Source of the DNA: Treponema sp.
Lineage (GTDB): Bacteria > Spirochaetota > Spirochaetia > Treponematales > Breznakiellaceae
DNA: 47,969 nt
Assembly: GCA_031258505.1 (NCBI GenBank)
Contig: JAIRMT010000013.1
Span: forward strand, 1-47,969
Direction of reading: 5' to 3'
Both the position numbers and the translations under genes were made by a program. Shown here piece by piece: positions 1-47,969 of the stretch (positions within the stretch are counted from its first letter, which is position 1; each line of letters starts with the position of its first letter). Under the pieces are notes generated by a model. That model saw only the letters and a program-made list of their open reading frames with translations. It did not search any database and was not told the DNA's origin.

Positions 1-119
1 GATCATCGAATTACGCGAATGAACGCAAATCTTCTTTAGAGAAATGAAATATTCGCGTATATTAGCGTCCATTCGATGATAAATTCTTACCGGTTTTTCT
101 TCCTGCGTAACATGAGTTA
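1..119. repeat. Left copy of an inverted repeat of at least 119 bp (partner 10525..10643). It may extend beyond the window edge.
   Basis: The reverse complement of 10525-10643 aligns base for base with 1-119, with about 8 mismatches by eye. It is internally self-complementary: ATCATCGAAT 2-11 pairs with ATTCGATGAT 71-80, and ACGCGAAT 13-20 pairs with ATTCGCGT 51-58. Confidence 0.85.
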
Positions 120-251
120 TATGTTCGCTGCCAGTTCGGGCCTGACTTCGCCGGTCTCCAGCGACAGCAAATACTTGCCCCACGCCCGCCCAATCGCGCA
201 GAGCTTGTACGCTAAGCGGGTTCGGAGCGCGGGAATCTGTGTGCGCGGCTA
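117..251 (-). pseudogene. Remnant of the 3' end of the NifH-like gene (duplicate of 3872..4008)
   Basis: 116-251 matches 3871-4008 in direct orientation, with 3 substitutions and a 2-nt deletion (ccccac--gcccg vs ccccacttgcccg). The deletion breaks the frame. Only about 44 terminal codons are present. Confidence 0.85.
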
Positions 252-292
252 AACGCGCTACGATTTATACAAGCCTGCCTGTTGGTAGTGGG

Positions 293-2485
293 TTAGGTAA
301 CTTTGAAGCGAGAAACCTCAATCATAAGCCGCTCTATCTGCTTCTTGTTCTCCGCACTTATATCATTCACCCGATTAACCGCTGTGTCTATCTGCTGGGA
401 GCCAGAGGCCATCTCCTGTATACTGTTCCCTATCTCCGCCGAAAGCTGCTCCAGAGTTCTACTCTCCTGTATCACTTCCCGGCTGCCACTCAGCATACCT
501 GTAGCGCTTCCTTTTACTTCCCCAGTGATTCCGTTCAGACTCCCTATAGAGTCCAGTATGGCTTTGCTTCCTATCCCCTGCTCTTCCATAGCAGCGCGGA
601 TAGCCTGCTCCTGATTCGTTACAATCTGTACTCCTTGACTTATCGCCTCGAAATTTCGCAGTACCTCACTAGTGGACGCAGTGATCTTATCTATGGAGCC
701 TTTTATCTTTTTCAATACATCGCTTATGGTCTTTGATTGCTCACCGGAAGACTCCGCCAGCTTGCGTATCTCGTCGGCAACAACCGCGAAGCCCTTGCCC
801 GCTTCCCCGGCGTGCGCGGCTTCTATGGCCGCGTTCATGGAAAGCAGGTTTGTCTGGCTGGCTATGTTCTCCATCACCCCGTTTATCTCCAGCAAGCCTT
901 CCGACTCCCGCGCTATTTCTTGAATATCTCCAGAGACTCCCGCTAACCCTTTCTTACCCACCTGCGCTGCATGGGAGAGATTGCTAACGTTAGTTTCGTT
1001 CTTGATAAGGCTTTGGGTTACGTTTTTGATATTGGCCAGCATTTCTTCGATTGCAGAGGAGGATTGGCTGACACATTCGGACTGTTTCTGTATCTGCTCA
1101 TTTATAACGCCGATGTAGTCGACGACCTGCCCCATGATTGAACCGGCGCTTTTGACGCTGGCCTGCTGTTTGCTGGTTTGAGCCTTGATACTTTGAATGT
1201 TTGCAGCGATTTGGTTTATGGAAGAAGCGGTTTCATTCATGTTCGTAGCAAGTTCGGAGCCGGTTTGAGCGAGGGATTGGACTTCGTTCTTAATAGCGAT
1301 CACGAGGTTTTTGATCTTGGCAATGGTGAGGTTGAAGTAATGGGCCAGGTCTCCTATCTCGTCATGGGCAGTAATGCTAATGGTTTTGGTGAGGTCACCT
1401 TCTCCTTCGGAAATATCCTTGAGCATTGAAGCAAGACTGTTGATCGGGCGGCTTATGGAGCGCGCCATGAAGAAGACCCCTGCCAGCAAGATGGTAATGG
1501 TAAGGATGCCAATGATAAAGCTGGTACTAAGCATACGGGAAACCGGCGCCATGATCGTGTTGCGGGAAACCCCAACGACCAATGTCCATGGCTGAGGAAC
1601 ATGCCCGATGGTGAAGGGGACGGAATAATACTGCATGACTGTATCTGATTGCGGGGGCTGGTAGGAGAAGGAGACGGAAGTTCCTTTATTGACAGCCTCT
1701 ACCATAGTGTCAAGGAAGGGTCCGAAGGTATCCGCTTCTGTTTCCCGCATATCTTTTCCCAGCCGCTGCGAATCGCTGTGGGCGGCCACAATGCCCCCGG
1801 AGCTGAACACAAAGGCATGGCCGTCGCCGAAAGGTTTAACCTCATTAGCTATAGTCTGTATAGTCGATACTGTAAGGTCGATACCAGCATATCCTACAAT
1901 CGCGCCCTTATTTCTGACTGGAATAGTGATCGTAACGACGAAATCCGTTTCTCCGGTGAGGGAATTTTTTATGTATATTCCGGGGTCAAAGAGATATTCG
2001 GCGTTCATATTCAGCGACAAGACCAGATCCCATGGGAAGTCGGCTATAGCTACCCATTGCGGTACGCCATCAATATAGATACAGTTTGGTATATACCGTC
2101 CGGTTTCGTCTGTTCCAGGGGTATTGGCGTATTCCGCGTCCATGCCGTCTAGTCCATTGGGCGACCAGTTAGCCCAGACACTGCTTACTTCAGGGTGGGC
2201 GATAAGCACCTGTTTCAACATTAAATCGAAATACCCGCGCCGCTCTACAGCGGGTATTTCTGGATAACCTTCCATGATATGAGCCAGGGTTCTTGCCGCG
2301 CCCATATACTCTTCAAACCAGCTCTTTATTTTCTCGCTGCTCTCTCGCGCAATACTTTCCGCCTCTTCCTCAGCCAGGTGGCTGATTTCCTGCTGGGATT
2401 GCAAGAGGGTAATACCGGCAAGCAAACCGATACCGATGATGTTAAAGATACTGATAATTAACACCAGCTTAACACGGATTTTCAT
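293..2485 (-). CDS. Methyl-accepting chemotaxis protein (N-terminal TM, Cache-like periplasmic sensor, second TM, HAMP, MCP signalling domain)
   Basis: 730-aa ORF with AAGGAGT SD before the ATG. The C-terminal half has the conserved MCP hairpin motif ([38 protein letters not shown]). Confidence 0.92.
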
Positions 2486-2612
2486 AAAACACTCCTTACT
2501 ACGTGGACATATGGAAATAAATAATCCCCACCGCAGAGCGGCAGGGTACTGAAGATTTCACCTTGCAATCTTTGTGTATGCGGGGGAACAATCCTTCGCG
2601 CCTCTATATTTA

Positions 2613-2629
2613 CGCCCCCAAGAGGGGCG
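2613..2629 (-). terminator. Possible stem-loop terminator downstream of the hydrolase gene
   Basis: CGCCCC-CAAGA-GGGGCG hairpin, 23 nt past the stop at 2652. There is no clear U-tract. Confidence 0.25.
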
Positions 2630-2651
2630 AAGTATTAAACCTGAAAGGAAA

Positions 2652-3704
2652 TCAGCGCTTGGGAGTCAATAATGGTTGGGTATATAGCGCTTGGGGCGCG
2701 GACAAAAAACGCAGGATATCAGCCGTGATTTCTTCATCCAAGTGTCCTTCCCAATGCATATTATGACCTATACCCGCTTTGGTTAAAAATTCGATGCGAC
2801 TGGAGCCTAGTCGGGCGATCAAGTCGAGTTGATCATCTTTGGAAAAAAAGTTGTCCTCCGTACCCCAGATGATTTGTACGGGAATGGTAATAGCGGACGG
2901 GTCTGCCAGCTCGCCAATGTCTATGCCGTTGAAAATATTGTCCCAGATAGGAACCGACAACTGCGCGACAGATTCATACAACTTTTGCACAAAGATGTCA
3001 TCATAATTGGAAGAAGCTATCCATGCCCGCAGGAAATCGTCTGTCAGTTCCGTTACATGATTGATCCCAAGGAATTCCCCGTCGCCTTCCAATATCCATG
3101 CCATTGTCTCGTTGCCCGCTATACGGCCCGACGTGCCGATGAGAGTTAAAGACGCCGCCCGATCGGGATAAGCGGCAGCCACGTACTGGGCGGTGAACGA
3201 ACCCATGGAATGTCCAACGATATGTACGCCGGACAGATCGAGCTGCGCCAGCAGCGCGTTGATATCCGCGGCGTGCATAGATACGGTATAGGGACCGGAT
3301 AGCGGCTTATCAGTATGCCCGTGTCCGCGCAATTCTGGAACGATGACATAATAGCCGGCGTTAGCCAGTCGAGGCGCTACCTGAGAAAAAGACAAATAGC
3401 TGTCAGTTGCGCCGTGCAGTAGCATCACTGGCGGGTCCTCGGACGAACCTAATAAAACATACGCCATGTTGATCCCCGTATCCAGACTGGCATACTGAAA
3501 TGTCGGCTCATAACTGATGGTGAGCGTCGGCGCCTTGTCGGGAACGCCATCCGCTTTAAGTCCTTGCATCGACTCACTCTTTGTAACAAGAGAACTTTGA
3601 CGAGACGACGTAAGAGCAAACAGTCCTGACGCAAAGACAAGTTCTGCTGAAAATAGGCACAACACACAGGCTATACCTAACACACATATTACTCGATTAC
3701 TCAA
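2652..3704 (-). CDS. Secreted alpha/beta-fold hydrolase
   Basis: 350-aa ORF with TTG start and a strong TAAGGAGGT SD. It has an N-terminal signal-like hydrophobic segment, the HGATDS oxyanion region, the GHSMG nucleophile elbow and a C-terminal GIGHNMH histidine. Confidence 0.85.
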   Translation of the reverse strand: MSNRVICVLGIACVLCLFSAELVFASGLFALTSSRQSSLVTKSESMQGLKADGVPDKAPTLTISYEPTFQYASLDTGINMAYVLLGSSEDPPVMLLHGATDSYLSFSQVAPRLANAGYYVIVPELRGHGHTDKPLSGPYTVSMHAADINALLAQLDLSGVHIVGHSMGSFTAQYVAAAYPDRAASLTLIGTSGRIAGNETMAWILEGDGEFLGINHVTELTDDFLRAWIASSNYDDIFVQKLYESVAQLSVPIWDNIFNGIDIGELADPSAITIPVQIIWGTEDNFFSKDDQLDLIARLGSSRIEFLTKAGIGHNMHWEGHLDEEITADILRFLSAPQALYTQPLLTPKR

Positions 3705-3843
3705 TTCTATACCTCCTTAGGTACTGTAATAAATGCTGATCGACGGGGCAACTCTTCCCACTTTTCTTTCAGCACATATTTTAAATCTATAATACTTTAC
3801 TATAAGAATAGCAAGCGAAAGCGCGGCTGGGGGCAGGGAAGCT

Positions 3844-3860
3844 GGGGCGAATCTCGCCCC
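3844..3860 (-). terminator. Possible terminator hairpin after the NifH-like gene
   Basis: Perfect GGGGCGA-atc-TCGCCCC stem-loop, 12 nt downstream of the stop codon at 3872-3874. No U-tract on the minus strand. Confidence 0.35.
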
Positions 3861-3871
3861 AATGCTTGTTG

Positions 3872-4750
3872 TTATATGTTCGTTGCTAGTTCGGGCCTGA
3901 CTTCGCCGGTCTCTAGCGACAGCAAATACTTGCCCCACTTGCCCGCCCAATCGCGCAGAGCTTGTACGCTAAGCGGGTTCGGAGCGCGGGAATCTGTGTG
4001 CGCGGCTATCTCCCGCGCCAGCGATAAATACACCTGCGCCTGAGCTGAATCAGGCGCAGCCTCTATGGTGGTCTTGCCTTGCAGTTCACACTGCGTAACC
4101 GTAACCGAGCGGGGGATATATTCCACTACGCGAGTCTGTGTCTGAGCCACAAAGTCATCGATAATTTCTTTCGCATAGGGCTGGTTAATCGAATTGGCTA
4201 TTACGCCGCCCAGTAACGCGCCGCCAGAGTTGGAGTATTTCTGGATGCCGCGAAAAAGGTTGTTCGCCGCGTAAACCGCCATGAAGTCCGCCGAGGAGAC
4301 AGTGAAGACGTGTTGAGCTATGCCTTCACGAATCGGAACCGCGAAACCGCCACAGACCACGTCGCCAAGCACGTCGTAGATCACGAAGTCCAGGTCAAGT
4401 TCCTCGAAGATGCGCTGCTGCTTGAACAGTTCTACGGCAGTGATGATGCCGCGCCCAGCACAGCCAACTCCGGGCGAGGGACCGCCAGCTTCCACGCAGT
4501 ACACGCCGTTAAAGCCTCTGAAAATAACTTCATGGGCGTTGACCGCGCTCTTTTCCCGCAGGGTATCGAGTACGGTCGGGATGTAGGTTCCATCGCGGAG
4601 GGTGTTGGTCGAGTCGCTTTTGGGATCGCAACCAAACTGCATGACCTTGTAGCCGAGTTTTGAGAGAGCGGCGCTCAGGTTGGATGTAGTGGTGGATTTG
4701 CCAATGCCTCCTTTGCCATAGATTGCGATCTGTTTTGCTTTGCCCATCAT
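3872..4750 (-). CDS. NifH-family ATPase / [4Fe-4S] reductase component of a nitrogenase-like enzyme
   Basis: 292 aa. It has the P-loop GKGGIGKS, switch I CDPKSDST, and both cluster cysteines in NifH-type contexts ([17 protein letters not shown] and [14 protein letters not shown]). Confidence 0.93.
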
Positions 4751-4757
4751 AGCCCTC

Positions 4758-6317
4758 TCATCCGTTCACCACAGACTTGATAGTCGGGGGTTCGTTGTCG
4801 CTGGACAGAGGGACGGACTTGATGTAACTGAACGGGTCCTGCTCGTACCATGTTTTCTTAAAGGGCAGCGGCACGTTGAGCGAGAGTTGGCGGTTGAACT
4901 CAGCATTGCGGAACTTCTTTGCCAAACGCCGCGCAATCTCAAACACGCCTGAATAGCCGCAGTAGTTGTACTGAGGGCCGAAGAGTGGAAGCAAAGGGAG
5001 TCCATGGCGAGAAGCGATGTTGTTTCCGCCAACATGGGCAACGAGAATGTCCGGCTTGAGCTTTGAGATGATGTTCGACGATTCAAAGGGCTGGTTTGTG
5101 GCAACGCTGAATAACACATCATCAACATCGTGAAGCGCCTCAAAGATGGGTTCAACAAAGCGGTCGTAGTGGTGCGCCTTGAACCCAACGACTTCTATCT
5201 CCAAGTCTTGCAAGACCTCGGCAGTGGCGAGGATGCGTACCTCGCCGCCGAGTAGGTAGGCGCGTTTGCCTTTGAGGGTTTTACGGTATGGGTTCAGCGC
5301 TTCCTCAAGGTACTGATGCTCGGCTTTGATGAGGCGTTCTGTCTCATCCTCAATGCCGAAGTGGGCGGCGATGCGGCGCAGCCACCTGTCCGTGTTCTTC
5401 CGACCAATCGGGATGGTGTCAACCACAAAGGGAATGTTGTACATGGTCTTCAGGTGTTCCACGAAATAGTCATCGTGTGTGCCGCAGAGACTTACGTTGA
5501 GGCTGGTTTCCAGCGCGTACTGAAAATCCTCTGGTTTTGCGTAACAGGGGATAAACGTAACCTCAAGCCCCAGGGCTTCAAGGATGCGGCGGAACTCGGT
5601 TTCGTCAAAACGGCTCATGGAACCGACATTCAGCACGTTCAGCTTTCGGCTCCGGCGGTACTGTTCTCGCTGGCGCTGTTCCTCCTGTTCCCAGATGGGC
5701 TGCTTACGGTCTGGATAGCGAATGTACTTCTTGAGTATGCCGTGATACACCGCGTCATAGGCAGTTGCCATGAGCTTTGTCTTAAAGCCCTCGCAGTGTA
5801 TGGGAACGAGGATTGCCGCAGTTTCCTTCTGTATATCCTGAAGGATGTTGTCAATGTCGTCCCCGATGAGCGCCGGGACACAGCTATTGGTAACAATGAT
5901 GGACTCAGGCCGGAATTCCTTGTCCGCGTACAGGATTGCGTCGCGCAGCTTTTTTTCACCGCCGCCGATGACGTCTGGCTCATCAAGGTTGGTACTGAGC
6001 CAGATAAGCCCTGTTGCATTGGGGTCTCGTACCTGTTTCATGGCTTTGTTCTGCCCATAAGCGCCGATGGAACACATACCGCAACCCACAGGACCGTGCA
6101 TGATTACTACAGAGTTTCGTATGGAGTTGAGCATACCGAGGCTCAGGGTAAATTGACACCCCTGGGCTTGGGTGAAGGCGCGGGATGAGAGGTTTGTACA
6201 GCCATGCGCCTTTGCGCGGTCGCAAGTCCGTACCTGCGAACAGGTTCCGCCAAAAGCAATGGCTGCATGGAGCCGGTCTTCCCGTGATGGGGCTGATTTC
6301 GCATCTAAAAAGTTCAT
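4758..6317 (-). CDS. NifD/NifE-like subunit of a nitrogenase-like (component 1 type) oxidoreductase
   Basis: 519 aa. It carries NifD-type motifs QGCQF (Cys54), HGPVGCG (Cys79), [13 protein letters not shown] (Cys146), PIHCEGF (Cys175) and [25 protein letters not shown] (Cys278, aligned by eye to the NifD Cys275 region). AAGGAG SD. Confidence 0.88.
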
Positions 6318-6329
6318 ATTTTCTACTCC

Positions 6330-7670
6330 TTATCTTGTTGCTACCAGGTAGGTAATGACGTCTTCCGCAAAGGAAAGTCCTCCGCTATAGCCGGCATAGG
6401 CGCGGTTCATCACGCAGCGTCCGGTAAGAGGGAAACTAACGGGTATGAGGGGATAACCGAATTCATCGGATAGGTCCCGCTCAAACGAACTGCCAATAAT
6501 GACCGTTGGATTAAAGGGGTCGTAGTACCGGTCATTCTGGTTCCGGGGCCAGACTTCTCTCAGGTATTTTTTTACCGAAGATGCGTCAGTATCAAAGCGC
6601 ACTGACGGCGTGAGTCCTGAGTTCAATTCCTGAAACTGGGCGCTTACACTCTGTTGACGGCTCTTGTCGAGAGTGTCTGTTACCATAACCAGTTCTGGTA
6701 TCCAGCCCAGCTCGTCAGAGACAAAACGGGTTATTGCCGGCGCATAGTTGGAATCACCGATTACCACAGCATAGCGCTGGAGATCAGCGTCATTGTATAT
6801 GTCCGCGATACGTGAGAGGTAGTCGTAGTAGATTGACTTCTCCTCGTCAATGACGCGCTTGACCGCTGCCGAGTCAAGCGCAAGCGCCTTGCCGACGCTG
6901 TTCAGGAAAACCTCGCTTGCCAGCGCCCCGATGGGGAAGGGCGTTACAATGTAGGGGATGCCGTGTACTTCCTCAAAGTATTGGGCGCTGTCAATGCCCG
7001 GTCCATTGGATACAACGATGTTCAGCCCCGCGTTACCCGCGTTTTTGAGCGCGTCCAGGGTTTCACCCTCGCCAAAGAAGGTGTTTACCGTGAGTCCAAG
7101 CCGCTCCAGAAGCCGCTTGAGTTCCCGCAGATTGCCCTTCCAGAATACGTCCTGCGCTGGAACTATACCAAGCACGTTGACGGTGAGCGGGTCTTTCGAG
7201 GCTTGCTTGGCAATGTACTTGGCGATGAGTCCTTTCAGCACAAGCTCATAACCAGTGAAGGCGTTACCTTTGAAGCTAGGCGTGGGAATGGCGATGACTG
7301 GTTTTTCCGCGTCAGCGAATTCAGCTGCAACTGATACGGTGTCGTCGCCAATCATATCAACCATACAGCCGGTTACGACGACATAGAGGTCGCCGTCCAC
7401 GATTTCAAGGGTTGACTGTATCTGCTCCCGCAGGCGGCCTTCACCGCCAAACACCACATCCCGTTCCACCACGTTGGAACTGGGCAGGGCAGCGCCGCCG
7501 CAGTAGCCGCCGCCGAGATAGCCTGCGCCGGCATTGAGCGCCGCGTTTATGTTGCCGCCGCAACCTGCCGAGCCGTGTATAATGCTTATTGTCCTGGGCA
7601 GGGCATGCAATGTACCAATCGCGCCGCCAAGCGCACAGGTGTAGCGCGGTCGGTCGATAAATTTACTCAT
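6330..7670 (-). CDS. NifK/NifN-like subunit of a nitrogenase-like oxidoreductase
   Basis: Three P-cluster-type cysteine motifs: RYTCALGGA, HGSAGCGG and VTGCMVDMIGDD. I prefer the start at 7670 (MSKFIDRP) because GGAGG lies 8 nt upstream. The track start at 7685 lies inside that SD. Confidence 0.85.
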   Translation of the reverse strand: MSKFIDRPRYTCALGGAIGTLHALPRTISIIHGSAGCGGNINAALNAGAGYLGGGYCGGAALPSSNVVERDVVFGGEGRLREQIQSTLEIVDGDLYVVVTGCMVDMIGDDTVSVAAEFADAEKPVIAIPTPSFKGNAFTGYELVLKGLIAKYIAKQASKDPLTVNVLGIVPAQDVFWKGNLRELKRLLERLGLTVNTFFGEGETLDALKNAGNAGLNIVVSNGPGIDSAQYFEEVHGIPYIVTPFPIGALASEVFLNSVGKALALDSAAVKRVIDEEKSIYYDYLSRIADIYNDADLQRYAVVIGDSNYAPAITRFVSDELGWIPELVMVTDTLDKSRQQSVSAQFQELNSGLTPSVRFDTDASSVKKYLREVWPRNQNDRYYDPFNPTVIIGSSFERDLSDEFGYPLIPVSFPLTGRCVMNRAYAGYSGGLSFAEDVITYLVATR

Positions 7671-7691
7671 TTCATATACCTCCATATTGTT

Positions 7692-8639
7692 TTAACCATG
7701 AGAAAACGTTTCCTCAATAGGCGTTCTGTTTTCGCCATAGATGAGGGACGCAAAATCCCCCTTACCCGGAATGCCGATGGCGTCGGCGCGGCAGTGCTGA
7801 CAGTGCCTGAACACTGGCAAGTAGGCTTCAGCCGCCTCACGAGCGCGGCTAAGCGCGTCGCAGTCCGGCGCGCTGTATTCCGCGAACTCGTGTTGGGGTA
7901 TGAGGGGAATAATGTTAATGATAGACGCGCCCCAATCATGCGCGGCGCGGGCAATGTCGGCGATGTGTGTGTCGTTAACGCCCGGAATCAGCACGATGTT
8001 AATCTTGATGGTGAAGCCAATGTCCGCCGCCTCTTGTATACCCCGCTCTTGCGCGCTGATTAAGAAGACCGCGCCTTCAACGCCAGTATAGACCTTGCCG
8101 TCAAGCATTACATGGGAACAAATCCGGTGAAGAATGACTGGATCAACAGCGTTCACGGTTACGGTCAGAGTTTTGACTCCGACCTGTGCAAGGTCTTGGG
8201 CGTAGCGCTCCAGCAACAAGCCGTTGGTGGATAGACATTTGATGAGCGCCGGGTATGCCTGATGAATGAGCGCGAAGGTTTCAATGGCGTGAGTCGTTGC
8301 CAGCGTATCTCCCGGACCAGCGATACCTGCCACTGTGATGTCAGGACAGCGTTCCAGCGCCTCTTTCACCAGGTCAACCGCGTCTTTTGGCGCAAGCAGT
8401 CTCGCGCTTACCCCAGGGCGATTCTCGAACTTGTTAAACGAGCGCTTGCAGAACCGGCACTGTATGTTACACACCGGACTGACAGGCAAATGCACCCGTC
8501 CATGATTCAAGGTTGCCCCGCTAGAAAAGCAGGGGTGATTCAGCGAAGGGTGAAGGCTGGAGCGCGCATTAGCGGTTCCAGTGGATTGAAGAATCTTGAC
8601 ATTCTCCGTAATCGCTGAAGCAGCGAGAGCTGCACTCAT
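7692..8639 (-). CDS. nifB: NifB-like radical-SAM cofactor maturase (stand-alone SAM domain, no C-terminal NifX domain)
   Basis: 315 aa. It has HPCF...[20 protein letters not shown] (a CX3CX2C motif), [32 protein letters not shown] and a C-terminal [12 protein letters not shown]. These are the characteristic NifB motifs. Its ATG overlaps the cysK stop (ATGA). Confidence 0.88.
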
Positions 8640-9583
8640 AGCGGTCGTTCCAGTGAATCGAAGAGCGCTGTTGAGAGATAGCGTTCGCCCGTATCTGGCA
8701 GGAGCGCGACAATGGTCTTGCCTTGAAACTCCGGTCGTTTGGAGATTTGGGTTGCTGCGTATACAGCCGCGCCTGAAGAAATGCCCACGAGCAAGCCTTC
8801 GGTTATGGCAAGACGCTGGGACGCGATATAGGCTTCCTCAGTACGCACCTTGTAAATCTCGTCGTATATCGAGGTGTTAAGCACATGGGGTACAAAACCC
8901 GCGCCTATGCCCTGAATCTTGTGCGGACCTGGCGCTGAACCAGACAGTACCGCTGAATCGTAGGGTTCCACGGCAATCACTTTTATTGCCGGATTCTGCG
9001 CTTTGAGGAACTCGCCCGCGCCAGTGATAGTGCCGCCAGTTCCAATGCCTGCGACAAAGGCAGCCACATCGCCGTCAGTGTCCCGCCATATTTCAGGACC
9101 AGTGGTTTTCCGGTGAATGTCTGGATTTGCCGCATTGTTAAACTGCTGGGGAATAAAGGAACCGTTAATCTGAGCGTGGAGTTCCTCAGCCTTCCTGATA
9201 GCGCCTTTCATGCCGTCCTTACCCGGTGTGAGTACCAGCTCTGCGTTCAGCGCGCTCAACAGTTTCCGCCGCTCTATACTCATGGTGTCGGGCATAACCA
9301 GAATGATGCGGTAACCCTTAGCTGCGGCGACAAAAGCCAGCCCCACGCCAGTATTCCCACTCGTTGGCTCAATCAGCACGCTGTCCTTGGTTATCAGCCC
9401 CTGCTGTTCCGCCGCCTCGATCATTGCCAGCGCGATACGGTCTTTAACGCTCCCCGCTGGATTGAAGTATTCCAGCTTTGCCACGAGCCTTCCCTTCAGC
9501 TCAAAGCCCTCAGCATAGCCGCTCAGTTCCAGCAGCGGCGTATTCCCGATAAGCTCCGTCAGTTTCTTTGCAATCTTTGCCAT
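8636..9583 (-). CDS. cysK: Cysteine synthase A / O-acetylserine sulfhydrylase (first gene of the nitrogenase-like operon)
   Basis: 315 aa. PLP-lysine motif [15 protein letters not shown] loop and [20 protein letters not shown]. Confidence 0.93.
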
Positions 9584-9651
9584 CTTTTTCTCCTTCCTTC
9601 TTTATATAAATAAATCGTTAAACGATGAGGAATTGCCCCTCATTGCTTTAA

Positions 9652-10460
9652 GGATTGAACGCCCAGTTCCTTTAGGAACTAACGCCTAGTTCCTTAGGGG
9701 AACTAACACCTAGTTCCTCTAGGAACTAACACCTCGTTCCTCTAGGAACTAACACCTAGTTCCTTATGGGAACTAACACCTAGTTCCTTAGGGGAACTAA
9801 CACCTAGTTCCTCTAGGAACTAACACCTAGTTCCTTTAAGGAACTAACGCCTAGTTCCTTAGGGGAACTAACACCTCGTTCCTTAGGGGAACTAACGCCC
9901 AGTTCCTTAGGGGAACTAACGCCCAGTTCCTTTAGGAACTAACGCCTAGTTCCTTTAGGAACTAACACCCTGATCCTAGAGGAACTAACGCCTCGTTCCT
10001 TAGGGGAACTAACCGCTAGTTCCTTAGGGGAACTAACACCCTGATCCTCTAGGAACTGATACCTAGTTCCTTTAGGAACTAACACCTAGTTCCTCTAGGA
10101 ACTAACACCTAGTTCCTTATGGGAACTAACGCCTAGTTCCTTATGGGAACTAACGCCTAGTTCCTTATAGGAACTAACGCCTAGTTCCTTATGGGAACTA
10201 ACACCCTGATCCTCTAGGAACTAACACCCTGATCCTCTAGGAACTAACGCCCAGTTCCTTTAGGAACTAACCGCTAGTTCCTCTAGGAACTAACCACTAG
10301 TTCCTCTAGGAACTAACGCCTAGTTCCTTATGGGAACTAACACCTAGTTCCTCTAGGAACTAACACCTCGTTCCTTATGGGAACTAACACCTCGTTCCTT
10401 ATGGGAACTAACACCCTGATCCTCTAGGAACTAACACCCTGATCCTCTAGGAACTAACAC
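9652..10460. repeat. Tandem array of about 34 palindromic units with a 23-24 bp period
   Basis: The unit is GGAACTAAC[A/G]CC[T/C][A/C]GTTCC plus a 4-5 nt linker (TTTA, TCTA, TTAGG, TTATG). I counted 33 full units plus degenerate ends. TAG/TAA stops occur in every unit, and the ORF track has no ORF of 60 aa or more across it. Confidence 0.95.
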
Positions 10461-10524
10461 AGTCGGCGTGGCGACCTTCATTTTTGAGTAAGGTTGTTAC
10501 CTTTTCGATATTTTGGGGGAATGG

Positions 10525-10643
10525 TAACTCATGTTACGCAGGAAGAAAAAATGGTAAGAATTGGTCATCGAATGGACGCTAATATACGCGAATAGGTCAT
10601 TTCTCTAAAGAAGATTCGCGTTCATTCGCGTAATTCGATGATC
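10525..10643. repeat. Right copy of the inverted repeat of at least 119 bp (partner 1..119)
   Basis: See feature 1..119. It lies between the palindromic array and the ispG stop. Confidence 0.85.
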
Positions 10644-10688
10644 TTTTTCTTTCCGGTGCGTAAGGTGAATGGTAAGTCAGAATTTGAA

Positions 10689-11801
10689 CTATCTTTTCGC
10701 GCCAGCTTCCCCCAGCATTTCCCGCCACGCCTCGTCCGCGTCCCTTGCGTCTATCGTGCGCAGCAGTTCCCCGCGCCGGAACAACATTACCTTGTCGCCA
10801 ACGCCCGTGATGCCGAGGTCTGCCGAGCGCGCCTCGCCGGGGCCGTTCACTACGCACCCCATTACCGCGATGGTCAGCGGCTTGTCCAGCGCGTATAGCG
10901 TGGTTTTCCAGCGCTCGGTGAAGGCGTGCGTGTCAAAGCTGTTTCTGCCGCAGCGGGGACACGAGATGATTGTTACGCCATTGCGCGGAACACGGTCAGA
11001 GGCTAGGGTGGCGAGGATTTCTCTGGCGGCAATGACTTCGTTCTCCATCGTGTCAGAGAGCGAGACACGGATTGTATCGCCGATGCCGGTGGAAAGCAGC
11101 GAGTGCAGGGCAATGGTGTTCCGTACCACACCAGCGATGAGGGGACCGGCTTCAGTAACGCCGATGTGGAGTGGCGCGTCAGTGCGGTCGGCAAGGAGGC
11201 GGTTTGCGGCGATGGTGTCAGAGACAGAAGAGGCTTTCATTGAGACGAGTACCTTGTCAAAGGCGAAGTCGCGGAAGATGGCAAGTTCACGTTCTGCGGC
11301 CTGTACCAGCGCTTCCACACGGCTGAGACGCTTTTCGTCAACCTGAATGTGGAGGTCTTGCGGCAGACTTCCAGCGTTCAAGCCAATACGGATGGGGACG
11401 CCTGCGGCGGCGGCTTTCTCCAGCACTTGGGCGGTTTTGTCTTTGCCACCGATGTTACCGGGGTTCAGGCGGATTTTGGCTATTGGGAAGTCAAGGCAGC
11501 GAAGCGCGATTTTGTAGTTGAAGTGTATGTCTGCTACCAGCGGCATGGAGACCATGCCAGCCAGGGTTCCTATGACTTCGGCGGCGTCCATGTCTGGCAC
11601 GGCAAAACGCAATAAGCCGCATCCCATGTCTTGTAATGCGGCTATGCGTTTGACGATGGCTTCGCCAGATGCGCCTTCGATGTCCGTAAAATGAAGGCGG
11701 TCTTTCCACATCGTTTGTATAACGATGGGTAGACCGCCGCCGATAGAAACGGCAGAGACGTTTGCTCTGCCGCCTATTGTTATGGTTCGGGAAAGCCGCA
11801 C
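10689..11801 (-). CDS. ispG: 4-hydroxy-3-methylbut-2-en-1-yl diphosphate synthase (MEP pathway)
   Basis: 370 aa. It has the typical IspG N-terminus (IGG..PI.IQTM), the NPGNIG motif and a C-terminal [4Fe-4S] CPRCGR...GCVVNGPGE. It starts 6 nt after the V-ATPase K gene. Confidence 0.92.
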   Translation of the reverse strand: MRLSRTITIGGRANVSAVSIGGGLPIVIQTMWKDRLHFTDIEGASGEAIVKRIAALQDMGCGLLRFAVPDMDAAEVIGTLAGMVSMPLVADIHFNYKIALRCLDFPIAKIRLNPGNIGGKDKTAQVLEKAAAAGVPIRIGLNAGSLPQDLHIQVDEKRLSRVEALVQAAERELAIFRDFAFDKVLVSMKASSVSDTIAANRLLADRTDAPLHIGVTEAGPLIAGVVRNTIALHSLLSTGIGDTIRVSLSDTMENEVIAAREILATLASDRVPRNGVTIISCPRCGRNSFDTHAFTERWKTTLYALDKPLTIAVMGCVVNGPGEARSADLGITGVGDKVMLFRRGELLRTIDARDADEAWREMLGEAGAKR

Positions 11802-11807
11802 GGTTTG

Positions 11808-12239
11808 CTAGAGGCTGACCATTGAGAGTACCATCGCAAAGAGCGCGACGGTTTCGCAGATGCCGACAACCGAGATGTACTGTGCAAAGCCCTTACCGGT
11901 TTCGCCCTGTGCATCGGAGGCTGCAGCGCCTGCCTGACCCTGCGCGATTGCCGAGAATGCCATTGCCAGACCTGAGCCGATACCAAAGCCTAAGTAGAGC
12001 CAGCCTTGGTCAGGGTTTGCCAGCGCTGCAGCTTTTATCTGACCCATGAGAATGAACCCGTAAAACGTCTGGGTTAAGGGTGCGCCAGCAAAGGTAACCA
12101 GTGTCATGGGTGCGGGTTTGTTGGCAATGTAACACCGCTTCCACGCGCCTATTGCCGATTGCCCGGCAATGCCGATACCGATTGCTGAACCTATTGCCGC
12201 AATACCCATTACAAGACCTGCGCCTAATAATCCTAACAT
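11808..12239 (-). CDS. ntpK: V-type ATPase proteolipid subunit K
   Basis: 143 aa, glycine/alanine-rich, four predicted TM helices. It is the last gene of the V-ATPase operon. Confidence 0.88.
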   Translation of the reverse strand: MLGLLGAGLVMGIAAIGSAIGIGIAGQSAIGAWKRCYIANKPAPMTLVTFAGAPLTQTFYGFILMGQIKAAALANPDQGWLYLGFGIGSGLAMAFSAIAQGQAGAAASDAQGETGKGFAQYISVVGICETVALFAMVLSMVSL

Positions 12240-12309
12240 GTTAAACTCCTTCTATAATCTGCAAGTTTAAAGCTTGGTAAAGACTTGGCTTTACCAGAAA
12301 CTCATTGCA

Positions 12310-14148
12310 TTAAATTTTAACCGTTTTACCAAACGGTTTATACATAAAGCCTGACCAGGTAAGCCCTAAATGCCCGGAGAATTCTAGGGTATTCAGCCGC
12401 ACACCGTGAACAAGCACCGACAACACATTGAGTACGACATTCAAGCCATGCCCAAAGACTAAAAGAATGATGCCCATAAAGATTAAAAAGTTTCCTAAGA
12501 GGGGGCCTGCCATAGTATTCACGGTCGATGAAATCGACGCGCCAGCAAGCCCTACAGCCCAGAGACGGATGTAGGACATGATGTCCGAGAACACGTTAGT
12601 AATGCCCAGTACCACTGAGATGATGTTCTTAAAACTGTACAAGATGGACTGCCCCAGATTGCCCTCATAACCAGCGAACACAAACGTAAGGAAGAAGCCG
12701 CCGCCTAAGAGGTACAGCGACGCTGGCAAAAGGGGTATCTGCCGGTAGCTGTTACTGACCACGAGGAAAAGCACAAGGTTGAACATTCCGATGAGCATGG
12801 CAAGGGAGCCTAGTTCAGCGAACAGTTTTAAGGACTTGATGTTGCGAAAGAAACCTTTGATGTGCGCAATGCCGAGTTGCAGGAGCGCAAGTGAGAAACA
12901 GAAGATTTGCAGGTTTTGATCAACGATAGCCTTTTGCGCCACGCCTTTTGCCGCTTCCGCACTGGAAAGCGCTGGTAACGAGATACTTCGCAGGATTTCT
13001 GGCAGCTTCGCCGCATCAATGCCGAACCATGTGCAGGTAATAATACCCCAGGCGATATTGGATAGGCTGAGTAGTCCCAGCATTTTAAGCGCGGCGGGAA
13101 CGCCTTGAGCCGCAGTCTTGGCAATACCGATGATGGCGATAATACCAAGTATCGCGCCATAGCCTGCATCCCCGAAAATCATGCCGAAAAATATGCAGAA
13201 GAACAGCAGGAACCAGCCAGATATGTCTACTTCACGGTAGCCCGGCACTACTTCTAGGAAGTCGGTGAGCGGGTAGATGAGGCTGGCGAGTTTGTTGTTC
13301 TTGAGCAGGGTCGGTACTGCATCTTCTTCGGACGGGTCGGCTATTGCCAATGCCCAGCCGTTTTCGGCGGCGGCGCGTTTCAGCACGCCAACGTCGTCCT
13401 TTGGCGCAAAACCAGTGAGCCAGGAAATGCCTGTGCTAAGGGAATTTGCGCCCGGGCTAACGCTGTCCATGCTTGCCTTCGCGGTTTCAAACTCAATGTT
13501 TCGCGCCAGGGTCTTTAGCTCGTCCTCAATACTGTTTTTATGAGCGGCAAGCATTGCAAAGCGTTTCTCAAGGTCTGCCAGTTTTGTCTGAATGTTCTTT
13601 ATGAGCGTGCGCATTTCAGACAGAGATTTTTCGGGCAGGGCAAAGGGCGTCTCACCGGTGATTTCGTGATCCAGCGCCACGCCGTATACCTTAACCTTGT
13701 CCCGAAACAGGGTAATAAAACGCTGTTCTTTGTCCAGAGACTCATACGCCTTGTAGGACAATTCATAGGGGATAAGAGTGAGTCCCTGCTTGACCAGCTC
13801 TTTCAAGGCAGCGGGGTTGAAATCCCCCCACTTCTCAACGCGGCTCTCTTCTTTGCCAAGCGACAAAACCTGTTCCTGAAGCGTCTTCTTTTCGTTGTCC
13901 ATACCCAAGACCTCGGTAACTAGGTCTGAGATAGACGCTTTTGAATCAGTTTCTGCGGCTTTATAAGACCGCAGAAGTCCGAGCGCTGTTTCCGCCTTTG
14001 CCTTGCGGTCGAGCTGCTTTGAGAGACCGTCGCTGGCAACAGGACGCGACTCAATGTGCAACAAGCCCAAGTCACGGAGTTTGGCAAGCGATGCGTCGCG
14101 GGTTTTATCCATAACCACGATGGAGATTTTCTTCATTGGTACTATCAT
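12310..14148 (-). CDS. ntpI: V-type ATPase subunit I (membrane stator/a-subunit)
   Basis: 612 aa with a soluble N-terminal half and a polytopic C-terminal half. Operon position is between D and K. Confidence 0.88.
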   Translation of the reverse strand: MIVPMKKISIVVMDKTRDASLAKLRDLGLLHIESRPVASDGLSKQLDRKAKAETALGLLRSYKAAETDSKASISDLVTEVLGMDNEKKTLQEQVLSLGKEESRVEKWGDFNPAALKELVKQGLTLIPYELSYKAYESLDKEQRFITLFRDKVKVYGVALDHEITGETPFALPEKSLSEMRTLIKNIQTKLADLEKRFAMLAAHKNSIEDELKTLARNIEFETAKASMDSVSPGANSLSTGISWLTGFAPKDDVGVLKRAAAENGWALAIADPSEEDAVPTLLKNNKLASLIYPLTDFLEVVPGYREVDISGWFLLFFCIFFGMIFGDAGYGAILGIIAIIGIAKTAAQGVPAALKMLGLLSLSNIAWGIITCTWFGIDAAKLPEILRSISLPALSSAEAAKGVAQKAIVDQNLQIFCFSLALLQLGIAHIKGFFRNIKSLKLFAELGSLAMLIGMFNLVLFLVVSNSYRQIPLLPASLYLLGGGFFLTFVFAGYEGNLGQSILYSFKNIISVVLGITNVFSDIMSYIRLWAVGLAGASISSTVNTMAGPLLGNFLIFMGIILLVFGHGLNVVLNVLSVLVHGVRLNTLEFSGHLGLTWSGFMYKPFGKTVKI

Positions 14149-14747
14149 TGGGCAGCCCTCTGCATACCACGTTTGGCGATCTTGCCGCGAACCACTGCCG
14201 CAGTCTGCTGATCACCGAGGTATACCTGAATTTTCTTGATATTCCCTGTAGTTTCGGGAATCTTGATCTTCTCAAACAGGTTGACTCGCTGAGTCGTTAC
14301 CCGCAGTTCATGCTCCAGCCGCTTGCGCTGTTCCTCGAGGGTCTGCGCCTCAAGGTCAAGCAAGAGTACCTGCTTCATGCGCTCCACAGCTGCGTCAAGC
14401 CAGAGCGGGGTACGGACGAGGTCGTAAGGCGTGATTTCAAAGTCAGCGCCATGAAAGACAGGGATTGTTACGCCCGCAATGTTTCCCTCAGAAGTCCGCA
14501 GACTGGTGATTCGGAGTATGTCTGGGGTGAAAAAGCCCTTCTCGCCGTAGACCGCGATCCATGCCTTGAAGGTTTCATCAATCCGCTTTTTTTCGTCGAG
14601 CAGTTCTTTGATACGCGACTCTGTGGTTCTGATTTCTGCCTGAAGCTGTTGTTTCTTGAGCATGAGCGTAGGCAGATAACGCTGAAACATTTTCAGCGAA
14701 TCTTTCTGCTTTTTAAGCTCATTCTTCGTCAGCTTGATCTTTGCCAT
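14145..14747 (-). CDS. ntpD: V-type ATPase subunit D
   Basis: 200 aa, with a coiled-coil N-terminus (KLTKNELKKQKDSLKMFQRYLPTL). It overlaps the start of subunit I. Confidence 0.88.
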   Translation of the reverse strand: MAKIKLTKNELKKQKDSLKMFQRYLPTLMLKKQQLQAEIRTTESRIKELLDEKKRIDETFKAWIAVYGEKGFFTPDILRITSLRTSEGNIAGVTIPVFHGADFEITPYDLVRTPLWLDAAVERMKQVLLLDLEAQTLEEQRKRLEHELRVTTQRVNLFEKIKIPETTGNIKKIQVYLGDQQTAAVVRGKIAKRGMQRAAQ

Positions 14748-14754
14748 GGCGACC

Positions 14755-16053
14755 TCAGTTCTTCTTGGGCCAGAACTGGTTGATCAGTTCAGTCCGCAGG
14801 CCGGTTTCTTCTGGTGTGAAGCAATCGGCGAGGATTTCCCACCCCTGGTCCAGGGCGTGTTCCAGCGGGATGTTAACCGAAAGGTCCATCATCTTGCTTT
14901 CAAAATGCTCGCCGTATTTAAGGAGCTTCTCATCCCAGTTGGTCATCATAAAGCCCATGGCCTTTTTCTCAAGCGTGTCCTTGTACGCGGCGTAGAGCCG
15001 AATCATGCCGTCCATGATAGCGCGGTGGTCCTTGCGGGTCTTGTTGTTTACCTGCTGTTTTAAGCGCGACAACGAACCAAACGGTTCAATGCGCCCGTTC
15101 TTCAGGTAGTACTGGCCTTCGGTGATATAACCTGTGTTATCCGGCACCGGATGGGTTACATCGTCACCAGGCATCGTGGTTACGCCAAGAACGGTAATGG
15201 AACCAGCAGTATCGAAGTCAACCGCTTTTTCGTAACGGGACGCGAGTTGGCTGTAAAGGTCGCCTGGATAACCACGGTTTGACGGAACCTGCTCCTGTAT
15301 AATGGAGATTTCTTTCATGGCATCGGCGAAGTTCGTCATGTCGGTCAAGAGGACCAGCACATCCTTGCCCTGCAAGGCGAACTGCTCGGCAACCGCCAGC
15401 GACATATCGGGGATCATGAGGCACTCGACAGTGGGGTCGCTCGCCGTATGCACAAACATCACGGTGCGGGAAAGCGCGCCCCCTTCCTCCAGTGTATCCT
15501 TGAAAAACAGATAGTCATCATACTTTAGACCCATTCCGCCTAAAATGATAACGTCAACCTCAGCCTGCATTGCGATACGCGCCAAGAGTTCGTTGTACGG
15601 TTCACCAGACACCGAGAAGATTGGCAGTTTCTGGGAAACGACCAGCGTGTTAAACATGTCTATCATGGGGATACCGGTACGGATCATACGGCGTGGGATG
15701 ATGCGCTGCGCAGGATTCACCGACGGCCCCCCGATGGGTATCAGATTCTCGTGGAGCGCCGGTCCCCTGTCGCGGGGAGCGCCTGAACCGGAGAACACGC
15801 GCCCCATGAGGTTGTCAGAGAACGAGACCTGCATGGGGTGTCCGAGGAAGCGTACCGTGTCGCCGGTAGAGATACCGCGCCCGCCCGCGAACACTTGCAG
15901 GGAAACGATGTCGTTTTCCAGTCGGTTTACCTCGGCAAGGGATATGCCGAAAGCAGTGTCAACTTCCGCGAGGTCGCCGTAGCGAATGCCCTCGGCTTTC
16001 ACCGTAATAACGCTACCGGTGATGGATTCTATCTTGCTATATACCTTTTTCAT
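14755..16053 (-). CDS. ntpB: V-type ATPase subunit B
   Basis: 432 aa, non-catalytic A/B-family nucleotide-binding fold. Confidence 0.92.
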
Positions 16054-16063
16054 CTATGCCACC

Positions 16064-17824
16064 CTATGCCAAAAGTTTTTCCACTGTCTTATCCAGACCC
16101 TGGGAACGCTCAGTTACCGCGTCTGTGATTTCTTTTTCAAGAAGCTTGAACTCCTCACTCTTCCAAGGCGTGCCATTGTAATCCAGGAACTTCTGCCGCA
16201 GATGGTTAAACCATGTACGCGCCTCAGCTTTCTCTGTGAAAGTAAGCTTTGACCCCAGGATTTGCAGAATGACAAGGAAGATGTGATTCTGCCGCTCAGG
16301 ACTGACCGCAGAGTCAACCGGATTAAATGAATCCTGCTGCATATACACCGCATCAAGGAAATCGCCCTTGAGGTACACGATGTAGTCGTCAAGACTCGTT
16401 CCCTCCTCACCCACGACTTTCATCATTTGCTCGATCTCGCTCCCGCGATGGATAAAACTGTAAGCGTACCATACGCGCTTTGGGTCAATCGTGCTTTTGT
16501 ACTTTGACCACGAATCCAGCGGGTGAATAGCCGGGTACTTGCGGGCGTCGGAACGCTCACGCGACAGTCCATGAAATGCACCCACGACTTTCAGCGTTGC
16601 CTGCGTTACCGGCTCCTCGAAGTTACCGCCAGCGGGACTGACCGTACCGCCAATGGTAACTGACCCCAGCGCCCCGTCCTTGAGCCGTACCAGCCCTGCC
16701 CGCTCGTAAAAGCTGGCAATGGTTGATTCAAGGTAGGCGGGAAAAGCCTCCTCTCCAGGAATTTCTTCTAGGCGTCCTGACATTTCGCGCATAGCCTGCG
16801 CCCAGCGGCTTGTTGAGTCAGCCAGCAAGAGAATGTGCAAGCCCATCTGCCGATAGTATTCGGCAAGCGTTACCGCCGTGTACACCGATGCTTCACGCGC
16901 TGCGACAGGCATGGACGATGTGTTACAGATGATCACGGTGCGTTCCATAAGGGAACGGCCTGTTTTGGGATCAATAAGTTCCGGGAACTCTTTGAGGGTT
17001 TCCACGACCTCACCAGCGCGCTCGCCACAGGCCGCGACAATCACAATGTCCACATCCGCGTTACGGCTGGTAACGTGCTGGATAACGGTCTTGCCCGCGC
17101 CGAATGGTCCGGGGATACAGTAGGTTCCGCCACGCGCCACAGGGAAGAAGGTGTCGATGAGCCGGAGCTTCGTCAACATCGGGTCTTCCGGCTTGAGCCG
17201 TTCCTCGTAACAGTCAATCGCGCGCTTCACTGGCCAGTGAAACGACATTGTTACAGGAATTGTGTTACCCTTACCATCGCTCAGTTCCGCGATGGTCTCG
17301 CGTATTGTGTATGAACCCGCCGCTTTTATTGACGAAACGGTATACGAGCCATACATGGTGAATGGCACCATAATGCGGTGGGTAAAAGCGCCTTCCGGCA
17401 CGGTTCCCAGCGTATCGGCACGTTCCACATGGTCGCCGACCTTTGCTATGGGCGTGAAATCCCACTTACGGTCATCTGACAGGGGGTCAAGATAAATCCC
17501 CCGCTCCAGAAAGTATCCGGCGGTTTCGGCCAGTTTAGGCAGAGGGTTTTGCAGACCGTCGTAGACCTGGCCCAGAAGCCCTGGACCCAATTCAACTGCC
17601 AGCATATTCCCTGAAAACTCAACCTCGTCTCCGATAGCGATCCCCTTGGTGATCTCGAACACCTGCATCTGGGATATATCGCCCCGAATACGGATAACCT
17701 CGCCCTTGAGCCTTTTGTCCTCAACCTTGACATAGCCGACTTCATTCATGGAGACGGCACTGTCGAAGCGGACGCTCACCATATTGCCGTTAACGGCGAC
17801 AATTTTTCCTTTGGTTCCGGTCAT
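16064..17824 (-). CDS. ntpA: V-type ATPase catalytic subunit A
   Basis: 586 aa. It has the Walker A motif GPFGAGKTV and the non-homologous insert typical of A subunits. Confidence 0.93.
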   Translation of the reverse strand: MTGTKGKIVAVNGNMVSVRFDSAVSMNEVGYVKVEDKRLKGEVIRIRGDISQMQVFEITKGIAIGDEVEFSGNMLAVELGPGLLGQVYDGLQNPLPKLAETAGYFLERGIYLDPLSDDRKWDFTPIAKVGDHVERADTLGTVPEGAFTHRIMVPFTMYGSYTVSSIKAAGSYTIRETIAELSDGKGNTIPVTMSFHWPVKRAIDCYEERLKPEDPMLTKLRLIDTFFPVARGGTYCIPGPFGAGKTVIQHVTSRNADVDIVIVAACGERAGEVVETLKEFPELIDPKTGRSLMERTVIICNTSSMPVAAREASVYTAVTLAEYYRQMGLHILLLADSTSRWAQAMREMSGRLEEIPGEEAFPAYLESTIASFYERAGLVRLKDGALGSVTIGGTVSPAGGNFEEPVTQATLKVVGAFHGLSRERSDARKYPAIHPLDSWSKYKSTIDPKRVWYAYSFIHRGSEIEQMMKVVGEEGTSLDDYIVYLKGDFLDAVYMQQDSFNPVDSAVSPERQNHIFLVILQILGSKLTFTEKAEARTWFNHLRQKFLDYNGTPWKSEEFKLLEKEITDAVTERSQGLDKTVEKLLA

Positions 17825-17827
17825 TTG

Positions 17828-18406
17828 TTATTTCTCCACACCTTTTGAGGCAGACGCCAGAATAGCGTCATAAAGCCCCTTGTATTCTGCGAAGCCCTCT
17901 TCAACCTTGAACGCAGCCCTTCGTTCCATGAGGAGCAGCTTGAGAAGATAGGCATATATCATATTAACACTGAACGAGTCCAGTCCCTGCCTGGCCTCGA
18001 TAGCGTTCCACCGCGCCTGATCAATGAACAGCTCTGCTTCCAGCGGCGATTCCAGCGCGAAAGCAGCCTTTGCCGCCAGTGCCGCGTCAGCCGGAGAGTC
18101 CGGCGGCTCTATCGACGCGCCATTGTCCCGCTTCTGGGCGCGATACCGCGCGAGATTGAGGCGCAGGGTACGCTCCCAAGCTCGCCATTCATTGATAAAA
18201 CGCGACGAAGTAGGCGCAGGCGGTTCCACGTAACTTTTTTCTTGGTCAGCGCCATGTTCCGGGTCTAGCGAACACCCGTCAAGCAGAGCCGCATCTCCAG
18301 CACTGAGCGCATGAGCGCAAAGCGCTCTAAACGCCTGTGAAGACATGGGCGACTGCTGTCCATAGACCAGATAGGGAAGCTGGGCGACTAGATAGTAATA
18401 AGCCAC
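17828..18406 (-). CDS. DUF2764-like protein (C-subunit-like accessory of Bacteroidetes/spirochaete-type V-ATPase operons)
   Basis: 192 aa with N-terminal YYYLVAQLPYL. Its position between E and A matches the E-DUF2764-A-B-D-I-K operon layout. Confidence 0.7.
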   Translation of the reverse strand: MAYYYLVAQLPYLVYGQQSPMSSQAFRALCAHALSAGDAALLDGCSLDPEHGADQEKSYVEPPAPTSSRFINEWRAWERTLRLNLARYRAQKRDNGASIEPPDSPADAALAAKAAFALESPLEAELFIDQARWNAIEARQGLDSFSVNMIYAYLLKLLLMERRAAFKVEEGFAEYKGLYDAILASASKGVEK

Positions 18407-18409
18407 CGC

Positions 18410-19051
18410 TTAGGTTCCCACAGAATTAGCAACTTTGTTGCCGACGCTTACAGCGCTGCTAAGGATCGCCGCCAGCCGCGGGTTAAGGTAGGCGGAGAGT
18501 AGTTCTGCAACCGACTCGGCGGAGAAGTCGTAGTAAGCAGAGCCATCTTTGTTGGCGATACGGAAACCTGCGCCCAGTTTCCGATCTGATTTGAGTTCAA
18601 CGCCTTTTTTCAGCTCAACGCTGAGTTTGTCATTGAACCAGTCCTGGAGCTTCTTGAGGTCTGCCTCGCTAACAATGATGTCTAGCGTGTCGCCGCCCTT
18701 GCTTGCCCAAGCCTTCAAAATCTCAGGGAGCGTTGCTTTCAAAGCATCCTCGGTATAGGATGCGGCGAGCTCCCTCGCCACAATCTTCTCCAGCAATGCT
18801 GTGATTTCCGCCTTGAATGCCAGTACAAGGTTCCGTGACGCCTGCTCCAGCGCTGCGACGCCGGCTTTCTCTGAGCGTTCAGCGTCAGCCTTACTTTTGG
18901 CGATGATGGCGTCCGCTTCTTTCTGCGCGGCCTCGATAATACGTTTAGCCTCGCCCTCGGCTTGAGACTTGAGTTTAGCGGCCTCAGTTGCCGCACCCTC
19001 AATCCCGTCCTTCTTTATCCTATCGATCAATTCCTGAAGTTGAATGTCCAT
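18410..19051 (-). CDS. ntpE: V-type ATPase subunit E
   Basis: 213 aa with a charged coiled-coil N-terminus rich in A/E/K. It is the first gene of the operon. Confidence 0.85.
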   Translation of the reverse strand: MDIQLQELIDRIKKDGIEGAATEAAKLKSQAEGEAKRIIEAAQKEADAIIAKSKADAERSEKAGVAALEQASRNLVLAFKAEITALLEKIVARELAASYTEDALKATLPEILKAWASKGGDTLDIIVSEADLKKLQDWFNDKLSVELKKGVELKSDRKLGAGFRIANKDGSAYYDFSAESVAELLSAYLNPRLAAILSSAVSVGNKVANSVGT

Positions 19052-19312
19052 ACACTCCTCTTTATTGTTATAGTATTTTAAAAAGATAGTACAGTTTGTT
19101 CAAGCCTTATTCTATAGTTTTTTATATAATTTAGTATATATCGTTGCATTACTTCTGCATTGATATATTCCGATATAGGAGATAACTTTTACAAAGAAAA
19201 CGCTTTTAGAGATCGCGTCGGCAATGGTGCCGGTAGCGTATTTGTTTATATTCTTAGAATTAAAAAGTTTTCTAAGGAATTTTCCTTAAGCATTTCCTCG
19301 GAAAGGGACACT

Positions 19313-20296
19313 ATGTTAATCTTGAAAGAAGACGAAGCGCGCCTCGTTGAGGACATTCAGACGTATCTTGATAGCGCCTATCCCGAAGAAAGCAAGGTGG
19401 TACGGGACCGCTTCCGCTGTCTACAACAGTTGGGTGAGGCGATTAGCCAGTATCCATCAATACACTCAACCCAGATTCTGCGCGGGTCGCTACGCACTGA
19501 GGAAGACCTCGTGGACTCACTTTTACATTTTGGACCATCATCTCACCTTCTGCACATTCCGGCGCGGGTCGTAGCGGTGCGCGGCTTTCTCGTTACCAAG
19601 TTCCAGTCTTTTTCCATGCTGGCAATACTGGTAGAGGACATACAGGCATTCTCGGTACCTCTGCGAAGCATACTCTTTTCTATTATATGCACACTTCTGG
19701 CGGAGGACGTGTACTTCTCCTGCCTTGAAGACCCGGATTTTTCCTTCGACACCAAGTTCATACTCGCGCAAGACCTCATCGCGCTCTGGGACAATGGCAA
19801 AGACTTGCGTTCCGTTCACCATTTTCCCGCGCTTCAAGCGCTCTGGGTCGCCCGTGACGCTACGCCGCCGGTGTTCGGTACCATGAATGGCACAAGCGAA
19901 CTTATCCGCATTTCAATGGATATGAAGAAGGACTGGCAGCACTTTCTGGTTGAAGAAAGCGTTGAGGACGAGACTCAGTGGGCGCTGGAGGAGTTTTTGT
20001 TCGGTCTTTCCTACGAGGAGATCAATAGTGTACGGACATGGCTGGAACGTTTCGGCCTTTCCGCCGTCAGTGGCGAGGAAGTACGTTCATACATCGGGCA
20101 GAGTAGCTACGGCATCATCAAAGGCGCAGGGCCACGCGCCTTCTACGATTTTTACATTGACCGGCGCGACGCAGCGCTGTTCCGCAGGCGCATCTCCGCA
20201 CCCGGTCCCAAACAGACGTTGGAGGAAATCTACCTTAAATACCGTATCAGCTTTGAGTTGAGCGGTTGCCCCGGTATGATCGAGGAGGACGACTGA
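19313..20296 (+). CDS. Hypothetical protein
   Basis: Long ORF. I prefer the ATG at 19313 (MLILKEDEARL) over the upstream TTG at 19160, which lies in AT-rich promoter-like DNA. No motif recognised. Its stop overlaps the next gene's ATG. Confidence 0.7.
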   Translation: MLILKEDEARLVEDIQTYLDSAYPEESKVVRDRFRCLQQLGEAISQYPSIHSTQILRGSLRTEEDLVDSLLHFGPSSHLLHIPARVVAVRGFLVTKFQSFSMLAILVEDIQAFSVPLRSILFSIICTLLAEDVYFSCLEDPDFSFDTKFILAQDLIALWDNGKDLRSVHHFPALQALWVARDATPPVFGTMNGTSELIRISMDMKKDWQHFLVEESVEDETQWALEEFLFGLSYEEINSVRTWLERFGLSAVSGEEVRSYIGQSSYGIIKGAGPRAFYDFYIDRRDAALFRRRISAPGPKQTLEEIYLKYRISFELSGCPGMIEEDD

Positions 20297-20784
20297 TGAG
20301 CGACGTTTATAAGCGCCCCACTTGGGACGAATACTTTATGGAAGTGTGCAACGCCATTGCCAAGCGCGCAACTTGTGACCGCGGGCGTTCTGGCTGCGTC
20401 ATAGCCAAAGACAACCAGATTCTGGTTACCGGCTATGTTGGCGCGCCGGCTGGCCTGCCGCACTGCGACGAGGTAGGCCATCAGTTCAAGAAAATGCTCC
20501 ACGAAGACGGCAGTGTTACCACGCACTGTGTGCGGACGGTACACGCCGAGCAGAACGCGATCTGCCAGGCGGCAAAACGCGGCATTGCCATTGCCGGCGC
20601 GACACTCTACTGCCGCATGACGCCGTGCCGCACCTGCGCCATGCTCATCATCAACTGCGGCATCATGCGGGTCGTCTGCCAGCGCCGCTACCACGACGCC
20701 GACGACTCCGAGACAATATTCAAGGCTGCTGGCATCAGCCTTGAATACGTCTACAACGAAACCCAACAGTACGAGCAGCAGTAA
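20296..20784 (+). CDS. dCMP (deoxycytidylate) deaminase
   Basis: Zinc motifs HAEQNAI and PCRTCAMLI are present. The start at 20296 (MSDVYKRPTWDEYFM) is the typical family N-terminus. Confidence 0.9.
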   Translation: MSDVYKRPTWDEYFMEVCNAIAKRATCDRGRSGCVIAKDNQILVTGYVGAPAGLPHCDEVGHQFKKMLHEDGSVTTHCVRTVHAEQNAICQAAKRGIAIAGATLYCRMTPCRTCAMLIINCGIMRVVCQRRYHDADDSETIFKAAGISLEYVYNETQQYEQQ

Positions 20785-20832
20785 GACTCCGCTACTATTG
20801 GCGTACAGAGAGTAATTACCCAGTCCAGATGC

Positions 20833-20875
20833 TTGACATTGATAAACATTAGTTATACTAAAAGTTTAATATAAT
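20833..20875 (+). promoter_or_regulatory. Putative sigma70-type promoter region for the NifX-like gene
   Basis: TTGACA at 20833-20838, TATACT/TACTAA 15-17 nt downstream, and a perfect TATAAT at 20870-20875. AAGGAG SD at 20886-20891. Confidence 0.4.
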
Positions 20876-20897
20876 TTATTCGATTAAGGAGTCGCTT

Positions 20898-21248
20898 ATG
20901 GCTTGGCGAGTTGCATTCACGAGCGCCGACGATGTTTATGTGAACCAGCATTTTGGACACGCCCGTTACTTCGTCATCAGGGATATAGAGGCTGATGGTA
21001 CGAGTAGCTTTTTGGAACGACGGGAGATTACACCAGTCTGCGGAAGCGGCGATCACGGCGCTGGGGTGCTAGACGATGTGATCGAGAGCCTGCACGATTG
21101 TATCGCGGTACTTACCGCAAAGATTGGTCCCGCACCCCGCAAACGGTTGGAATTGGCGGGTATCACGGTTTTCGAGGAACCAGCTATCATTGAGGAGGCG
21201 GCGAGGAAACTGGCGGCTTACTATAGCCGGACAAAGCGAGAGGAGTAG
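20898..21248 (+). CDS. NifX/NifB-C-terminal-domain family protein (Fe-S/FeMo-cofactor-binding family)
   Basis: 116 aa. It shows the family signature VNQHFGHARYFVIRDIE at the N-terminus and the small alpha/beta size typical of NifX/NafY/NifB-C domains. Confidence 0.75.
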   Translation: MAWRVAFTSADDVYVNQHFGHARYFVIRDIEADGTSSFLERREITPVCGSGDHGAGVLDDVIESLHDCIAVLTAKIGPAPRKRLELAGITVFEEPAIIEEAARKLAAYYSRTKREE

Positions 21249-21745
21249 CCATTAAAACGGTGGTTCAGCGACCACAACCAGACCCTGAGCTTATCGAAGG
21301 GGCAGTCGTTTCAAGTGGCTCAAGAATTTCTTATAAAAAACCTTAAAATCCATTGACACTCTATGTTTTACAAGATATATTCTTAGTAAATCAGTGGGTA
21401 TTATAAATAAAGGAGTTTTTATGTCGGAACTAAGCATAAGCGCCGCGCCAAAGGGCCTAAGCGTTGACAAAGACTTGACGCTGTCTATCCATTTTGACTG
21501 GCGCACTTTGATCCCACTCGCCTCGGTCGCTTTTACGCAGGTACTTCGGTATACCGCGTTGCCAGTGGCATCAGCATACCGTACCAAGGTTTCGCCATGG
21601 TTCATCTGGTTCAACATCGCTGCCGGAGTACTGGTAATACTTGCGGTTCGGGAGCGCTTCACGTATAAATCGTGGTTTCTGGGGGTAGCGTTTTTTCTGC
21701 TCAACTTGTATAACCTCATCACCGTAAAGTTCGGCCTGATTCCCA
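21176..21745 (+). repeat. Copy A of a dispersed direct repeat (NifX-like 3' end, operator, promoter, SD and permease 5' end)
   Basis: It aligns by eye with 28121-28545 (copy B) and, from 21311 on, with 40377-40834 (copy C). Confidence 0.85.
21321..21381 (+). promoter_or_regulatory. Imperfect 24-bp AT-rich palindrome plus sigma70-like promoter (copy A)
   Basis: CAAGAATTTCTTATAAAAAACCTT at 21321-21344. TTGACA at 21353-21358, a 17-nt spacer, and TATATT at 21376-21381. Confidence 0.55.
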
Positions 21746-21780
21746 TACAGCAGAGGGCAGATTGGTCTGCCGTTATTTGA
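21421..21780 (+). pseudogene. 5' fragment of the NitT/TauT-type permease gene (about the first 108 codons of 40486..41502, then a divergent tail). The ORF is still open.
   Basis: MSELSISAAPKGLSVDKD... parallels MSELSISTASNGLSVGKD... of the full-length gene. Homology ends near 21745 and the stop is at 21778-21780. Confidence 0.7.
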
Positions 21781-21794
21781 ATTAAGAGGAGAAT

Positions 21795-22940
21795 ATGACG
21801 AAAAAGACAAATCGGGACCCGATTAGAGTTCAGCCGGGACCTGCCAACTACTATTCTTATCCTGGTGCCCTGGAGGAACTGGGACGGCTCTACCCGGGAA
21901 AAAACATGGAAAGGGCATTCCTACTGTACGGAAAGCGGGCTTTGGCGGGGGCCGCACCCTATCTGCCTCTAGCCGTCAGCCGGCTGGTGGGTTCCCGAGG
22001 CTTCCTCTTTGGAGGTGAGGACAGGCGCTTTAATACCGGCAGGCCGTTTAATACGACCCACTGTAGCCATGAGCTGGTGGACGCCCTATCCACCAGTCTG
22101 GGACCAGACGGGGTAAGCGTAATCATCGGGTTGGGGGGCGGTTCGGTACTGGATACGGCAAAGTCCCTAGCGGTAAAGCTCGATCTTCCCTTTGTGGCGA
22201 TTCCTACCATAGCGGCCACCTGCGCTGCGGCCACTCCCCTTTCGGTGTGGTACAGCCTGGAGGGTAAGGCCCTGGGCTTCGAGGTCTTTAACCGGGCTGT
22301 TGACGCAGTACTTGTTGAGCCCCGAATCATCCTTGATGCCCCCGCTGAGTATCTCAAAGCGGGGATCGCCGACACTTTGGCCAAGTGGTACGAAGCTTCG
22401 ATACTTACCGCAGGAGGCGAGGGCCTGCCACTGAGCGCCCGGCTGGGCCTCGATGTATCGGCCACCCTGAAGGATGTGCTGCTGGAAAAGGGGAAAGCCG
22501 CAAAAACCGCCCTGCAAACCCGTACCCTAAGCCCGGAATTTATCGAGGTAGTAGACACTGTCATCATTGGCGGGAGTCTCGTGGGCGGTCTGGGGGAAAG
22601 GTACACCCGGGTTGCGGCTGCCCATGCCCTCCACAACGGTATTTCCGTATTAAGCGAAACCCATCATCTGCTCCACGGCATCAAGGTGGCATACGGCCTG
22701 CTTGTGCAGGCGGCTCTGATGGAAGACGGTTCCCTTGACGAGCTGATTCCCAAATTCCGGGAACTGGAACTGCCCCTCAGCCTGCGGGATCTGGGCATCG
22801 ATCCTGAGGACAAAGAAAAACTGCGGCGTTTTATCGACGCGAGTCTTGTTCCGTCAGAATCAATACACTATCTTCCCTTTCCCGTAGACCATGAGCGTCT
22901 CCTCCGGGCGATTGAGGCTGTAGAAAACCTGAGCTGTTAA
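21795..22940 (+). CDS. Iron-containing alcohol dehydrogenase / glycerol-dehydrogenase-family oxidoreductase
   Basis: 381 aa with the nucleotide-binding motif IGLGGGSVLDTAKSLA and a histidine-rich metal site (HALHNG...HLLHG). Confidence 0.8.
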   Translation: MTKKTNRDPIRVQPGPANYYSYPGALEELGRLYPGKNMERAFLLYGKRALAGAAPYLPLAVSRLVGSRGFLFGGEDRRFNTGRPFNTTHCSHELVDALSTSLGPDGVSVIIGLGGGSVLDTAKSLAVKLDLPFVAIPTIAATCAAATPLSVWYSLEGKALGFEVFNRAVDAVLVEPRIILDAPAEYLKAGIADTLAKWYEASILTAGGEGLPLSARLGLDVSATLKDVLLEKGKAAKTALQTRTLSPEFIEVVDTVIIGGSLVGGLGERYTRVAAAHALHNGISVLSETHHLLHGIKVAYGLLVQAALMEDGSLDELIPKFRELELPLSLRDLGIDPEDKEKLRRFIDASLVPSESIHYLPFPVDHERLLRAIEAVENLSC

Positions 22941-23071
22941 AATCCCCGATTGGAGTTTTACCGTAAAAACCGGGAACGTTGTTTCCGATTTAGCCGGAGT
23001 TGATTCGCTACGAAGGATTCCGGCTTATAAAATCACGAGTGTACGGCGGGAGTCGTACAAAGGAGTTTGTT

Positions 23072-23899
23072 ATGAAAAAAAGCGTGTTTATTCTGTTGGC
23101 GATTTTCGCGGCCTGCGTCGGCGCTTACGCGGGAGGTACACGGCAGAGCAGCGGGCAGACGGTGGTAAAGATCGGCCTTATGGGTGAGGAACTGCGTCCC
23201 GCGTGGAACGAGGCGAGCCGGTTGCTGGAGAAGGACAACATCAAGATTGAACTGGTTAATTTCAGCGATTACGCGGTTCCCAACCGGGCATTGGCTGATG
23301 GGGACATCGATCTCAATTCGTTTCAGCACGACGCGTTTTTGCAGAACGAAATCGCGAACCAGAAATACGAAATTACCGCCATCGGCAACACGGTTATCTT
23401 TTTTCTGGGGGTATACTCCAAGAAGATCAAGAATCTTGATGAACTTAAAGACGGCGATACTGTGGTGATTATGAACGACGCCACAAACGGAGGCCGGGCG
23501 CTAAAGGTGCTTGAGGCGGCCGGGGTCTTCTCGCTGGACCCTTCCAAGGGTAATACGCCTACGCCGCAGGACATCGTATCCAATCCCAAAAATATCAAGA
23601 TTGTTGAGGTTGACGCGTCCCAGACTTGGCGTACCCTTGACGATCCGGTAGTAGCGGCGGCAGTGGTAAACTCCAACTTTGTGGTAGATGGCGGCGGAGT
23701 GCCTGCCCAGGATGCCATATTCATCAAACCTATTGATCAAGTTGGCGACAAGCCTTACATTAACCTTGTAGCCGCCCGTATCAAAGACAAGGACAATCCA
23801 GTCTACAGAAAAGTGGTTGCTGCTTTCCAGACGCCGGAGGTTTCCCGGGTAATAACCGACGAAGCGCCCCTTAAGGGGACAGCCCTGCCAGCCTGGTAA
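23072..23899 (+). CDS. metQ: Methionine ABC transporter substrate-binding lipoprotein (NlpA/MetQ family)
   Basis: Start at 23072 (MKKSVFILLAIFAACVG) with AAGGAG SD. It has a lipobox-like FAAC and NlpA-family motifs (DIDLNSFQH, NDATNGGRAL). Confidence 0.88.
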   Translation: MKKSVFILLAIFAACVGAYAGGTRQSSGQTVVKIGLMGEELRPAWNEASRLLEKDNIKIELVNFSDYAVPNRALADGDIDLNSFQHDAFLQNEIANQKYEITAIGNTVIFFLGVYSKKIKNLDELKDGDTVVIMNDATNGGRALKVLEAAGVFSLDPSKGNTPTPQDIVSNPKNIKIVEVDASQTWRTLDDPVVAAAVVNSNFVVDGGGVPAQDAIFIKPIDQVGDKPYINLVAARIKDKDNPVYRKVVAAFQTPEVSRVITDEAPLKGTALPAW

Positions 23900-23907
23900 A
23901 TAAGAAA

Positions 23908-23989
23908 TTAACCACGAAGGCAAAAAGTCCAAGAAGGAAGGAAACCCAAAGATTTCATCCTTTTTTACCTTCTGCGCCTTTGTGGTTAA
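23908..23989 (+). terminator. Long structured element or possible terminator after metQ
   Basis: TTAACCACGAAGGC (23908-23921) pairs with GCCTTTGTGGTTAA (23976-23989), with one G-U pair. It encloses a 54-nt loop and is followed by AAAAAATTCTTTATT. Confidence 0.3.
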
Positions 23990-24078
23990 AAAATTCTTTA
24001 TTCCGTGTCCTGTAAATCAGTGTTTACAAGGTACGAGACCCCACTGTGAATGAAATATGAAACTTGTACGGAGGAGTT

Positions 24079-25128
24079 ATGAGATTAGCTGATGAACTGC
24101 GGACGGCAGCCGAAGAATACCGGGCGTGGATAAAAAAATTTCTTGACATCGGTACGGAGATTGTGTACCTGTCCCAGGACCACGTGAAAAGCATACCGGT
24201 AACGCCCCATGAAATACGATCCCTGGTGGAAAAAGCCCTTGTTGCGTACAGCGCGAAACAGGTAGACATGCCGCCGAAGATCGCCCTGCATCCGATTAAG
24301 GATACGTTTTTTCACGCGATGCCCGCCTATGTGCCCAGCGAATTCGCCGCAGGCCTTAAATGGGGTTCCTGTTATCCTGAAAACCTTAAAACCTACGGCT
24401 ATCCTCAGGCCCAGGGGCTTATCATCTATAACGATCATCTTTCGGGAATGCCTCTGGCCGTTATGGACTGCAAGTACGTTACCGAAATCCGTACTGCCGC
24501 CGTTACCTACACGGCGGCCAAATACCTTGCCTCCAAAGAAACCGAAACCGCGGGAATGATCGGCTGCGGCGTTGAGGGAAGGCAGCATGTCAAAAACCTC
24601 GAAACCGTTCTGCCCAACTTAAAAAAAATCTACGTGTACGATATTGTTGAAAAAGCGGCCGACGCGTTGATAGCAGATCTGCAGCCCTCCGTTAAAGCGG
24701 CGATTGTCAAGGCTTCCGGCTATGAAGAACTGGTAAAAAATTCCGGGGTGATTATATCGGCAACCGTCGCTGCGGAAGGCTACAACCCTGTTATCAAAGA
24801 TCAATGGATCGGCAAGGGAAAAACAATCCTCCTCTGCGAAGGACACACATTGTACGAAGACGCCGTTTACAAGCGCGCCGACAAGTACGTCGTAGACAGC
24901 CGCGAACAGGTTGAACAGTTTGTTCAGTACGGATTCTATCCGTTCGGGCATCCTGAAATTTACGCGGAAACGGGAGAAATAGCAGCTGGAAACGCCAAAG
25001 GCAGGGAACGTCCCGATGAGCTTATCGTGGGCAATAACTTCGGAATGGCCGTCGAAGATATGTTCGTCGTCAGGGCTTTGTTTGACCGCGCCCTTGAAAA
25101 GAACATCGGCGTAAGGCTGCCGCTTTAA
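24079..25128 (+). CDS. Ornithine cyclodeaminase / mu-crystallin family NAD(P)-dependent enzyme
   Basis: Start at 24079 with GGAGG SD. It has a Rossmann motif (MIGCGVEGRQH) and a family-typical length of about 350 aa. Confidence 0.75.
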   Translation: MRLADELRTAAEEYRAWIKKFLDIGTEIVYLSQDHVKSIPVTPHEIRSLVEKALVAYSAKQVDMPPKIALHPIKDTFFHAMPAYVPSEFAAGLKWGSCYPENLKTYGYPQAQGLIIYNDHLSGMPLAVMDCKYVTEIRTAAVTYTAAKYLASKETETAGMIGCGVEGRQHVKNLETVLPNLKKIYVYDIVEKAADALIADLQPSVKAAIVKASGYEELVKNSGVIISATVAAEGYNPVIKDQWIGKGKTILLCEGHTLYEDAVYKRADKYVVDSREQVEQFVQYGFYPFGHPEIYAETGEIAAGNAKGRERPDELIVGNNFGMAVEDMFVVRALFDRALEKNIGVRLPL

Positions 25129-25132
25129 CCTT

Positions 25133-26212
25133 ATGATTGAACTAAAAAACATCACAAAAACTTTTCGGGGAAAAGGTTCGTTTGAAAACCGTCTCCACGA
25201 TATACACGCCGTGCGGAATGTAAGCCTTTCCGTCGGGGAGGGAGACATCTTCGGGGTTATCGGCTTTTCCGGGGCGGGAAAGAGTACCCTTGTGCGCTGT
25301 ATCAACCTGCTGGAACGACCCGATGAGGGCGAGGTTATCATAAACGGTGAAGACCTGATGAAGCTTTCCCGAAATGATCTCCGCCTTACCCGCAAAAAGA
25401 TTGGCATGGTATTCCAGCATTTCAACCTTTTCCGCTCCCGCACCGTGGCTGGAAACATCGCCTTTCCCATCAAGTATGACTGGCAGCCGGACGGGACCGC
25501 CGGGCGCCGCGCCTCGCGTCCAGCGGTCGAGAAGCGGGTAACTGAATTGCTTGACATGGTTGGACTTGTGGAAAAAACCAACGCCTACCCTTCCCAGCTT
25601 TCCGGGGGCCAGAAACAGCGAGTCGGCATTGCCCGGGCTTTGGCGTCCAACCCCTCAATCCTGCTCTGCGACGAGGCAACCAGCGCCCTTGACCCCCAGA
25701 CAGCCCAGTCCATCCTCGCCCTGCTCAAGGAACTCAACAGAAAGCTGGGCATTACTATTGTTATCATCACCCATGAGATGCAAGTGATAAAGTCTATCTG
25801 CGGTCATGCCGCAGTCATGGATTCGGGGGAAATTGTGGAGCAGGGTTCGGTATTCGACATTTTTTCCAATCCCCAAAAACAGATCACCCGGGATTTTACC
25901 GCTACTACTTCGCATCTGAACAAGATTAACGATCTACTTGCCGAAGATACGCCCCTCACCCGGCTTAGGTCGAATCAGATACTTGCCCGCTTCAGCTATT
26001 CAGGGCCAAACACGGTGGACGCGCTGATCTCCACCGCTTCGCTGCGCTTCAACGTAAAGCTGAACATCATCTTCGGAGACCTGGACATTATCCAGGAAAA
26101 GCCAATCGGGGGGCTTATCGTTATTCTTGAAGGAGAGAAAGATGCTCTGGAAAAAACCATGGAGTGGTTCCGTGGCAAAGGTGTTCTGGTGGAGGTACTG
26201 AAACATGGTTGA
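25133..26212 (+). CDS. metN: Methionine ABC transporter ATP-binding protein with C-terminal NIL domain
   Basis: Walker A GFSGAGKST, signature LSGGQKQR and Walker B ILLCDEATSALD are present. The C-terminal extension of about 100 aa is typical of MetN. Confidence 0.9.
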   Translation: MIELKNITKTFRGKGSFENRLHDIHAVRNVSLSVGEGDIFGVIGFSGAGKSTLVRCINLLERPDEGEVIINGEDLMKLSRNDLRLTRKKIGMVFQHFNLFRSRTVAGNIAFPIKYDWQPDGTAGRRASRPAVEKRVTELLDMVGLVEKTNAYPSQLSGGQKQRVGIARALASNPSILLCDEATSALDPQTAQSILALLKELNRKLGITIVIITHEMQVIKSICGHAAVMDSGEIVEQGSVFDIFSNPQKQITRDFTATTSHLNKINDLLAEDTPLTRLRSNQILARFSYSGPNTVDALISTASLRFNVKLNIIFGDLDIIQEKPIGGLIVILEGEKDALEKTMEWFRGKGVLVEVLKHG

Positions 26213-26885
26213 ATTACTAAAAATCCTTATGCCGAATGTAATGGAACGGCTTCCAGAACTCTGGACGAGCCTGGTCCAGAGTCTTTACCTGATCGTTTTT
26301 GTCGGAATCGTCTCATTTGTTTTTGGAATTTTTTTCGCGGTAGTGCTGACGGTAAGCAAAAAAGGCGGCCTTATGGAAAATATTCCTCTCTGGACTGTGC
26401 TGGACAAGCTGATAAACTTTTTCCGTTCCGTACCTTTCATCATCCTTATCGCCCTGCTTATTCCCCTGACGCGGGTCATAGCCGGAACCGCTATCGGGGT
26501 AAAAGGCGCCATTCCACCCCTGATATTTGGAACCGCGCCCTTTTTCAGCCGCCAACTGGAAAACGCCCTGGCTGAGGTGGATTCAGGATCAGTGGAGGCG
26601 GCTTCTTCCATGGGCATCAGCAACGTGGGGATCATCTTCCGGGTCTACCTTAAGGAAAGCATTCCCGGCATCATCCGGGGGATCACCATCACCCTGATAA
26701 GCCTTATCGGGCTTACCGCCATGGCTGGCGCAGTAGGCGGCGGAGGACTGGGAGATTTTGCCATACGCTACGGTTATCAGCGCTACCAGACCGACATCAC
26801 CATCGTAACTGTGATCATACTCATACTCCTAGTGTCGCTGATACAGGCGGCTGGGAATTATTTTGCCAAAAAAACAAGTCACTAG
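26205..26885 (+). CDS. metI: Methionine ABC transporter permease
   Basis: 226 aa, polytopic. It overlaps the metN end by 8 nt. Confidence 0.88.
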   Translation: MVELLKILMPNVMERLPELWTSLVQSLYLIVFVGIVSFVFGIFFAVVLTVSKKGGLMENIPLWTVLDKLINFFRSVPFIILIALLIPLTRVIAGTAIGVKGAIPPLIFGTAPFFSRQLENALAEVDSGSVEAASSMGISNVGIIFRVYLKESIPGIIRGITITLISLIGLTAMAGAVGGGGLGDFAIRYGYQRYQTDITIVTVIILILLVSLIQAAGNYFAKKTSH

Positions 26886-26921
26886 CATTGCTGCTAAACT
26901 TGATTAAGGGAGTTAAAGAAC

Positions 26922-28112
26922 ATGCCTGAAACAAGCCTCCGTACCGCCGGATTCGGTGAATCGGTAATACGTCGTATGACCCGCGTTGCCTTGGAACACG
27001 GGGCTATCAACCTTTCCCAGGGCTTCCCGGATTTCGATCCCCCGTCAGAGCTTACCCGCGCCCTGGCCGAAACAGCGACAAAGGGGCCGCACCAGTACGC
27101 CATAACCTGGGGCGCGCCGAATTTCCGCCGAGCATTGGCGGAAAAGCAGCAGCGCTACATGGGTATACCCATTGACCCGGAAAAGAACATCACTGTTACT
27201 TGCGGTTCCACAGAGGCGATGATGGCTGCCATGATGAGTGTGGCAAACCCCGGCGACAAGGTTATCGTGTTTTCCCCGTTTTATGAAAACTACGGCGCTG
27301 ACGCTATACTCTCTGGCGCGCAGCCGATCTACGTGCCTCTCCTCCCGCCTGATTTCGGTTTTGACCGGGACCTTCTGCGTAGGGCATTCGCGGAGCGTCC
27401 CAAGGCGCTGATCCTCTGCAACCCTTCCAACCCCAGCGGCAAGGTGTTCAGCCGGCCGGAGCTTGAGTACATCGCGGCACTGGCGGAAGAATTTGACACA
27501 TGGGTTATTACCGACGAGGTCTACGAACATATCGTGTACGCTGATGGGGCAGGCGGTTCCCCGGGACAGCATATCTACTTTGCCTCCCTGCCGGGCATGG
27601 CGGAGCGAACCATAAGCTGTTCCTCCCTTTCCAAGACCTACTCCATAACCGGCTGGCGCTTGGGCTACACTATCGCCAGCGAAAAAGCCACCGACATTAT
27701 CCGTAAAGTCCATGATTTTCTTACCGTTGGAGCTGCAGCCATCCTCATGGAAGCGGCGCTTACCGCCTTGCGTTTTCCGCAGAGTTACTACGATGGGCTT
27801 TTAGCCTCCTACACCAGTAAACGGAAGCTCTTCCTGGACGCACTAGACCGGGCGGGTCTCCGCTACACCCGTCCCCAGGGGGCCTACTATGTGCTGGTGG
27901 ACATCAGCGAGTTTTGCGGTAACGACGATACCCGTTTCTGCGAATGGTTGGCAAAAGAGGTAAAGGTCGCGGCGGTTCCGGGTTCCAGCTTCTTCCATGA
28001 ACCGGTAAACCATCTAATCCGTTTCCACTTCGCCAAGAAAGACGAGACCCTCATCGCTGCAGGAGAGCGGCTTGCCGGACTGCGGGACGCCTGGGCAAAG
28101 CGGGGGTATTAG
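26922..28112 (+). CDS. Class I PLP aminotransferase (YbdL / kynurenine-glutamine transaminase-like, possible methionine/2-oxoacid transaminase)
   Basis: 396 aa with N-terminal INLSQGFPDFDPP and the PLP lysine motif SLSKTYSITGWRLGY. Confidence 0.82.
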   Translation: MPETSLRTAGFGESVIRRMTRVALEHGAINLSQGFPDFDPPSELTRALAETATKGPHQYAITWGAPNFRRALAEKQQRYMGIPIDPEKNITVTCGSTEAMMAAMMSVANPGDKVIVFSPFYENYGADAILSGAQPIYVPLLPPDFGFDRDLLRRAFAERPKALILCNPSNPSGKVFSRPELEYIAALAEEFDTWVITDEVYEHIVYADGAGGSPGQHIYFASLPGMAERTISCSSLSKTYSITGWRLGYTIASEKATDIIRKVHDFLTVGAAAILMEAALTALRFPQSYYDGLLASYTSKRKLFLDALDRAGLRYTRPQGAYYVLVDISEFCGNDDTRFCEWLAKEVKVAAVPGSSFFHEPVNHLIRFHFAKKDETLIAAGERLAGLRDAWAKRGY

Positions 28113-28120
28113 CGGCAGAC

Positions 28121-28193
28121 GGAACCAGTAATCATTGAGGAGATGGTGTAGAAGCTGGCGGCTTACCATAGCCGGACGAAGCGTGAAGAGTAG
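28121..28193 (+). pseudogene. Remnant of the NifX-like gene 3' end
   Basis: ggaaccagtaatcattgaggag...gaagagtag parallels 21176-21248. It has an internal in-frame TAG and no start. Confidence 0.8.
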
Positions 28194-28257
28194 TCATTAA
28201 ACGGTGGTTCAGCAACTGGAACCTGAGCTTGCCGAAGGGTCAGTCGTTTCAAGCGGC

Positions 28258-28318
28258 TTAAGATTTTTTATAAAAAATCTTAAAATCTATTGACACTCCA
28301 TTTTTTATAATATATATT
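28258..28318 (+). promoter_or_regulatory. Perfect 26-bp palindrome plus sigma70-like promoter (copy B)
   Basis: TTAAGATTTTTTATAAAAAATCTTAA at 28258-28283. TTGACA at 28290-28295, a 17-nt spacer, and TATATT at 28313-28318. Confidence 0.55.
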
Positions 28319-28357
28319 CTTAGTAAATCAGTGGGTATTATAAGCGAAGGAGCTTTT

Positions 28358-28564
28358 ATGTCAGAACTAAGTACAAGCGCCGCGCCAAAGGGCCTGAGCG
28401 TTGACAAAGACTCGGCGCTGTCCATTCATTTTGACTGGCACACTCTGCTCCCACTCGCCTCGGTCGCATCAAGGTACTGCATACTGCACGTTGGTTGTGT
28501 CAACGTACCGTACCAAGGTTCTACCGTGGTTCATCTAGTTCAACTACTAGGAATTAAGGAGTGA
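28358..28564 (+). pseudogene. Degenerate, frameshifted 5' fragment of the permease gene. Its stop abuts the SBP start.
   Basis: MSELSTSAAPKGLSVDKDSALSIHFDW matches the full-length gene. Indels then shift the frame after ...PLASVA. TGA at 28562-28564 precedes the ATG at 28568. Confidence 0.75.
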
Positions 28565-28567
28565 ATC

Positions 28568-29599
28568 ATGAAAAAGATGCTATGTTCTTTTCTGGTTCTG
28601 TCGGTTCTTGCGGGTAGCCTATGGGCAAGCGGCAAGAAAGATTCAGCAAGTTCGGGTAGCGCGGCAGCTTCCGAACCAGCCCTGTCAGGGAAAAAGGTAA
28701 TTGTGGCGGATGCGAATTCCACCCACCACCTCAACCTCTATGTGGCTTATGAAAAGGGGCTGTTCACCAAGCGCGGTCTTGAGGTGGAAATCCAGCAGAC
28801 CAGTTCCGGGGTTGCCGCAGTGGTAGGCGGGGAAGCGGACATCGTGTTTAATTGCCCCACCGGAGTCATTACGCCTATCGCCAAAGGGCAAAACATCACC
28901 ATCATCGGTCAGGTGAAAATTCCTTGCACTTCCGTACTGGTCGTCCCGGCTGACTCGCCTTACAAAACGCCGGCTGACCTCAAGGATCTGCAAATCGCCG
29001 GGCTGTCTACCACCTGCTGCGCCGTGGTGATTATCCGGGATGCCCTTCAGGAGCAATACAATACCGAGTTTGAACTGGTAACACTAGCTCCGGCTGCGGC
29101 GATACAGGCCCTTGAAGCCGGGCAGGTGAAGGGCGCGATCCTTGAGGAACCTTTTGTCGCTCTGGCTCTGCTCCAGAAAGATGCCAATGGCGAGGCAACA
29201 TACAAGACGCTTTTTGACGGCACTTCCGATGCGGACGGCGACGGCAATAACGACGCGAACCTTGCTGGGGTTAATCCTCCCTGCCGGACTATCAACGCCA
29301 ACACCAGCTTTGTGGCCTCCCGCGAAAGCGATGCGAAAGCCTTTATTGAGGCCATCGCTGAAGCAGACCAGCTTATCCTGGCAAATCCGGTCGCCCCGGA
29401 CATCGTGGACATTGCCGCCAAATACGTCAGCGTTGACCGGCAGGCAATCATCAACAGCAACCCGAAACTAGGCTTTACCACCCAGCTTGATACAGCCGGC
29501 CTCATCGGTTACGCCGATGCCCTGGTAAAACTGGGAACCATCGACCGGAATCCGGGCGAGGCCCTGTTTGCCCCGCAGTTTAAGGGAATCACCTGGTAG
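28568..29599 (+). CDS. ABC transporter substrate-binding protein, NMT1/SsuA/TauA-like (NitT/TauT family)
   Basis: 343 aa with a signal peptide and AAGGAG SD. It is followed by a matching permease and ATPase. Confidence 0.8.
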   Translation: MKKMLCSFLVLSVLAGSLWASGKKDSASSGSAAASEPALSGKKVIVADANSTHHLNLYVAYEKGLFTKRGLEVEIQQTSSGVAAVVGGEADIVFNCPTGVITPIAKGQNITIIGQVKIPCTSVLVVPADSPYKTPADLKDLQIAGLSTTCCAVVIIRDALQEQYNTEFELVTLAPAAAIQALEAGQVKGAILEEPFVALALLQKDANGEATYKTLFDGTSDADGDGNNDANLAGVNPPCRTINANTSFVASRESDAKAFIEAIAEADQLILANPVAPDIVDIAAKYVSVDRQAIINSNPKLGFTTQLDTAGLIGYADALVKLGTIDRNPGEALFAPQFKGITW

Positions 29600-29638
29600 A
29601 GCAATCCGCAGGGCTGCCATTAGAAAAGGAGATGAAAA

Positions 29639-30508
29639 ATGAGAGCTAAAAATAGCGGCCTTGCATTTTTTGGAGAAGAAACCATGACTGATTACGAGAC
29701 AAAAGGTATCCGCCGGGTCTTGCTTGAACTCGGCGGCTTCCTCAAAAATTCCTTGGGGAATTTTTTCTCCCCAGAATTTTTGTGCGTTTTAATACCATTG
29801 CTCCTGCTCTGGGAATTCCTGCCTCGCTGGGGAGTGCTACCCGAAGGACTTGTCCCCAGCCTTTCAACAGTAGTGGCGCGTTTCTGGTATATGCTCTGGC
29901 ACAAACAGCTTGTCCTACACATCGGTATCAGCATGGGGCGTTTCTTTACGGCTTTCGGCATAGCCGTTGTTTTGGCGGTTCCCATCGGCCTCTTGATGGG
30001 CTGGAATCTTAAAATCCGCGCCTTTGTACTGCCCCTCTGGCAGTTACTCTCGCCCATACCACCGCCAGCCTGGGTTCCCATGACAATCATCTTTTTCGGT
30101 ATCGGATCAAAAATGCACATCTTCCTCATGTTCATCGGGATTTTTTATCCCGTGCTGTTTAACACCTACCAAGGAATCAAAGACACCGACCCTCGCTACC
30201 TCGCTTCGGCCCGAGTCTTCGGAGCCAGCGAATTCACCCTGCTGCGGAAAGTCTATTTTTGGCACGCTTTCGGTTCCATCATCATGAGCCTCAAGACTGG
30301 CGTCGCAATGGGGCTGGTGATGCTGCTCATCGGCGAATCCTACGGCGGGCGTTACGGCATTGGTTATCTTTTGGGGCAGGCAAAAGATTATTTTGTCATT
30401 CCCGAAATGATGGTCTGTATGGCAATCCTCGGCTGGATTGGCTGGTTCCTTATCGAAATTCTCAAATACATCGAGATAAAACTTGCGGTGTGGAAAGTGG
30501 GGAGATAG
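29639..30508 (+). CDS. ABC transporter permease (NitT/TauT family, SsuC/TauC-like)
   Basis: Polytopic BPD-transporter-type protein. An alternative start is at 29684 (MTDYETKG). Confidence 0.85.
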   Translation: MRAKNSGLAFFGEETMTDYETKGIRRVLLELGGFLKNSLGNFFSPEFLCVLIPLLLLWEFLPRWGVLPEGLVPSLSTVVARFWYMLWHKQLVLHIGISMGRFFTAFGIAVVLAVPIGLLMGWNLKIRAFVLPLWQLLSPIPPPAWVPMTIIFFGIGSKMHIFLMFIGIFYPVLFNTYQGIKDTDPRYLASARVFGASEFTLLRKVYFWHAFGSIIMSLKTGVAMGLVMLLIGESYGGRYGIGYLLGQAKDYFVIPEMMVCMAILGWIGWFLIEILKYIEIKLAVWKVGR

Positions 30509-30515
30509 GCGCGAC

Positions 30516-31421
30516 ATGATTGAAGCAAAAAGCATCGGCAAATTTTTTTCAGTTATAAACGAGAAGGGAATCGCCGAGGGGCTTACGGCAGTGTTAAACG
30601 TGTCCCTCACCATTCCTGACGGTAAAATCGTTTCGCTTCTGGGACCATCCGGCTGCGGCAAGTCAACGTTTCTGGAAATCCTGGCTGGATTGCAAGCGCC
30701 CACTGACGGCACGATTCACATAGACGGCAAGCTGGTGCTGGAACCGCTGCCCGCAACACGCAAAGAGCAAATCGCCTACAGACGGCGTTACCGGTTTATC
30801 TCTCCCCTTGCCAACGGCGTGTTCCGCGACCACCCCAAGCATGACATCGCCATGATATTTCAGGATTACGCAGTTTTCCCCTGGATGACGGCGAGCCAAA
30901 ACGTGGAGTTCGCGCTCAAACTGCGCAACGCCGGAAGAACAGGACCAGCCCGGCTCAAACGGGCAGAACTCACCGAGAAGGCGCGCTTCTACTTACACAA
31001 AGTAGGCTTGAGCAGCTTCGCCAATAAGTACCCATCTCAACTTTCAGGCGGTATGCGCCAGCGCCTTGCTCTTGCCCGCGCCCTTTCGGTGGAACCAAAA
31101 ATTATTTTGATGGACGAGCCATTCGCAGCAGTGGACGCATTAACCCGCGAAAAATTGCAGGACGAATTACTACGACTCTGGAACGAGATAACGCCATCTC
31201 CGATTACCATTATACTTGTTACCCACGAAGTGCAGGAGGCAGTGTACCTTTCCGACGAGGTGATTGTCTTTTCACCAGGACCGGGAACTATCCGCAATCG
31301 AATCCCCATTGAGACCAAACGCCCCAGAGCTAGAACCGATTCGACGCTGGTAGAAATTCAGGAGCGTATTTTCGCCATGTTTCAATATGACCTTAATCAG
31401 GAGGCAGATTATTCAATATGA
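30516..31421 (+). CDS. ABC transporter ATP-binding protein (SsuB/TauB-like)
   Basis: Start at 30516 ([11 protein letters not shown]). Walker [10 protein letters not shown], signature LSGGMRQR and Walker [12 protein letters not shown] are present. Confidence 0.9.
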
Positions 31422-32374
31422 GTGTTAATCTTACGGATAGTCGTGGAAAAATCTATAGCAATATCACCGAAGCGAGGGGAAATACGCCGCTGGTAAAACT
31501 GGCGAAACTCGGCTTGGGACTTCCGGCAACCGTGCTTGCCAAAGTGGAATCTTTTAATCCTATGAATAGCGTCAAGTGTCGTATTGGCGCGGCTATGCTG
31601 GACGCCGCTGAACGGGACGGTAAACTCAAACCCAGCGGTATAGTGATTGAGCCGACCAGCGGCAATACCGGCATAGGGCTTGCTTTTGCCTGTGCCGCCA
31701 GAGGCTATAAACTTGTTCTTACCATGCCGGAAACAATGTCGGTTGAACGACGCAAGCTGGCCCAAATGCTAGGCGCAGATGTGGTGCTGACCAGCGGCAA
31801 AGACGGCATGAAGGGCGCCATGCGTAAAGCCGAAGAACTGGTAAGCCAGACGCCCGGAAGTTTCATGCCGCTGCAATTTGACAACCCTGCCAATCCCGAG
31901 GCGCACCGCCGCACCACCGCTGAGGAAATCTGGGCTGACACTGCTGGAAACGTGGATATCTTTGTCGCCGGAGTGGGAACTGGCGGAACCATCACTGGCG
32001 TGGGCGAGGTGCTGAAAAAGCGCAAGAACAACGTGAAAATAATCGCTGTGGAGCCTGACGCATCTCCGGTTCTTTCAGGCGGTTTGCCCGGACCCCACCG
32101 CATACAGGGTATCGGGGCGGGCTTTATCCCCAAAGTGTTGAACCGTTCCATCATTGACGAGATTGTGCGCGTTACCAACGAGGACGCAATCATCACCGCC
32201 CGCAGGGTTGCCCGTATGGAAGGCATACTCGTTGGCATTTCCGCAGGAGCTGCAGTGTGGGCCGCTCTGCAAATCGCCGCGCAGCCGGAAAATAACGGAA
32301 AAAATATCGTGGTTATTCTCCCCGATTCAGGGGAGCGGTATCTGTCAACACAGCTTTCTGACCTGGAGGTATGA
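31418..32374 (+). CDS. cysK: Cysteine synthase A paralogue
   Basis: 318 aa with NPMNSVKCR (PLP lysine), TSGNTG and GTGGTITG. Its ATG overlaps the ATPase stop (ATGA). Confidence 0.92.
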
Positions 32375-32375
32375 A

Positions 32376-32831
32376 TTGAAAAGCCTTGTTTTTCTCTTTC
32401 TTGCGATTTTCGTTACAGCCTGCTCATCGCGGCAAGAACTTGACGACCCGCCAATCATCACATCGGCGAGTTATCAGCATACCTTGTACAACGGCAGGGG
32501 ACAAAGCATTGACGCAAGAGCGGCAAAAGAAGATGCCCCAATCGCCGTTACCTATTATACGTCGGAAGCTGATTATGATGCAGACCAAAATGGTTTCTCC
32601 CAAGCGCCAAGCGAAGTCGGCCTCTACTACGCGCGAATCCGACGACCAGAAGGCAACGGGTACAAACAGGGAAGGGACATCAAGGTTGAGTATCGTATTC
32701 AAAAAGCGCTGCAAGCGCCGGAAGTTTTATCTGGCGCGAATCAGCAGTCTACAGACAATGGAGTATTGTCTACAGACAACGGCTCATTGTCTACAGACAA
32801 CGGAGTATTGTCTACAGACAATGGAGCGTAG
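32376..32831 (+). CDS. Small lipoprotein with C-terminal STDNG[V/S]L heptad repeats
   Basis: An in-frame TTG at 32376 lies 5 nt after GGAGG. The N-terminus (M)KSLVFLFLAIFVTAC has a lipobox. The upstream part of track ORF 32154.. lies inside cysK. Confidence 0.65.
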   Translation: MKSLVFLFLAIFVTACSSRQELDDPPIITSASYQHTLYNGRGQSIDARAAKEDAPIAVTYYTSEADYDADQNGFSQAPSEVGLYYARIRRPEGNGYKQGRDIKVEYRIQKALQAPEVLSGANQQSTDNGVLSTDNGSLSTDNGVLSTDNGA

Positions 32832-32930
32832 TCTGTAGACTATGGAGCGTAGTCTGTAGACTATGGAGCGTAGTCTGTAGACTATGAGGCGTAGTCTGTA
32901 GACTATGAGGCGTAGTCTGTAGACTATGAC
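32747..32930. repeat. 21-bp tandem repeat, about 9 units in two subfamilies
   Basis: Four GTCTACAGACAAyGG... units (coding) are followed by five GTCTGTAGACTATGrrGCGTA units (non-coding). The junction holds the lipoprotein stop codon. Confidence 0.92.
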
Positions 32931-32951
32931 AGGAGGAAAACTTTTAAGACT

Positions 32952-33881
32952 ATGAATATGCTTGATTTAATCGGGAATACCCCGCTGGTTGAACTTAAAA
33001 AAATCTCCGCTGAACTTAATGGCGTGTCGATACATGCTAAGGCGGAGTTCCGCAATCCTTCTGGTTCCGTCAAGGATCGGGCGGCAAAAGCCATGCTCCT
33101 TGACGGCATTGAATCCGGCAAACTATGTCCCGGAAAGACCATCATCGACGCCTCAAGCGGCAACACGGGTATTGCCTACGCCATTTTAGGAGCAATCTTG
33201 GGCTATCCAGTAAGAATATATCTTCCGGCAAACGCCAGTTGGGAACGAAAAGCCTTCATCGCCTGCTGTGGAACAGCCGTTGTGGAGACCAATGCCCTGG
33301 AAAGCTCCGATGGCGCGTATCTGGCCGCAAAAGCCGAAGCGGAATCCCAAGCAGATAAATACTTCTGGCCTGACCAGTACAACAACGATGCTAACTGGAA
33401 AGCCCACTACCATACCACTGGTGTTGAAATATGGGAACAGACAGAGGGCAAAATTACTCACTTTATTACTGGCATGGGTACATCAGGAACATTCATGGGA
33501 ACTTCTCGAAGGCTCAAGGAGTACAACAAAAGCATTGAGGCTGTGGCAGTACAGCCTGATTCGCCCTTCCACGGCATTGAAGGAACAAAGCACATGGCCA
33601 GTTCCATTAAACCGGGATTTTACGATGAAACATTCCCCGACCGTTTTGTCATGGTCAATACTGAGGCGGCCTATGCCATGACTCGCAGACTTGTCCGTGA
33701 TGAAGGTCTTTTCGTGGGAATCAGTTCCGGCGCAAACGTGCAGGCTGCCCTTGACCTGGGGCGCACCTTGCCCCCAGGTTCGCTCATTGTTACCATGTTA
33801 TGCGATTCGGGCTTCCGCTATCTTTCGGATGCGTTCTGGAACATACCAGTTGAACTCAAAGGTCATGGAGAAGGAATATGA
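32952..33881 (+). CDS. cysM: CysM-type cysteine synthase (probably sulfur-carrier-protein dependent)
   Basis: 309 aa with NPSGSVKDR and SSGNTG. It is translationally coupled (ATGA) to the JAMM-CysO gene and followed by moeZ, as in the mycobacterial CysM/CysO/Mec/MoeZ system. Confidence 0.85.
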   Translation: MNMLDLIGNTPLVELKKISAELNGVSIHAKAEFRNPSGSVKDRAAKAMLLDGIESGKLCPGKTIIDASSGNTGIAYAILGAILGYPVRIYLPANASWERKAFIACCGTAVVETNALESSDGAYLAAKAEAESQADKYFWPDQYNNDANWKAHYHTTGVEIWEQTEGKITHFITGMGTSGTFMGTSRRLKEYNKSIEAVAVQPDSPFHGIEGTKHMASSIKPGFYDETFPDRFVMVNTEAAYAMTRRLVRDEGLFVGISSGANVQAALDLGRTLPPGSLIVTMLCDSGFRYLSDAFWNIPVELKGHGEGI

Positions 33882-34579
33882 TTCAGTTGTCCGCTCAATG
33901 TTTAGACGCAATCCGTACAGAAGGTGAAAAGGCGTACCCGAATGAGTGCTGCGGCGCTTTGTTAGGCGTAATTTTTGATGATGACAAGCGCCTAGTTCAA
34001 AGCATCTTTCCCATTACCAATGCCCGCGAGCAAACGGAACAGTACCATCGCTTTGAAATAGAACCGGAAGATTTGCTGCGGGCTGAAAAAGAGGCAAGGT
34101 CGCAAAATAGGGACGTGCTTGGATTTTACCATTCCCACCCGGATCATCCGGCGCGTCCCTCAGAATACGACCGGAACAACGCCTTTCCATTTTATTCGTA
34201 TCTGATTGTATCGGTTGAGAAAAAGAAGGCGGCGGCTCTGACAAGCTGGCGGCTTTCCGACGACCGGAAAGAAATTTTTGAAGAAGTAGTTAAGGAGGAA
34301 ACTATGGCGGTAATCATTCAAATCCCGACAGCCCTGCGGGGTTTTACGGAACGGAAACATGAAGTTGAGGTTGAAGGCCAGACCGTAGGTGAGGCAATCA
34401 ATGCCCTTGCCGGAAAGTACCCGGACTTGCGGCAGCATCTTTATCAAGGTGAAAATTTGCGTTCGTTTATCAACGTGTTTGTAGGCGATACCAACATTAA
34501 GAAACTTGAAGGGCTTGATACAAAACTGTCAGGTAACGAAACAGTCATGCTGGTTCCAGCAATCGCTGGCGGCGCCTAA
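33878..34579 (+). CDS. In-frame fusion of a JAMM/MPN+ metalloprotease (Mec-like) and a ThiS/MoaD-type sulfur carrier (CysO-like)
   Basis: The N-terminal 142 aa carry ECCGALLG and HSHPDHPARPSEYD (the JAMM motif). The C-terminal 91 aa form a beta-grasp-sized domain ending AIAGGA. No stop codon lies between the domains. Confidence 0.85.
   Translation: MIQLSAQCLDAIRTEGEKAYPNECCGALLGVIFDDDKRLVQSIFPITNAREQTEQYHRFEIEPEDLLRAEKEARSQNRDVLGFYHSHPDHPARPSEYDRNNAFPFYSYLIVSVEKKKAAALTSWRLSDDRKEIFEEVVKEETMAVIIQIPTALRGFTERKHEVEVEGQTVGEAINALAGKYPDLRQHLYQGENLRSFINVFVGDTNIKKLEGLDTKLSGNETVMLVPAIAGGA
34304..34579 (+). CDS. cysO: Possible independently translated CysO-like sulfur carrier (internal start)
   Basis: The ATG at 34304 is in frame and preceded by AAGGAGG at 34292-34298 (5-nt spacing). 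The product MAVIIQIP...VPAIAGGA is 91 aa. Confidence 0.5.
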   Translation: MAVIIQIPTALRGFTERKHEVEVEGQTVGEAINALAGKYPDLRQHLYQGENLRSFINVFVGDTNIKKLEGLDTKLSGNETVMLVPAIAGGA

Positions 34580-34580
34580 C

Positions 34581-35762
34581 ATGAACTCTATTATAGAAGA
34601 AAGCCGCCTCATTAGTCTCACCAACGAGGAGATTGCCCGCTACAGCCGCCATCTTCTCTTGCTAGAAGTCGGCATTGAGGGACAGAAACGGCTCAAGGCG
34701 GCGAAGGTCTTGCTTGTGGGAACTGGCGGCCTCGGCGCTCCACTTGCGCTTTACCTTGCCGCCAGTGGCGTGGGGACTATCGGCATCGTGGACTTTGACT
34801 TTGTGGAGGAATCAAACCTTCAGCGACAGGTGATCCATTCCACACGGGATGTGGGTCGTCCTAAAGTCGCGTCAGCGCAGGAGCGCATCAAGGGCATAAA
34901 TCCAAAGTGCAATGTGATAACGTATAACACTATGCTCAACAGCGGCAACGCCCTTGACATCATCAAAGAATACGACATTGTTGCTGACGGTACTGACAAT
35001 TACCAGACCCGCTACCTTGTGAACGATGCCTGCGTGTTATTGGGAAAGCCCAATGTGTATGGCTCGGTATTTCAATTTGAAGGGCAGGTTTCGGTTTTCT
35101 TCGCCAAAGAAGGACCTTGCTACCGCTGCCTGTACCCGGAACCGCCGCCGCCGGGACTCGTACCCTCCTGCGCCGAAGGCGGCGTTGTCGGGGTATTGCC
35201 CGGCATCATCGGCTGTATTCAGGCAAACGAAGTAATCAAACTCATTACCGGTTTCCGGGAAGAGGATGGCGCAAGCCTTATCGGGCGGCTGCTTCTTTTT
35301 GACGCATGGAAAATGAAGTTTCGGGAACTCGTTCTGGACAAAGAAAGCGCCTGCCCTATCTGCGGCGCAAACCCCACAATCCATGAGTTGATTGATTACG
35401 AGCAATTCTGCGGCCTTAAAAAAAGCGATGAGGCGGAACCCATAGAAACCATCAGCGCAACAGAACTGAAATCCCGGCTGGATGCGGGCGTTCCAGTACA
35501 AATCATCGACATCCGGGAACCTCACGAGCGGGCAATCGCAAAGTTTCCCAACGCAAAGTCAATCCCTCTGGGGCAGATGACCCGCCGCATTGACGAGTTT
35601 GACCCAGCGATTGACTCGGTATTCATCTGTAAAATTGGACAGCGGAGTGTTTTCGCCATTCACGCCTTACGCGAGGCTGGCTACAAGGGCCGGCTGCTCA
35701 ACTTGAAAGACGGTGTGAACGGCTGGGCGCGGGAAGTGGACAGGCTGCTGCCTGTTTATTAA
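34581..35762 (+). CDS. moeZ: MoeZ/MoeB-like E1 adenylyltransferase with C-terminal rhodanese domain
   Basis: Start at 34581, 1 nt after the CysO stop. It has the nucleotide loop VGTGGLGAP, CxxC pairs (CYRC, CPIC) and a rhodanese active-site loop (CKIGQRS). Confidence 0.88.
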   Translation: MNSIIEESRLISLTNEEIARYSRHLLLLEVGIEGQKRLKAAKVLLVGTGGLGAPLALYLAASGVGTIGIVDFDFVEESNLQRQVIHSTRDVGRPKVASAQERIKGINPKCNVITYNTMLNSGNALDIIKEYDIVADGTDNYQTRYLVNDACVLLGKPNVYGSVFQFEGQVSVFFAKEGPCYRCLYPEPPPPGLVPSCAEGGVVGVLPGIIGCIQANEVIKLITGFREEDGASLIGRLLLFDAWKMKFRELVLDKESACPICGANPTIHELIDYEQFCGLKKSDEAEPIETISATELKSRLDAGVPVQIIDIREPHERAIAKFPNAKSIPLGQMTRRIDEFDPAIDSVFICKIGQRSVFAIHALREAGYKGRLLNLKDGVNGWAREVDRLLPVY

Positions 35763-35780
35763 ATAGAAAGGAGAATGATT

Positions 35781-36734
35781 ATGGCAGAAAAGACAATCAA
35801 CGCATTGGGACGGAGCGCGGCATATCAGCTTGCGAATGTTACAAAAACACCGCCCCAGTTTGGCTCCCTTACCCCTAAATGGCTTACAAGGGTACTGGAA
35901 TTCAAAGGACTTGAAGCGGGTATTTACCGGGTTAATCGGGTCGCTGAGGGCGAAACGCCTCTTGACGTTCTGTGCAGCCAGGACCCGAAAAAAGTTGAGA
36001 TTCCCCAGGGCTTCGTGGATTACGTTTCAAAACCGCGGGAGTATCAACTCAGCTCAATATCCACGATTATCAATGTGGACACTAAAGTTTCAGATGTCTA
36101 CAGTTCGCCGTATGACCAGACTCAGGAACAGATAAAGCTGGCAGTTGAAAGCCTCAAGGAGCGGCAGGAGAGTCAAATCATCAACAGCGATGATTACGGC
36201 CTCCTCAAAAACGCCGTGGACAGTCAGCGTATACAAACCCGCTACGGCCGCCCCATGCCCGACGACTTGGATGAACTCATCACCAAAGTATGGAAAGAGC
36301 CGAGTTTCTTCCTGGCTCATCCTCGCGCTATCGCCGCCTTTGAGCGGGAATGCACCCGTCGGGGCGTCCCGCCGGTAACGGTAACTATTGCCGGAGGAAT
36401 TTTTATCGCGTGGCGGGGCATTCCTCTTATTCCCACGGACAAGCTCTTTGTGGACGGCCTCAAGAACCCCAAAGCCAAAACCGGCAAGACCAATATCCTG
36501 TTAGTCCGTACCGGTGAAGCCAAACGCGGTGTTGTGGGCCTCTACCAGGCTGGCGTTCCGGGCGAACAGAGTCGCGGTCTTTCGGTGCGTTTTCGGGGCA
36601 TTGACGATAATGGCGTTGCCTCGTACCTCCTCTCGGTGTACTGCTCCGCAGCCATTCTCGCTGATGATGCTGTGGCCGTGCTGGAAGACGTGGAGGTAGG
36701 AGATTACTATGAATATACCCAACAGCCGGTTTAG
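35781..36734 (+). CDS. Family 2A encapsulin shell protein (SrpI-like, HK97-fold nanocompartment)
   Basis: Recalled SrpI-family motifs are present: GIYRVNRV, PREYQLSSIST, KVSDVYSSPYDQ, KVWKEPSFFLAHPRAIAAFERECTRRGVPP, WRGIPLIPTDK and ILLVRTGEAKRGVVGLYQ. The ATG at 35781 has AAGGAG 7 nt upstream. Confidence 0.8.
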   Translation: MAEKTINALGRSAAYQLANVTKTPPQFGSLTPKWLTRVLEFKGLEAGIYRVNRVAEGETPLDVLCSQDPKKVEIPQGFVDYVSKPREYQLSSISTIINVDTKVSDVYSSPYDQTQEQIKLAVESLKERQESQIINSDDYGLLKNAVDSQRIQTRYGRPMPDDLDELITKVWKEPSFFLAHPRAIAAFERECTRRGVPPVTVTIAGGIFIAWRGIPLIPTDKLFVDGLKNPKAKTGKTNILLVRTGEAKRGVVGLYQAGVPGEQSRGLSVRFRGIDDNGVASYLLSVYCSAAILADDAVAVLEDVEVGDYYEYTQQPV

Positions 36735-38184
36735 TTTTTCAGAGTGGGGCTTGCCGTCTGCGGCAGAGATAGCCGCGTTAGCCGCGAACTATTTCCCTGA
36801 ATTCGGCAATGCGCCCGCAGGCAGGTCCCCGCAGCCAGTGTCAGAGGTCATTTCGCCTAACGCCTATTCGCCGGTTGTGCTTCCCAAAGAAAAAAAGCTG
36901 GAGCATAGCGGTTCCGCAGCGCGTCAAGCCAGCGGCGCCAGACTCTACGCCAAAACACAGGGCGTTTCAGTCGGTCATCGTTCCCTTGATTCCATACGCG
37001 CTGATTTCCCCATTCTTGCGGAAAAGGTATCAGGCGGCCATGACCTGGTGTGGTTTGATAACGCGGCTACTACCCAGCGACCCAGGCAGGTAATTGAGCG
37101 CCTGTCCTATTATTATGAACACGAGAATTCCAATGTCCATCGAGGAGCGCATGAACTGGCGGCACGTTCTACCAACGCCTACGAGGAAGCCAGGGCGAAG
37201 ATTGCCTGCTTTTTAGGCGCGCCCTCGCCGGACAATATTGTGTATGTACGGGGAACTACTGAAGGGATAAATCTTGTGGCACAGGCTTATGTCAAACCGC
37301 TGCTCAAAGCTGGGGACGAGATAATTCTTACCATGCTGGAACACCACGCCAACATTGTCCCCTGGCAGCTTATCGCCGCTGAAACTGGAGCGGTTCTGCG
37401 GGTTGCGCCGATTGACCAAAGCGGCCAGCTCATTCTTTCGGAGTACGAAAAACTCTTTAACAGCCGCACCCGCTTTGCCGCAGTAACCCATGTGTCAAAC
37501 GCTTTAGGCACGATTGCGCCAGTGGAGGAACTGGTACACATCGCTCATGCCCGCGGAGTGCGAATCCTCATTGACGGGGCGCAGTCTGTGTCGCATATTC
37601 CGGTGAATGTCGCGGCTCTGGACACTGATTTTTTCGTGTTTTCGGGGCATAAGATTTTCGGGCCAACAGGTATAGGGGCGCTTTATGGTAAAAGCGATGT
37701 TCTGGAAGCAGCCCAGCCATACCAAGGTGGAGGTAACATGATTTTCGATGTTACCTTTGAGCGTACCCTCTATCACAAGCCGCCCGCGAAATTTGAGGCA
37801 GGTACTGGCAGCATTGCGGACGCGGTGGGTCTGGGCGCGGCGCTGGACTATGTTTCGGAGATTGGCATACAGAATATCGCTGCATGGGAACACGAACTCC
37901 TGCAATACGGCATGAAAGAACTTGCGAAGATTCCCGGCCTGCGTCTCATTGGAACAGCCGCTGAAAAGGCGAGCGTCCTCTCCTTCGTGCTTGAAGGACA
38001 CAGCCTTGAGGAAGTAGGTAAACATCTCTCAAGTCGGGGAATCGCCGTCCGCGCCGGGCATCACTGCGCCCAGCCAGTACACCGATTCTTTGGCCTTGAA
38101 GGAACCGTTCGCCCCTCTGTTGCCTTGTACAACACGTTGGGCGAGATTGACAAGCTTGTAACGGCAGTAGGAGAGCTGGTATGA
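36709..38184 (+). CDS. Cysteine desulfurase (SufS/CsdA-like) with N-terminal disordered cargo-loading extension
   Basis: The catalytic domain starts around residue 95 (FPILAEK...VWFDNAATTQRP) and includes HHANIVPW and SGHKIFGPTGIGALYG. The Pro/Ala/Ser-rich N-terminal ~90 aa contain AEIAALAANYFPEF. AGGAG SD. Confidence 0.88.
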   Translation: MNIPNSRFSFSEWGLPSAAEIAALAANYFPEFGNAPAGRSPQPVSEVISPNAYSPVVLPKEKKLEHSGSAARQASGARLYAKTQGVSVGHRSLDSIRADFPILAEKVSGGHDLVWFDNAATTQRPRQVIERLSYYYEHENSNVHRGAHELAARSTNAYEEARAKIACFLGAPSPDNIVYVRGTTEGINLVAQAYVKPLLKAGDEIILTMLEHHANIVPWQLIAAETGAVLRVAPIDQSGQLILSEYEKLFNSRTRFAAVTHVSNALGTIAPVEELVHIAHARGVRILIDGAQSVSHIPVNVAALDTDFFVFSGHKIFGPTGIGALYGKSDVLEAAQPYQGGGNMIFDVTFERTLYHKPPAKFEAGTGSIADAVGLGAALDYVSEIGIQNIAAWEHELLQYGMKELAKIPGLRLIGTAAEKASVLSFVLEGHSLEEVGKHLSSRGIAVRAGHHCAQPVHRFFGLEGTVRPSVALYNTLGEIDKLVTAVGELV

Positions 38185-39395
38185 AGCAAAAAAAATTATG
38201 TGCCGACCGTATCGGCGATCAGACGCTGTCAATTCACGCCGGTGAATTTCCCGATCCGCTTACCGGCGCTTCCGCGCCAAACCTGGTCATGTCCACTACC
38301 TTTGTGGTAGAGGCTGACACAGGATTTTCCGTCGAGGGTATGGGTGAAAACGATCCCTTTGTGTATACCAGGTGGGGCAACCCTACCATCAGACAGCTTG
38401 AGGAAAAACTCACTGCCTTGGAGGGTTCGGAGACTGCTGTGGCCTTTGCAAGTGGCATGGCTGCTGCCACTGCCCTGCTGCTGCATACACTCAAAGCTGG
38501 GGACCACGCGGTGGTGAGCGATGTTACCTACGCCGCAGTGTCGGAGGCTGCCAATGAACTGTTTCCGGGTTTGGGGTTTCAGATTAGTAAAGTTGATACT
38601 TCAGATTTAGACGCACTGCGTGAGGCGGTGCGGCCTAATACCCGGCTCATTTATATCGAAACCCCCTGTAACCCGCTCTTGCGCTTGACGGATATTGCGG
38701 CTGCCGCTGATATAGCGCATAAGGCAAATGCCCTTCTTGCGGTGGATTCAACTTTTGCCACCCCCGCTGGAACTAAACCGCTTGCGTTGGGGGCGGACTT
38801 CGTTATCCATTCCCTAACCAAGTATCTAGGCGGCCACGGCGACGCGCTGGGCGGCGCGATTCTGGGGAGAGCCGCAGACCTTGCGCCGCTTCGCAAAAAA
38901 ACCGCAGTCCGTCTGGGTGGAACCCTAAGCCCCTTTAATGCCTGGCTGATTCTCCGGGGGCTTGCCACTTTTCCCCTACGCATGAAGGCTCACGAGGAAA
39001 ACGCGCTCAAGGTAGCCGCATTTCTTGAAAGCCATCCAAAAGTGGTAAAACTGATCTACCCTGGCCTACCGTCTCACCCCCAGCATGAACTCGCCCAGCG
39101 GCAGATGAAGAATTTTTCCGGCATGGTAACCTTTCAAACAGAAAAAGGCAAAGAAACCGCCATTGCCCTGGCGAAAAAGCTGAAGATAATCCATTACGCA
39201 GTTTCCCTGGGTCATCACCGCTCGTTGATTTTTTATCTTAACAGCGAAGAGCTTTTAAAAACCTCGTTCAGGCTTGATACCCCAAAGCAGCTTGAATCGT
39301 GGAAAGCATTTGCTGGTGAGGGGATTTTTCGTCTTTCTGTGGGGCTGGAAAACGCGGAAGACATAATCGCCGATTTAGAACAAGCAATCGGCTGA
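38181..39395 (+). CDS. Cys/Met-metabolism PLP enzyme (cystathionine gamma-lyase/synthase, methionine gamma-lyase or O-acyl-homoserine sulfhydrylase family)
   Basis: 404 aa with YTRWGNPT, AVDSTFATP and the PLP lysine in HSLTKYLGGHGD. ATGA overlap with the desulfurase gene. Confidence 0.85.
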   Translation: MKQKKLCADRIGDQTLSIHAGEFPDPLTGASAPNLVMSTTFVVEADTGFSVEGMGENDPFVYTRWGNPTIRQLEEKLTALEGSETAVAFASGMAAATALLLHTLKAGDHAVVSDVTYAAVSEAANELFPGLGFQISKVDTSDLDALREAVRPNTRLIYIETPCNPLLRLTDIAAAADIAHKANALLAVDSTFATPAGTKPLALGADFVIHSLTKYLGGHGDALGGAILGRAADLAPLRKKTAVRLGGTLSPFNAWLILRGLATFPLRMKAHEENALKVAAFLESHPKVVKLIYPGLPSHPQHELAQRQMKNFSGMVTFQTEKGKETAIALAKKLKIIHYAVSLGHHRSLIFYLNSEELLKTSFRLDTPKQLESWKAFAGEGIFRLSVGLENAEDIIADLEQAIG

Positions 39396-39404
39396 GGAGT
39401 AACT

Positions 39405-40373
39405 ATGCAACACGAAACCAATACAAAAGTAAAACATCTGGTTGACATACTGTCACGGAGTTACCGGGATCATGCGGAAATTATAAAAGTCGATGCGGAA
39501 AATCAGCTTAACCGGAGTGTCATCATTGATATTCTTGAGCGGCTGCGCAAACTTATTTTTCCCGGCTATTTTGGCAAGAAACATCTTTCCGCTGACTTGA
39601 TAGAATATTACGCTGGAGATTTGCTTGAAGAAGTTATCCATGATCTCACCCCGGAGCTGGCTAAAGCACTGTGTCATCTTGATGACACGGCAGTTTCCCC
39701 GGCGGAAAAGGCAAGCAGCGGTTTATTTTTTCAAGAACAGGCCAGTGATATTGCCTTTACGTTTTTGTCAAGATTGCCGGAAATCCGGGAATATCTTGTC
39801 TCCGATGTTTCCGCCGCCTTTGACGGCGACCCTGCGGCGTTCAGCAAAGATGAAATAATCTCGTCCTATCCGGGAATATACGCTATCATGGTCTACCGTC
39901 TGGCACATGCGCTATACGAACTTGATGTCCCGCTCATTCCCCGAATTATGACCGAACATGCGCATAGCGTTACTGGCATCGACATTCACCCCGGCGCGGT
40001 AATCGGACATCATTTCTTCATTGACCACGGAACCGGAATTGTCATTGGAGAGACAACGATCATCGGTAACCATGTAAAAATATACCAGGGCGTAACTCTG
40101 GGCGGGCTTTCCACCAGAGGCGGTCAGGCTCTTAAAGGAACTAAACGCCATCCCACCATTGAAGATCATGTAACGATCTATTCAGGCGCTTCCATATTCG
40201 GCGGCGCTACGATTATCGGTGAGGGAGTTGTAATCGGCAGCAGCGCCTTTATCACCAAGTCGGTACCGGAAAAAACTAGGGTTAGCGTGAAAAATCTGGA
40301 AATGCAGTACAAGGTAGACCAGAGCGCCCGCGCCGAGCTTGTCCAGGACGGCTTTTGGGATTGGGTGATATAG
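39405..40373 (+). CDS. cysE: Serine O-acetyltransferase (long form)
   Basis: Hexapeptide-repeat core GIDIHPGAVIGHHFFIDHGTGIVIGETTIIGNHVKIYQGVTLGG. GAGGAG SD. Confidence 0.88.
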   Translation: MQHETNTKVKHLVDILSRSYRDHAEIIKVDAENQLNRSVIIDILERLRKLIFPGYFGKKHLSADLIEYYAGDLLEEVIHDLTPELAKALCHLDDTAVSPAEKASSGLFFQEQASDIAFTFLSRLPEIREYLVSDVSAAFDGDPAAFSKDEIISSYPGIYAIMVYRLAHALYELDVPLIPRIMTEHAHSVTGIDIHPGAVIGHHFFIDHGTGIVIGETTIIGNHVKIYQGVTLGGLSTRGGQALKGTKRHPTIEDHVTIYSGASIFGGATIIGEGVVIGSSAFITKSVPEKTRVSVKNLEMQYKVDQSARAELVQDGFWDWVI

Positions 40374-40376
40374 AGG

Positions 40377-40834
40377 TCAAGCGATTCAAGGTTTTTTATA
40401 AAAAACCTTGAAACCTATTGACACTTGATGTTTTACAAGATACATTCTTAGTAAATCAGTAGGTATTATAAGCAAAGGAGCTTTTATGTCGGAACTAAGT
40501 ATAAGCACTGCGTCAAATGGCCTAAGCGTTGGCAAAGACTCGGCGCTGTCCATCCATTTTGACTGGCGCACTCTGATCCCACTCGTCTCGGTCGCCTTTA
40601 CCCAGGTACTGCATACCGCGCTGCCAGTAGCGTCAACGTATCGCACCAAGGTTCTACCGTGGTTCACCTGGTTCAACGTCGTTGCTATCGGGGTACTGGC
40701 AATACTCGCGGTGGTGAGTCTCTTTAACAGCCGGTATCGGGAACGGTTCACGTATAAATCATGGTTTCTGGGGGTAGCGTTTCTTCTGCTCAACTTGTAT
40801 AACCTCATCACCGTCAAGTTCGACCTGATTCCCA
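40377..40834 (+). repeat. Copy C of the dispersed direct repeat (the functional copy, continuous with the full-length permease)
   Basis: It aligns with 21311-21745 (copy A) and with copy B from about 28250 to 28545. Confidence 0.85.
40387..40446 (+). promoter_or_regulatory. Perfect 24-bp palindrome plus sigma70-like promoter (copy C)
   Basis: CAAGGTTTTTTATAAAAAACCTTG at 40387-40410. TTGACA at 40418-40423, a 17-nt spacer, and TACATT at 40441-40446. AAGGAG at 40475-40480. Confidence 0.55.
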
Positions 40835-41502
40835 GCCTCTATTTCCCATCGCCGGAACGGATCGTGTATGTATTTCTCACAGACTGGTTCTTTATACTGC
40901 GCTGCCTAGTCTACTCGCTCCGTTTGTTGCTGGGCGGCTTCTTCCTCGGCGCGCTGCTTGGGGTGCTAACCGGTACGCTCATCGGCTGGAGCCAGCGCTG
41001 GAACTACTGGATCATGCCCTGTATCCGAATCGTGGGACCGATTCCATCAACCGCCTGGATACCCATCGCGCTGGTGGTCTTCACAAAAGCGACCGATGCA
41101 GCGCTGTTCCTCATCGCCCTGGGAGTCTGGTTCCCCACAACGGTACTCACCAGTTCAGGCATCCTCAATGTGCGGAAAAGTTACTTCGAGGTTTCAAGCA
41201 CCTTGGGAGCGAGCAATCTGCGGAATGTGCTTTCCATCGCCCTACCCGGCGCCGCGCCAAACATCTTCGCGGGCCTGTTTAACGGCACATCGTCGTCATT
41301 CCTAACCCTTATGGCCGCTGAAATGATCGGCTGTAAGTTCGGCATTGGCTGGTACATCAACTGGCAGAGGGAAACCATGGCGTATTCACAGGTGTACGCA
41401 GCGCTCATCGTGATTGCCATAACCTTTTCACTCCTCATTAACCTCCAGTTCAAGATTCGCAATCGCGTCCTGAGTTGGCAGAAAGGCACAATTCGGTGGT
41501 AG
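40486..41502 (+). CDS. ABC transporter permease (NitT/TauT family) with an extra N-terminal membrane extension of about 110 aa
   Basis: 338 aa. The C-terminal ~230 aa resemble permease 29639..30508. The N-terminal extension is the part duplicated in copies A and B. Confidence 0.88.
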   Translation: MSELSISTASNGLSVGKDSALSIHFDWRTLIPLVSVAFTQVLHTALPVASTYRTKVLPWFTWFNVVAIGVLAILAVVSLFNSRYRERFTYKSWFLGVAFLLLNLYNLITVKFDLIPSLYFPSPERIVYVFLTDWFFILRCLVYSLRLLLGGFFLGALLGVLTGTLIGWSQRWNYWIMPCIRIVGPIPSTAWIPIALVVFTKATDAALFLIALGVWFPTTVLTSSGILNVRKSYFEVSSTLGASNLRNVLSIALPGAAPNIFAGLFNGTSSSFLTLMAAEMIGCKFGIGWYINWQRETMAYSQVYAALIVIAITFSLLINLQFKIRNRVLSWQKGTIRW

Positions 41503-41510
41503 GTGAAAAT

Positions 41511-42305
41511 ATGCAAACAGCAGTACATGGCGGAACCATACGGATCAACGGTGTAACTAAAACCTTTCCTCAAGAAGGCGCGGCTGATATTACCGTGCTG
41601 GATAACATCAGCCTTGTTTTCAAAAGCGGCGAGTTTATTTCTCTCATCGGCCCATCCGGATGCGGGAAGTCAACCCTGCTGCGGCTCATCGCTGGACTTA
41701 CCCAAAGCGATAGCGGCTCACTTTTTTTGGATGACGCCGAGATACAAGCGCCGGGACATGAGCGAGGGCTGGTGTTTCAGGACCCAACCCTGTTCCCGTG
41801 GAAAACCATCTGGGAGAACATCGCCTTCGGGCTGCGGGCGCGTGGGGTCTATCGTGAAGAAAAACAGAACATTCCCGGGTTTTTCAAGCTCGTGGGGCTT
41901 GAGGGCTTTGAGAAGTCCTATCCTCACCACCTTTCCGGCGGTATGGCGCAGAGGGCGTCGCTGGCCAGGACCCTCATCAATAACCCAAAAGCGCTCCTGC
42001 TTGACGAGCCTCTGGGCGCTCTTGACGCCTTTACCCGCATGAATATGCAGGACGAGATTCTCAAGATATGGGAAGAACGTCGAATGACTATGGTCATGGT
42101 TACGCATGATGTTGATGAGGCGATTTACATGGCTGACCGCATCGTGGTCATGTCAGCGCGCCCGGCTAAGATTGAAAAGATGATTACAGTGGAGATTGGC
42201 CGTCCGCGACAGCGCGACGACCCGGACTTCCTCGACCTGCGAGCGAAGATACTACAAATCCTGCACTTCGCGGGCGCAAAGCAGGAACCGGAGTACAACT
42301 TGTGA
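41511..42305 (+). CDS. ABC transporter ATP-binding protein (SsuB/TauB-like)
   Basis: Start at 41511 (MQTAVHGG). Walker [10 protein letters not shown], signature LSGGMAQR and Walker B LLLDEPLGALD are present. Confidence 0.9.
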   Translation: MQTAVHGGTIRINGVTKTFPQEGAADITVLDNISLVFKSGEFISLIGPSGCGKSTLLRLIAGLTQSDSGSLFLDDAEIQAPGHERGLVFQDPTLFPWKTIWENIAFGLRARGVYREEKQNIPGFFKLVGLEGFEKSYPHHLSGGMAQRASLARTLINNPKALLLDEPLGALDAFTRMNMQDEILKIWEERRMTMVMVTHDVDEAIYMADRIVVMSARPAKIEKMITVEIGRPRQRDDPDFLDLRAKILQILHFAGAKQEPEYNL

Positions 42306-42354
42306 AAAAACCGTCGTTGACGGAGAACATCTTTTTAAGGAGAGGATATAAACT

Positions 42355-43380
42355 ATGAAAAAAGCTATCCTTTTGCTTTCATTGGTTTGCGTGGCGGTAC
42401 TTAGCGTCCACGCAAGAGGTCAGAATCAGGGAACTTCCGCTGCTGCAGCGGAAGACCCGAACTATGTGGTCAAGATCGGACGGTCAGTCTCCGTCGGTCT
42501 TTGTACTTCACCTTTCGTCATCGCCGAGCATTTCGGTTACTACGAGGAAGAGGGACTCAAGTGGGATTCTGTCGCTATTGAGACAGGTCAGGCCAACCTC
42601 CTGCTCACCACCGGCGCGGTTGATGTTACCAACAACCTTTTGGCCACGCTCATTCAGCCCATTGCCAATGGTCTTGACGTGAAGATTCCCCTGGGCATAC
42701 ACACGGGCTGCCAGAAGGTACTGGTACGCGTTGATTCTGATATACAAACGCCCGCAGACCTTCGCGGCAAGCGAATCGGCACAACCGGCATGGCATCCAG
42801 CGGCACGGTCATCACCCAGCGCTATCTCGCGGAACTAGGCATTGGCGTTACCGCCGATAACCTTGAGGTTGAGTGGCTGATCTATCAGCAGGCAGACCTC
42901 CCGTTGGCGCTTGAGCGGGGACAGGTTGACGCCATCGCGCTTGGAGACCCGACCGCTTACATCGTTGAGCAGGAAGGAAAGGCTAGGGTAATCATCAATC
43001 AGGCTACAGACGACTACCTCAAGGACGAATTCTGCTGTGTGGTAGTTGCTTCAGCCAACTTTGTGAAGGATCATCCCGAAGCTGCGGCAAAGTTCACCCG
43101 CGCTATTCAGAAAGCCGCAGCCTTTGTGCAGGAGAACCCTGATGAGACCGCCCGTATTCTTGATGAGCGAAAGTATGTGGCCGGCGATCCAGAGGTAAAC
43201 GCCGCCATACTCAAGACCTACAACTTTAGGGCTTCGGTGAGCGAGGCGGAAGTGGCGATTTCCCGTAATACGCGCGACCTCCAGAGAATCAATCTGGTGG
43301 ACAGCGACGTTGACCCCGACGCCCTTACGCGGAACGTCTTCATTGCCCTGCCCGGTGTGCCGGATTCACTGTATAAGTGA
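42355..43380 (+). CDS. ABC transporter substrate-binding protein (NMT1/SsuA-like)
   Basis: 341 aa with a signal peptide (MKKAILLLSLVCVAVLSVHA) and GGAGAGG SD. Confidence 0.8.
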   Translation: MKKAILLLSLVCVAVLSVHARGQNQGTSAAAAEDPNYVVKIGRSVSVGLCTSPFVIAEHFGYYEEEGLKWDSVAIETGQANLLLTTGAVDVTNNLLATLIQPIANGLDVKIPLGIHTGCQKVLVRVDSDIQTPADLRGKRIGTTGMASSGTVITQRYLAELGIGVTADNLEVEWLIYQQADLPLALERGQVDAIALGDPTAYIVEQEGKARVIINQATDDYLKDEFCCVVVASANFVKDHPEAAAKFTRAIQKAAAFVQENPDETARILDERKYVAGDPEVNAAILKTYNFRASVSEAEVAISRNTRDLQRINLVDSDVDPDALTRNVFIALPGVPDSLYK

Positions 43381-43408
43381 GGTTTTAGAAGTTAGCGCTG
43401 CAGTTTGA

Positions 43409-43439
43409 GGATTAACCGCAATACCTTTGCGGTTAATCC
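43409..43439 (+). terminator. Strong stem-loop after the SBP gene (putative terminator)
   Basis: GGATTAACCGCA-atacctt-TGCGGTTAATCC, a perfect 12-bp stem 28 nt after the stop. There is no U-tract, and it abuts the second repeat array. Confidence 0.4.
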
Positions 43440-43443
43440 CGTA

Positions 43444-43766
43444 GGAATGAGGCGTTAGTTCCCCTAAGGAACTAGGCGTTAGTTCCTAGAGGAACTAGGC
43501 GTTAGTTCCTCTAGGAACAGGGTGTTAGTTCCTAGAGGAACTAGGCGTTAGTTCCTCTAAGGAACGAGCGGTTAGTTCCCCTAAGGAACGAGGCGTTAGT
43601 TCCTAGAGGAACTAGGCGTTAGTTCCTATAAGGAACGAGGCGTTAGTTCCTAGAGGAACTAGGTGTTAGTTCCTAAAGGAACTAGGTGTTAGTTCCTAGA
43701 GGAACTAGGTGTTAGTTCCCATAAGGAACGAGGCGTTAGTTCCTAGAGGAACTAGGTGTTAGTTCC
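43444..43766. repeat. Second palindromic tandem array (14 units), inverted relative to 9652..10460
   Basis: The units GGAAC[T/G]AGG[C/T]GTTAGTTCC are the reverse complement of the GGAACTAAC[A/G]CCTAGTTCC unit in array 1. Linker types are the same. Confidence 0.93.
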
Positions 43767-44029
43767 TAGGGAAGGCTTAGAGCGTCTCTTATCAAAGAGA
43801 GTACCGCATCTCATACCTTTCACACTCTGTACCATTGACAATATCGCCAGAGCCGCCTGTTTTATCGTTTGCAGATTTTGCGCCTCATGCTTCCTCATCG
43901 TCGTATGCTGGTCGTCTTGAACGCATCTATAGCTGCATGGGAGTATGCCTGGGGAATTTCTATGCGTTTATCCTGGTGATTGCCTATGCAGTCTTGCGCC
44001 ACTTGGTGTTGAATTGATATATTCATGTT

Positions 44030-44611
44030 ATGCATATTACTGCGATGCAAAAAATACTTGTACGATTCATCTTTAGCTTTGGTCTGTTTTTAATGTTAGT
44101 AGGAATCGCTTTTCTTTTAGGAACGCTTACCGGTATCTCACAGGTTTCAGTGTTGGTATCTTTCTTCTTTGTACTGGTCGGGGCGTTTTGCGCTACGCTG
44201 GCAGTCAAGCTTAACCCGAACAGGTTCAAGCGTTCCGTATATCTTTTCTTCTCAACGTTTTTTATCCTGGTCGGGCTTTTTCTCTTCTTGTCCGCGCTGA
44301 ATATCTTCCCTGTCCCTTTTTTTCAGGCATGGCCGCTCCTTTCGTTATTCTCTGGACTGGCGCTGATTCCCGCAGGTTGGAATCGCTTTAGAGCGCTTCG
44401 CTTCCGGTATATTGTTCCGTCTGTTACCTTTATCGTGCTAGGCTGTATACTCCTCGTGTTTTCGTTTGATATGGTTCCCTTCTCGTTTACCCAGTTTGTT
44501 TTGCAGTGGTGGCCTCTCCTCGTAGTGCTTGCGGGACTTATTCTGGTCTTGCTTGCAGTAGGAACAAAGAACACCAATGCCGATACTACAAAAGATGAGA
44601 CTTCAAAATAA
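44030..44611 (+). CDS. Hypothetical integral membrane protein (about 6 TM segments)
   Basis: 193-aa ORF that is hydrophobic throughout. No recognised motif. Confidence 0.65.
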   Translation: MHITAMQKILVRFIFSFGLFLMLVGIAFLLGTLTGISQVSVLVSFFFVLVGAFCATLAVKLNPNRFKRSVYLFFSTFFILVGLFLFLSALNIFPVPFFQAWPLLSLFSGLALIPAGWNRFRALRFRYIVPSVTFIVLGCILLVFSFDMVPFSFTQFVLQWWPLLVVLAGLILVLLAVGTKNTNADTTKDETSK

Positions 44612-46340
44612 AGAATCTCCCAAAGGCATAGTATTAAATCCCCTCTGGCTGTGTTTTTTTATCAGCCTTATGACGCTGGCCTGCGCTTTCTCGCGGATAC
44701 AGGAAACGCCTCTGCCTGCTCAAGCGCCGCTGACGAATGGCGTGGAGGCGGCATTGCCGCGTGGAGGCGGCATTGCCGATGATATCCGCGCACTGACCGA
44801 GAGCGGGATACCGGACTCGCTGAATGAGGCGCTGGAGCTGATCCGAAGCAGAGATCTCGGCGGAAGCGAATTCGGCAGAAATATGAACTATGTAATTGTT
44901 ACCCTGTTCAAGATGCTCTATCCCGATATTACAACAACGCTTCCCGTAGCCGATCCATCGCCGAGTCATGTCTATACCAAAATAATCAGAAACGTCGCTC
45001 AGGGGGTGTATATCTCACCGCCAGATGATTCACAAGATTTTTTTGAGTACATTCTACCGTTTCTGGCTTTTTTCGCGCCAAGCGGAGCAAAACCTTACGC
45101 CACAGCCCTGCCAGATGTCAGACGGGCAGCGGAACTCAACCCCGATTCCGTGCTGCCGCCGTATTTTCTGGGGCTTATCTATGAGCATACCGGCAGTCTG
45201 AAAGAGGCGCGATCTTCATTTGAACGCGCTGTCGCTCGCTCGGCAGCCTGCTACCCAGCCGCGATTGGGCTTGCGCGGGTTATGGACGCAAGCGGCCAGA
45301 AACAAACAGCCACCAGTATGTTGCAGGAAATGGTCAACAGCTACCCGGACAACATGGCGATTAAACGTCAGCTTGCCCTTAACTATTACAACAATCAGGA
45401 TTGGTCCCGCGCTGAATCGGCCATTGCGGAGATACTCCAGAAGGACAGCAAAGACGCTGACTTTACCCTCATGCGCGCCCGTGTGCTTGTGGAAGAGGGA
45501 CAGCTTGTTCAGGCGCAGGCCGCACTTGAACAGTACGCTCCCATAAACCCGAATAACCGCCTCTATCTGTTCCTGCGCGCGAGAATACAAGCCGAAGGCT
45601 ACCGCAACCCGGATGCGGCTCTCACCTACCTTCGCGCCATTCTCAAGTCTCCTATGGTTAATGATGAAATATCGATCTACACCGCCCGTCTGCTTTTGGA
45701 ATCACGACGAGAAGATGACCAGAACGAAGGCCGTTCCCTGCTGAAAAGCCTGCTTAATGAAAAAGACCCTGTGTTTTCCGTTATTGACCTGGCGTTTCAG
45801 GACGCGCTGAACCGCAAAGACTGGGATGAGGCGGCTGTGTATCTTGACCGTGTACTTGAAGAGTCCCGCGCCGCTCATCTTCTGGACGCCTACAAAGTTG
45901 AGAATGGACGGGGAAATACGCAAGCGGCGCTGGCTTATGCCCAGGAGCTCCATCAACAGAAACCAACCAGCGAGGAAGGAACTCTCGCCCTGGTTACTGC
46001 CTTTGTCGAGACCGGCGCCCGCGACGAGGCCAGCCGCCTTATCGAAAGCCGCCTCGCAGACCTGAACAGCGGAAGCGTGAAGTCTCAGTATTACTATCTG
46101 CGAAGCCGCCTGCGGGATAACGATACAGAGGCGCTGGAGGACCTGCGTTCCAGTAACTTTGAAGACCCCCGCAACCTCGTGGCTCTGGTGGGCCTGTTCG
46201 AGGTATACCGGCGGCAAGGCGATGAGCGCCACGCGGTTTTCTACCTCAAACAGGCGCTTGCGCTGGCCCCGGACGCGCCGGAACTGCAAGTCTACAAACA
46301 GCAGTACGCCTCAGAGCTTTCTTACGATCCAACCGGATAG
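44577..46340 (+). CDS. TPR-repeat protein, probable lipoprotein
   Basis: 587 aa. Lipobox-like SLMTLAC follows a hydrophobic segment. TPR-like A/L/Y-rich repeats run throughout. The start is uncertain (44577 or 44595). Confidence 0.75.
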   Translation: MPILQKMRLQNKESPKGIVLNPLWLCFFISLMTLACAFSRIQETPLPAQAPLTNGVEAALPRGGGIADDIRALTESGIPDSLNEALELIRSRDLGGSEFGRNMNYVIVTLFKMLYPDITTTLPVADPSPSHVYTKIIRNVAQGVYISPPDDSQDFFEYILPFLAFFAPSGAKPYATALPDVRRAAELNPDSVLPPYFLGLIYEHTGSLKEARSSFERAVARSAACYPAAIGLARVMDASGQKQTATSMLQEMVNSYPDNMAIKRQLALNYYNNQDWSRAESAIAEILQKDSKDADFTLMRARVLVEEGQLVQAQAALEQYAPINPNNRLYLFLRARIQAEGYRNPDAALTYLRAILKSPMVNDEISIYTARLLLESRREDDQNEGRSLLKSLLNEKDPVFSVIDLAFQDALNRKDWDEAAVYLDRVLEESRAAHLLDAYKVENGRGNTQAALAYAQELHQQKPTSEEGTLALVTAFVETGARDEASRLIESRLADLNSGSVKSQYYYLRSRLRDNDTEALEDLRSSNFEDPRNLVALVGLFEVYRRQGDERHAVFYLKQALALAPDAPELQVYKQQYASELSYDPTG

Positions 46341-47591
46341 AATCCCGCCGTAGAAATAAAAGGCAACGTCAAAACGTATACCGCTGCTCGCGTCGTTCAC
46401 TTCGTAGTGCTTCGTAACCCCGAATTCCTTACAAAGGCGGTACTCACCCAGGCGGAGTTCCTTGCCTTTGGTGTATTCTCGCATCTTTTCGTGAATCAGC
46501 CGCATAACCCCTTCTTTTTCAAACGGATCGACCACGACGCTCTTGTTAAGCGGCGTTTGATAGCCTGACGCAGCGCGGCGGACGCGGGCAGCATCCGCGT
46601 AAGCGCGGAACGCGGCGCGAACTTCCGGGGAACGAATCGAGTCTATCGTAAAAATGGAAATGCCTTCAGCTCCGTTGTTCAGCGCCGCATCCATGAACTC
46701 GGTTACAGCCAGGGTATCCTTAATCATAAGGCCGCAGTAGAGCGTGGTTTCCGGCTTCTTGTCCCGCAGGTTTTCGAGAGTGCAGTCAGCGATGAAGCTG
46801 GCGTCTTCAGTATAAAAATCGTGATAGACCATAGGGAACACGATATCCAGATTCCACTTCCCCCAATCCTGCCGTACCATGGAACGCGACATCTTGGGCG
46901 TGGGAAACGGCGACGCGGCCATTACCTTGCTATAAGAATGAACCACATCCGCGATTTCATTAGCAACTTCAGTGATCTGCTCACAACGGAAGTTCAGCCA
47001 GGTCTCATCGCATGACGGGTCTTCCTGCTTGCGGGGATCATAGCTGTGGCGCTCCTTGAACGCGGCGATCATGGCTGGATGATACCCATAGTCCCACTGC
47101 GGATATTCCCGATCTTGCACCACATCATACTTTGGCCACAGCGTTGTCGGCAGGATTACATCCACGAAGCGATGATAGTCAATGGAAATCCCGTTAAGGC
47201 CATCGACTTCGCAGAACGCCCGCACTCGTTGCTTAATGAACTTGCGTACCTCCGGCAGAGCTGGACACAAAAACTTGTAGTAATCAACATACGCCTTAGT
47301 TTCCGTAATACTCTGCCCGAGCCGGTTCGCGCTGAACCAGTCCGGGTGTTCTACAAGCAGCTTGTCCACCCCCTGAGACTTCTCGACGTTCATCGTAACC
47401 ACCCAAGCATACACCTCAATGCCGTAGTTACGGGCAATAGCCACTGCCTTTCGGTAGTCTTCTGGTGTAGCTGCATTCAACTGTACGCCGTCAATACCGG
47501 TTTCCCGCATACGCGCGCACGCGGCGTCAAAATCCGCAGACGGGTCATAGCCCATCCATGTCCAGAACATGGGATACTGTTTTGTATTCAT
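46311..47591 (-). CDS. Putative TIM-barrel glycoside-hydrolase-like protein (GHL10/DUF187-like). Function is uncertain.
   Basis: 426-aa ORF with a clear ATG. Motifs such as HPDWF and GISIDYHRF resemble glycosyl-hydrolase-like family 10 proteins. This assignment is from memory only. Confidence 0.6.
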   Translation of the reverse strand: MNTKQYPMFWTWMGYDPSADFDAACARMRETGIDGVQLNAATPEDYRKAVAIARNYGIEVYAWVVTMNVEKSQGVDKLLVEHPDWFSANRLGQSITETKAYVDYYKFLCPALPEVRKFIKQRVRAFCEVDGLNGISIDYHRFVDVILPTTLWPKYDVVQDREYPQWDYGYHPAMIAAFKERHSYDPRKQEDPSCDETWLNFRCEQITEVANEIADVVHSYSKVMAASPFPTPKMSRSMVRQDWGKWNLDIVFPMVYHDFYTEDASFIADCTLENLRDKKPETTLYCGLMIKDTLAVTEFMDAALNNGAEGISIFTIDSIRSPEVRAAFRAYADAARVRRAASGYQTPLNKSVVVDPFEKEGVMRLIHEKMREYTKGKELRLGEYRLCKEFGVTKHYEVNDASSGIRFDVAFYFYGGILSGWIVRKL

Positions 47592-47840
47592 GCTTTCTCC
47601 TTGCCATTAAGTGTAGCACGGTCTTGTGCCAAGGTTAGATGCCTGGCACTGGTTGGATGTCTGCCATACTCGGCGCGAGCTTCGCCTATATCTTATGTCC
47701 TCTCGTCCCAGTAACTCAAATTTTTTAAAAATCCTCTAAAACCCTCTTGATATTTTTCTTACAGCACGATAGAATCTTAGCATGGTCTTGATGAAACGTC
47801 AGATGTCCGCTAGACATCTGCTAGTCTATAGTTATCTTCC

Positions 47841-47921
47841 TCCCGGCTCCCGGCTCCCGGCTCCCGGCTCCCGGCTCCCGGCTCCCGGCTCCCGGCTCCC
47901 GGCTCCCGGCTCCCGGCTCCC
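47841..47921. repeat. Heptanucleotide microsatellite (TCCCGGC) x 11.5
   Basis: I counted 11 perfect units plus TCCC directly in the sequence. It is intergenic, about 250 nt upstream of the 46311..47591 gene start. Confidence 0.97.
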
Positions 47922-47969
47922 ATTATACTCTCTTAACAAGACCGTTTGTCAAGCACTTTTCGACAAGTA

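Follow-up and report, generated by a model that had tools for sequence, protein, structure and literature searches.

The run of genes described here lies on the plus strand of a 47,969 nt stretch of DNA (the window, analysed as a whole) from a termite-gut spirochaete. It extends from position 28568 to 40373 and comprises 12 co-directional genes, whose open reading frames were all present and whose predicted domain identities were borne out by Pfam and NCBIfam profile matches. The junctions measure, in order, +39 nt (substrate-binding protein (SBP)/permease), +7 with ATG 30516 or −26 with TTG 30483 (permease/ATPase), −4 (ATPase/CysK), +1 (CysK/lipoprotein), +120 (lipoprotein/CysM), −4 (CysM/JAMM), +1 (JAMM-CysO/MoeZ), +18 from 35781 or +12 from an ATG at 35775 (MoeZ/encapsulin (Enc)), −26 (Enc/desulfurase cargo (CyD)), −4 (CyD/gamma-PLP enzyme) and +9 (gamma-PLP enzyme/serine O-acetyltransferase (SAT)), and a Shine–Dalgarno sequence precedes 11 of the 12 starts. 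Only three ATGA overlaps were found (at 31418, 33878 and 38181) rather than the four originally predicted; the ATGA at 32371 reads only ATG-AAT-TGA and was rejected as a gene overlap. Packing of this kind is ordinary for operons and not remarkable by itself, but another species of the genus (locus L117) retains it.

The run begins at copy B of an operator/promoter module that is present in only three copies in the whole genome, all within the window (copies A, B and C at 21327–21545, 28264–28482 and 40392–40610, with 85–89% identity). Copy B spans an operator palindrome, AAGATTTTTTATAAAAAATCTT (28260–28281), and a sigma-70-like promoter, TTGACA-17-TATATT (28290–28318; 28260–28318 overall, plus strand). 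A terminator-like hairpin with a T-run (28242–28268, plus strand) ends the upstream Met-importer/aminotransferase cassette, and a matching element lies ahead of copy A (21306 onward). Between promoter and SBP gene, a 68-codon open reading frame (28358–28564, plus strand) is the relic of a permease 5′ end, whose full-length counterpart opens the permease gene at 40486; it has travelled with the duplicated promoter module and forms the leader of the run. In the related genome G067, operator and promoter likewise lie immediately ahead of the SBP gene. Copy C (operator AAGGTTTTTTATAAAAAACCTT and promoter TTGACA-17-TACATT, 40388–40446, plus strand) is the next along the run and begins 14 nt past the cysE stop. 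No terminator was found in the sequence between that stop and promoter copy C, so the unit may reach as far as 43380, with a second SsuA-like ABC importer identified by domain searches (permease, ATPase and SBP; 40486–43380, plus strand) as its possible continuation. The order of this importer after the run matches in loci L085, L117 and L141.

The first five genes encode an NMT1/SsuA-like ABC substrate-binding lipoprotein (28568–29599; NMT1 2.7e-17, SsuA family 67.7 bits, under the 163.5 cut-off), an ABC permease (29639–30508; BPD_transp_1), an ABC ATPase (30516–31421; ATG 30516 is the likely start, TTG 30483 the alternative), the cysteine synthase A CysK (31418–32374; TIGR01139, 452.7 bits versus a cut-off of 350.95) and a small lipoprotein of 151 aa that starts at a TTG (32376–32831), with the lipobox VTAC and a tail of STDNG(V/S)L heptads. 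The last of these had no family match in the domain search; a mechanically called open reading frame at 32386–32838 was rejected as its gene, being in the wrong frame. Its homologues adjoin CysK in loci L002 and L117, and the gene travels with the importer–CysK block. The 120-nt gap that follows is repeat-filled, as predicted, and is made of a 21-nt minisatellite (32747–32928, plus strand), with four forward units (core GTCTACAGAC) inside the lipoprotein gene and five inverse units (core GTCTGTAGAC) filling the gap. Its RNA is predicted to fold into a hairpin of approximately 180 nt (−107 kcal/mol, z = −10.9). The minisatellite is strain-specific: the inverse units are absent from L085, and the hairpin is absent from G067, where the gap is 22 nt long and without repeats.

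A CysM-like cysteine synthase B follows (32952–33881; cysM 341.8 bits, under the 394 cut-off), its gene overlapping that of the JAMM peptidase through an ATGA (translational coupling). Its best solved relatives are enteric CysM structures (2JC3 and 2BHT), and Mycobacterium tuberculosis CysM (3DWG) also matches. A single open reading frame (JAB+ThiS, 33878–34579) then joins a JAMM/Mec-like peptidase (residues 1–142, motif HSHPDHPARPSEYD, HxHx7SxxD pattern) to a CysO-like ThiS carrier that has an internal Shine–Dalgarno sequence and ATG at 34304 and the C-terminus ...PAIAGG-A. This fusion stems from a 2-nt difference from L085, L086 and L002, where the two genes are separate, and was found again in an independent scaffold (L141). 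The next gene encodes a MoeZ/Uba4-like E1 adenylyltransferase (ThiF) with a C-terminal rhodanese domain and the active loop CKIGQRS (34581–35762), Uba4 (6YUB) being its best solved relative; a TTG at 34506 was rejected as its start in favour of ATG 34581.

The shell gene encodes an SrpI-like Family 2A encapsulin (35781–36734; PF19307 8e-96, NF041162 488.9 bits versus a cut-off of 380) that is 89% identical to a Leadbettera azotonutricia protein named family 2A encapsulin. Its cargo is a SufS-type cysteine desulfurase (36709–38184), with the Aminotran_5 domain starting at residue 114 after an N-terminal extension of 113 aa that carries GLPSAAEIAALAANYFPEF, a motif that aligns with LARLANEFF of classical cargos (PMC8049743). 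Further Aminotran_5 desulfurase-like genes of this genome lie on contigs C173 and C169. The gamma-family PLP enzyme (38181–39395; Cys_Met_Meta_PP, of cystathionine gamma-synthase/methionine gamma-lyase type) reached no NCBIfam equivalog cut-off and shares just 33% identity with the MetY-like enzymes found in place of CysM in other lineages. The run closes with SAT (cysE, 39405–40373; EpsC-type SAT 151.1 bits versus 150, cysE 164 bits versus 211), which has an N-terminal extension of approximately 130 aa. The third cysteine synthase predicted for the window (8636–9583, minus strand) proved to be a cysK equivalog (447 bits).

The twelve-gene order is identical in G067. In a 97% relative (L085), the importer–CysK–lipoprotein module has been deleted, while in L. 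azotonutricia (ZAS-9) the modules are separated, this one lies on the other strand and two unrelated genes split MoeZ from Enc. The run is a genus-level concatenation of three separable modules, importer–CysK–lipoprotein, CysM–JAMM–CysO–MoeZ–Enc–CyD and gamma-PLP enzyme plus SAT; the second is the conserved core and the first an add-on of this genus.

The original prediction had called this combination unusual and had proposed a search for encapsulin/desulfurase genes with cysO/moeZ neighbours elsewhere. Such linkage was found in dozens of genomes, and the combination is not peculiar to this one; it is the rule in a whole Family 2A clade of gut anaerobes. Among the best 80 of at least 592 matches (species loci, a sample biased towards relatives of the query), a ThiF gene with a rhodanese (Rhd) domain lay immediately 5′ of Enc in 26 and within 8 kb in two more; in one further locus (L032) the module is cut by the contig end. 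The linked encapsulins form one clade (SH-aLRT 97; 28 of its 32 rows linked) whose labels cover about nine phyla, and separate linked cases outside it come from Verrucomicrobiota, Negativicutes and Acidobacteriota. On a Desulfovibrio-like contig, the six-gene block of the core sits between unrelated housekeeping genes, and Succinimonas has an eight-gene variant (MetY-like–JAB–(carrier–E1–Rhd)–Enc–CyD–SAT–ThiF–JAB), again with housekeeping genes on both sides. Within the family, the two modules were linked in 20/20 fetched 20-kb regions. Counted over 201 family genomes, with kinship ignored, 41 had Enc together with a MoeZ orthologue, five Enc only, seven MoeZ only and 148 neither; thus MoeZ accompanied Enc in 41 of 46 Enc-positive genomes, and the other five were all cut by a contig end. 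Each part also occurs without the other, so neither strictly needs the other: three family genomes (G001, G119 and G191) carry the CysM–JAMM–CysO–MoeZ module without an encapsulin downstream, and most Family 2A operons from other phyla, among the loci listed, lack the CysO/MoeZ module. Outside the family sample, one Spirochaetaceae locus (L007) has Enc but no module in the 10 kb that flank it upstream. In Acidobacteriota, the stand-alone rhodaneses whose genes immediately precede Enc align with the entire MoeZ rhodanese domain (E ~1e-16), which suggests that the two are positionally equivalent; the linked clade lacks the stand-alone rhodanese seen in other operon types. A search of the accessible literature found no paper linking encapsulins with ThiF or thiocarboxylate systems, and the conserved core is most likely horizontally mobile and an operon type of Family 2A desulfurase encapsulins previously undiscussed.

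Operons for Family 2A desulfurase encapsulins have been described in Synechococcus elongatus (SrpI; PMC8049743), Acinetobacter (Rhd-AT-Enc-CD; PMC10836720) and mycobacteria (Mmp1/Enc-CD; PMC11659603). The window shares with them an SrpI-like shell without a cNMP domain, a SufS-type cargo gene directly 3′ of the shell gene with a short overlap, a disordered cargo N-terminal domain with a LARLANEFF-type motif, a SAT gene in the operon and, immediately upstream of the shell gene, the coding sequence for a rhodanese domain. Here, however, that rhodanese is the C-terminal domain of an E1 adenylyltransferase rather than a free protein, and the operon additionally encodes a ThiS-like carrier, a JAMM peptidase and CysM (or MetY). 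The cargo N-terminal domain is short (113 aa), and strict anaerobes of the gut serve as hosts. None of the four operon types in print (Enc+CD, with R and AT optional) covers this arrangement. CysO–CysM–Mec–MoeZ constitutes the protein-thiocarboxylate cysteine pathway of M. tuberculosis (PMC3227635), and operon type 4c of Iyer, Burroughs and Aravind 2006 (PMC1779556) is CysM-JAB-ThiS-E1-Rhd. The four protein kinds are held in common, as are a CysM gene translationally coupled to the JAMM gene and an E1 with a rhodanese domain and active-site cysteine. Unlike its M. tuberculosis counterpart, the carrier is fused to the JAMM domain and ends in GG-Ala instead of GG, which requires prior processing; the operon includes MoeZ, and all of these genes are linked to an encapsulin. 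The CysM is also nearer to the enteric enzyme than to the O-phosphoserine enzyme, and the SAT in the operon points to O-acetylserine, whereas the known step of M. tuberculosis CysM/Mec uses O-phosphoserine. The extra C-terminal Ala is shared with Wolinella succinogenes, whose carrier reportedly has it taken off by a JAMM peptidase in the thiocarboxylate-dependent homocysteine synthesis (HcyS-HcyD-HcyF-MetY) of Krishnamoorthy and Begley 2011, a study that PMC5764234 cites; sulfur there reportedly comes from sulfite reductase, with no involvement of a rhodanese domain or encapsulin. As in W. succinogenes, sister operons from Lachnospiraceae, Fibrobacter and Succinivibrionaceae have a MetY-like enzyme ahead of JAB, in CysM's place, although the gamma-PLP enzyme in the window does not resemble MetY.

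We favour, at a probability of roughly 0.55, a reading that places the run at the heart of a sulfur-scavenging island in this Treponema-family bacterium, with one copy of the thrice-repeated module driving it and sulfur passing from the shell to MoeZ, the carrier and CysM. The usual stand-alone rhodanese would be replaced by the rhodanese domain of the MoeZ/Uba4-like E1, with the CysO-like carrier, JAMM peptidase and CysM-type enzyme (MetY-type in other lineages) as its companions. The N-tagged desulfurase would be packaged in the shell and convert cysteine to alanine and persulfide or S0, as is known for homologues. JAMM would trim the residue after the carrier Gly-Gly, since carriers invariably have GG-X tails or E1 fusions, and MoeZ would then adenylate the carrier, its rhodanese cysteine passing on sulfane sulfur to yield the thiocarboxylate, as is known for MoeZ/Uba4 homologues. 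In the step that we infer, the compartment would supply this sulfane sulfur. CysM would condense the thiocarboxylate, presumably with O-acetylserine from the operon's SAT, and JAMM would free cysteine; with CysK and SAT, this would amount to a store-and-retrieve cycle for cysteine sulfur. The originally predicted relay, from the desulfurase or S0 via the MoeZ rhodanese and CysO to CysM, is a reasonable hypothesis. We count in its favour that partners are open in the literature on both sides, the sulfur acceptor of Enc-CD being unidentified (PMC11659603) and the sulfur source of MoeZR unknown (PMC3227635); a rhodanese has been proposed to remobilise S0 (PMC10836720). A shell and a carrier-protein cysteine route in one tight run make a testable candidate for sulfur exit from, or entry into, shells, the direction of flux not being readable from sequence. 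Counting against the relay, stripping sulfur from cysteine only to make cysteine again is futile, except where retrieval takes place at another time than storage or homocysteine is what is made, and in the M. tuberculosis and W. succinogenes work CysO-type carriers were reportedly chargeable with free sulfide in vitro.

The two genes between MoeZ and Enc in L. azotonutricia, and the modules found apart in some genomes, also count against sulfur transfer and would suit mere co-regulation, in which a shared promoter serves modules that both help when sulfur is limiting or redox stress prevails, the carrier takes its sulfur from free sulfide or a housekeeping desulfurase (for which C173 and C169 offer candidates) and the shell merely buffers cysteine; classical operons, too, simply collect cysteine genes (CysK, SAT) beside Enc-CyD. 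We consider this unlikely, given that the rhodanese-bearing gene has stayed immediately upstream of the shell gene in transfers spanning about nine phyla, that every encapsulin in the family sample has the module alongside save for the five contig-end cuts (L007 being outside the sample) and that the linked clade lacks a stand-alone rhodanese. Sulfur could instead flow inwards, the CysO/CysM route making cysteine for the encapsulated desulfurase so that sulfur, such as sulfide or sulfane sulfur that is scavenged or toxic, is loaded into the shell and not retrieved. Cysteine-making genes are common neighbours of such shells (CysK-SAT-Enc-CyD in Microcystis and Cyanobium, SAT-Enc-CyD in many Proteobacteria), and the run has SAT and a CysM in the position of CysK, paralleling CysK and SAT in cyanobacterial srp operons. 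That scheme gives the rhodanese domain adjoining the shell no role and leaves MoeZ in need of an unknown sulfane donor, which makes it distinctly improbable as an alternative to retrieval, although both could be halves of one cycle.

It is very improbable that the Ubl/E1/JAMM trio serves another thio-metabolite or SAMP-like conjugation while CysM uses thiosulfate or sulfide like enteric CysM. The best NCBIfam names for the trio are desampylase, SAMP1 and SAMP-activating E1, all under their cut-offs, and the solved CysM structures nearest to ours are thiosulfate-using enteric enzymes; against this stand the ATGA overlap of the CysM stop with the JAMM start, the long-known type 4c operon (PMC1779556), which in M. 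tuberculosis is, biochemically, a cysteine pathway, and the replacement of CysM by MetY in other lineages, as in the W. succinogenes homocysteine pathway. More possible, if still doubtful, is that the run is not one transcription unit. The minisatellite hairpin may split the transcript, by separation or processing, into at least importer–CysK–lipoprotein and CysM...SAT parts, the former being separable in L085 and ZAS-9; or the unit may be longer, as the terminator-free passage from cysE to promoter copy C would allow. The hairpin, however, has no adjacent U-tract, G067 keeps the gene order without it, no plus-strand promoter-like site was found in the 120-nt gap, and copy B is the only promoter module upstream of cysM in L085.

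The twelve forward-strand genes between 28568 and 40373, in a host genome that is a 2.06-Mb, 69%-complete MAG, encode the domains proposed for them in the original prediction, as confirmed with Pfam and NCBIfam. In order, these are an NMT1/SsuA-like binding protein (SBP), a permease and an ATPase; CysK (equivalog level); a 151-aa lipoprotein of no family (32376−32831); a CysM-like enzyme; a JAMM domain and a ThiS domain in one ORF; MoeZ (ThiF plus rhodanese, start 34581); a Family 2A encapsulin (equivalog level); a SufS-type desulfurase extended by 113 residues at its N-terminus; a PLP enzyme of the Cys/Met gamma family; and a serine acetyltransferase (SAT, 39405−40373; EpsC-type SAT 151.1 bits, cut-off 150). 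In the correct frames the successive junctions are +39, +7 (or −26), −4, +1, +120, −4, +1, +18, −26, −4 and +9 nt, so the predicted tight packing stands, with three ATGA overlaps rather than the four originally counted. Shine-Dalgarno sequences precede 11 of the 12 starts, and the PLP lysine signature SVKDR can be read from the translations. The ORF at 32386−32838 was the wrong choice for the lipoprotein, which yielded no Pfam or NCBIfam match and a single-sequence AlphaFold model with a pLDDT of 55; its mature part may resemble a single Ig-like surface domain. Overall, the earlier observation holds with small corrections, while its interpretation is supported in part.

The 317-aa shell protein scores 488.9 bits against the family 2A model NF041162 (cut-off 380) and matches PF19307 at 8e−96. 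The family 2B model matches its ends only, and the cNMP-binding insertion of 2B is absent. The protein shares 82−97% identity with the best 119 of about 8,000 matches, most of which bear labels of termite-gut Treponema or Spirochaetia MAGs; its identity to the encapsulin of Leadbettera azotonutricia is 89%. The cargo gene adjoins the shell gene, and its product scores 523 bits against the SufS subfamily (cut-off 475). Against NF041166 it reaches 772 bits, below the 800 required, with only model positions 218−622 matching, which is consistent with a short cargo N-terminus. In alignment with classical cargos, the motif EIAALAANYFPEF pairs with their ALARLANEFF, and the cargo sequence GLPSAAEIAALAANYFPEF with their LARLANEFF loading motif (PMC8049743). 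Of the accessory genes of published Family 2A operons (encapsulin and cysteine desulfurase, with or without rhodanese and SAT), the run includes the SAT; a stand-alone rhodanese gene was not found in it, the sole rhodanese domain being that of MoeZ (residues approx. 271−393).

The ThiS carrier (PF02597, 40.3 bits against 22.5) ends in PAIAGG followed by one Ala, so that processing is needed. In all linked loci, meaning those with an encapsulin gene beside genes for CysM or MetY, a JAMM peptidase (JAB), a ThiS-like carrier and MoeZ, the carrier either ends in PAIAGG plus at least one residue or precedes the E1 in a fusion protein, and JAMM cleavage after Gly-Gly is therefore obligatory. The JAMM domain (Prok-JAB, 5e−27) has its HxHx7SxxD motif as HSHPDHPARPSEYD. 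MoeZ matches ThiF (6e−82) and Rhodanese (3e−11), with the active-site cysteine in the rhodanese loop CKIGQRS; its equivalog score of 457 bits is below the cut-off of 647. The CysM-like enzyme (PALP, 9e−69) likewise falls below the cysM model cut-off (341.8 against 394.2 bits) and is closer to enteric CysM structures than to 3DWG. CysM of M. tuberculosis is O-phosphoserine-specific; the SAT in the operon suggests O-acetylserine as the probable substrate here.

The window has the carrier fused to the C-terminal side of the JAMM domain, a 2-nt difference having removed a stop present in three relatives. We considered an assembly slip and rejected it: the fusion is real, because an independent scaffold from another sample carries it at 97% identity. 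A free carrier could still be made from the internal ATG at 34304, which has its own Shine-Dalgarno sequence. A terminator-like stem-loop (34253−34281; CTTTCCG-ACGAC-CGGAAAG, then AAATTTTTGA) sits where the JAMM domain ends, just before this internal start, and is also kept in a 97% relative (L085). The gamma-family PLP enzyme matches MGL/CGS models best, none of them over cut-off. As a MetY partner for the carrier it is unsupported, being only 33% identical to the MetY-like enzyme of locus L019, which matches TIGR01326 over its full length. The MetY partner expected beside the carrier genes in an HcyS/HcyD/HcyF/MetY homocysteine pathway was not found in the run.

The original prediction called for a survey of cysO and moeZ neighbours of Family 2A encapsulins. 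An alignment of seven encapsulins served to scan GTDB at one genome per species, and we annotated 10-kb flanks with phmmer, using the window proteins as queries against stop-to-stop ORFs. Among the best 80 of at least 592 matches, the linkage was found in 26 species, with a ThiF+rhodanese gene directly 5′ of the shell gene; two additional species have it within 8 kb, and at another locus a contig end interrupts the region. The linked ThiF+rhodanese gene almost always comes with JAB and a ThiS-like carrier. CysM precedes JAB in Spirochaetota, Desulfovibrio-like bacteria, Lentisphaerota, some Ruminococcus, Negativicutes, Propionibacterium and Verrucomicrobiota, and a MetY-like enzyme takes its position in Lachnospiraceae/Eubacteriales, Fibrobacter and Succinivibrionaceae. 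Maximum-likelihood analysis places the linked encapsulins in a single clade (SH-aLRT 97; 28 of its 32 rows linked), while other clades correspond to the published Rhd-, SAT- and CysK-SAT- types. Linked cases outside the main clade come from Verrucomicrobiota, Negativicutes and one Acidobacteriota locus, the last having, besides a free rhodanese, CysM-JAB-ThiS-MoeZ in convergent orientation. Members of the linked clade bear the labels of about nine phyla and were all sampled from termites, rumen or faeces; this mixing of phyla, together with lineage-typical housekeeping flanks, indicates that the block moved horizontally as a unit. Several MetY-type operons (L012, L015−L017, L019, L020, L023, L025 and L029) have a second, rhodanese-less E1 and a second JAB after the SAT, and thus two Ubl/E1/JAMM sets each; in these operons the carrier makes up the N-terminal part of the E1-rhodanese protein.

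Within the family, encapsulin is present in 46 of 201 genomes, and every one of the 20 regions fetched joins it to CysM-JAB-ThiS-MoeZ, with the module upstream in 18 and the order Enc-CyD-SAT-CysM-JAB-ThiS-MoeZ (Enc, encapsulin; CyD, its desulfurase) in two. In a MoeZ search the orthologue, which has the rhodanese domain, stands at 71% identity or more, apart from a paralogue of about 50% identity that lacks the domain. Encapsulin and the orthologue occur together in 41 genomes, encapsulin alone in five, the orthologue alone in seven and neither in 148 (Fisher p = 8e−30 over the 201 genomes, kinship ignored). All five encapsulin-only genomes have a contig end within about 1 kb upstream, and three of the seven orthologue-only genomes truly lack an encapsulin downstream. 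These counts argue for a one-sided dependence, in which the carrier pathway can stand alone, as in operon type 4c (PMC1779556), and the compartment in this lineage practically never does. One family genome (G144) has two identical, inverted CysM...CyD modules about 14 kb apart on one contig (C4:14410−15162 and 28166−28918), either a duplication or an assembly artefact.

The encapsulin run with a carrier pathway is a new operon type. Among the papers searched we found none joining encapsulins with CysO, thiocarboxylate, ThiF or adenylyltransferase, and the top-ranked papers on MoeZ/MoeB, JAMM, MoaD, sulfur-carrier or ubiquitin-like proteins do not mention encapsulin. In the main text of the principal encapsulin surveys, rhodanese and SAT are the only accessory genes, and anaerobes are not mentioned. 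MoeZ-type neighbours may be counted in their ‘rhodanese’ class. An RNA-seq paper on T. primitia has nothing on this locus.

Work from 2021 to 2024 showed that desulfurase encapsulins store elemental sulfur, leaving its retrieval and acceptor as open questions (PMC10836720, PMC11659603); for the MoeZ-type E1/rhodanese of the CysO pathway, the physiological sulfur donor is likewise open (PMC3227635). By analogy with homologues, the encapsulated desulfurase should make persulfide or S0 inside the shell, MoeZ should adenylate the carrier and pass its rhodanese persulfide on as the thiocarboxylate (as MoeZ/Uba4 proteins do), and CysM should condense the carrier thiocarboxylate, leaving the JAMM peptidase to free cysteine. 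Two further steps would connect these systems: transfer of sulfane sulfur from the compartment to the MoeZ rhodanese domain, and O-acetylserine from the operon's SAT serving as the acceptor. We infer the former because the adjacency is conserved, because MoeZ occupies the position of the free rhodanese of classical operons, because the clade lacks a free rhodanese and because the two open questions match (PMC11659603, PMC10836720, PMC3227635). The rhodanese domain of MoeZ is similar over its full length to the free rhodanese of classical operons (E about 1e−16).

The shell of the linked clade may thus be the dedicated sulfane-sulfur reservoir of the carrier pathway, with the MoeZ rhodanese docking on it, drawing persulfide or S0 from it and charging the carrier, from which CysM or MetY would rebuild cysteine or homocysteine. 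We put the probability of this tentative reading at roughly 35%. Its weak point is stoichiometry: putting cysteine sulfur back into cysteine is a futile loop unless the cell stores and retrieves it at different times. MetY-type operons would run a net cysteine-to-homocysteine sulfur shunt, which is not futile. The gene order is equally compatible with flow in the opposite direction, the carrier pathway feeding cysteine to the desulfurase, and with mere co-regulation of shell and carrier pathway. If the reservoir reading is true, both the acceptor and exit route of Family 2A shell sulfur and the donor for the MoeZ-type E1 would be identified, and in classical operons the same role may be played, via sulfide, by the free rhodanese, SAT and CysK. 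With the two systems adjacent in an operon that is conserved and has spread horizontally, each is offered a concrete partner, and a distinct clade of these compartments is found in strict gut anaerobes of termites and rumen. The components, small and soluble, lend themselves to reconstitution in E. coli, and the operon is present in two termite-gut spirochaetes available in culture, T. primitia ZAS-2 and L. azotonutricia ZAS-9. The real interest is that an open question becomes directly testable.

The order of all twelve genes is shared with a second species of the genus (G067, about 88% nucleotide identity), where collinearity extends from the aminotransferase gene to the second importer; the same operator and promoter lie directly 5′ of the SBP gene there. 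In the 97% relative SBP-permease-ATPase-CysK is deleted, a permease fragment being joined to the 3′ part of the lipoprotein gene, which places the promoter upstream of the run directly before cysM. In L. azotonutricia the importer-CysK-lipoprotein block is on the opposite strand, two unrelated genes separate MoeZ from the encapsulin, and the SAT lies 5′ of the gamma-PLP gene. A 94% relative has CysM-JAB-ThiS-MoeZ-Enc-CyD alone, with unrelated genes on either side. Together these comparisons show that the supra-operon is a genus-level concatenation of three modules.

The cassette upstream of the run ends in a terminator-like hairpin (28242−28268), beyond which come a perfect palindrome of 22 bp and the promoter TTGACA-17-TATATT (module 28260−28318). 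Operator/promoter modules of 220−450 bp with 85−89% identity start at 21327, 28264 and 40392, the only three copies in the genome. The third promoter module (40388−40446) starts 14 nt past the cysE stop with no terminator between, so the run is bracketed by two copies of one control region, and its transcription may continue into the second importer (40486−43380). The modules (A, 21327−21780; B, 28264−28564; C, 40392−40834) carry a permease 5′ end that is full-length only in C (119 codons in A, 68 in B), A and B share the 3′ end of a NifX-like gene, and the cassettes seem to have been inserted via recombination within the module. No Rfam family matched anywhere in the window, and hence no known riboswitch lies in the 250-nt leader. 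A pattern search did not find the palindrome at the ZAS-9 and ZAS-2 loci, which makes the operator specific to the window's genus.

The 120-nt gap is occupied by repeats that begin in the lipoprotein gene, with four 21-nt units (core GTCTACAGAC) followed by five units with the reverse-complement core. The RNA is predicted to form a hairpin of roughly 180 nt (32747−32928; −107 kcal/mol, z = −10.9). The 97% relative has forward units only and a gap of about 25 nt before cysM, while G067 has no repeats and a 22-nt gap; the inverted-repeat structure is recent, judging from these loci, and is the sole point in the run where the transcript could be stopped or cut. Intergenic minisatellites are frequent in the genus: G067 has three tandem 47-nt units in the MoeZ-Enc spacer, which is only 18 nt in the window.

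The window as a whole looks like a sulfur-salvage island, judged by gene content. It holds two SsuA-like importers, a cassette for methionine import and a nitrogenase-like operon with CysK at its head. The latter (3872−9583, reverse strand) encodes CysK, a NifB-like radical SAM protein, two highly divergent NifD/K-like proteins, far under all nitrogenase cut-offs, and NifH; we take it to be possibly a methylthio-alkane-reductase-like sulfur-salvage system. Its CysK (cysK equivalog, 447 bits) is the third cysteine synthase of the window, in line with the original count. In G067 the nitrogenase-like operon directly follows the second importer on the same strand. No PAPS reductase scored above cut-off in the window's genome or G067, and no sulfite reductase domain was found in the former, which is weak evidence because both MAGs are incomplete. 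In two complete family genomes a rhodanese-less ThiF paralogue adjoins two PAPS-reductase-family genes (G033:C1:635877−639678 and G046:C1:25358−33031), in what looks like a second sulfur-carrier operon tied to sulfate assimilation; the window's genome retains a rhodanese-less ThiF on contig C4. Arrays of a 23-nt palindromic unit at 9658−10460 (34 copies) and 43443−43773 (14 copies) are mutual reverse complements and flank a 33-kb segment that is inverted relative to G067, making inversion between the arrays likely. Close to the contig end, at 47840−47921, a perfect CTCCCGG heptamer is repeated 11.7 times.

Follow-up and report, generated by a model that had tools for sequence, protein, structure and literature searches.

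A probable Family 2A desulfurase encapsulin joined to a CysO-type cysteine cassette in a Treponema contig

We analyzed 47,969 nucleotides of a metagenomic contig from Treponema sp., a termite-gut spirochete, referred to below as the window, in which a gene for a shell protein and a gene for a cysteine desulfurase overlap on the forward strand. The pair comprises the following features.

35781..36734, + strand: Family 2A encapsulin shell protein, 317 aa; alternative ATG at 35775
36459..36482, + strand: 8-residue Lys-rich insertion LKNPKAKT (shell residues 227-234), without counterpart in SrpI and the Acinetobacter baumannii shell
36709..38184, + strand: cargo of 491 aa, a cysteine desulfurase of the SufS type that carries an N-terminal loading domain
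36709..36990, + strand: candidate cargo-loading domain, residues 1-94, Pro/Ala/Ser-rich
36745..36804, + strand: loading motif 1, WGLPSAAEIAALAANYFPEF (residues 13-32); clade consensus yGLPSEaEIAaLAAaYFPEF
36865..36885, + strand: candidate loading motif 2, YSPVVLP (residues 53-59)
36991..38181, + strand: catalytic domain of the desulfurase, with Lys315 (SGHK) for PLP binding and Cys453 (GHHC) as the persulfide residue

The shell open reading frame runs on the + strand from 35775 or 35781 to 36734. The ATG at 35781 is the likely start, since the ribosome-binding site (RBS) AAAGGAGA is located 7 nt 5' of it and the homologues are 317 aa long and begin with MAEK; the protein is therefore one residue shorter than the 318 aa given in an earlier note on this DNA. 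That note had described the shell as a Family 2A protein akin to SrpI of Synechococcus elongatus, and the searches bear this out. The shell scored 488.8 bits (cut-off, 380) against the NCBIfam equivalog model NF041162 (encap_f2a), covering model positions 1-295 of 295, and matched the SrpI-like Pfam family PF19307 at 8.3e-96 (320 bits; cut-off, 22.8). Four solved Family 2A shells (8t6r, 6x8m, 9ksl, and 8wol) matched at E = 1e-100 to 1e-114, the alignments spanning query residues 3-11 to 314-315; 8t6r was the best (1.6e-114), and 6x8m, the SrpI structure, matched at 4.6e-113. Pairwise BLASTP against SrpI, a check proposed in the note, gave 56% identity at 5e-131, and these two SrpI matches exclude a chance resemblance. 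The SrpI sequence blocks that the note had quoted are present and aligned (IYRVNRV, VSDVYSSPYDQ, KVWKEPSFFLAHPRAIAAFERECTRRGVPP, WRGIPLIPTDK, and ILLVRTGEAKRGVVGL), but not letter for letter: "SPREY" is in fact S-K-PREY, and the spacing from GE to GVVGL is three residues, not two.

The placement in subfamily 2A, which had been argued from the lack of a cNMP-binding insert, also stood. There was no match to the cNMP_binding Pfam domain in the 317-aa shell; the Family 2B model (450 positions) aligned only through its C-terminal positions 207-449 (243 positions), with 380.4 bits against a cut-off of 400; and the solved 2B shells (470-477 aa) aligned only to shell residues ~59-311. Judged by its sequence, the shell is a Family 2A member without a cNMP-binding insert in the E-loop. 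An HK97 fold with the Family 2 N-arm is predicted by homology; the AlphaFold model, computed from a shallow alignment, had a mean pLDDT of 31.4 and was unusable, so the fold assignment rests on sequence homology. The LKNPKAKT insertion appears as an 8-residue gap in both PDB alignments and in the SrpI BLASTP, and the residues flanking it are invariant among 20 clade members.

Encapsulins have the HK97 fold of phage capsids and are thought to be derived from them (PMC10836720), and the shell gene might accordingly be read as a relic of an HK97-type prophage capsid gene that has no cellular function. We regard this as extremely improbable. The shell outscores the curated threshold for an equivalog family of cellular proteins, and Pfam and NCBIfam annotation revealed no phage genes flanking it, the neighbors being sulfur-metabolism genes throughout. 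Moreover, the shell is 75-97% conserved over hosts with GC contents from 0.28 to 0.71, a pattern indicating purifying selection within a constant metabolic setting.

The cargo gene begins inside the shell gene, the overlap (36709-36734) being exactly the 26 nt previously described, and its ATG is preceded by its own RBS, GGAG, 6 nt upstream. Its product had been called a SufS-type desulfurase, in agreement with our results: it passed the TIGR01979 sufS model (523.4 bits; cut-off, 475.1), Aminotran_5 matched residues 114-483 (1.2e-137), and residues 93-487 are 64% identical to the S. elongatus desulfurase CyD, whose encapsulation has been shown by experiment. The best PDB match was 8kg1 (5e-168, 563 bits), compared to ~400 bits for the E. 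coli and Bacillus subtilis SufS proteins. On this evidence from alignments, the cargo is a class II (SufS/CsdA-type) cysteine desulfurase that retains both catalytic residues, the Lys and the Cys. The curated cargo model NF041166 (623 positions), which includes an N-terminal domain of ~217 residues, was aligned only at positions 218-622 and yielded 772.4 bits, below the cut-off of 800; the shortfall arises because the N-terminal domain of this cargo is short (less than half the usual length), divergent, and unaligned to the first 217 positions. RefSeq gives the cargo name to a 502-aa homologue from Aliarcobacter.

The N-terminal extension is, as the earlier note had observed, rich in Pro, Ala, and Ser, which make up 38% of residues 1-94 versus 22% of the catalytic domain. 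SufS structures gave no match to the cargo before residue ~88-93, save for two plant chains starting at residue 72. Among related cargos, this domain ranges from 54 to 271 aa. Motif 1 is present in 60 of the 73 related cargos and occurs only once when the window is translated in all six frames. The resemblance to a LARLANEFF-type loading motif claimed for the extension was found at residues 19-32 (AEIAALAANYFPEF): motif 1 aligns with GLIARLANQFFQ of Azospirillum, placing IAALAANYF opposite IARLANQFF, and the Azospirillum motif is the published LARLANEFFS loading motif (PMC8049743). A motif resembling Y-[A/S/K]-P-V-V-L-P follows motif 1 in 41 of those 60 cargos. The published second motif, AASPYYFLDG, has no clear match in the cargo, and it is uncertain whether YSPVVLP is its counterpart. 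In S. elongatus, the first 100 residues of the N-terminal domain are enough for loading (PMC8049743). Residues 1-94 thus have the appearance of a disordered loading domain carrying a LARLANEFF-type motif.

The desulfurase could instead be an ordinary, nonencapsulated SufS that serves the synthesis of Fe-S clusters or thio-cofactors; it would then lie next to the shell gene by coincidence, and its N-terminal extension would be a linker or the product of a miscalled start. The score just under the NF041166 cut-off (772 versus 800), the pass with the generic sufS model, and the short N-terminal domain would all fit such an enzyme. However, we found no sufBCDE/U genes near the cargo by Pfam and NCBIfam annotation of the neighborhood, the cargo start has its own RBS and a conserved position, and in its catalytic domain the cargo resembles CyD and 8kg1 far more than the E. 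coli and B. subtilis SufS proteins. The recurrence of the N-terminal motif, which matches a published loading motif, and the presence of a desulfurase gene directly 3' of the shell gene in all 71 assessable related loci make this reading very unlikely. We consider a Family 2A (SrpI-type) desulfurase encapsulin to be the best explanation of the two overlapping genes, with a probability of about 85%.

The identification by itself carries little weight, since the family is already recognized by routine annotation and literature surveys have catalogued about 1,460 Family 2A operons in 11-12 phyla. The call is correct but largely ordinary; the fresh angle is the embedding of the pair in a conserved cysteine-making cassette, the members of which surround it in the window.

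28568..31421, + strand: ABC transporter 1 (NMT1/SsuA-like binding protein, permease, and ATPase; Pfam matches)
31418..32374, + strand: cysteine synthase A, CysK (TIGR01139, 452.7 bits; cut-off, 351)
32952..33881, + strand: CysM-like cysteine synthase (PALP, 8.9e-69)
33878..34579, + strand: JAB/JAMM protease (Mec-like) fused to a ThiS/MoaD-fold carrier (CysO-like) (Prok-JAB, 5.1e-27; ThiS, 4.8e-10)
34581..35762, + strand: MoeZ/MoeBR-like E1 adenylyltransferase-rhodanese fusion (ThiF, 6.4e-82; Rhodanese, 2.9e-11)
38181..39395, + strand: trans-sulfuration-family PLP enzyme, cystathionine gamma-synthase/gamma-lyase/sulfhydrylase-like (Cys_Met_Meta_PP, 2.1e-120)
39405..40373, + strand: serine O-acetyltransferase, CysE/EpsC type (NF041874 EpsC, 151.1 bits; cut-off, 150)
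40486..43380, + strand: ABC transporter 2 (permease, ATPase, and NMT1/SsuA-like binding protein; Pfam matches)

ABC transporter 1 is probably the start of this codirectional run. The best promoter-like site lies at 28290-28318, promoter-like sites in the region being no commoner than expected by chance. The E1-rhodanese gene stops 18 nt 5' of the shell start; its translation shows two CxxC motifs and, in the rhodanese domain, the loop C-K-I-G-Q-R, and it reached no MoeZ or MoeB equivalog cut-off, passing only the subfamily model NF004281 (293 bits versus 266). In the protease-carrier fusion, the JAMM motif HxHx7Sx2D reads HSHPDHPARPSEYD, the ThiS match covers residues 147-232, and the C terminus, ...AIAGGA, ends in GG plus one Ala, so that trimming would be needed. 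For the CysM-like protein, the best model was TIGR01138 cysM, with a score (341.8 bits) short of the cut-off (394.2). The start of the trans-sulfuration gene overlaps the cargo stop codon. This enzyme reached no NCBIfam equivalog cut-off; its gene is at this position in the closest relatives only and is found elsewhere in the locus in others. ABC transporter 2 is syntenic in three related loci (L001, L002, and L075). In the published classification of operon types, the serine acetyltransferase is the component called "AT" (PMC10836720).

The cassette CysM/JAB-ThiS (Mec-CysO)/E1-rhodanese (MoeZ-like)/shell/cargo/CysE recurs in gut anaerobes of many phyla, and the same gene set is found on an Aliarcobacter plasmid. 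In 55 of 69 related loci, a MoeZ-like homologue is encoded no more than 600 nt upstream of the shell, the other 14 having no adjacent one; the full CysM, Mec-CysO, and MoeZ trio is upstream in 41/57 loci, and CysE is downstream of the cargo in 30/54.

Assembly, loading, sulfur storage, and regulation are extrapolated here from homologues at 56-64% identity. Cryo-EM structures of Family 2A shells show HK97-fold, T=1 particles of 60 subunits and ~24 nm (8T6R and 6X8M; PMC10836720), and the Treponema shell would be expected to self-assemble in the same form. The N-terminal motifs of the desulfurase would dock on hydrophobic patches of the inner shell surface, leading to packaging of the enzyme, and the packaged desulfurase would convert cysteine to alanine and sulfane sulfur. 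The latter may build up as stored elemental sulfur or polysulfide, as in the Acinetobacter system, and the genes would probably be induced under sulfur limitation.

The gene context points to how this sulfur might leave the compartment. The shell-cargo pair would be cotranscribed with the E1-rhodanese, the carrier-protease fusion, the CysM-like synthase, and CysE. The rhodanese domain could take up sulfane sulfur originating in the compartment, the rhodanese-borne sulfur could then be loaded onto the carrier as a thiocarboxylate, and CysM and the protease could return the carrier sulfur to cysteine. The compartment would thus serve as a sulfur buffer, filled from cysteine and emptied back to cysteine. 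The order of the genes suggests that the CysO pathway of the cassette draws on encapsulin sulfur. It is possible, and we propose it tentatively, that throughout the gut-anaerobe Family 2A subclade the encapsulin is the sulfur reservoir of a CysO-type pathway, in which S0 is banked and later withdrawn to cysteine. A loop from cysteine to S0 and back would be futile unless its halves were separated in time or by regulation.

The shell might, on the other hand, be a gate rather than a store, with the desulfurase passing persulfide sulfur, through a pore or on a small-thiol shuttle, only to the coencoded E1-rhodanese. The compartment would then be a dedicated, insulated source of sulfur for CysO-thiocarboxylate or for some other product that depends on a thiocarboxylate, without significant accumulation of S0. 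Andreas and Giessen put forward the same idea of gating for rhodanese-containing operons (PMC8346489), and it would fit the abutment of the MoeZ-like and shell genes in those 55 loci as well as the stated lack of a known sulfur source for MoeZR (PMC3227635). Yet crystalline sulfur does build up in the A. baumannii homologue of the compartment, both in vitro and in E. coli (PMC10836720). Without storage, turning cysteine sulfur into cysteine again would be a futile cycle, and the published shell pores, at 4-6 Å, are too narrow for protein-to-protein persulfide transfer. We find gating rather doubtful.

What the reservoir reading offers is a concrete hypothesis for sulfur exit, as it joins a shell-cargo pair to what looks like a complete CysO-type pathway. 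The remobilization route of encapsulin sulfur has been stated as unknown, with a rhodanese proposed (PMC10836720), as has the source from which the mycobacterial MoeZR/CysO pathway receives its sulfur (PMC3227635); if true, our proposal would answer both questions. Apart from this, the compact loading domain with its one sharply conserved 20-residue motif could be a handy minimal tag for Family 2A loading studies and engineering.

The earlier note had also linked the compartment to a nitrogenase-like sulfur system. A further cluster in the window bears on this claim.

3872..9583, - strand: Mar-like cluster of CysK, NifB-like, MarK-like, MarD-like, and NifH genes (neighborhood context, outside the encapsulin operon)

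The NifD-like and NifK-like proteins encoded at 4758-7685 (- strand) are much more similar to MarD and MarK than to any true nitrogenase: against the Rhodospirillum rubrum entry 9FMG, MarD scored 210 bits (best nitrogenase, 115) and MarK scored 289 bits (next match, 86). NifB-like and NifH genes accompany them. The set may be related to the methylthio-alkane reductase MarBHDK of R. rubrum (9FMG; PMC12552129), although its gene order here is cysK-B-K-D-H. Since the Mar-like genes are 26 kb away and on the other strand, there is no operon link in the window; they are directly adjacent to the encapsulin genes in two related Treponema genomes, and the nitrogenase-family link is real only at the neighborhood level, in related genomes. 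Wood-feeding termites live on a sulfur-poor diet. If the reservoir reading is true, the cassette together with the recurrent Mar-like genes and the sulfur-compound transporters would constitute a sulfur-scavenging island in symbionts of these termites.

Among known systems, SrpI/CyD of S. elongatus PCC 7942 (6X8M/6X8T; Nichols et al. 2021, PMC8049743) resembles the pair in its shell, which is similar over the full length including the N-arm and likewise has no cNMP insert, in the disordered N-terminal loading domain of its cargo, and in the presence of cysK and cysE in the locus. The pANL locus reads cysK-cysE(epsC)-srpI-cyd-rhodanese, so the likeness to the srpG/srpH context noted earlier for the CysE and CysK genes was confirmed. 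SrpI lacks LKNPKAKT, however, and the CyD loading domain is ~225 aa long and does not align with the 94 residues found here. The S. elongatus locus is on a small plasmid rather than in a codirectional run on a metagenomic contig, and its rhodanese is a 116-aa stand-alone protein, whereas here the rhodanese is a domain of an E1-like enzyme beside CysO, Mec, and CysM homologues. The two rhodaneses are only 23% identical, so the domain is at most a tentative orthologue of the published "R" component.

The desulfurase encapsulin of A. baumannii 118362 (8T6R; Benisch et al. 2024, PMC10836720), which provides the best PDB match for the shell, shares the operon logic of rhodanese, serine acetyltransferase, shell, and desulfurase, and elemental-sulfur storage and a roughly 10-fold induction under sulfur limitation have been demonstrated for it. 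It differs in its host, an aerobic proteobacterium, and in its loading domain of ~225 aa with five partly conserved motifs; that paper describes four operon types only, none with ThiS, JAB, E1, or CysM genes.

The CysO/CysM/Mec+/MoeZR pathway of Mycobacterium tuberculosis (Voss et al. 2011, PMC3227635) has four parts, namely, a ThiS-fold GG carrier, a JAMM protease, an E1 with a C-terminal rhodanese, and a CysM-type synthase; the first three have counterparts in the window, and the CysM-like protein is a candidate for the fourth. The E1 of the window keeps both CxxC motifs, the MoeB/MoeBR signature (PMC3227635). Physical joining of a CysO-type set to an encapsulin, as seen here, is not described for mycobacteria in the literature searched. 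Also unlike the mycobacterial parts, the protease and carrier are fused here and the carrier ends in GG-Ala. In this they resemble the HcyS-Ala/HcyD system of Wolinella.

A closely similar locus is that of the termite spirochete Leadbettera (Treponema) azotonutricia ZAS-9 (CP001841.1, 754817-775758), which has an 89%-identical shell and a 491-aa cargo and shares the CysM, JAB, ThiS, E1-rhodanese, CysE, trans-sulfuration enzyme, CysK, and ABC transporter genes. Its JAB and ThiS genes are separate rather than fused, two unrelated genes (GH39-like and sulfatase-like) lie between the E1-rhodanese and shell genes, and downstream of the cargo gene there is a small ferredoxin-like gene. The earlier note knew of no such compartment studied in a spirochete. 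We likewise found no experimental study of one in spirochetes, the ZAS-9 locus included, in the literature searched; as a claim of novelty it is nonetheless weak, since RefSeq already names the L. azotonutricia orthologue a "family 2A encapsulin nanocompartment shell protein." Because ZAS-9 is cultured and has the same gene set, the physiology of the compartment under sulfur limitation can be studied there.

Judged by sequence, the putative shell and cargo are both intact representatives of their families and retain the catalytic residues and the loading motif. They lie in a run of genes extending from 28568 to 43380, in which every gene is on the + strand and the gaps between genes are short or overlapping.

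Genes of the run in order, all on the + strand, with coordinates for the genes discussed in detail
1, + strand: ABC transporter, comprising an NMT1/SsuA-like binding protein, a permease and an ATPase
2, + strand: CysK
3, + strand: small lipoprotein-like open reading frame
4, + strand: CysM-like synthase
5, 33878-34579, + strand: JAB protease fused to a ThiS-fold carrier ending in GG-Ala
6, + strand: E1-like adenylyltransferase with a C-terminal rhodanese domain (loop CKIGQR)
7, 35781-36734, + strand: encapsulin shell
within 7, 36459-36482, + strand: insertion LKNPKAKT, extra relative to the shells of Synechococcus elongatus (SrpI) and Acinetobacter baumannii, with flanks invariant in the clade
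8, 36709-38184, + strand: cargo desulfurase
9, + strand: PLP enzyme of the trans-sulfuration family
10, + strand: CysE
11, + strand: second ABC transporter

The shell and cargo open reading frames span 35775-36734 and 36709-38184 on the + strand, bearing out the 26-nt overlap claimed in the earlier note. Upstream of the shell, in the sequence TAA-ATAGAAAGGAGAATGATTATGGCAGAA, a Shine-Dalgarno-like GGAG directly adjoins the possible ATG start at 35775 and stands 7 nt away from the one at 35781. Because of this spacing, and because the homologues are 317-aa proteins with the N terminus MAEK, 35781 is the better start; the start chosen in the earlier note thus stands, but the protein is 317 and not 318 aa long. 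The conserved blocks quoted there are all present and align with SrpI, although two contain trivial transcription slips.

Assignment of the shell to Family 2A, which had been proposed from similarity to SrpI, is supported by profile and PDB searches alike. Residues 57-309 match PF19307 (type 2A encapsulin shell protein SrpI-like) at 8.3e-96, and the NCBIfam equivalog NF041162 matches end to end with 488.8 bits, 380 being the curated cut-off; the NCBIfam 2B model aligns over its C-terminal 243 positions only and scores below its cut-off. The PDB search is led by 8T6R, the shell from A. baumannii (1.6e-114); SrpI 6X8M (4.6e-113) and two shells known from mycobacteria as "major membrane protein I" are also among the best matches. 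All of these align from the N-arm to the C terminus, and 2B shells bearing a cNMP domain cover only residues ~59-311. BLASTP against SrpI, as the earlier note had proposed, gave 56% identity (171/305); the sole indel of note is the 8-residue Lys-rich insertion LKNPKAKT at residues 227-234. Homology to solved structures at this level of identity predicts an HK97 fold. An AlphaFold2 model reached a mean pLDDT of only 31.4 and a pTM of 0.19, since its input alignment, 20 close homologues that are 82-97% identical, is shallow and nearly uniform. The possibility that the shell is a prophage relic was considered and rejected, and a Pfam match to Imm33 (E = 1e-3, below the cut-off) was dismissed as noise.

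The cargo ATG at 36709 is preceded by GGAG 6 nt upstream, and related cargos share this start position and begin M-[NT]-[IT]-P. Residues ~93-488 form the SufS-type desulfurase that had been recognized earlier: the TIGR01979 score of 523 bits exceeds the cut-off of 475, the S. elongatus cargo CyD, whose encapsulation has been shown by experiment, is 64% identical, and both the PLP-binding lysine (K315, in SGHK) and the persulfide cysteine (C453, in GHHC) are present. A reading of the cargo as a housekeeping SufS was considered and rejected; the best PDB match is 8kg1 (5e-168), with the E. coli and Bacillus subtilis SufS proteins far behind (~1e-120). The dedicated NCBIfam cargo model gives 772 bits, narrowly under its cut-off of 800, because only the catalytic part of the model aligns.

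The first 94 residues of the cargo have no PDB match and are, as the earlier note had it, rich in Pro, Ala and Ser (38%, versus 22% in the catalytic domain). In S. elongatus, loading of CyD is directed by an N-terminal domain of ~225 residues, the first 100 of which suffice, though less efficiently, and the motifs LARLANEFFS and AASPYYFLDG are common to most CyD homologues (PMC8049743). To survey relatives of the window, GTDB species representatives were scanned, and 80 loci were picked by similarity to the window shell; the counts therefore describe a subclade and not Family 2A overall. Desulfurase genes beside the shell were taken from 78 related loci, and among the 73 cargos with an N-terminal domain of at least 40 aa, 60 carry a single, sharply conserved motif, yGLPSEaEIAaLAAaYFPEF, near the N terminus. 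The window version, WGLPSAAEIAALAANYFPEF (residues 13-32), lines up with GLIARLANQFFQ of Azospirillum, which is the published motif, so that the LARLANEFF-type signal reported earlier is confirmed. After this motif, 41 of the 60 relatives have a further, less strict one (YSPVVLP in the window, residues 53-59), whose equivalence to AASPYYFLDG is uncertain. No other reading frame in the 48 kb carries either motif, as a possible co-cargo might. The length of the loading domain in the clade ranges from 54 to 271 residues, and on its sequence the window cargo is a short-loading-domain variant.

The genes upstream of the shell have a precedent in mycobacteria: the CysM-like synthase, the JAB-ThiS fusion and the E1-rhodanese protein represent the four parts of the CysO/CysM/Mec+/MoeZR cysteine pathway. 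Within the sampled subclade, the desulfurase directly follows the shell in 71/71 related loci, the E1-rhodanese (MoeZ-like) gene lies at most 600 nt upstream of the shell in 55/69, all of the CysM-like, JAB-ThiS (Mec/CysO-like) and MoeZ-like genes are upstream in 41/57, and CysE is downstream in 30/54. The same gene set is found in Leadbettera (Treponema) azotonutricia, where JAB and ThiS are separate genes (L084, the locus from this species, 5713-6407) and not fused as in the window. That the window carrier ends in GG-Ala instead of GG and is fused to JAB implies self-trimming before activation. The window rhodanese domain and the stand-alone rhodanese encoded in the S. elongatus operon are only 23% identical, and their orthology is unsupported.

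A scan of the whole window against Rfam at gathering thresholds gave no match, and thus no SAM or other riboswitch. Promoter-like sites show no excess over chance (16 found, 13.4 expected), and those at 28290 and 40418 merely hint at where operons may begin or end. Two overlapping frames are open in the stretch that separates cysK from the cysM-like gene (32154-32838), one of which has a lipoprotein-like signal, LVFLFLAIFVTAC, and STDNG(V/S)L repeats at its end. After the second ABC transporter, an intergenic tandem array (43443-43773) holds ~14 copies of the 23-bp unit AGGAACTAGGCGTTAGTTCCTAG, neighboring copies of which form short hairpins. Upstream of the cysteine cluster and codirectional with it, 21795-28112 encodes an Fe-ADH-like protein, a class I/II aminotransferase and a MetQ/NlpA-MetN-MetI methionine transporter interrupted by a gene of the ornithine cyclodeaminase/mu-crystallin family; with these genes the sulfur-amino-acid theme extends to about 21 kb.

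The window makes up an entire contig of 47,969 bp. The nearest loci come from termite-gut MAGs labeled Treponema or Spirochaetia, with shells 84-96% identical to that of the window; one of them, L002, is collinear with window positions 25409-43394 at ~88% DNA identity. The cultured termite spirochete L. azotonutricia ZAS-9 has an orthologous shell (89% identical) that RefSeq already names "family 2A encapsulin nanocompartment shell protein". The spirochete-like setting was therefore correctly recognized in the earlier note, but it is not one in which such shells had gone unrecognized. Shells 75-85% identical occur in MAGs labeled Synergistaceae, Desulfovibrio, Helicobacteraceae, Deferribacteraceae, Endomicrobium, Fibrobacterales, Planctomycetota, Clostridia and Propionibacteriaceae and in rumen Lachnospiraceae MAGs. 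Labels of MAGs on short contigs are fallible, but the GC content of the loci, 0.37 to 0.71 and 0.28 on an Aliarcobacter cibarius plasmid (shell 70% identical), varies so widely that the hosts must truly differ. Two overlapping, oppositely oriented ranges (L037 and L038) of one 43-kb Spirochaetia contig, BNUT01000004.1, contain the same CysM-to-cargo cassette with equal positions and identities and identical cargo N-terminal domains, a pattern that points to an inverted duplication or to an artifact of assembly.

The A. cibarius plasmid, pACIB (L081, NZ_CP043858.1, 59670-78611), carries CysM, an M67 (JAB) protease, ThiS, rhodanese, shell, cargo, CysE and CysK. This plasmid, of 237 kb and 28% GC, is mobilizable and shows directly that the cassette is carried by such a replicon. 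There, the cassette is interrupted by IS110 and IS5; the IS5 appears to have cut the E1-rhodanese gene down to its rhodanese end.

A nitrogenase-like cluster (cysK-nifB-like-marK-like-marD-like-nifH, 3872-9583, - strand) encodes NifH, NifD-like, NifK-like and NifB-like proteins and a second CysK. Its D-like and K-like proteins resemble MarD and MarK of the Rhodospirillum rubrum methylthio-alkane reductase (PDB 9FMG; 210 and 289 bits, respectively) far more than the best nitrogenase (115 and 86 bits). In the window, this cluster is 26 kb from the encapsulin and on the opposite strand, with a V-type ATPase operon, ispG and other genes in between; the ATPase operon (12310-19051, - strand) encodes subunits I, D, B, A and others. 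The arrangement is tighter in two related Treponema MAGs. In L075, with genes of the Mar-like cluster at 4043-6947 and 17647-18528, those for MarK-like and MarD-like proteins are immediately upstream of an ABC transporter-shell-cargo-CysE array, and CysK and a NifB-like gene are downstream. In L002 (17812-19667), the second ABC transporter is directly followed by CysK and a NifB-like gene. The link to a nitrogenase-like sulfur system made in the earlier note thus holds as a recurrent neighborhood with sulfur-acquisition genes, but not as an operon, given the 26-kb distance in the window. These arrangements suggest that the Mar-like genes and the encapsulin/ABC cluster form a shared sulfur-acquisition island.

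By homology to studied systems, a 60-subunit T=1 shell would package desulfurase dimers through discontinuous N-terminal motifs bound to hydrophobic patches on the lumen. Inside, cysteine would be converted to alanine and sulfane sulfur, the latter stored as elemental sulfur, and expression would be higher under sulfur limitation (PMC10836720, PMC8049743). The chief functional rival is a gating model, in which there would be no sulfur storage. Gene context suggests that the neighboring E1-like enzyme could, through its rhodanese domain, be the acceptor that draws sulfur out, that the JAB domain might trim the terminal Ala before sulfur is loaded onto the CysO-like carrier, and that CysM and the protease might then return carrier sulfur to cysteine. 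Benisch et al. call the way in which encapsulin sulfur is remobilized unknown and propose a rhodanese (PMC10836720), and Voss et al. say the same of what supplies sulfur to MoeZR/CysO, that it is unknown (PMC3227635). The cassette could join these two loose ends, remobilization and the MoeZR/CysO donor, the evidence for this being gene order.

The earlier identification is correct, and the kind of system is already known: the structure and function of Family 2A desulfurase encapsulins have been reported for S. elongatus and A. baumannii, and 1,281-1,462 such operons have been catalogued in 11-12 phyla (PMC10836720, PMC8346489). Among published operon types, the only accessories are rhodanese and serine acetyltransferase (PMC10836720). 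In Andreas and Giessen, the legend of one figure refers to "cofactor synthesis" genes in variant operons (PMC8346489), which, as far as the legend goes, may be ThiF/ThiS-type genes like those of the window. Searches of open-access full texts and preprints for encapsulin with termite, with CysO or with Treponema returned nothing relevant, and encapsulin with nitrogenase-like was not found. The compact loading domain and the operon-level CysO-type association are undiscussed in these searchable papers and preprints. The S. elongatus locus consists of cysK-cysE-srpI-cyd and a 116-aa rhodanese and that of Azospirillum of shell-cyd-cysE, both with cargos within 623-626 aa; the window cargo is 491 aa long.
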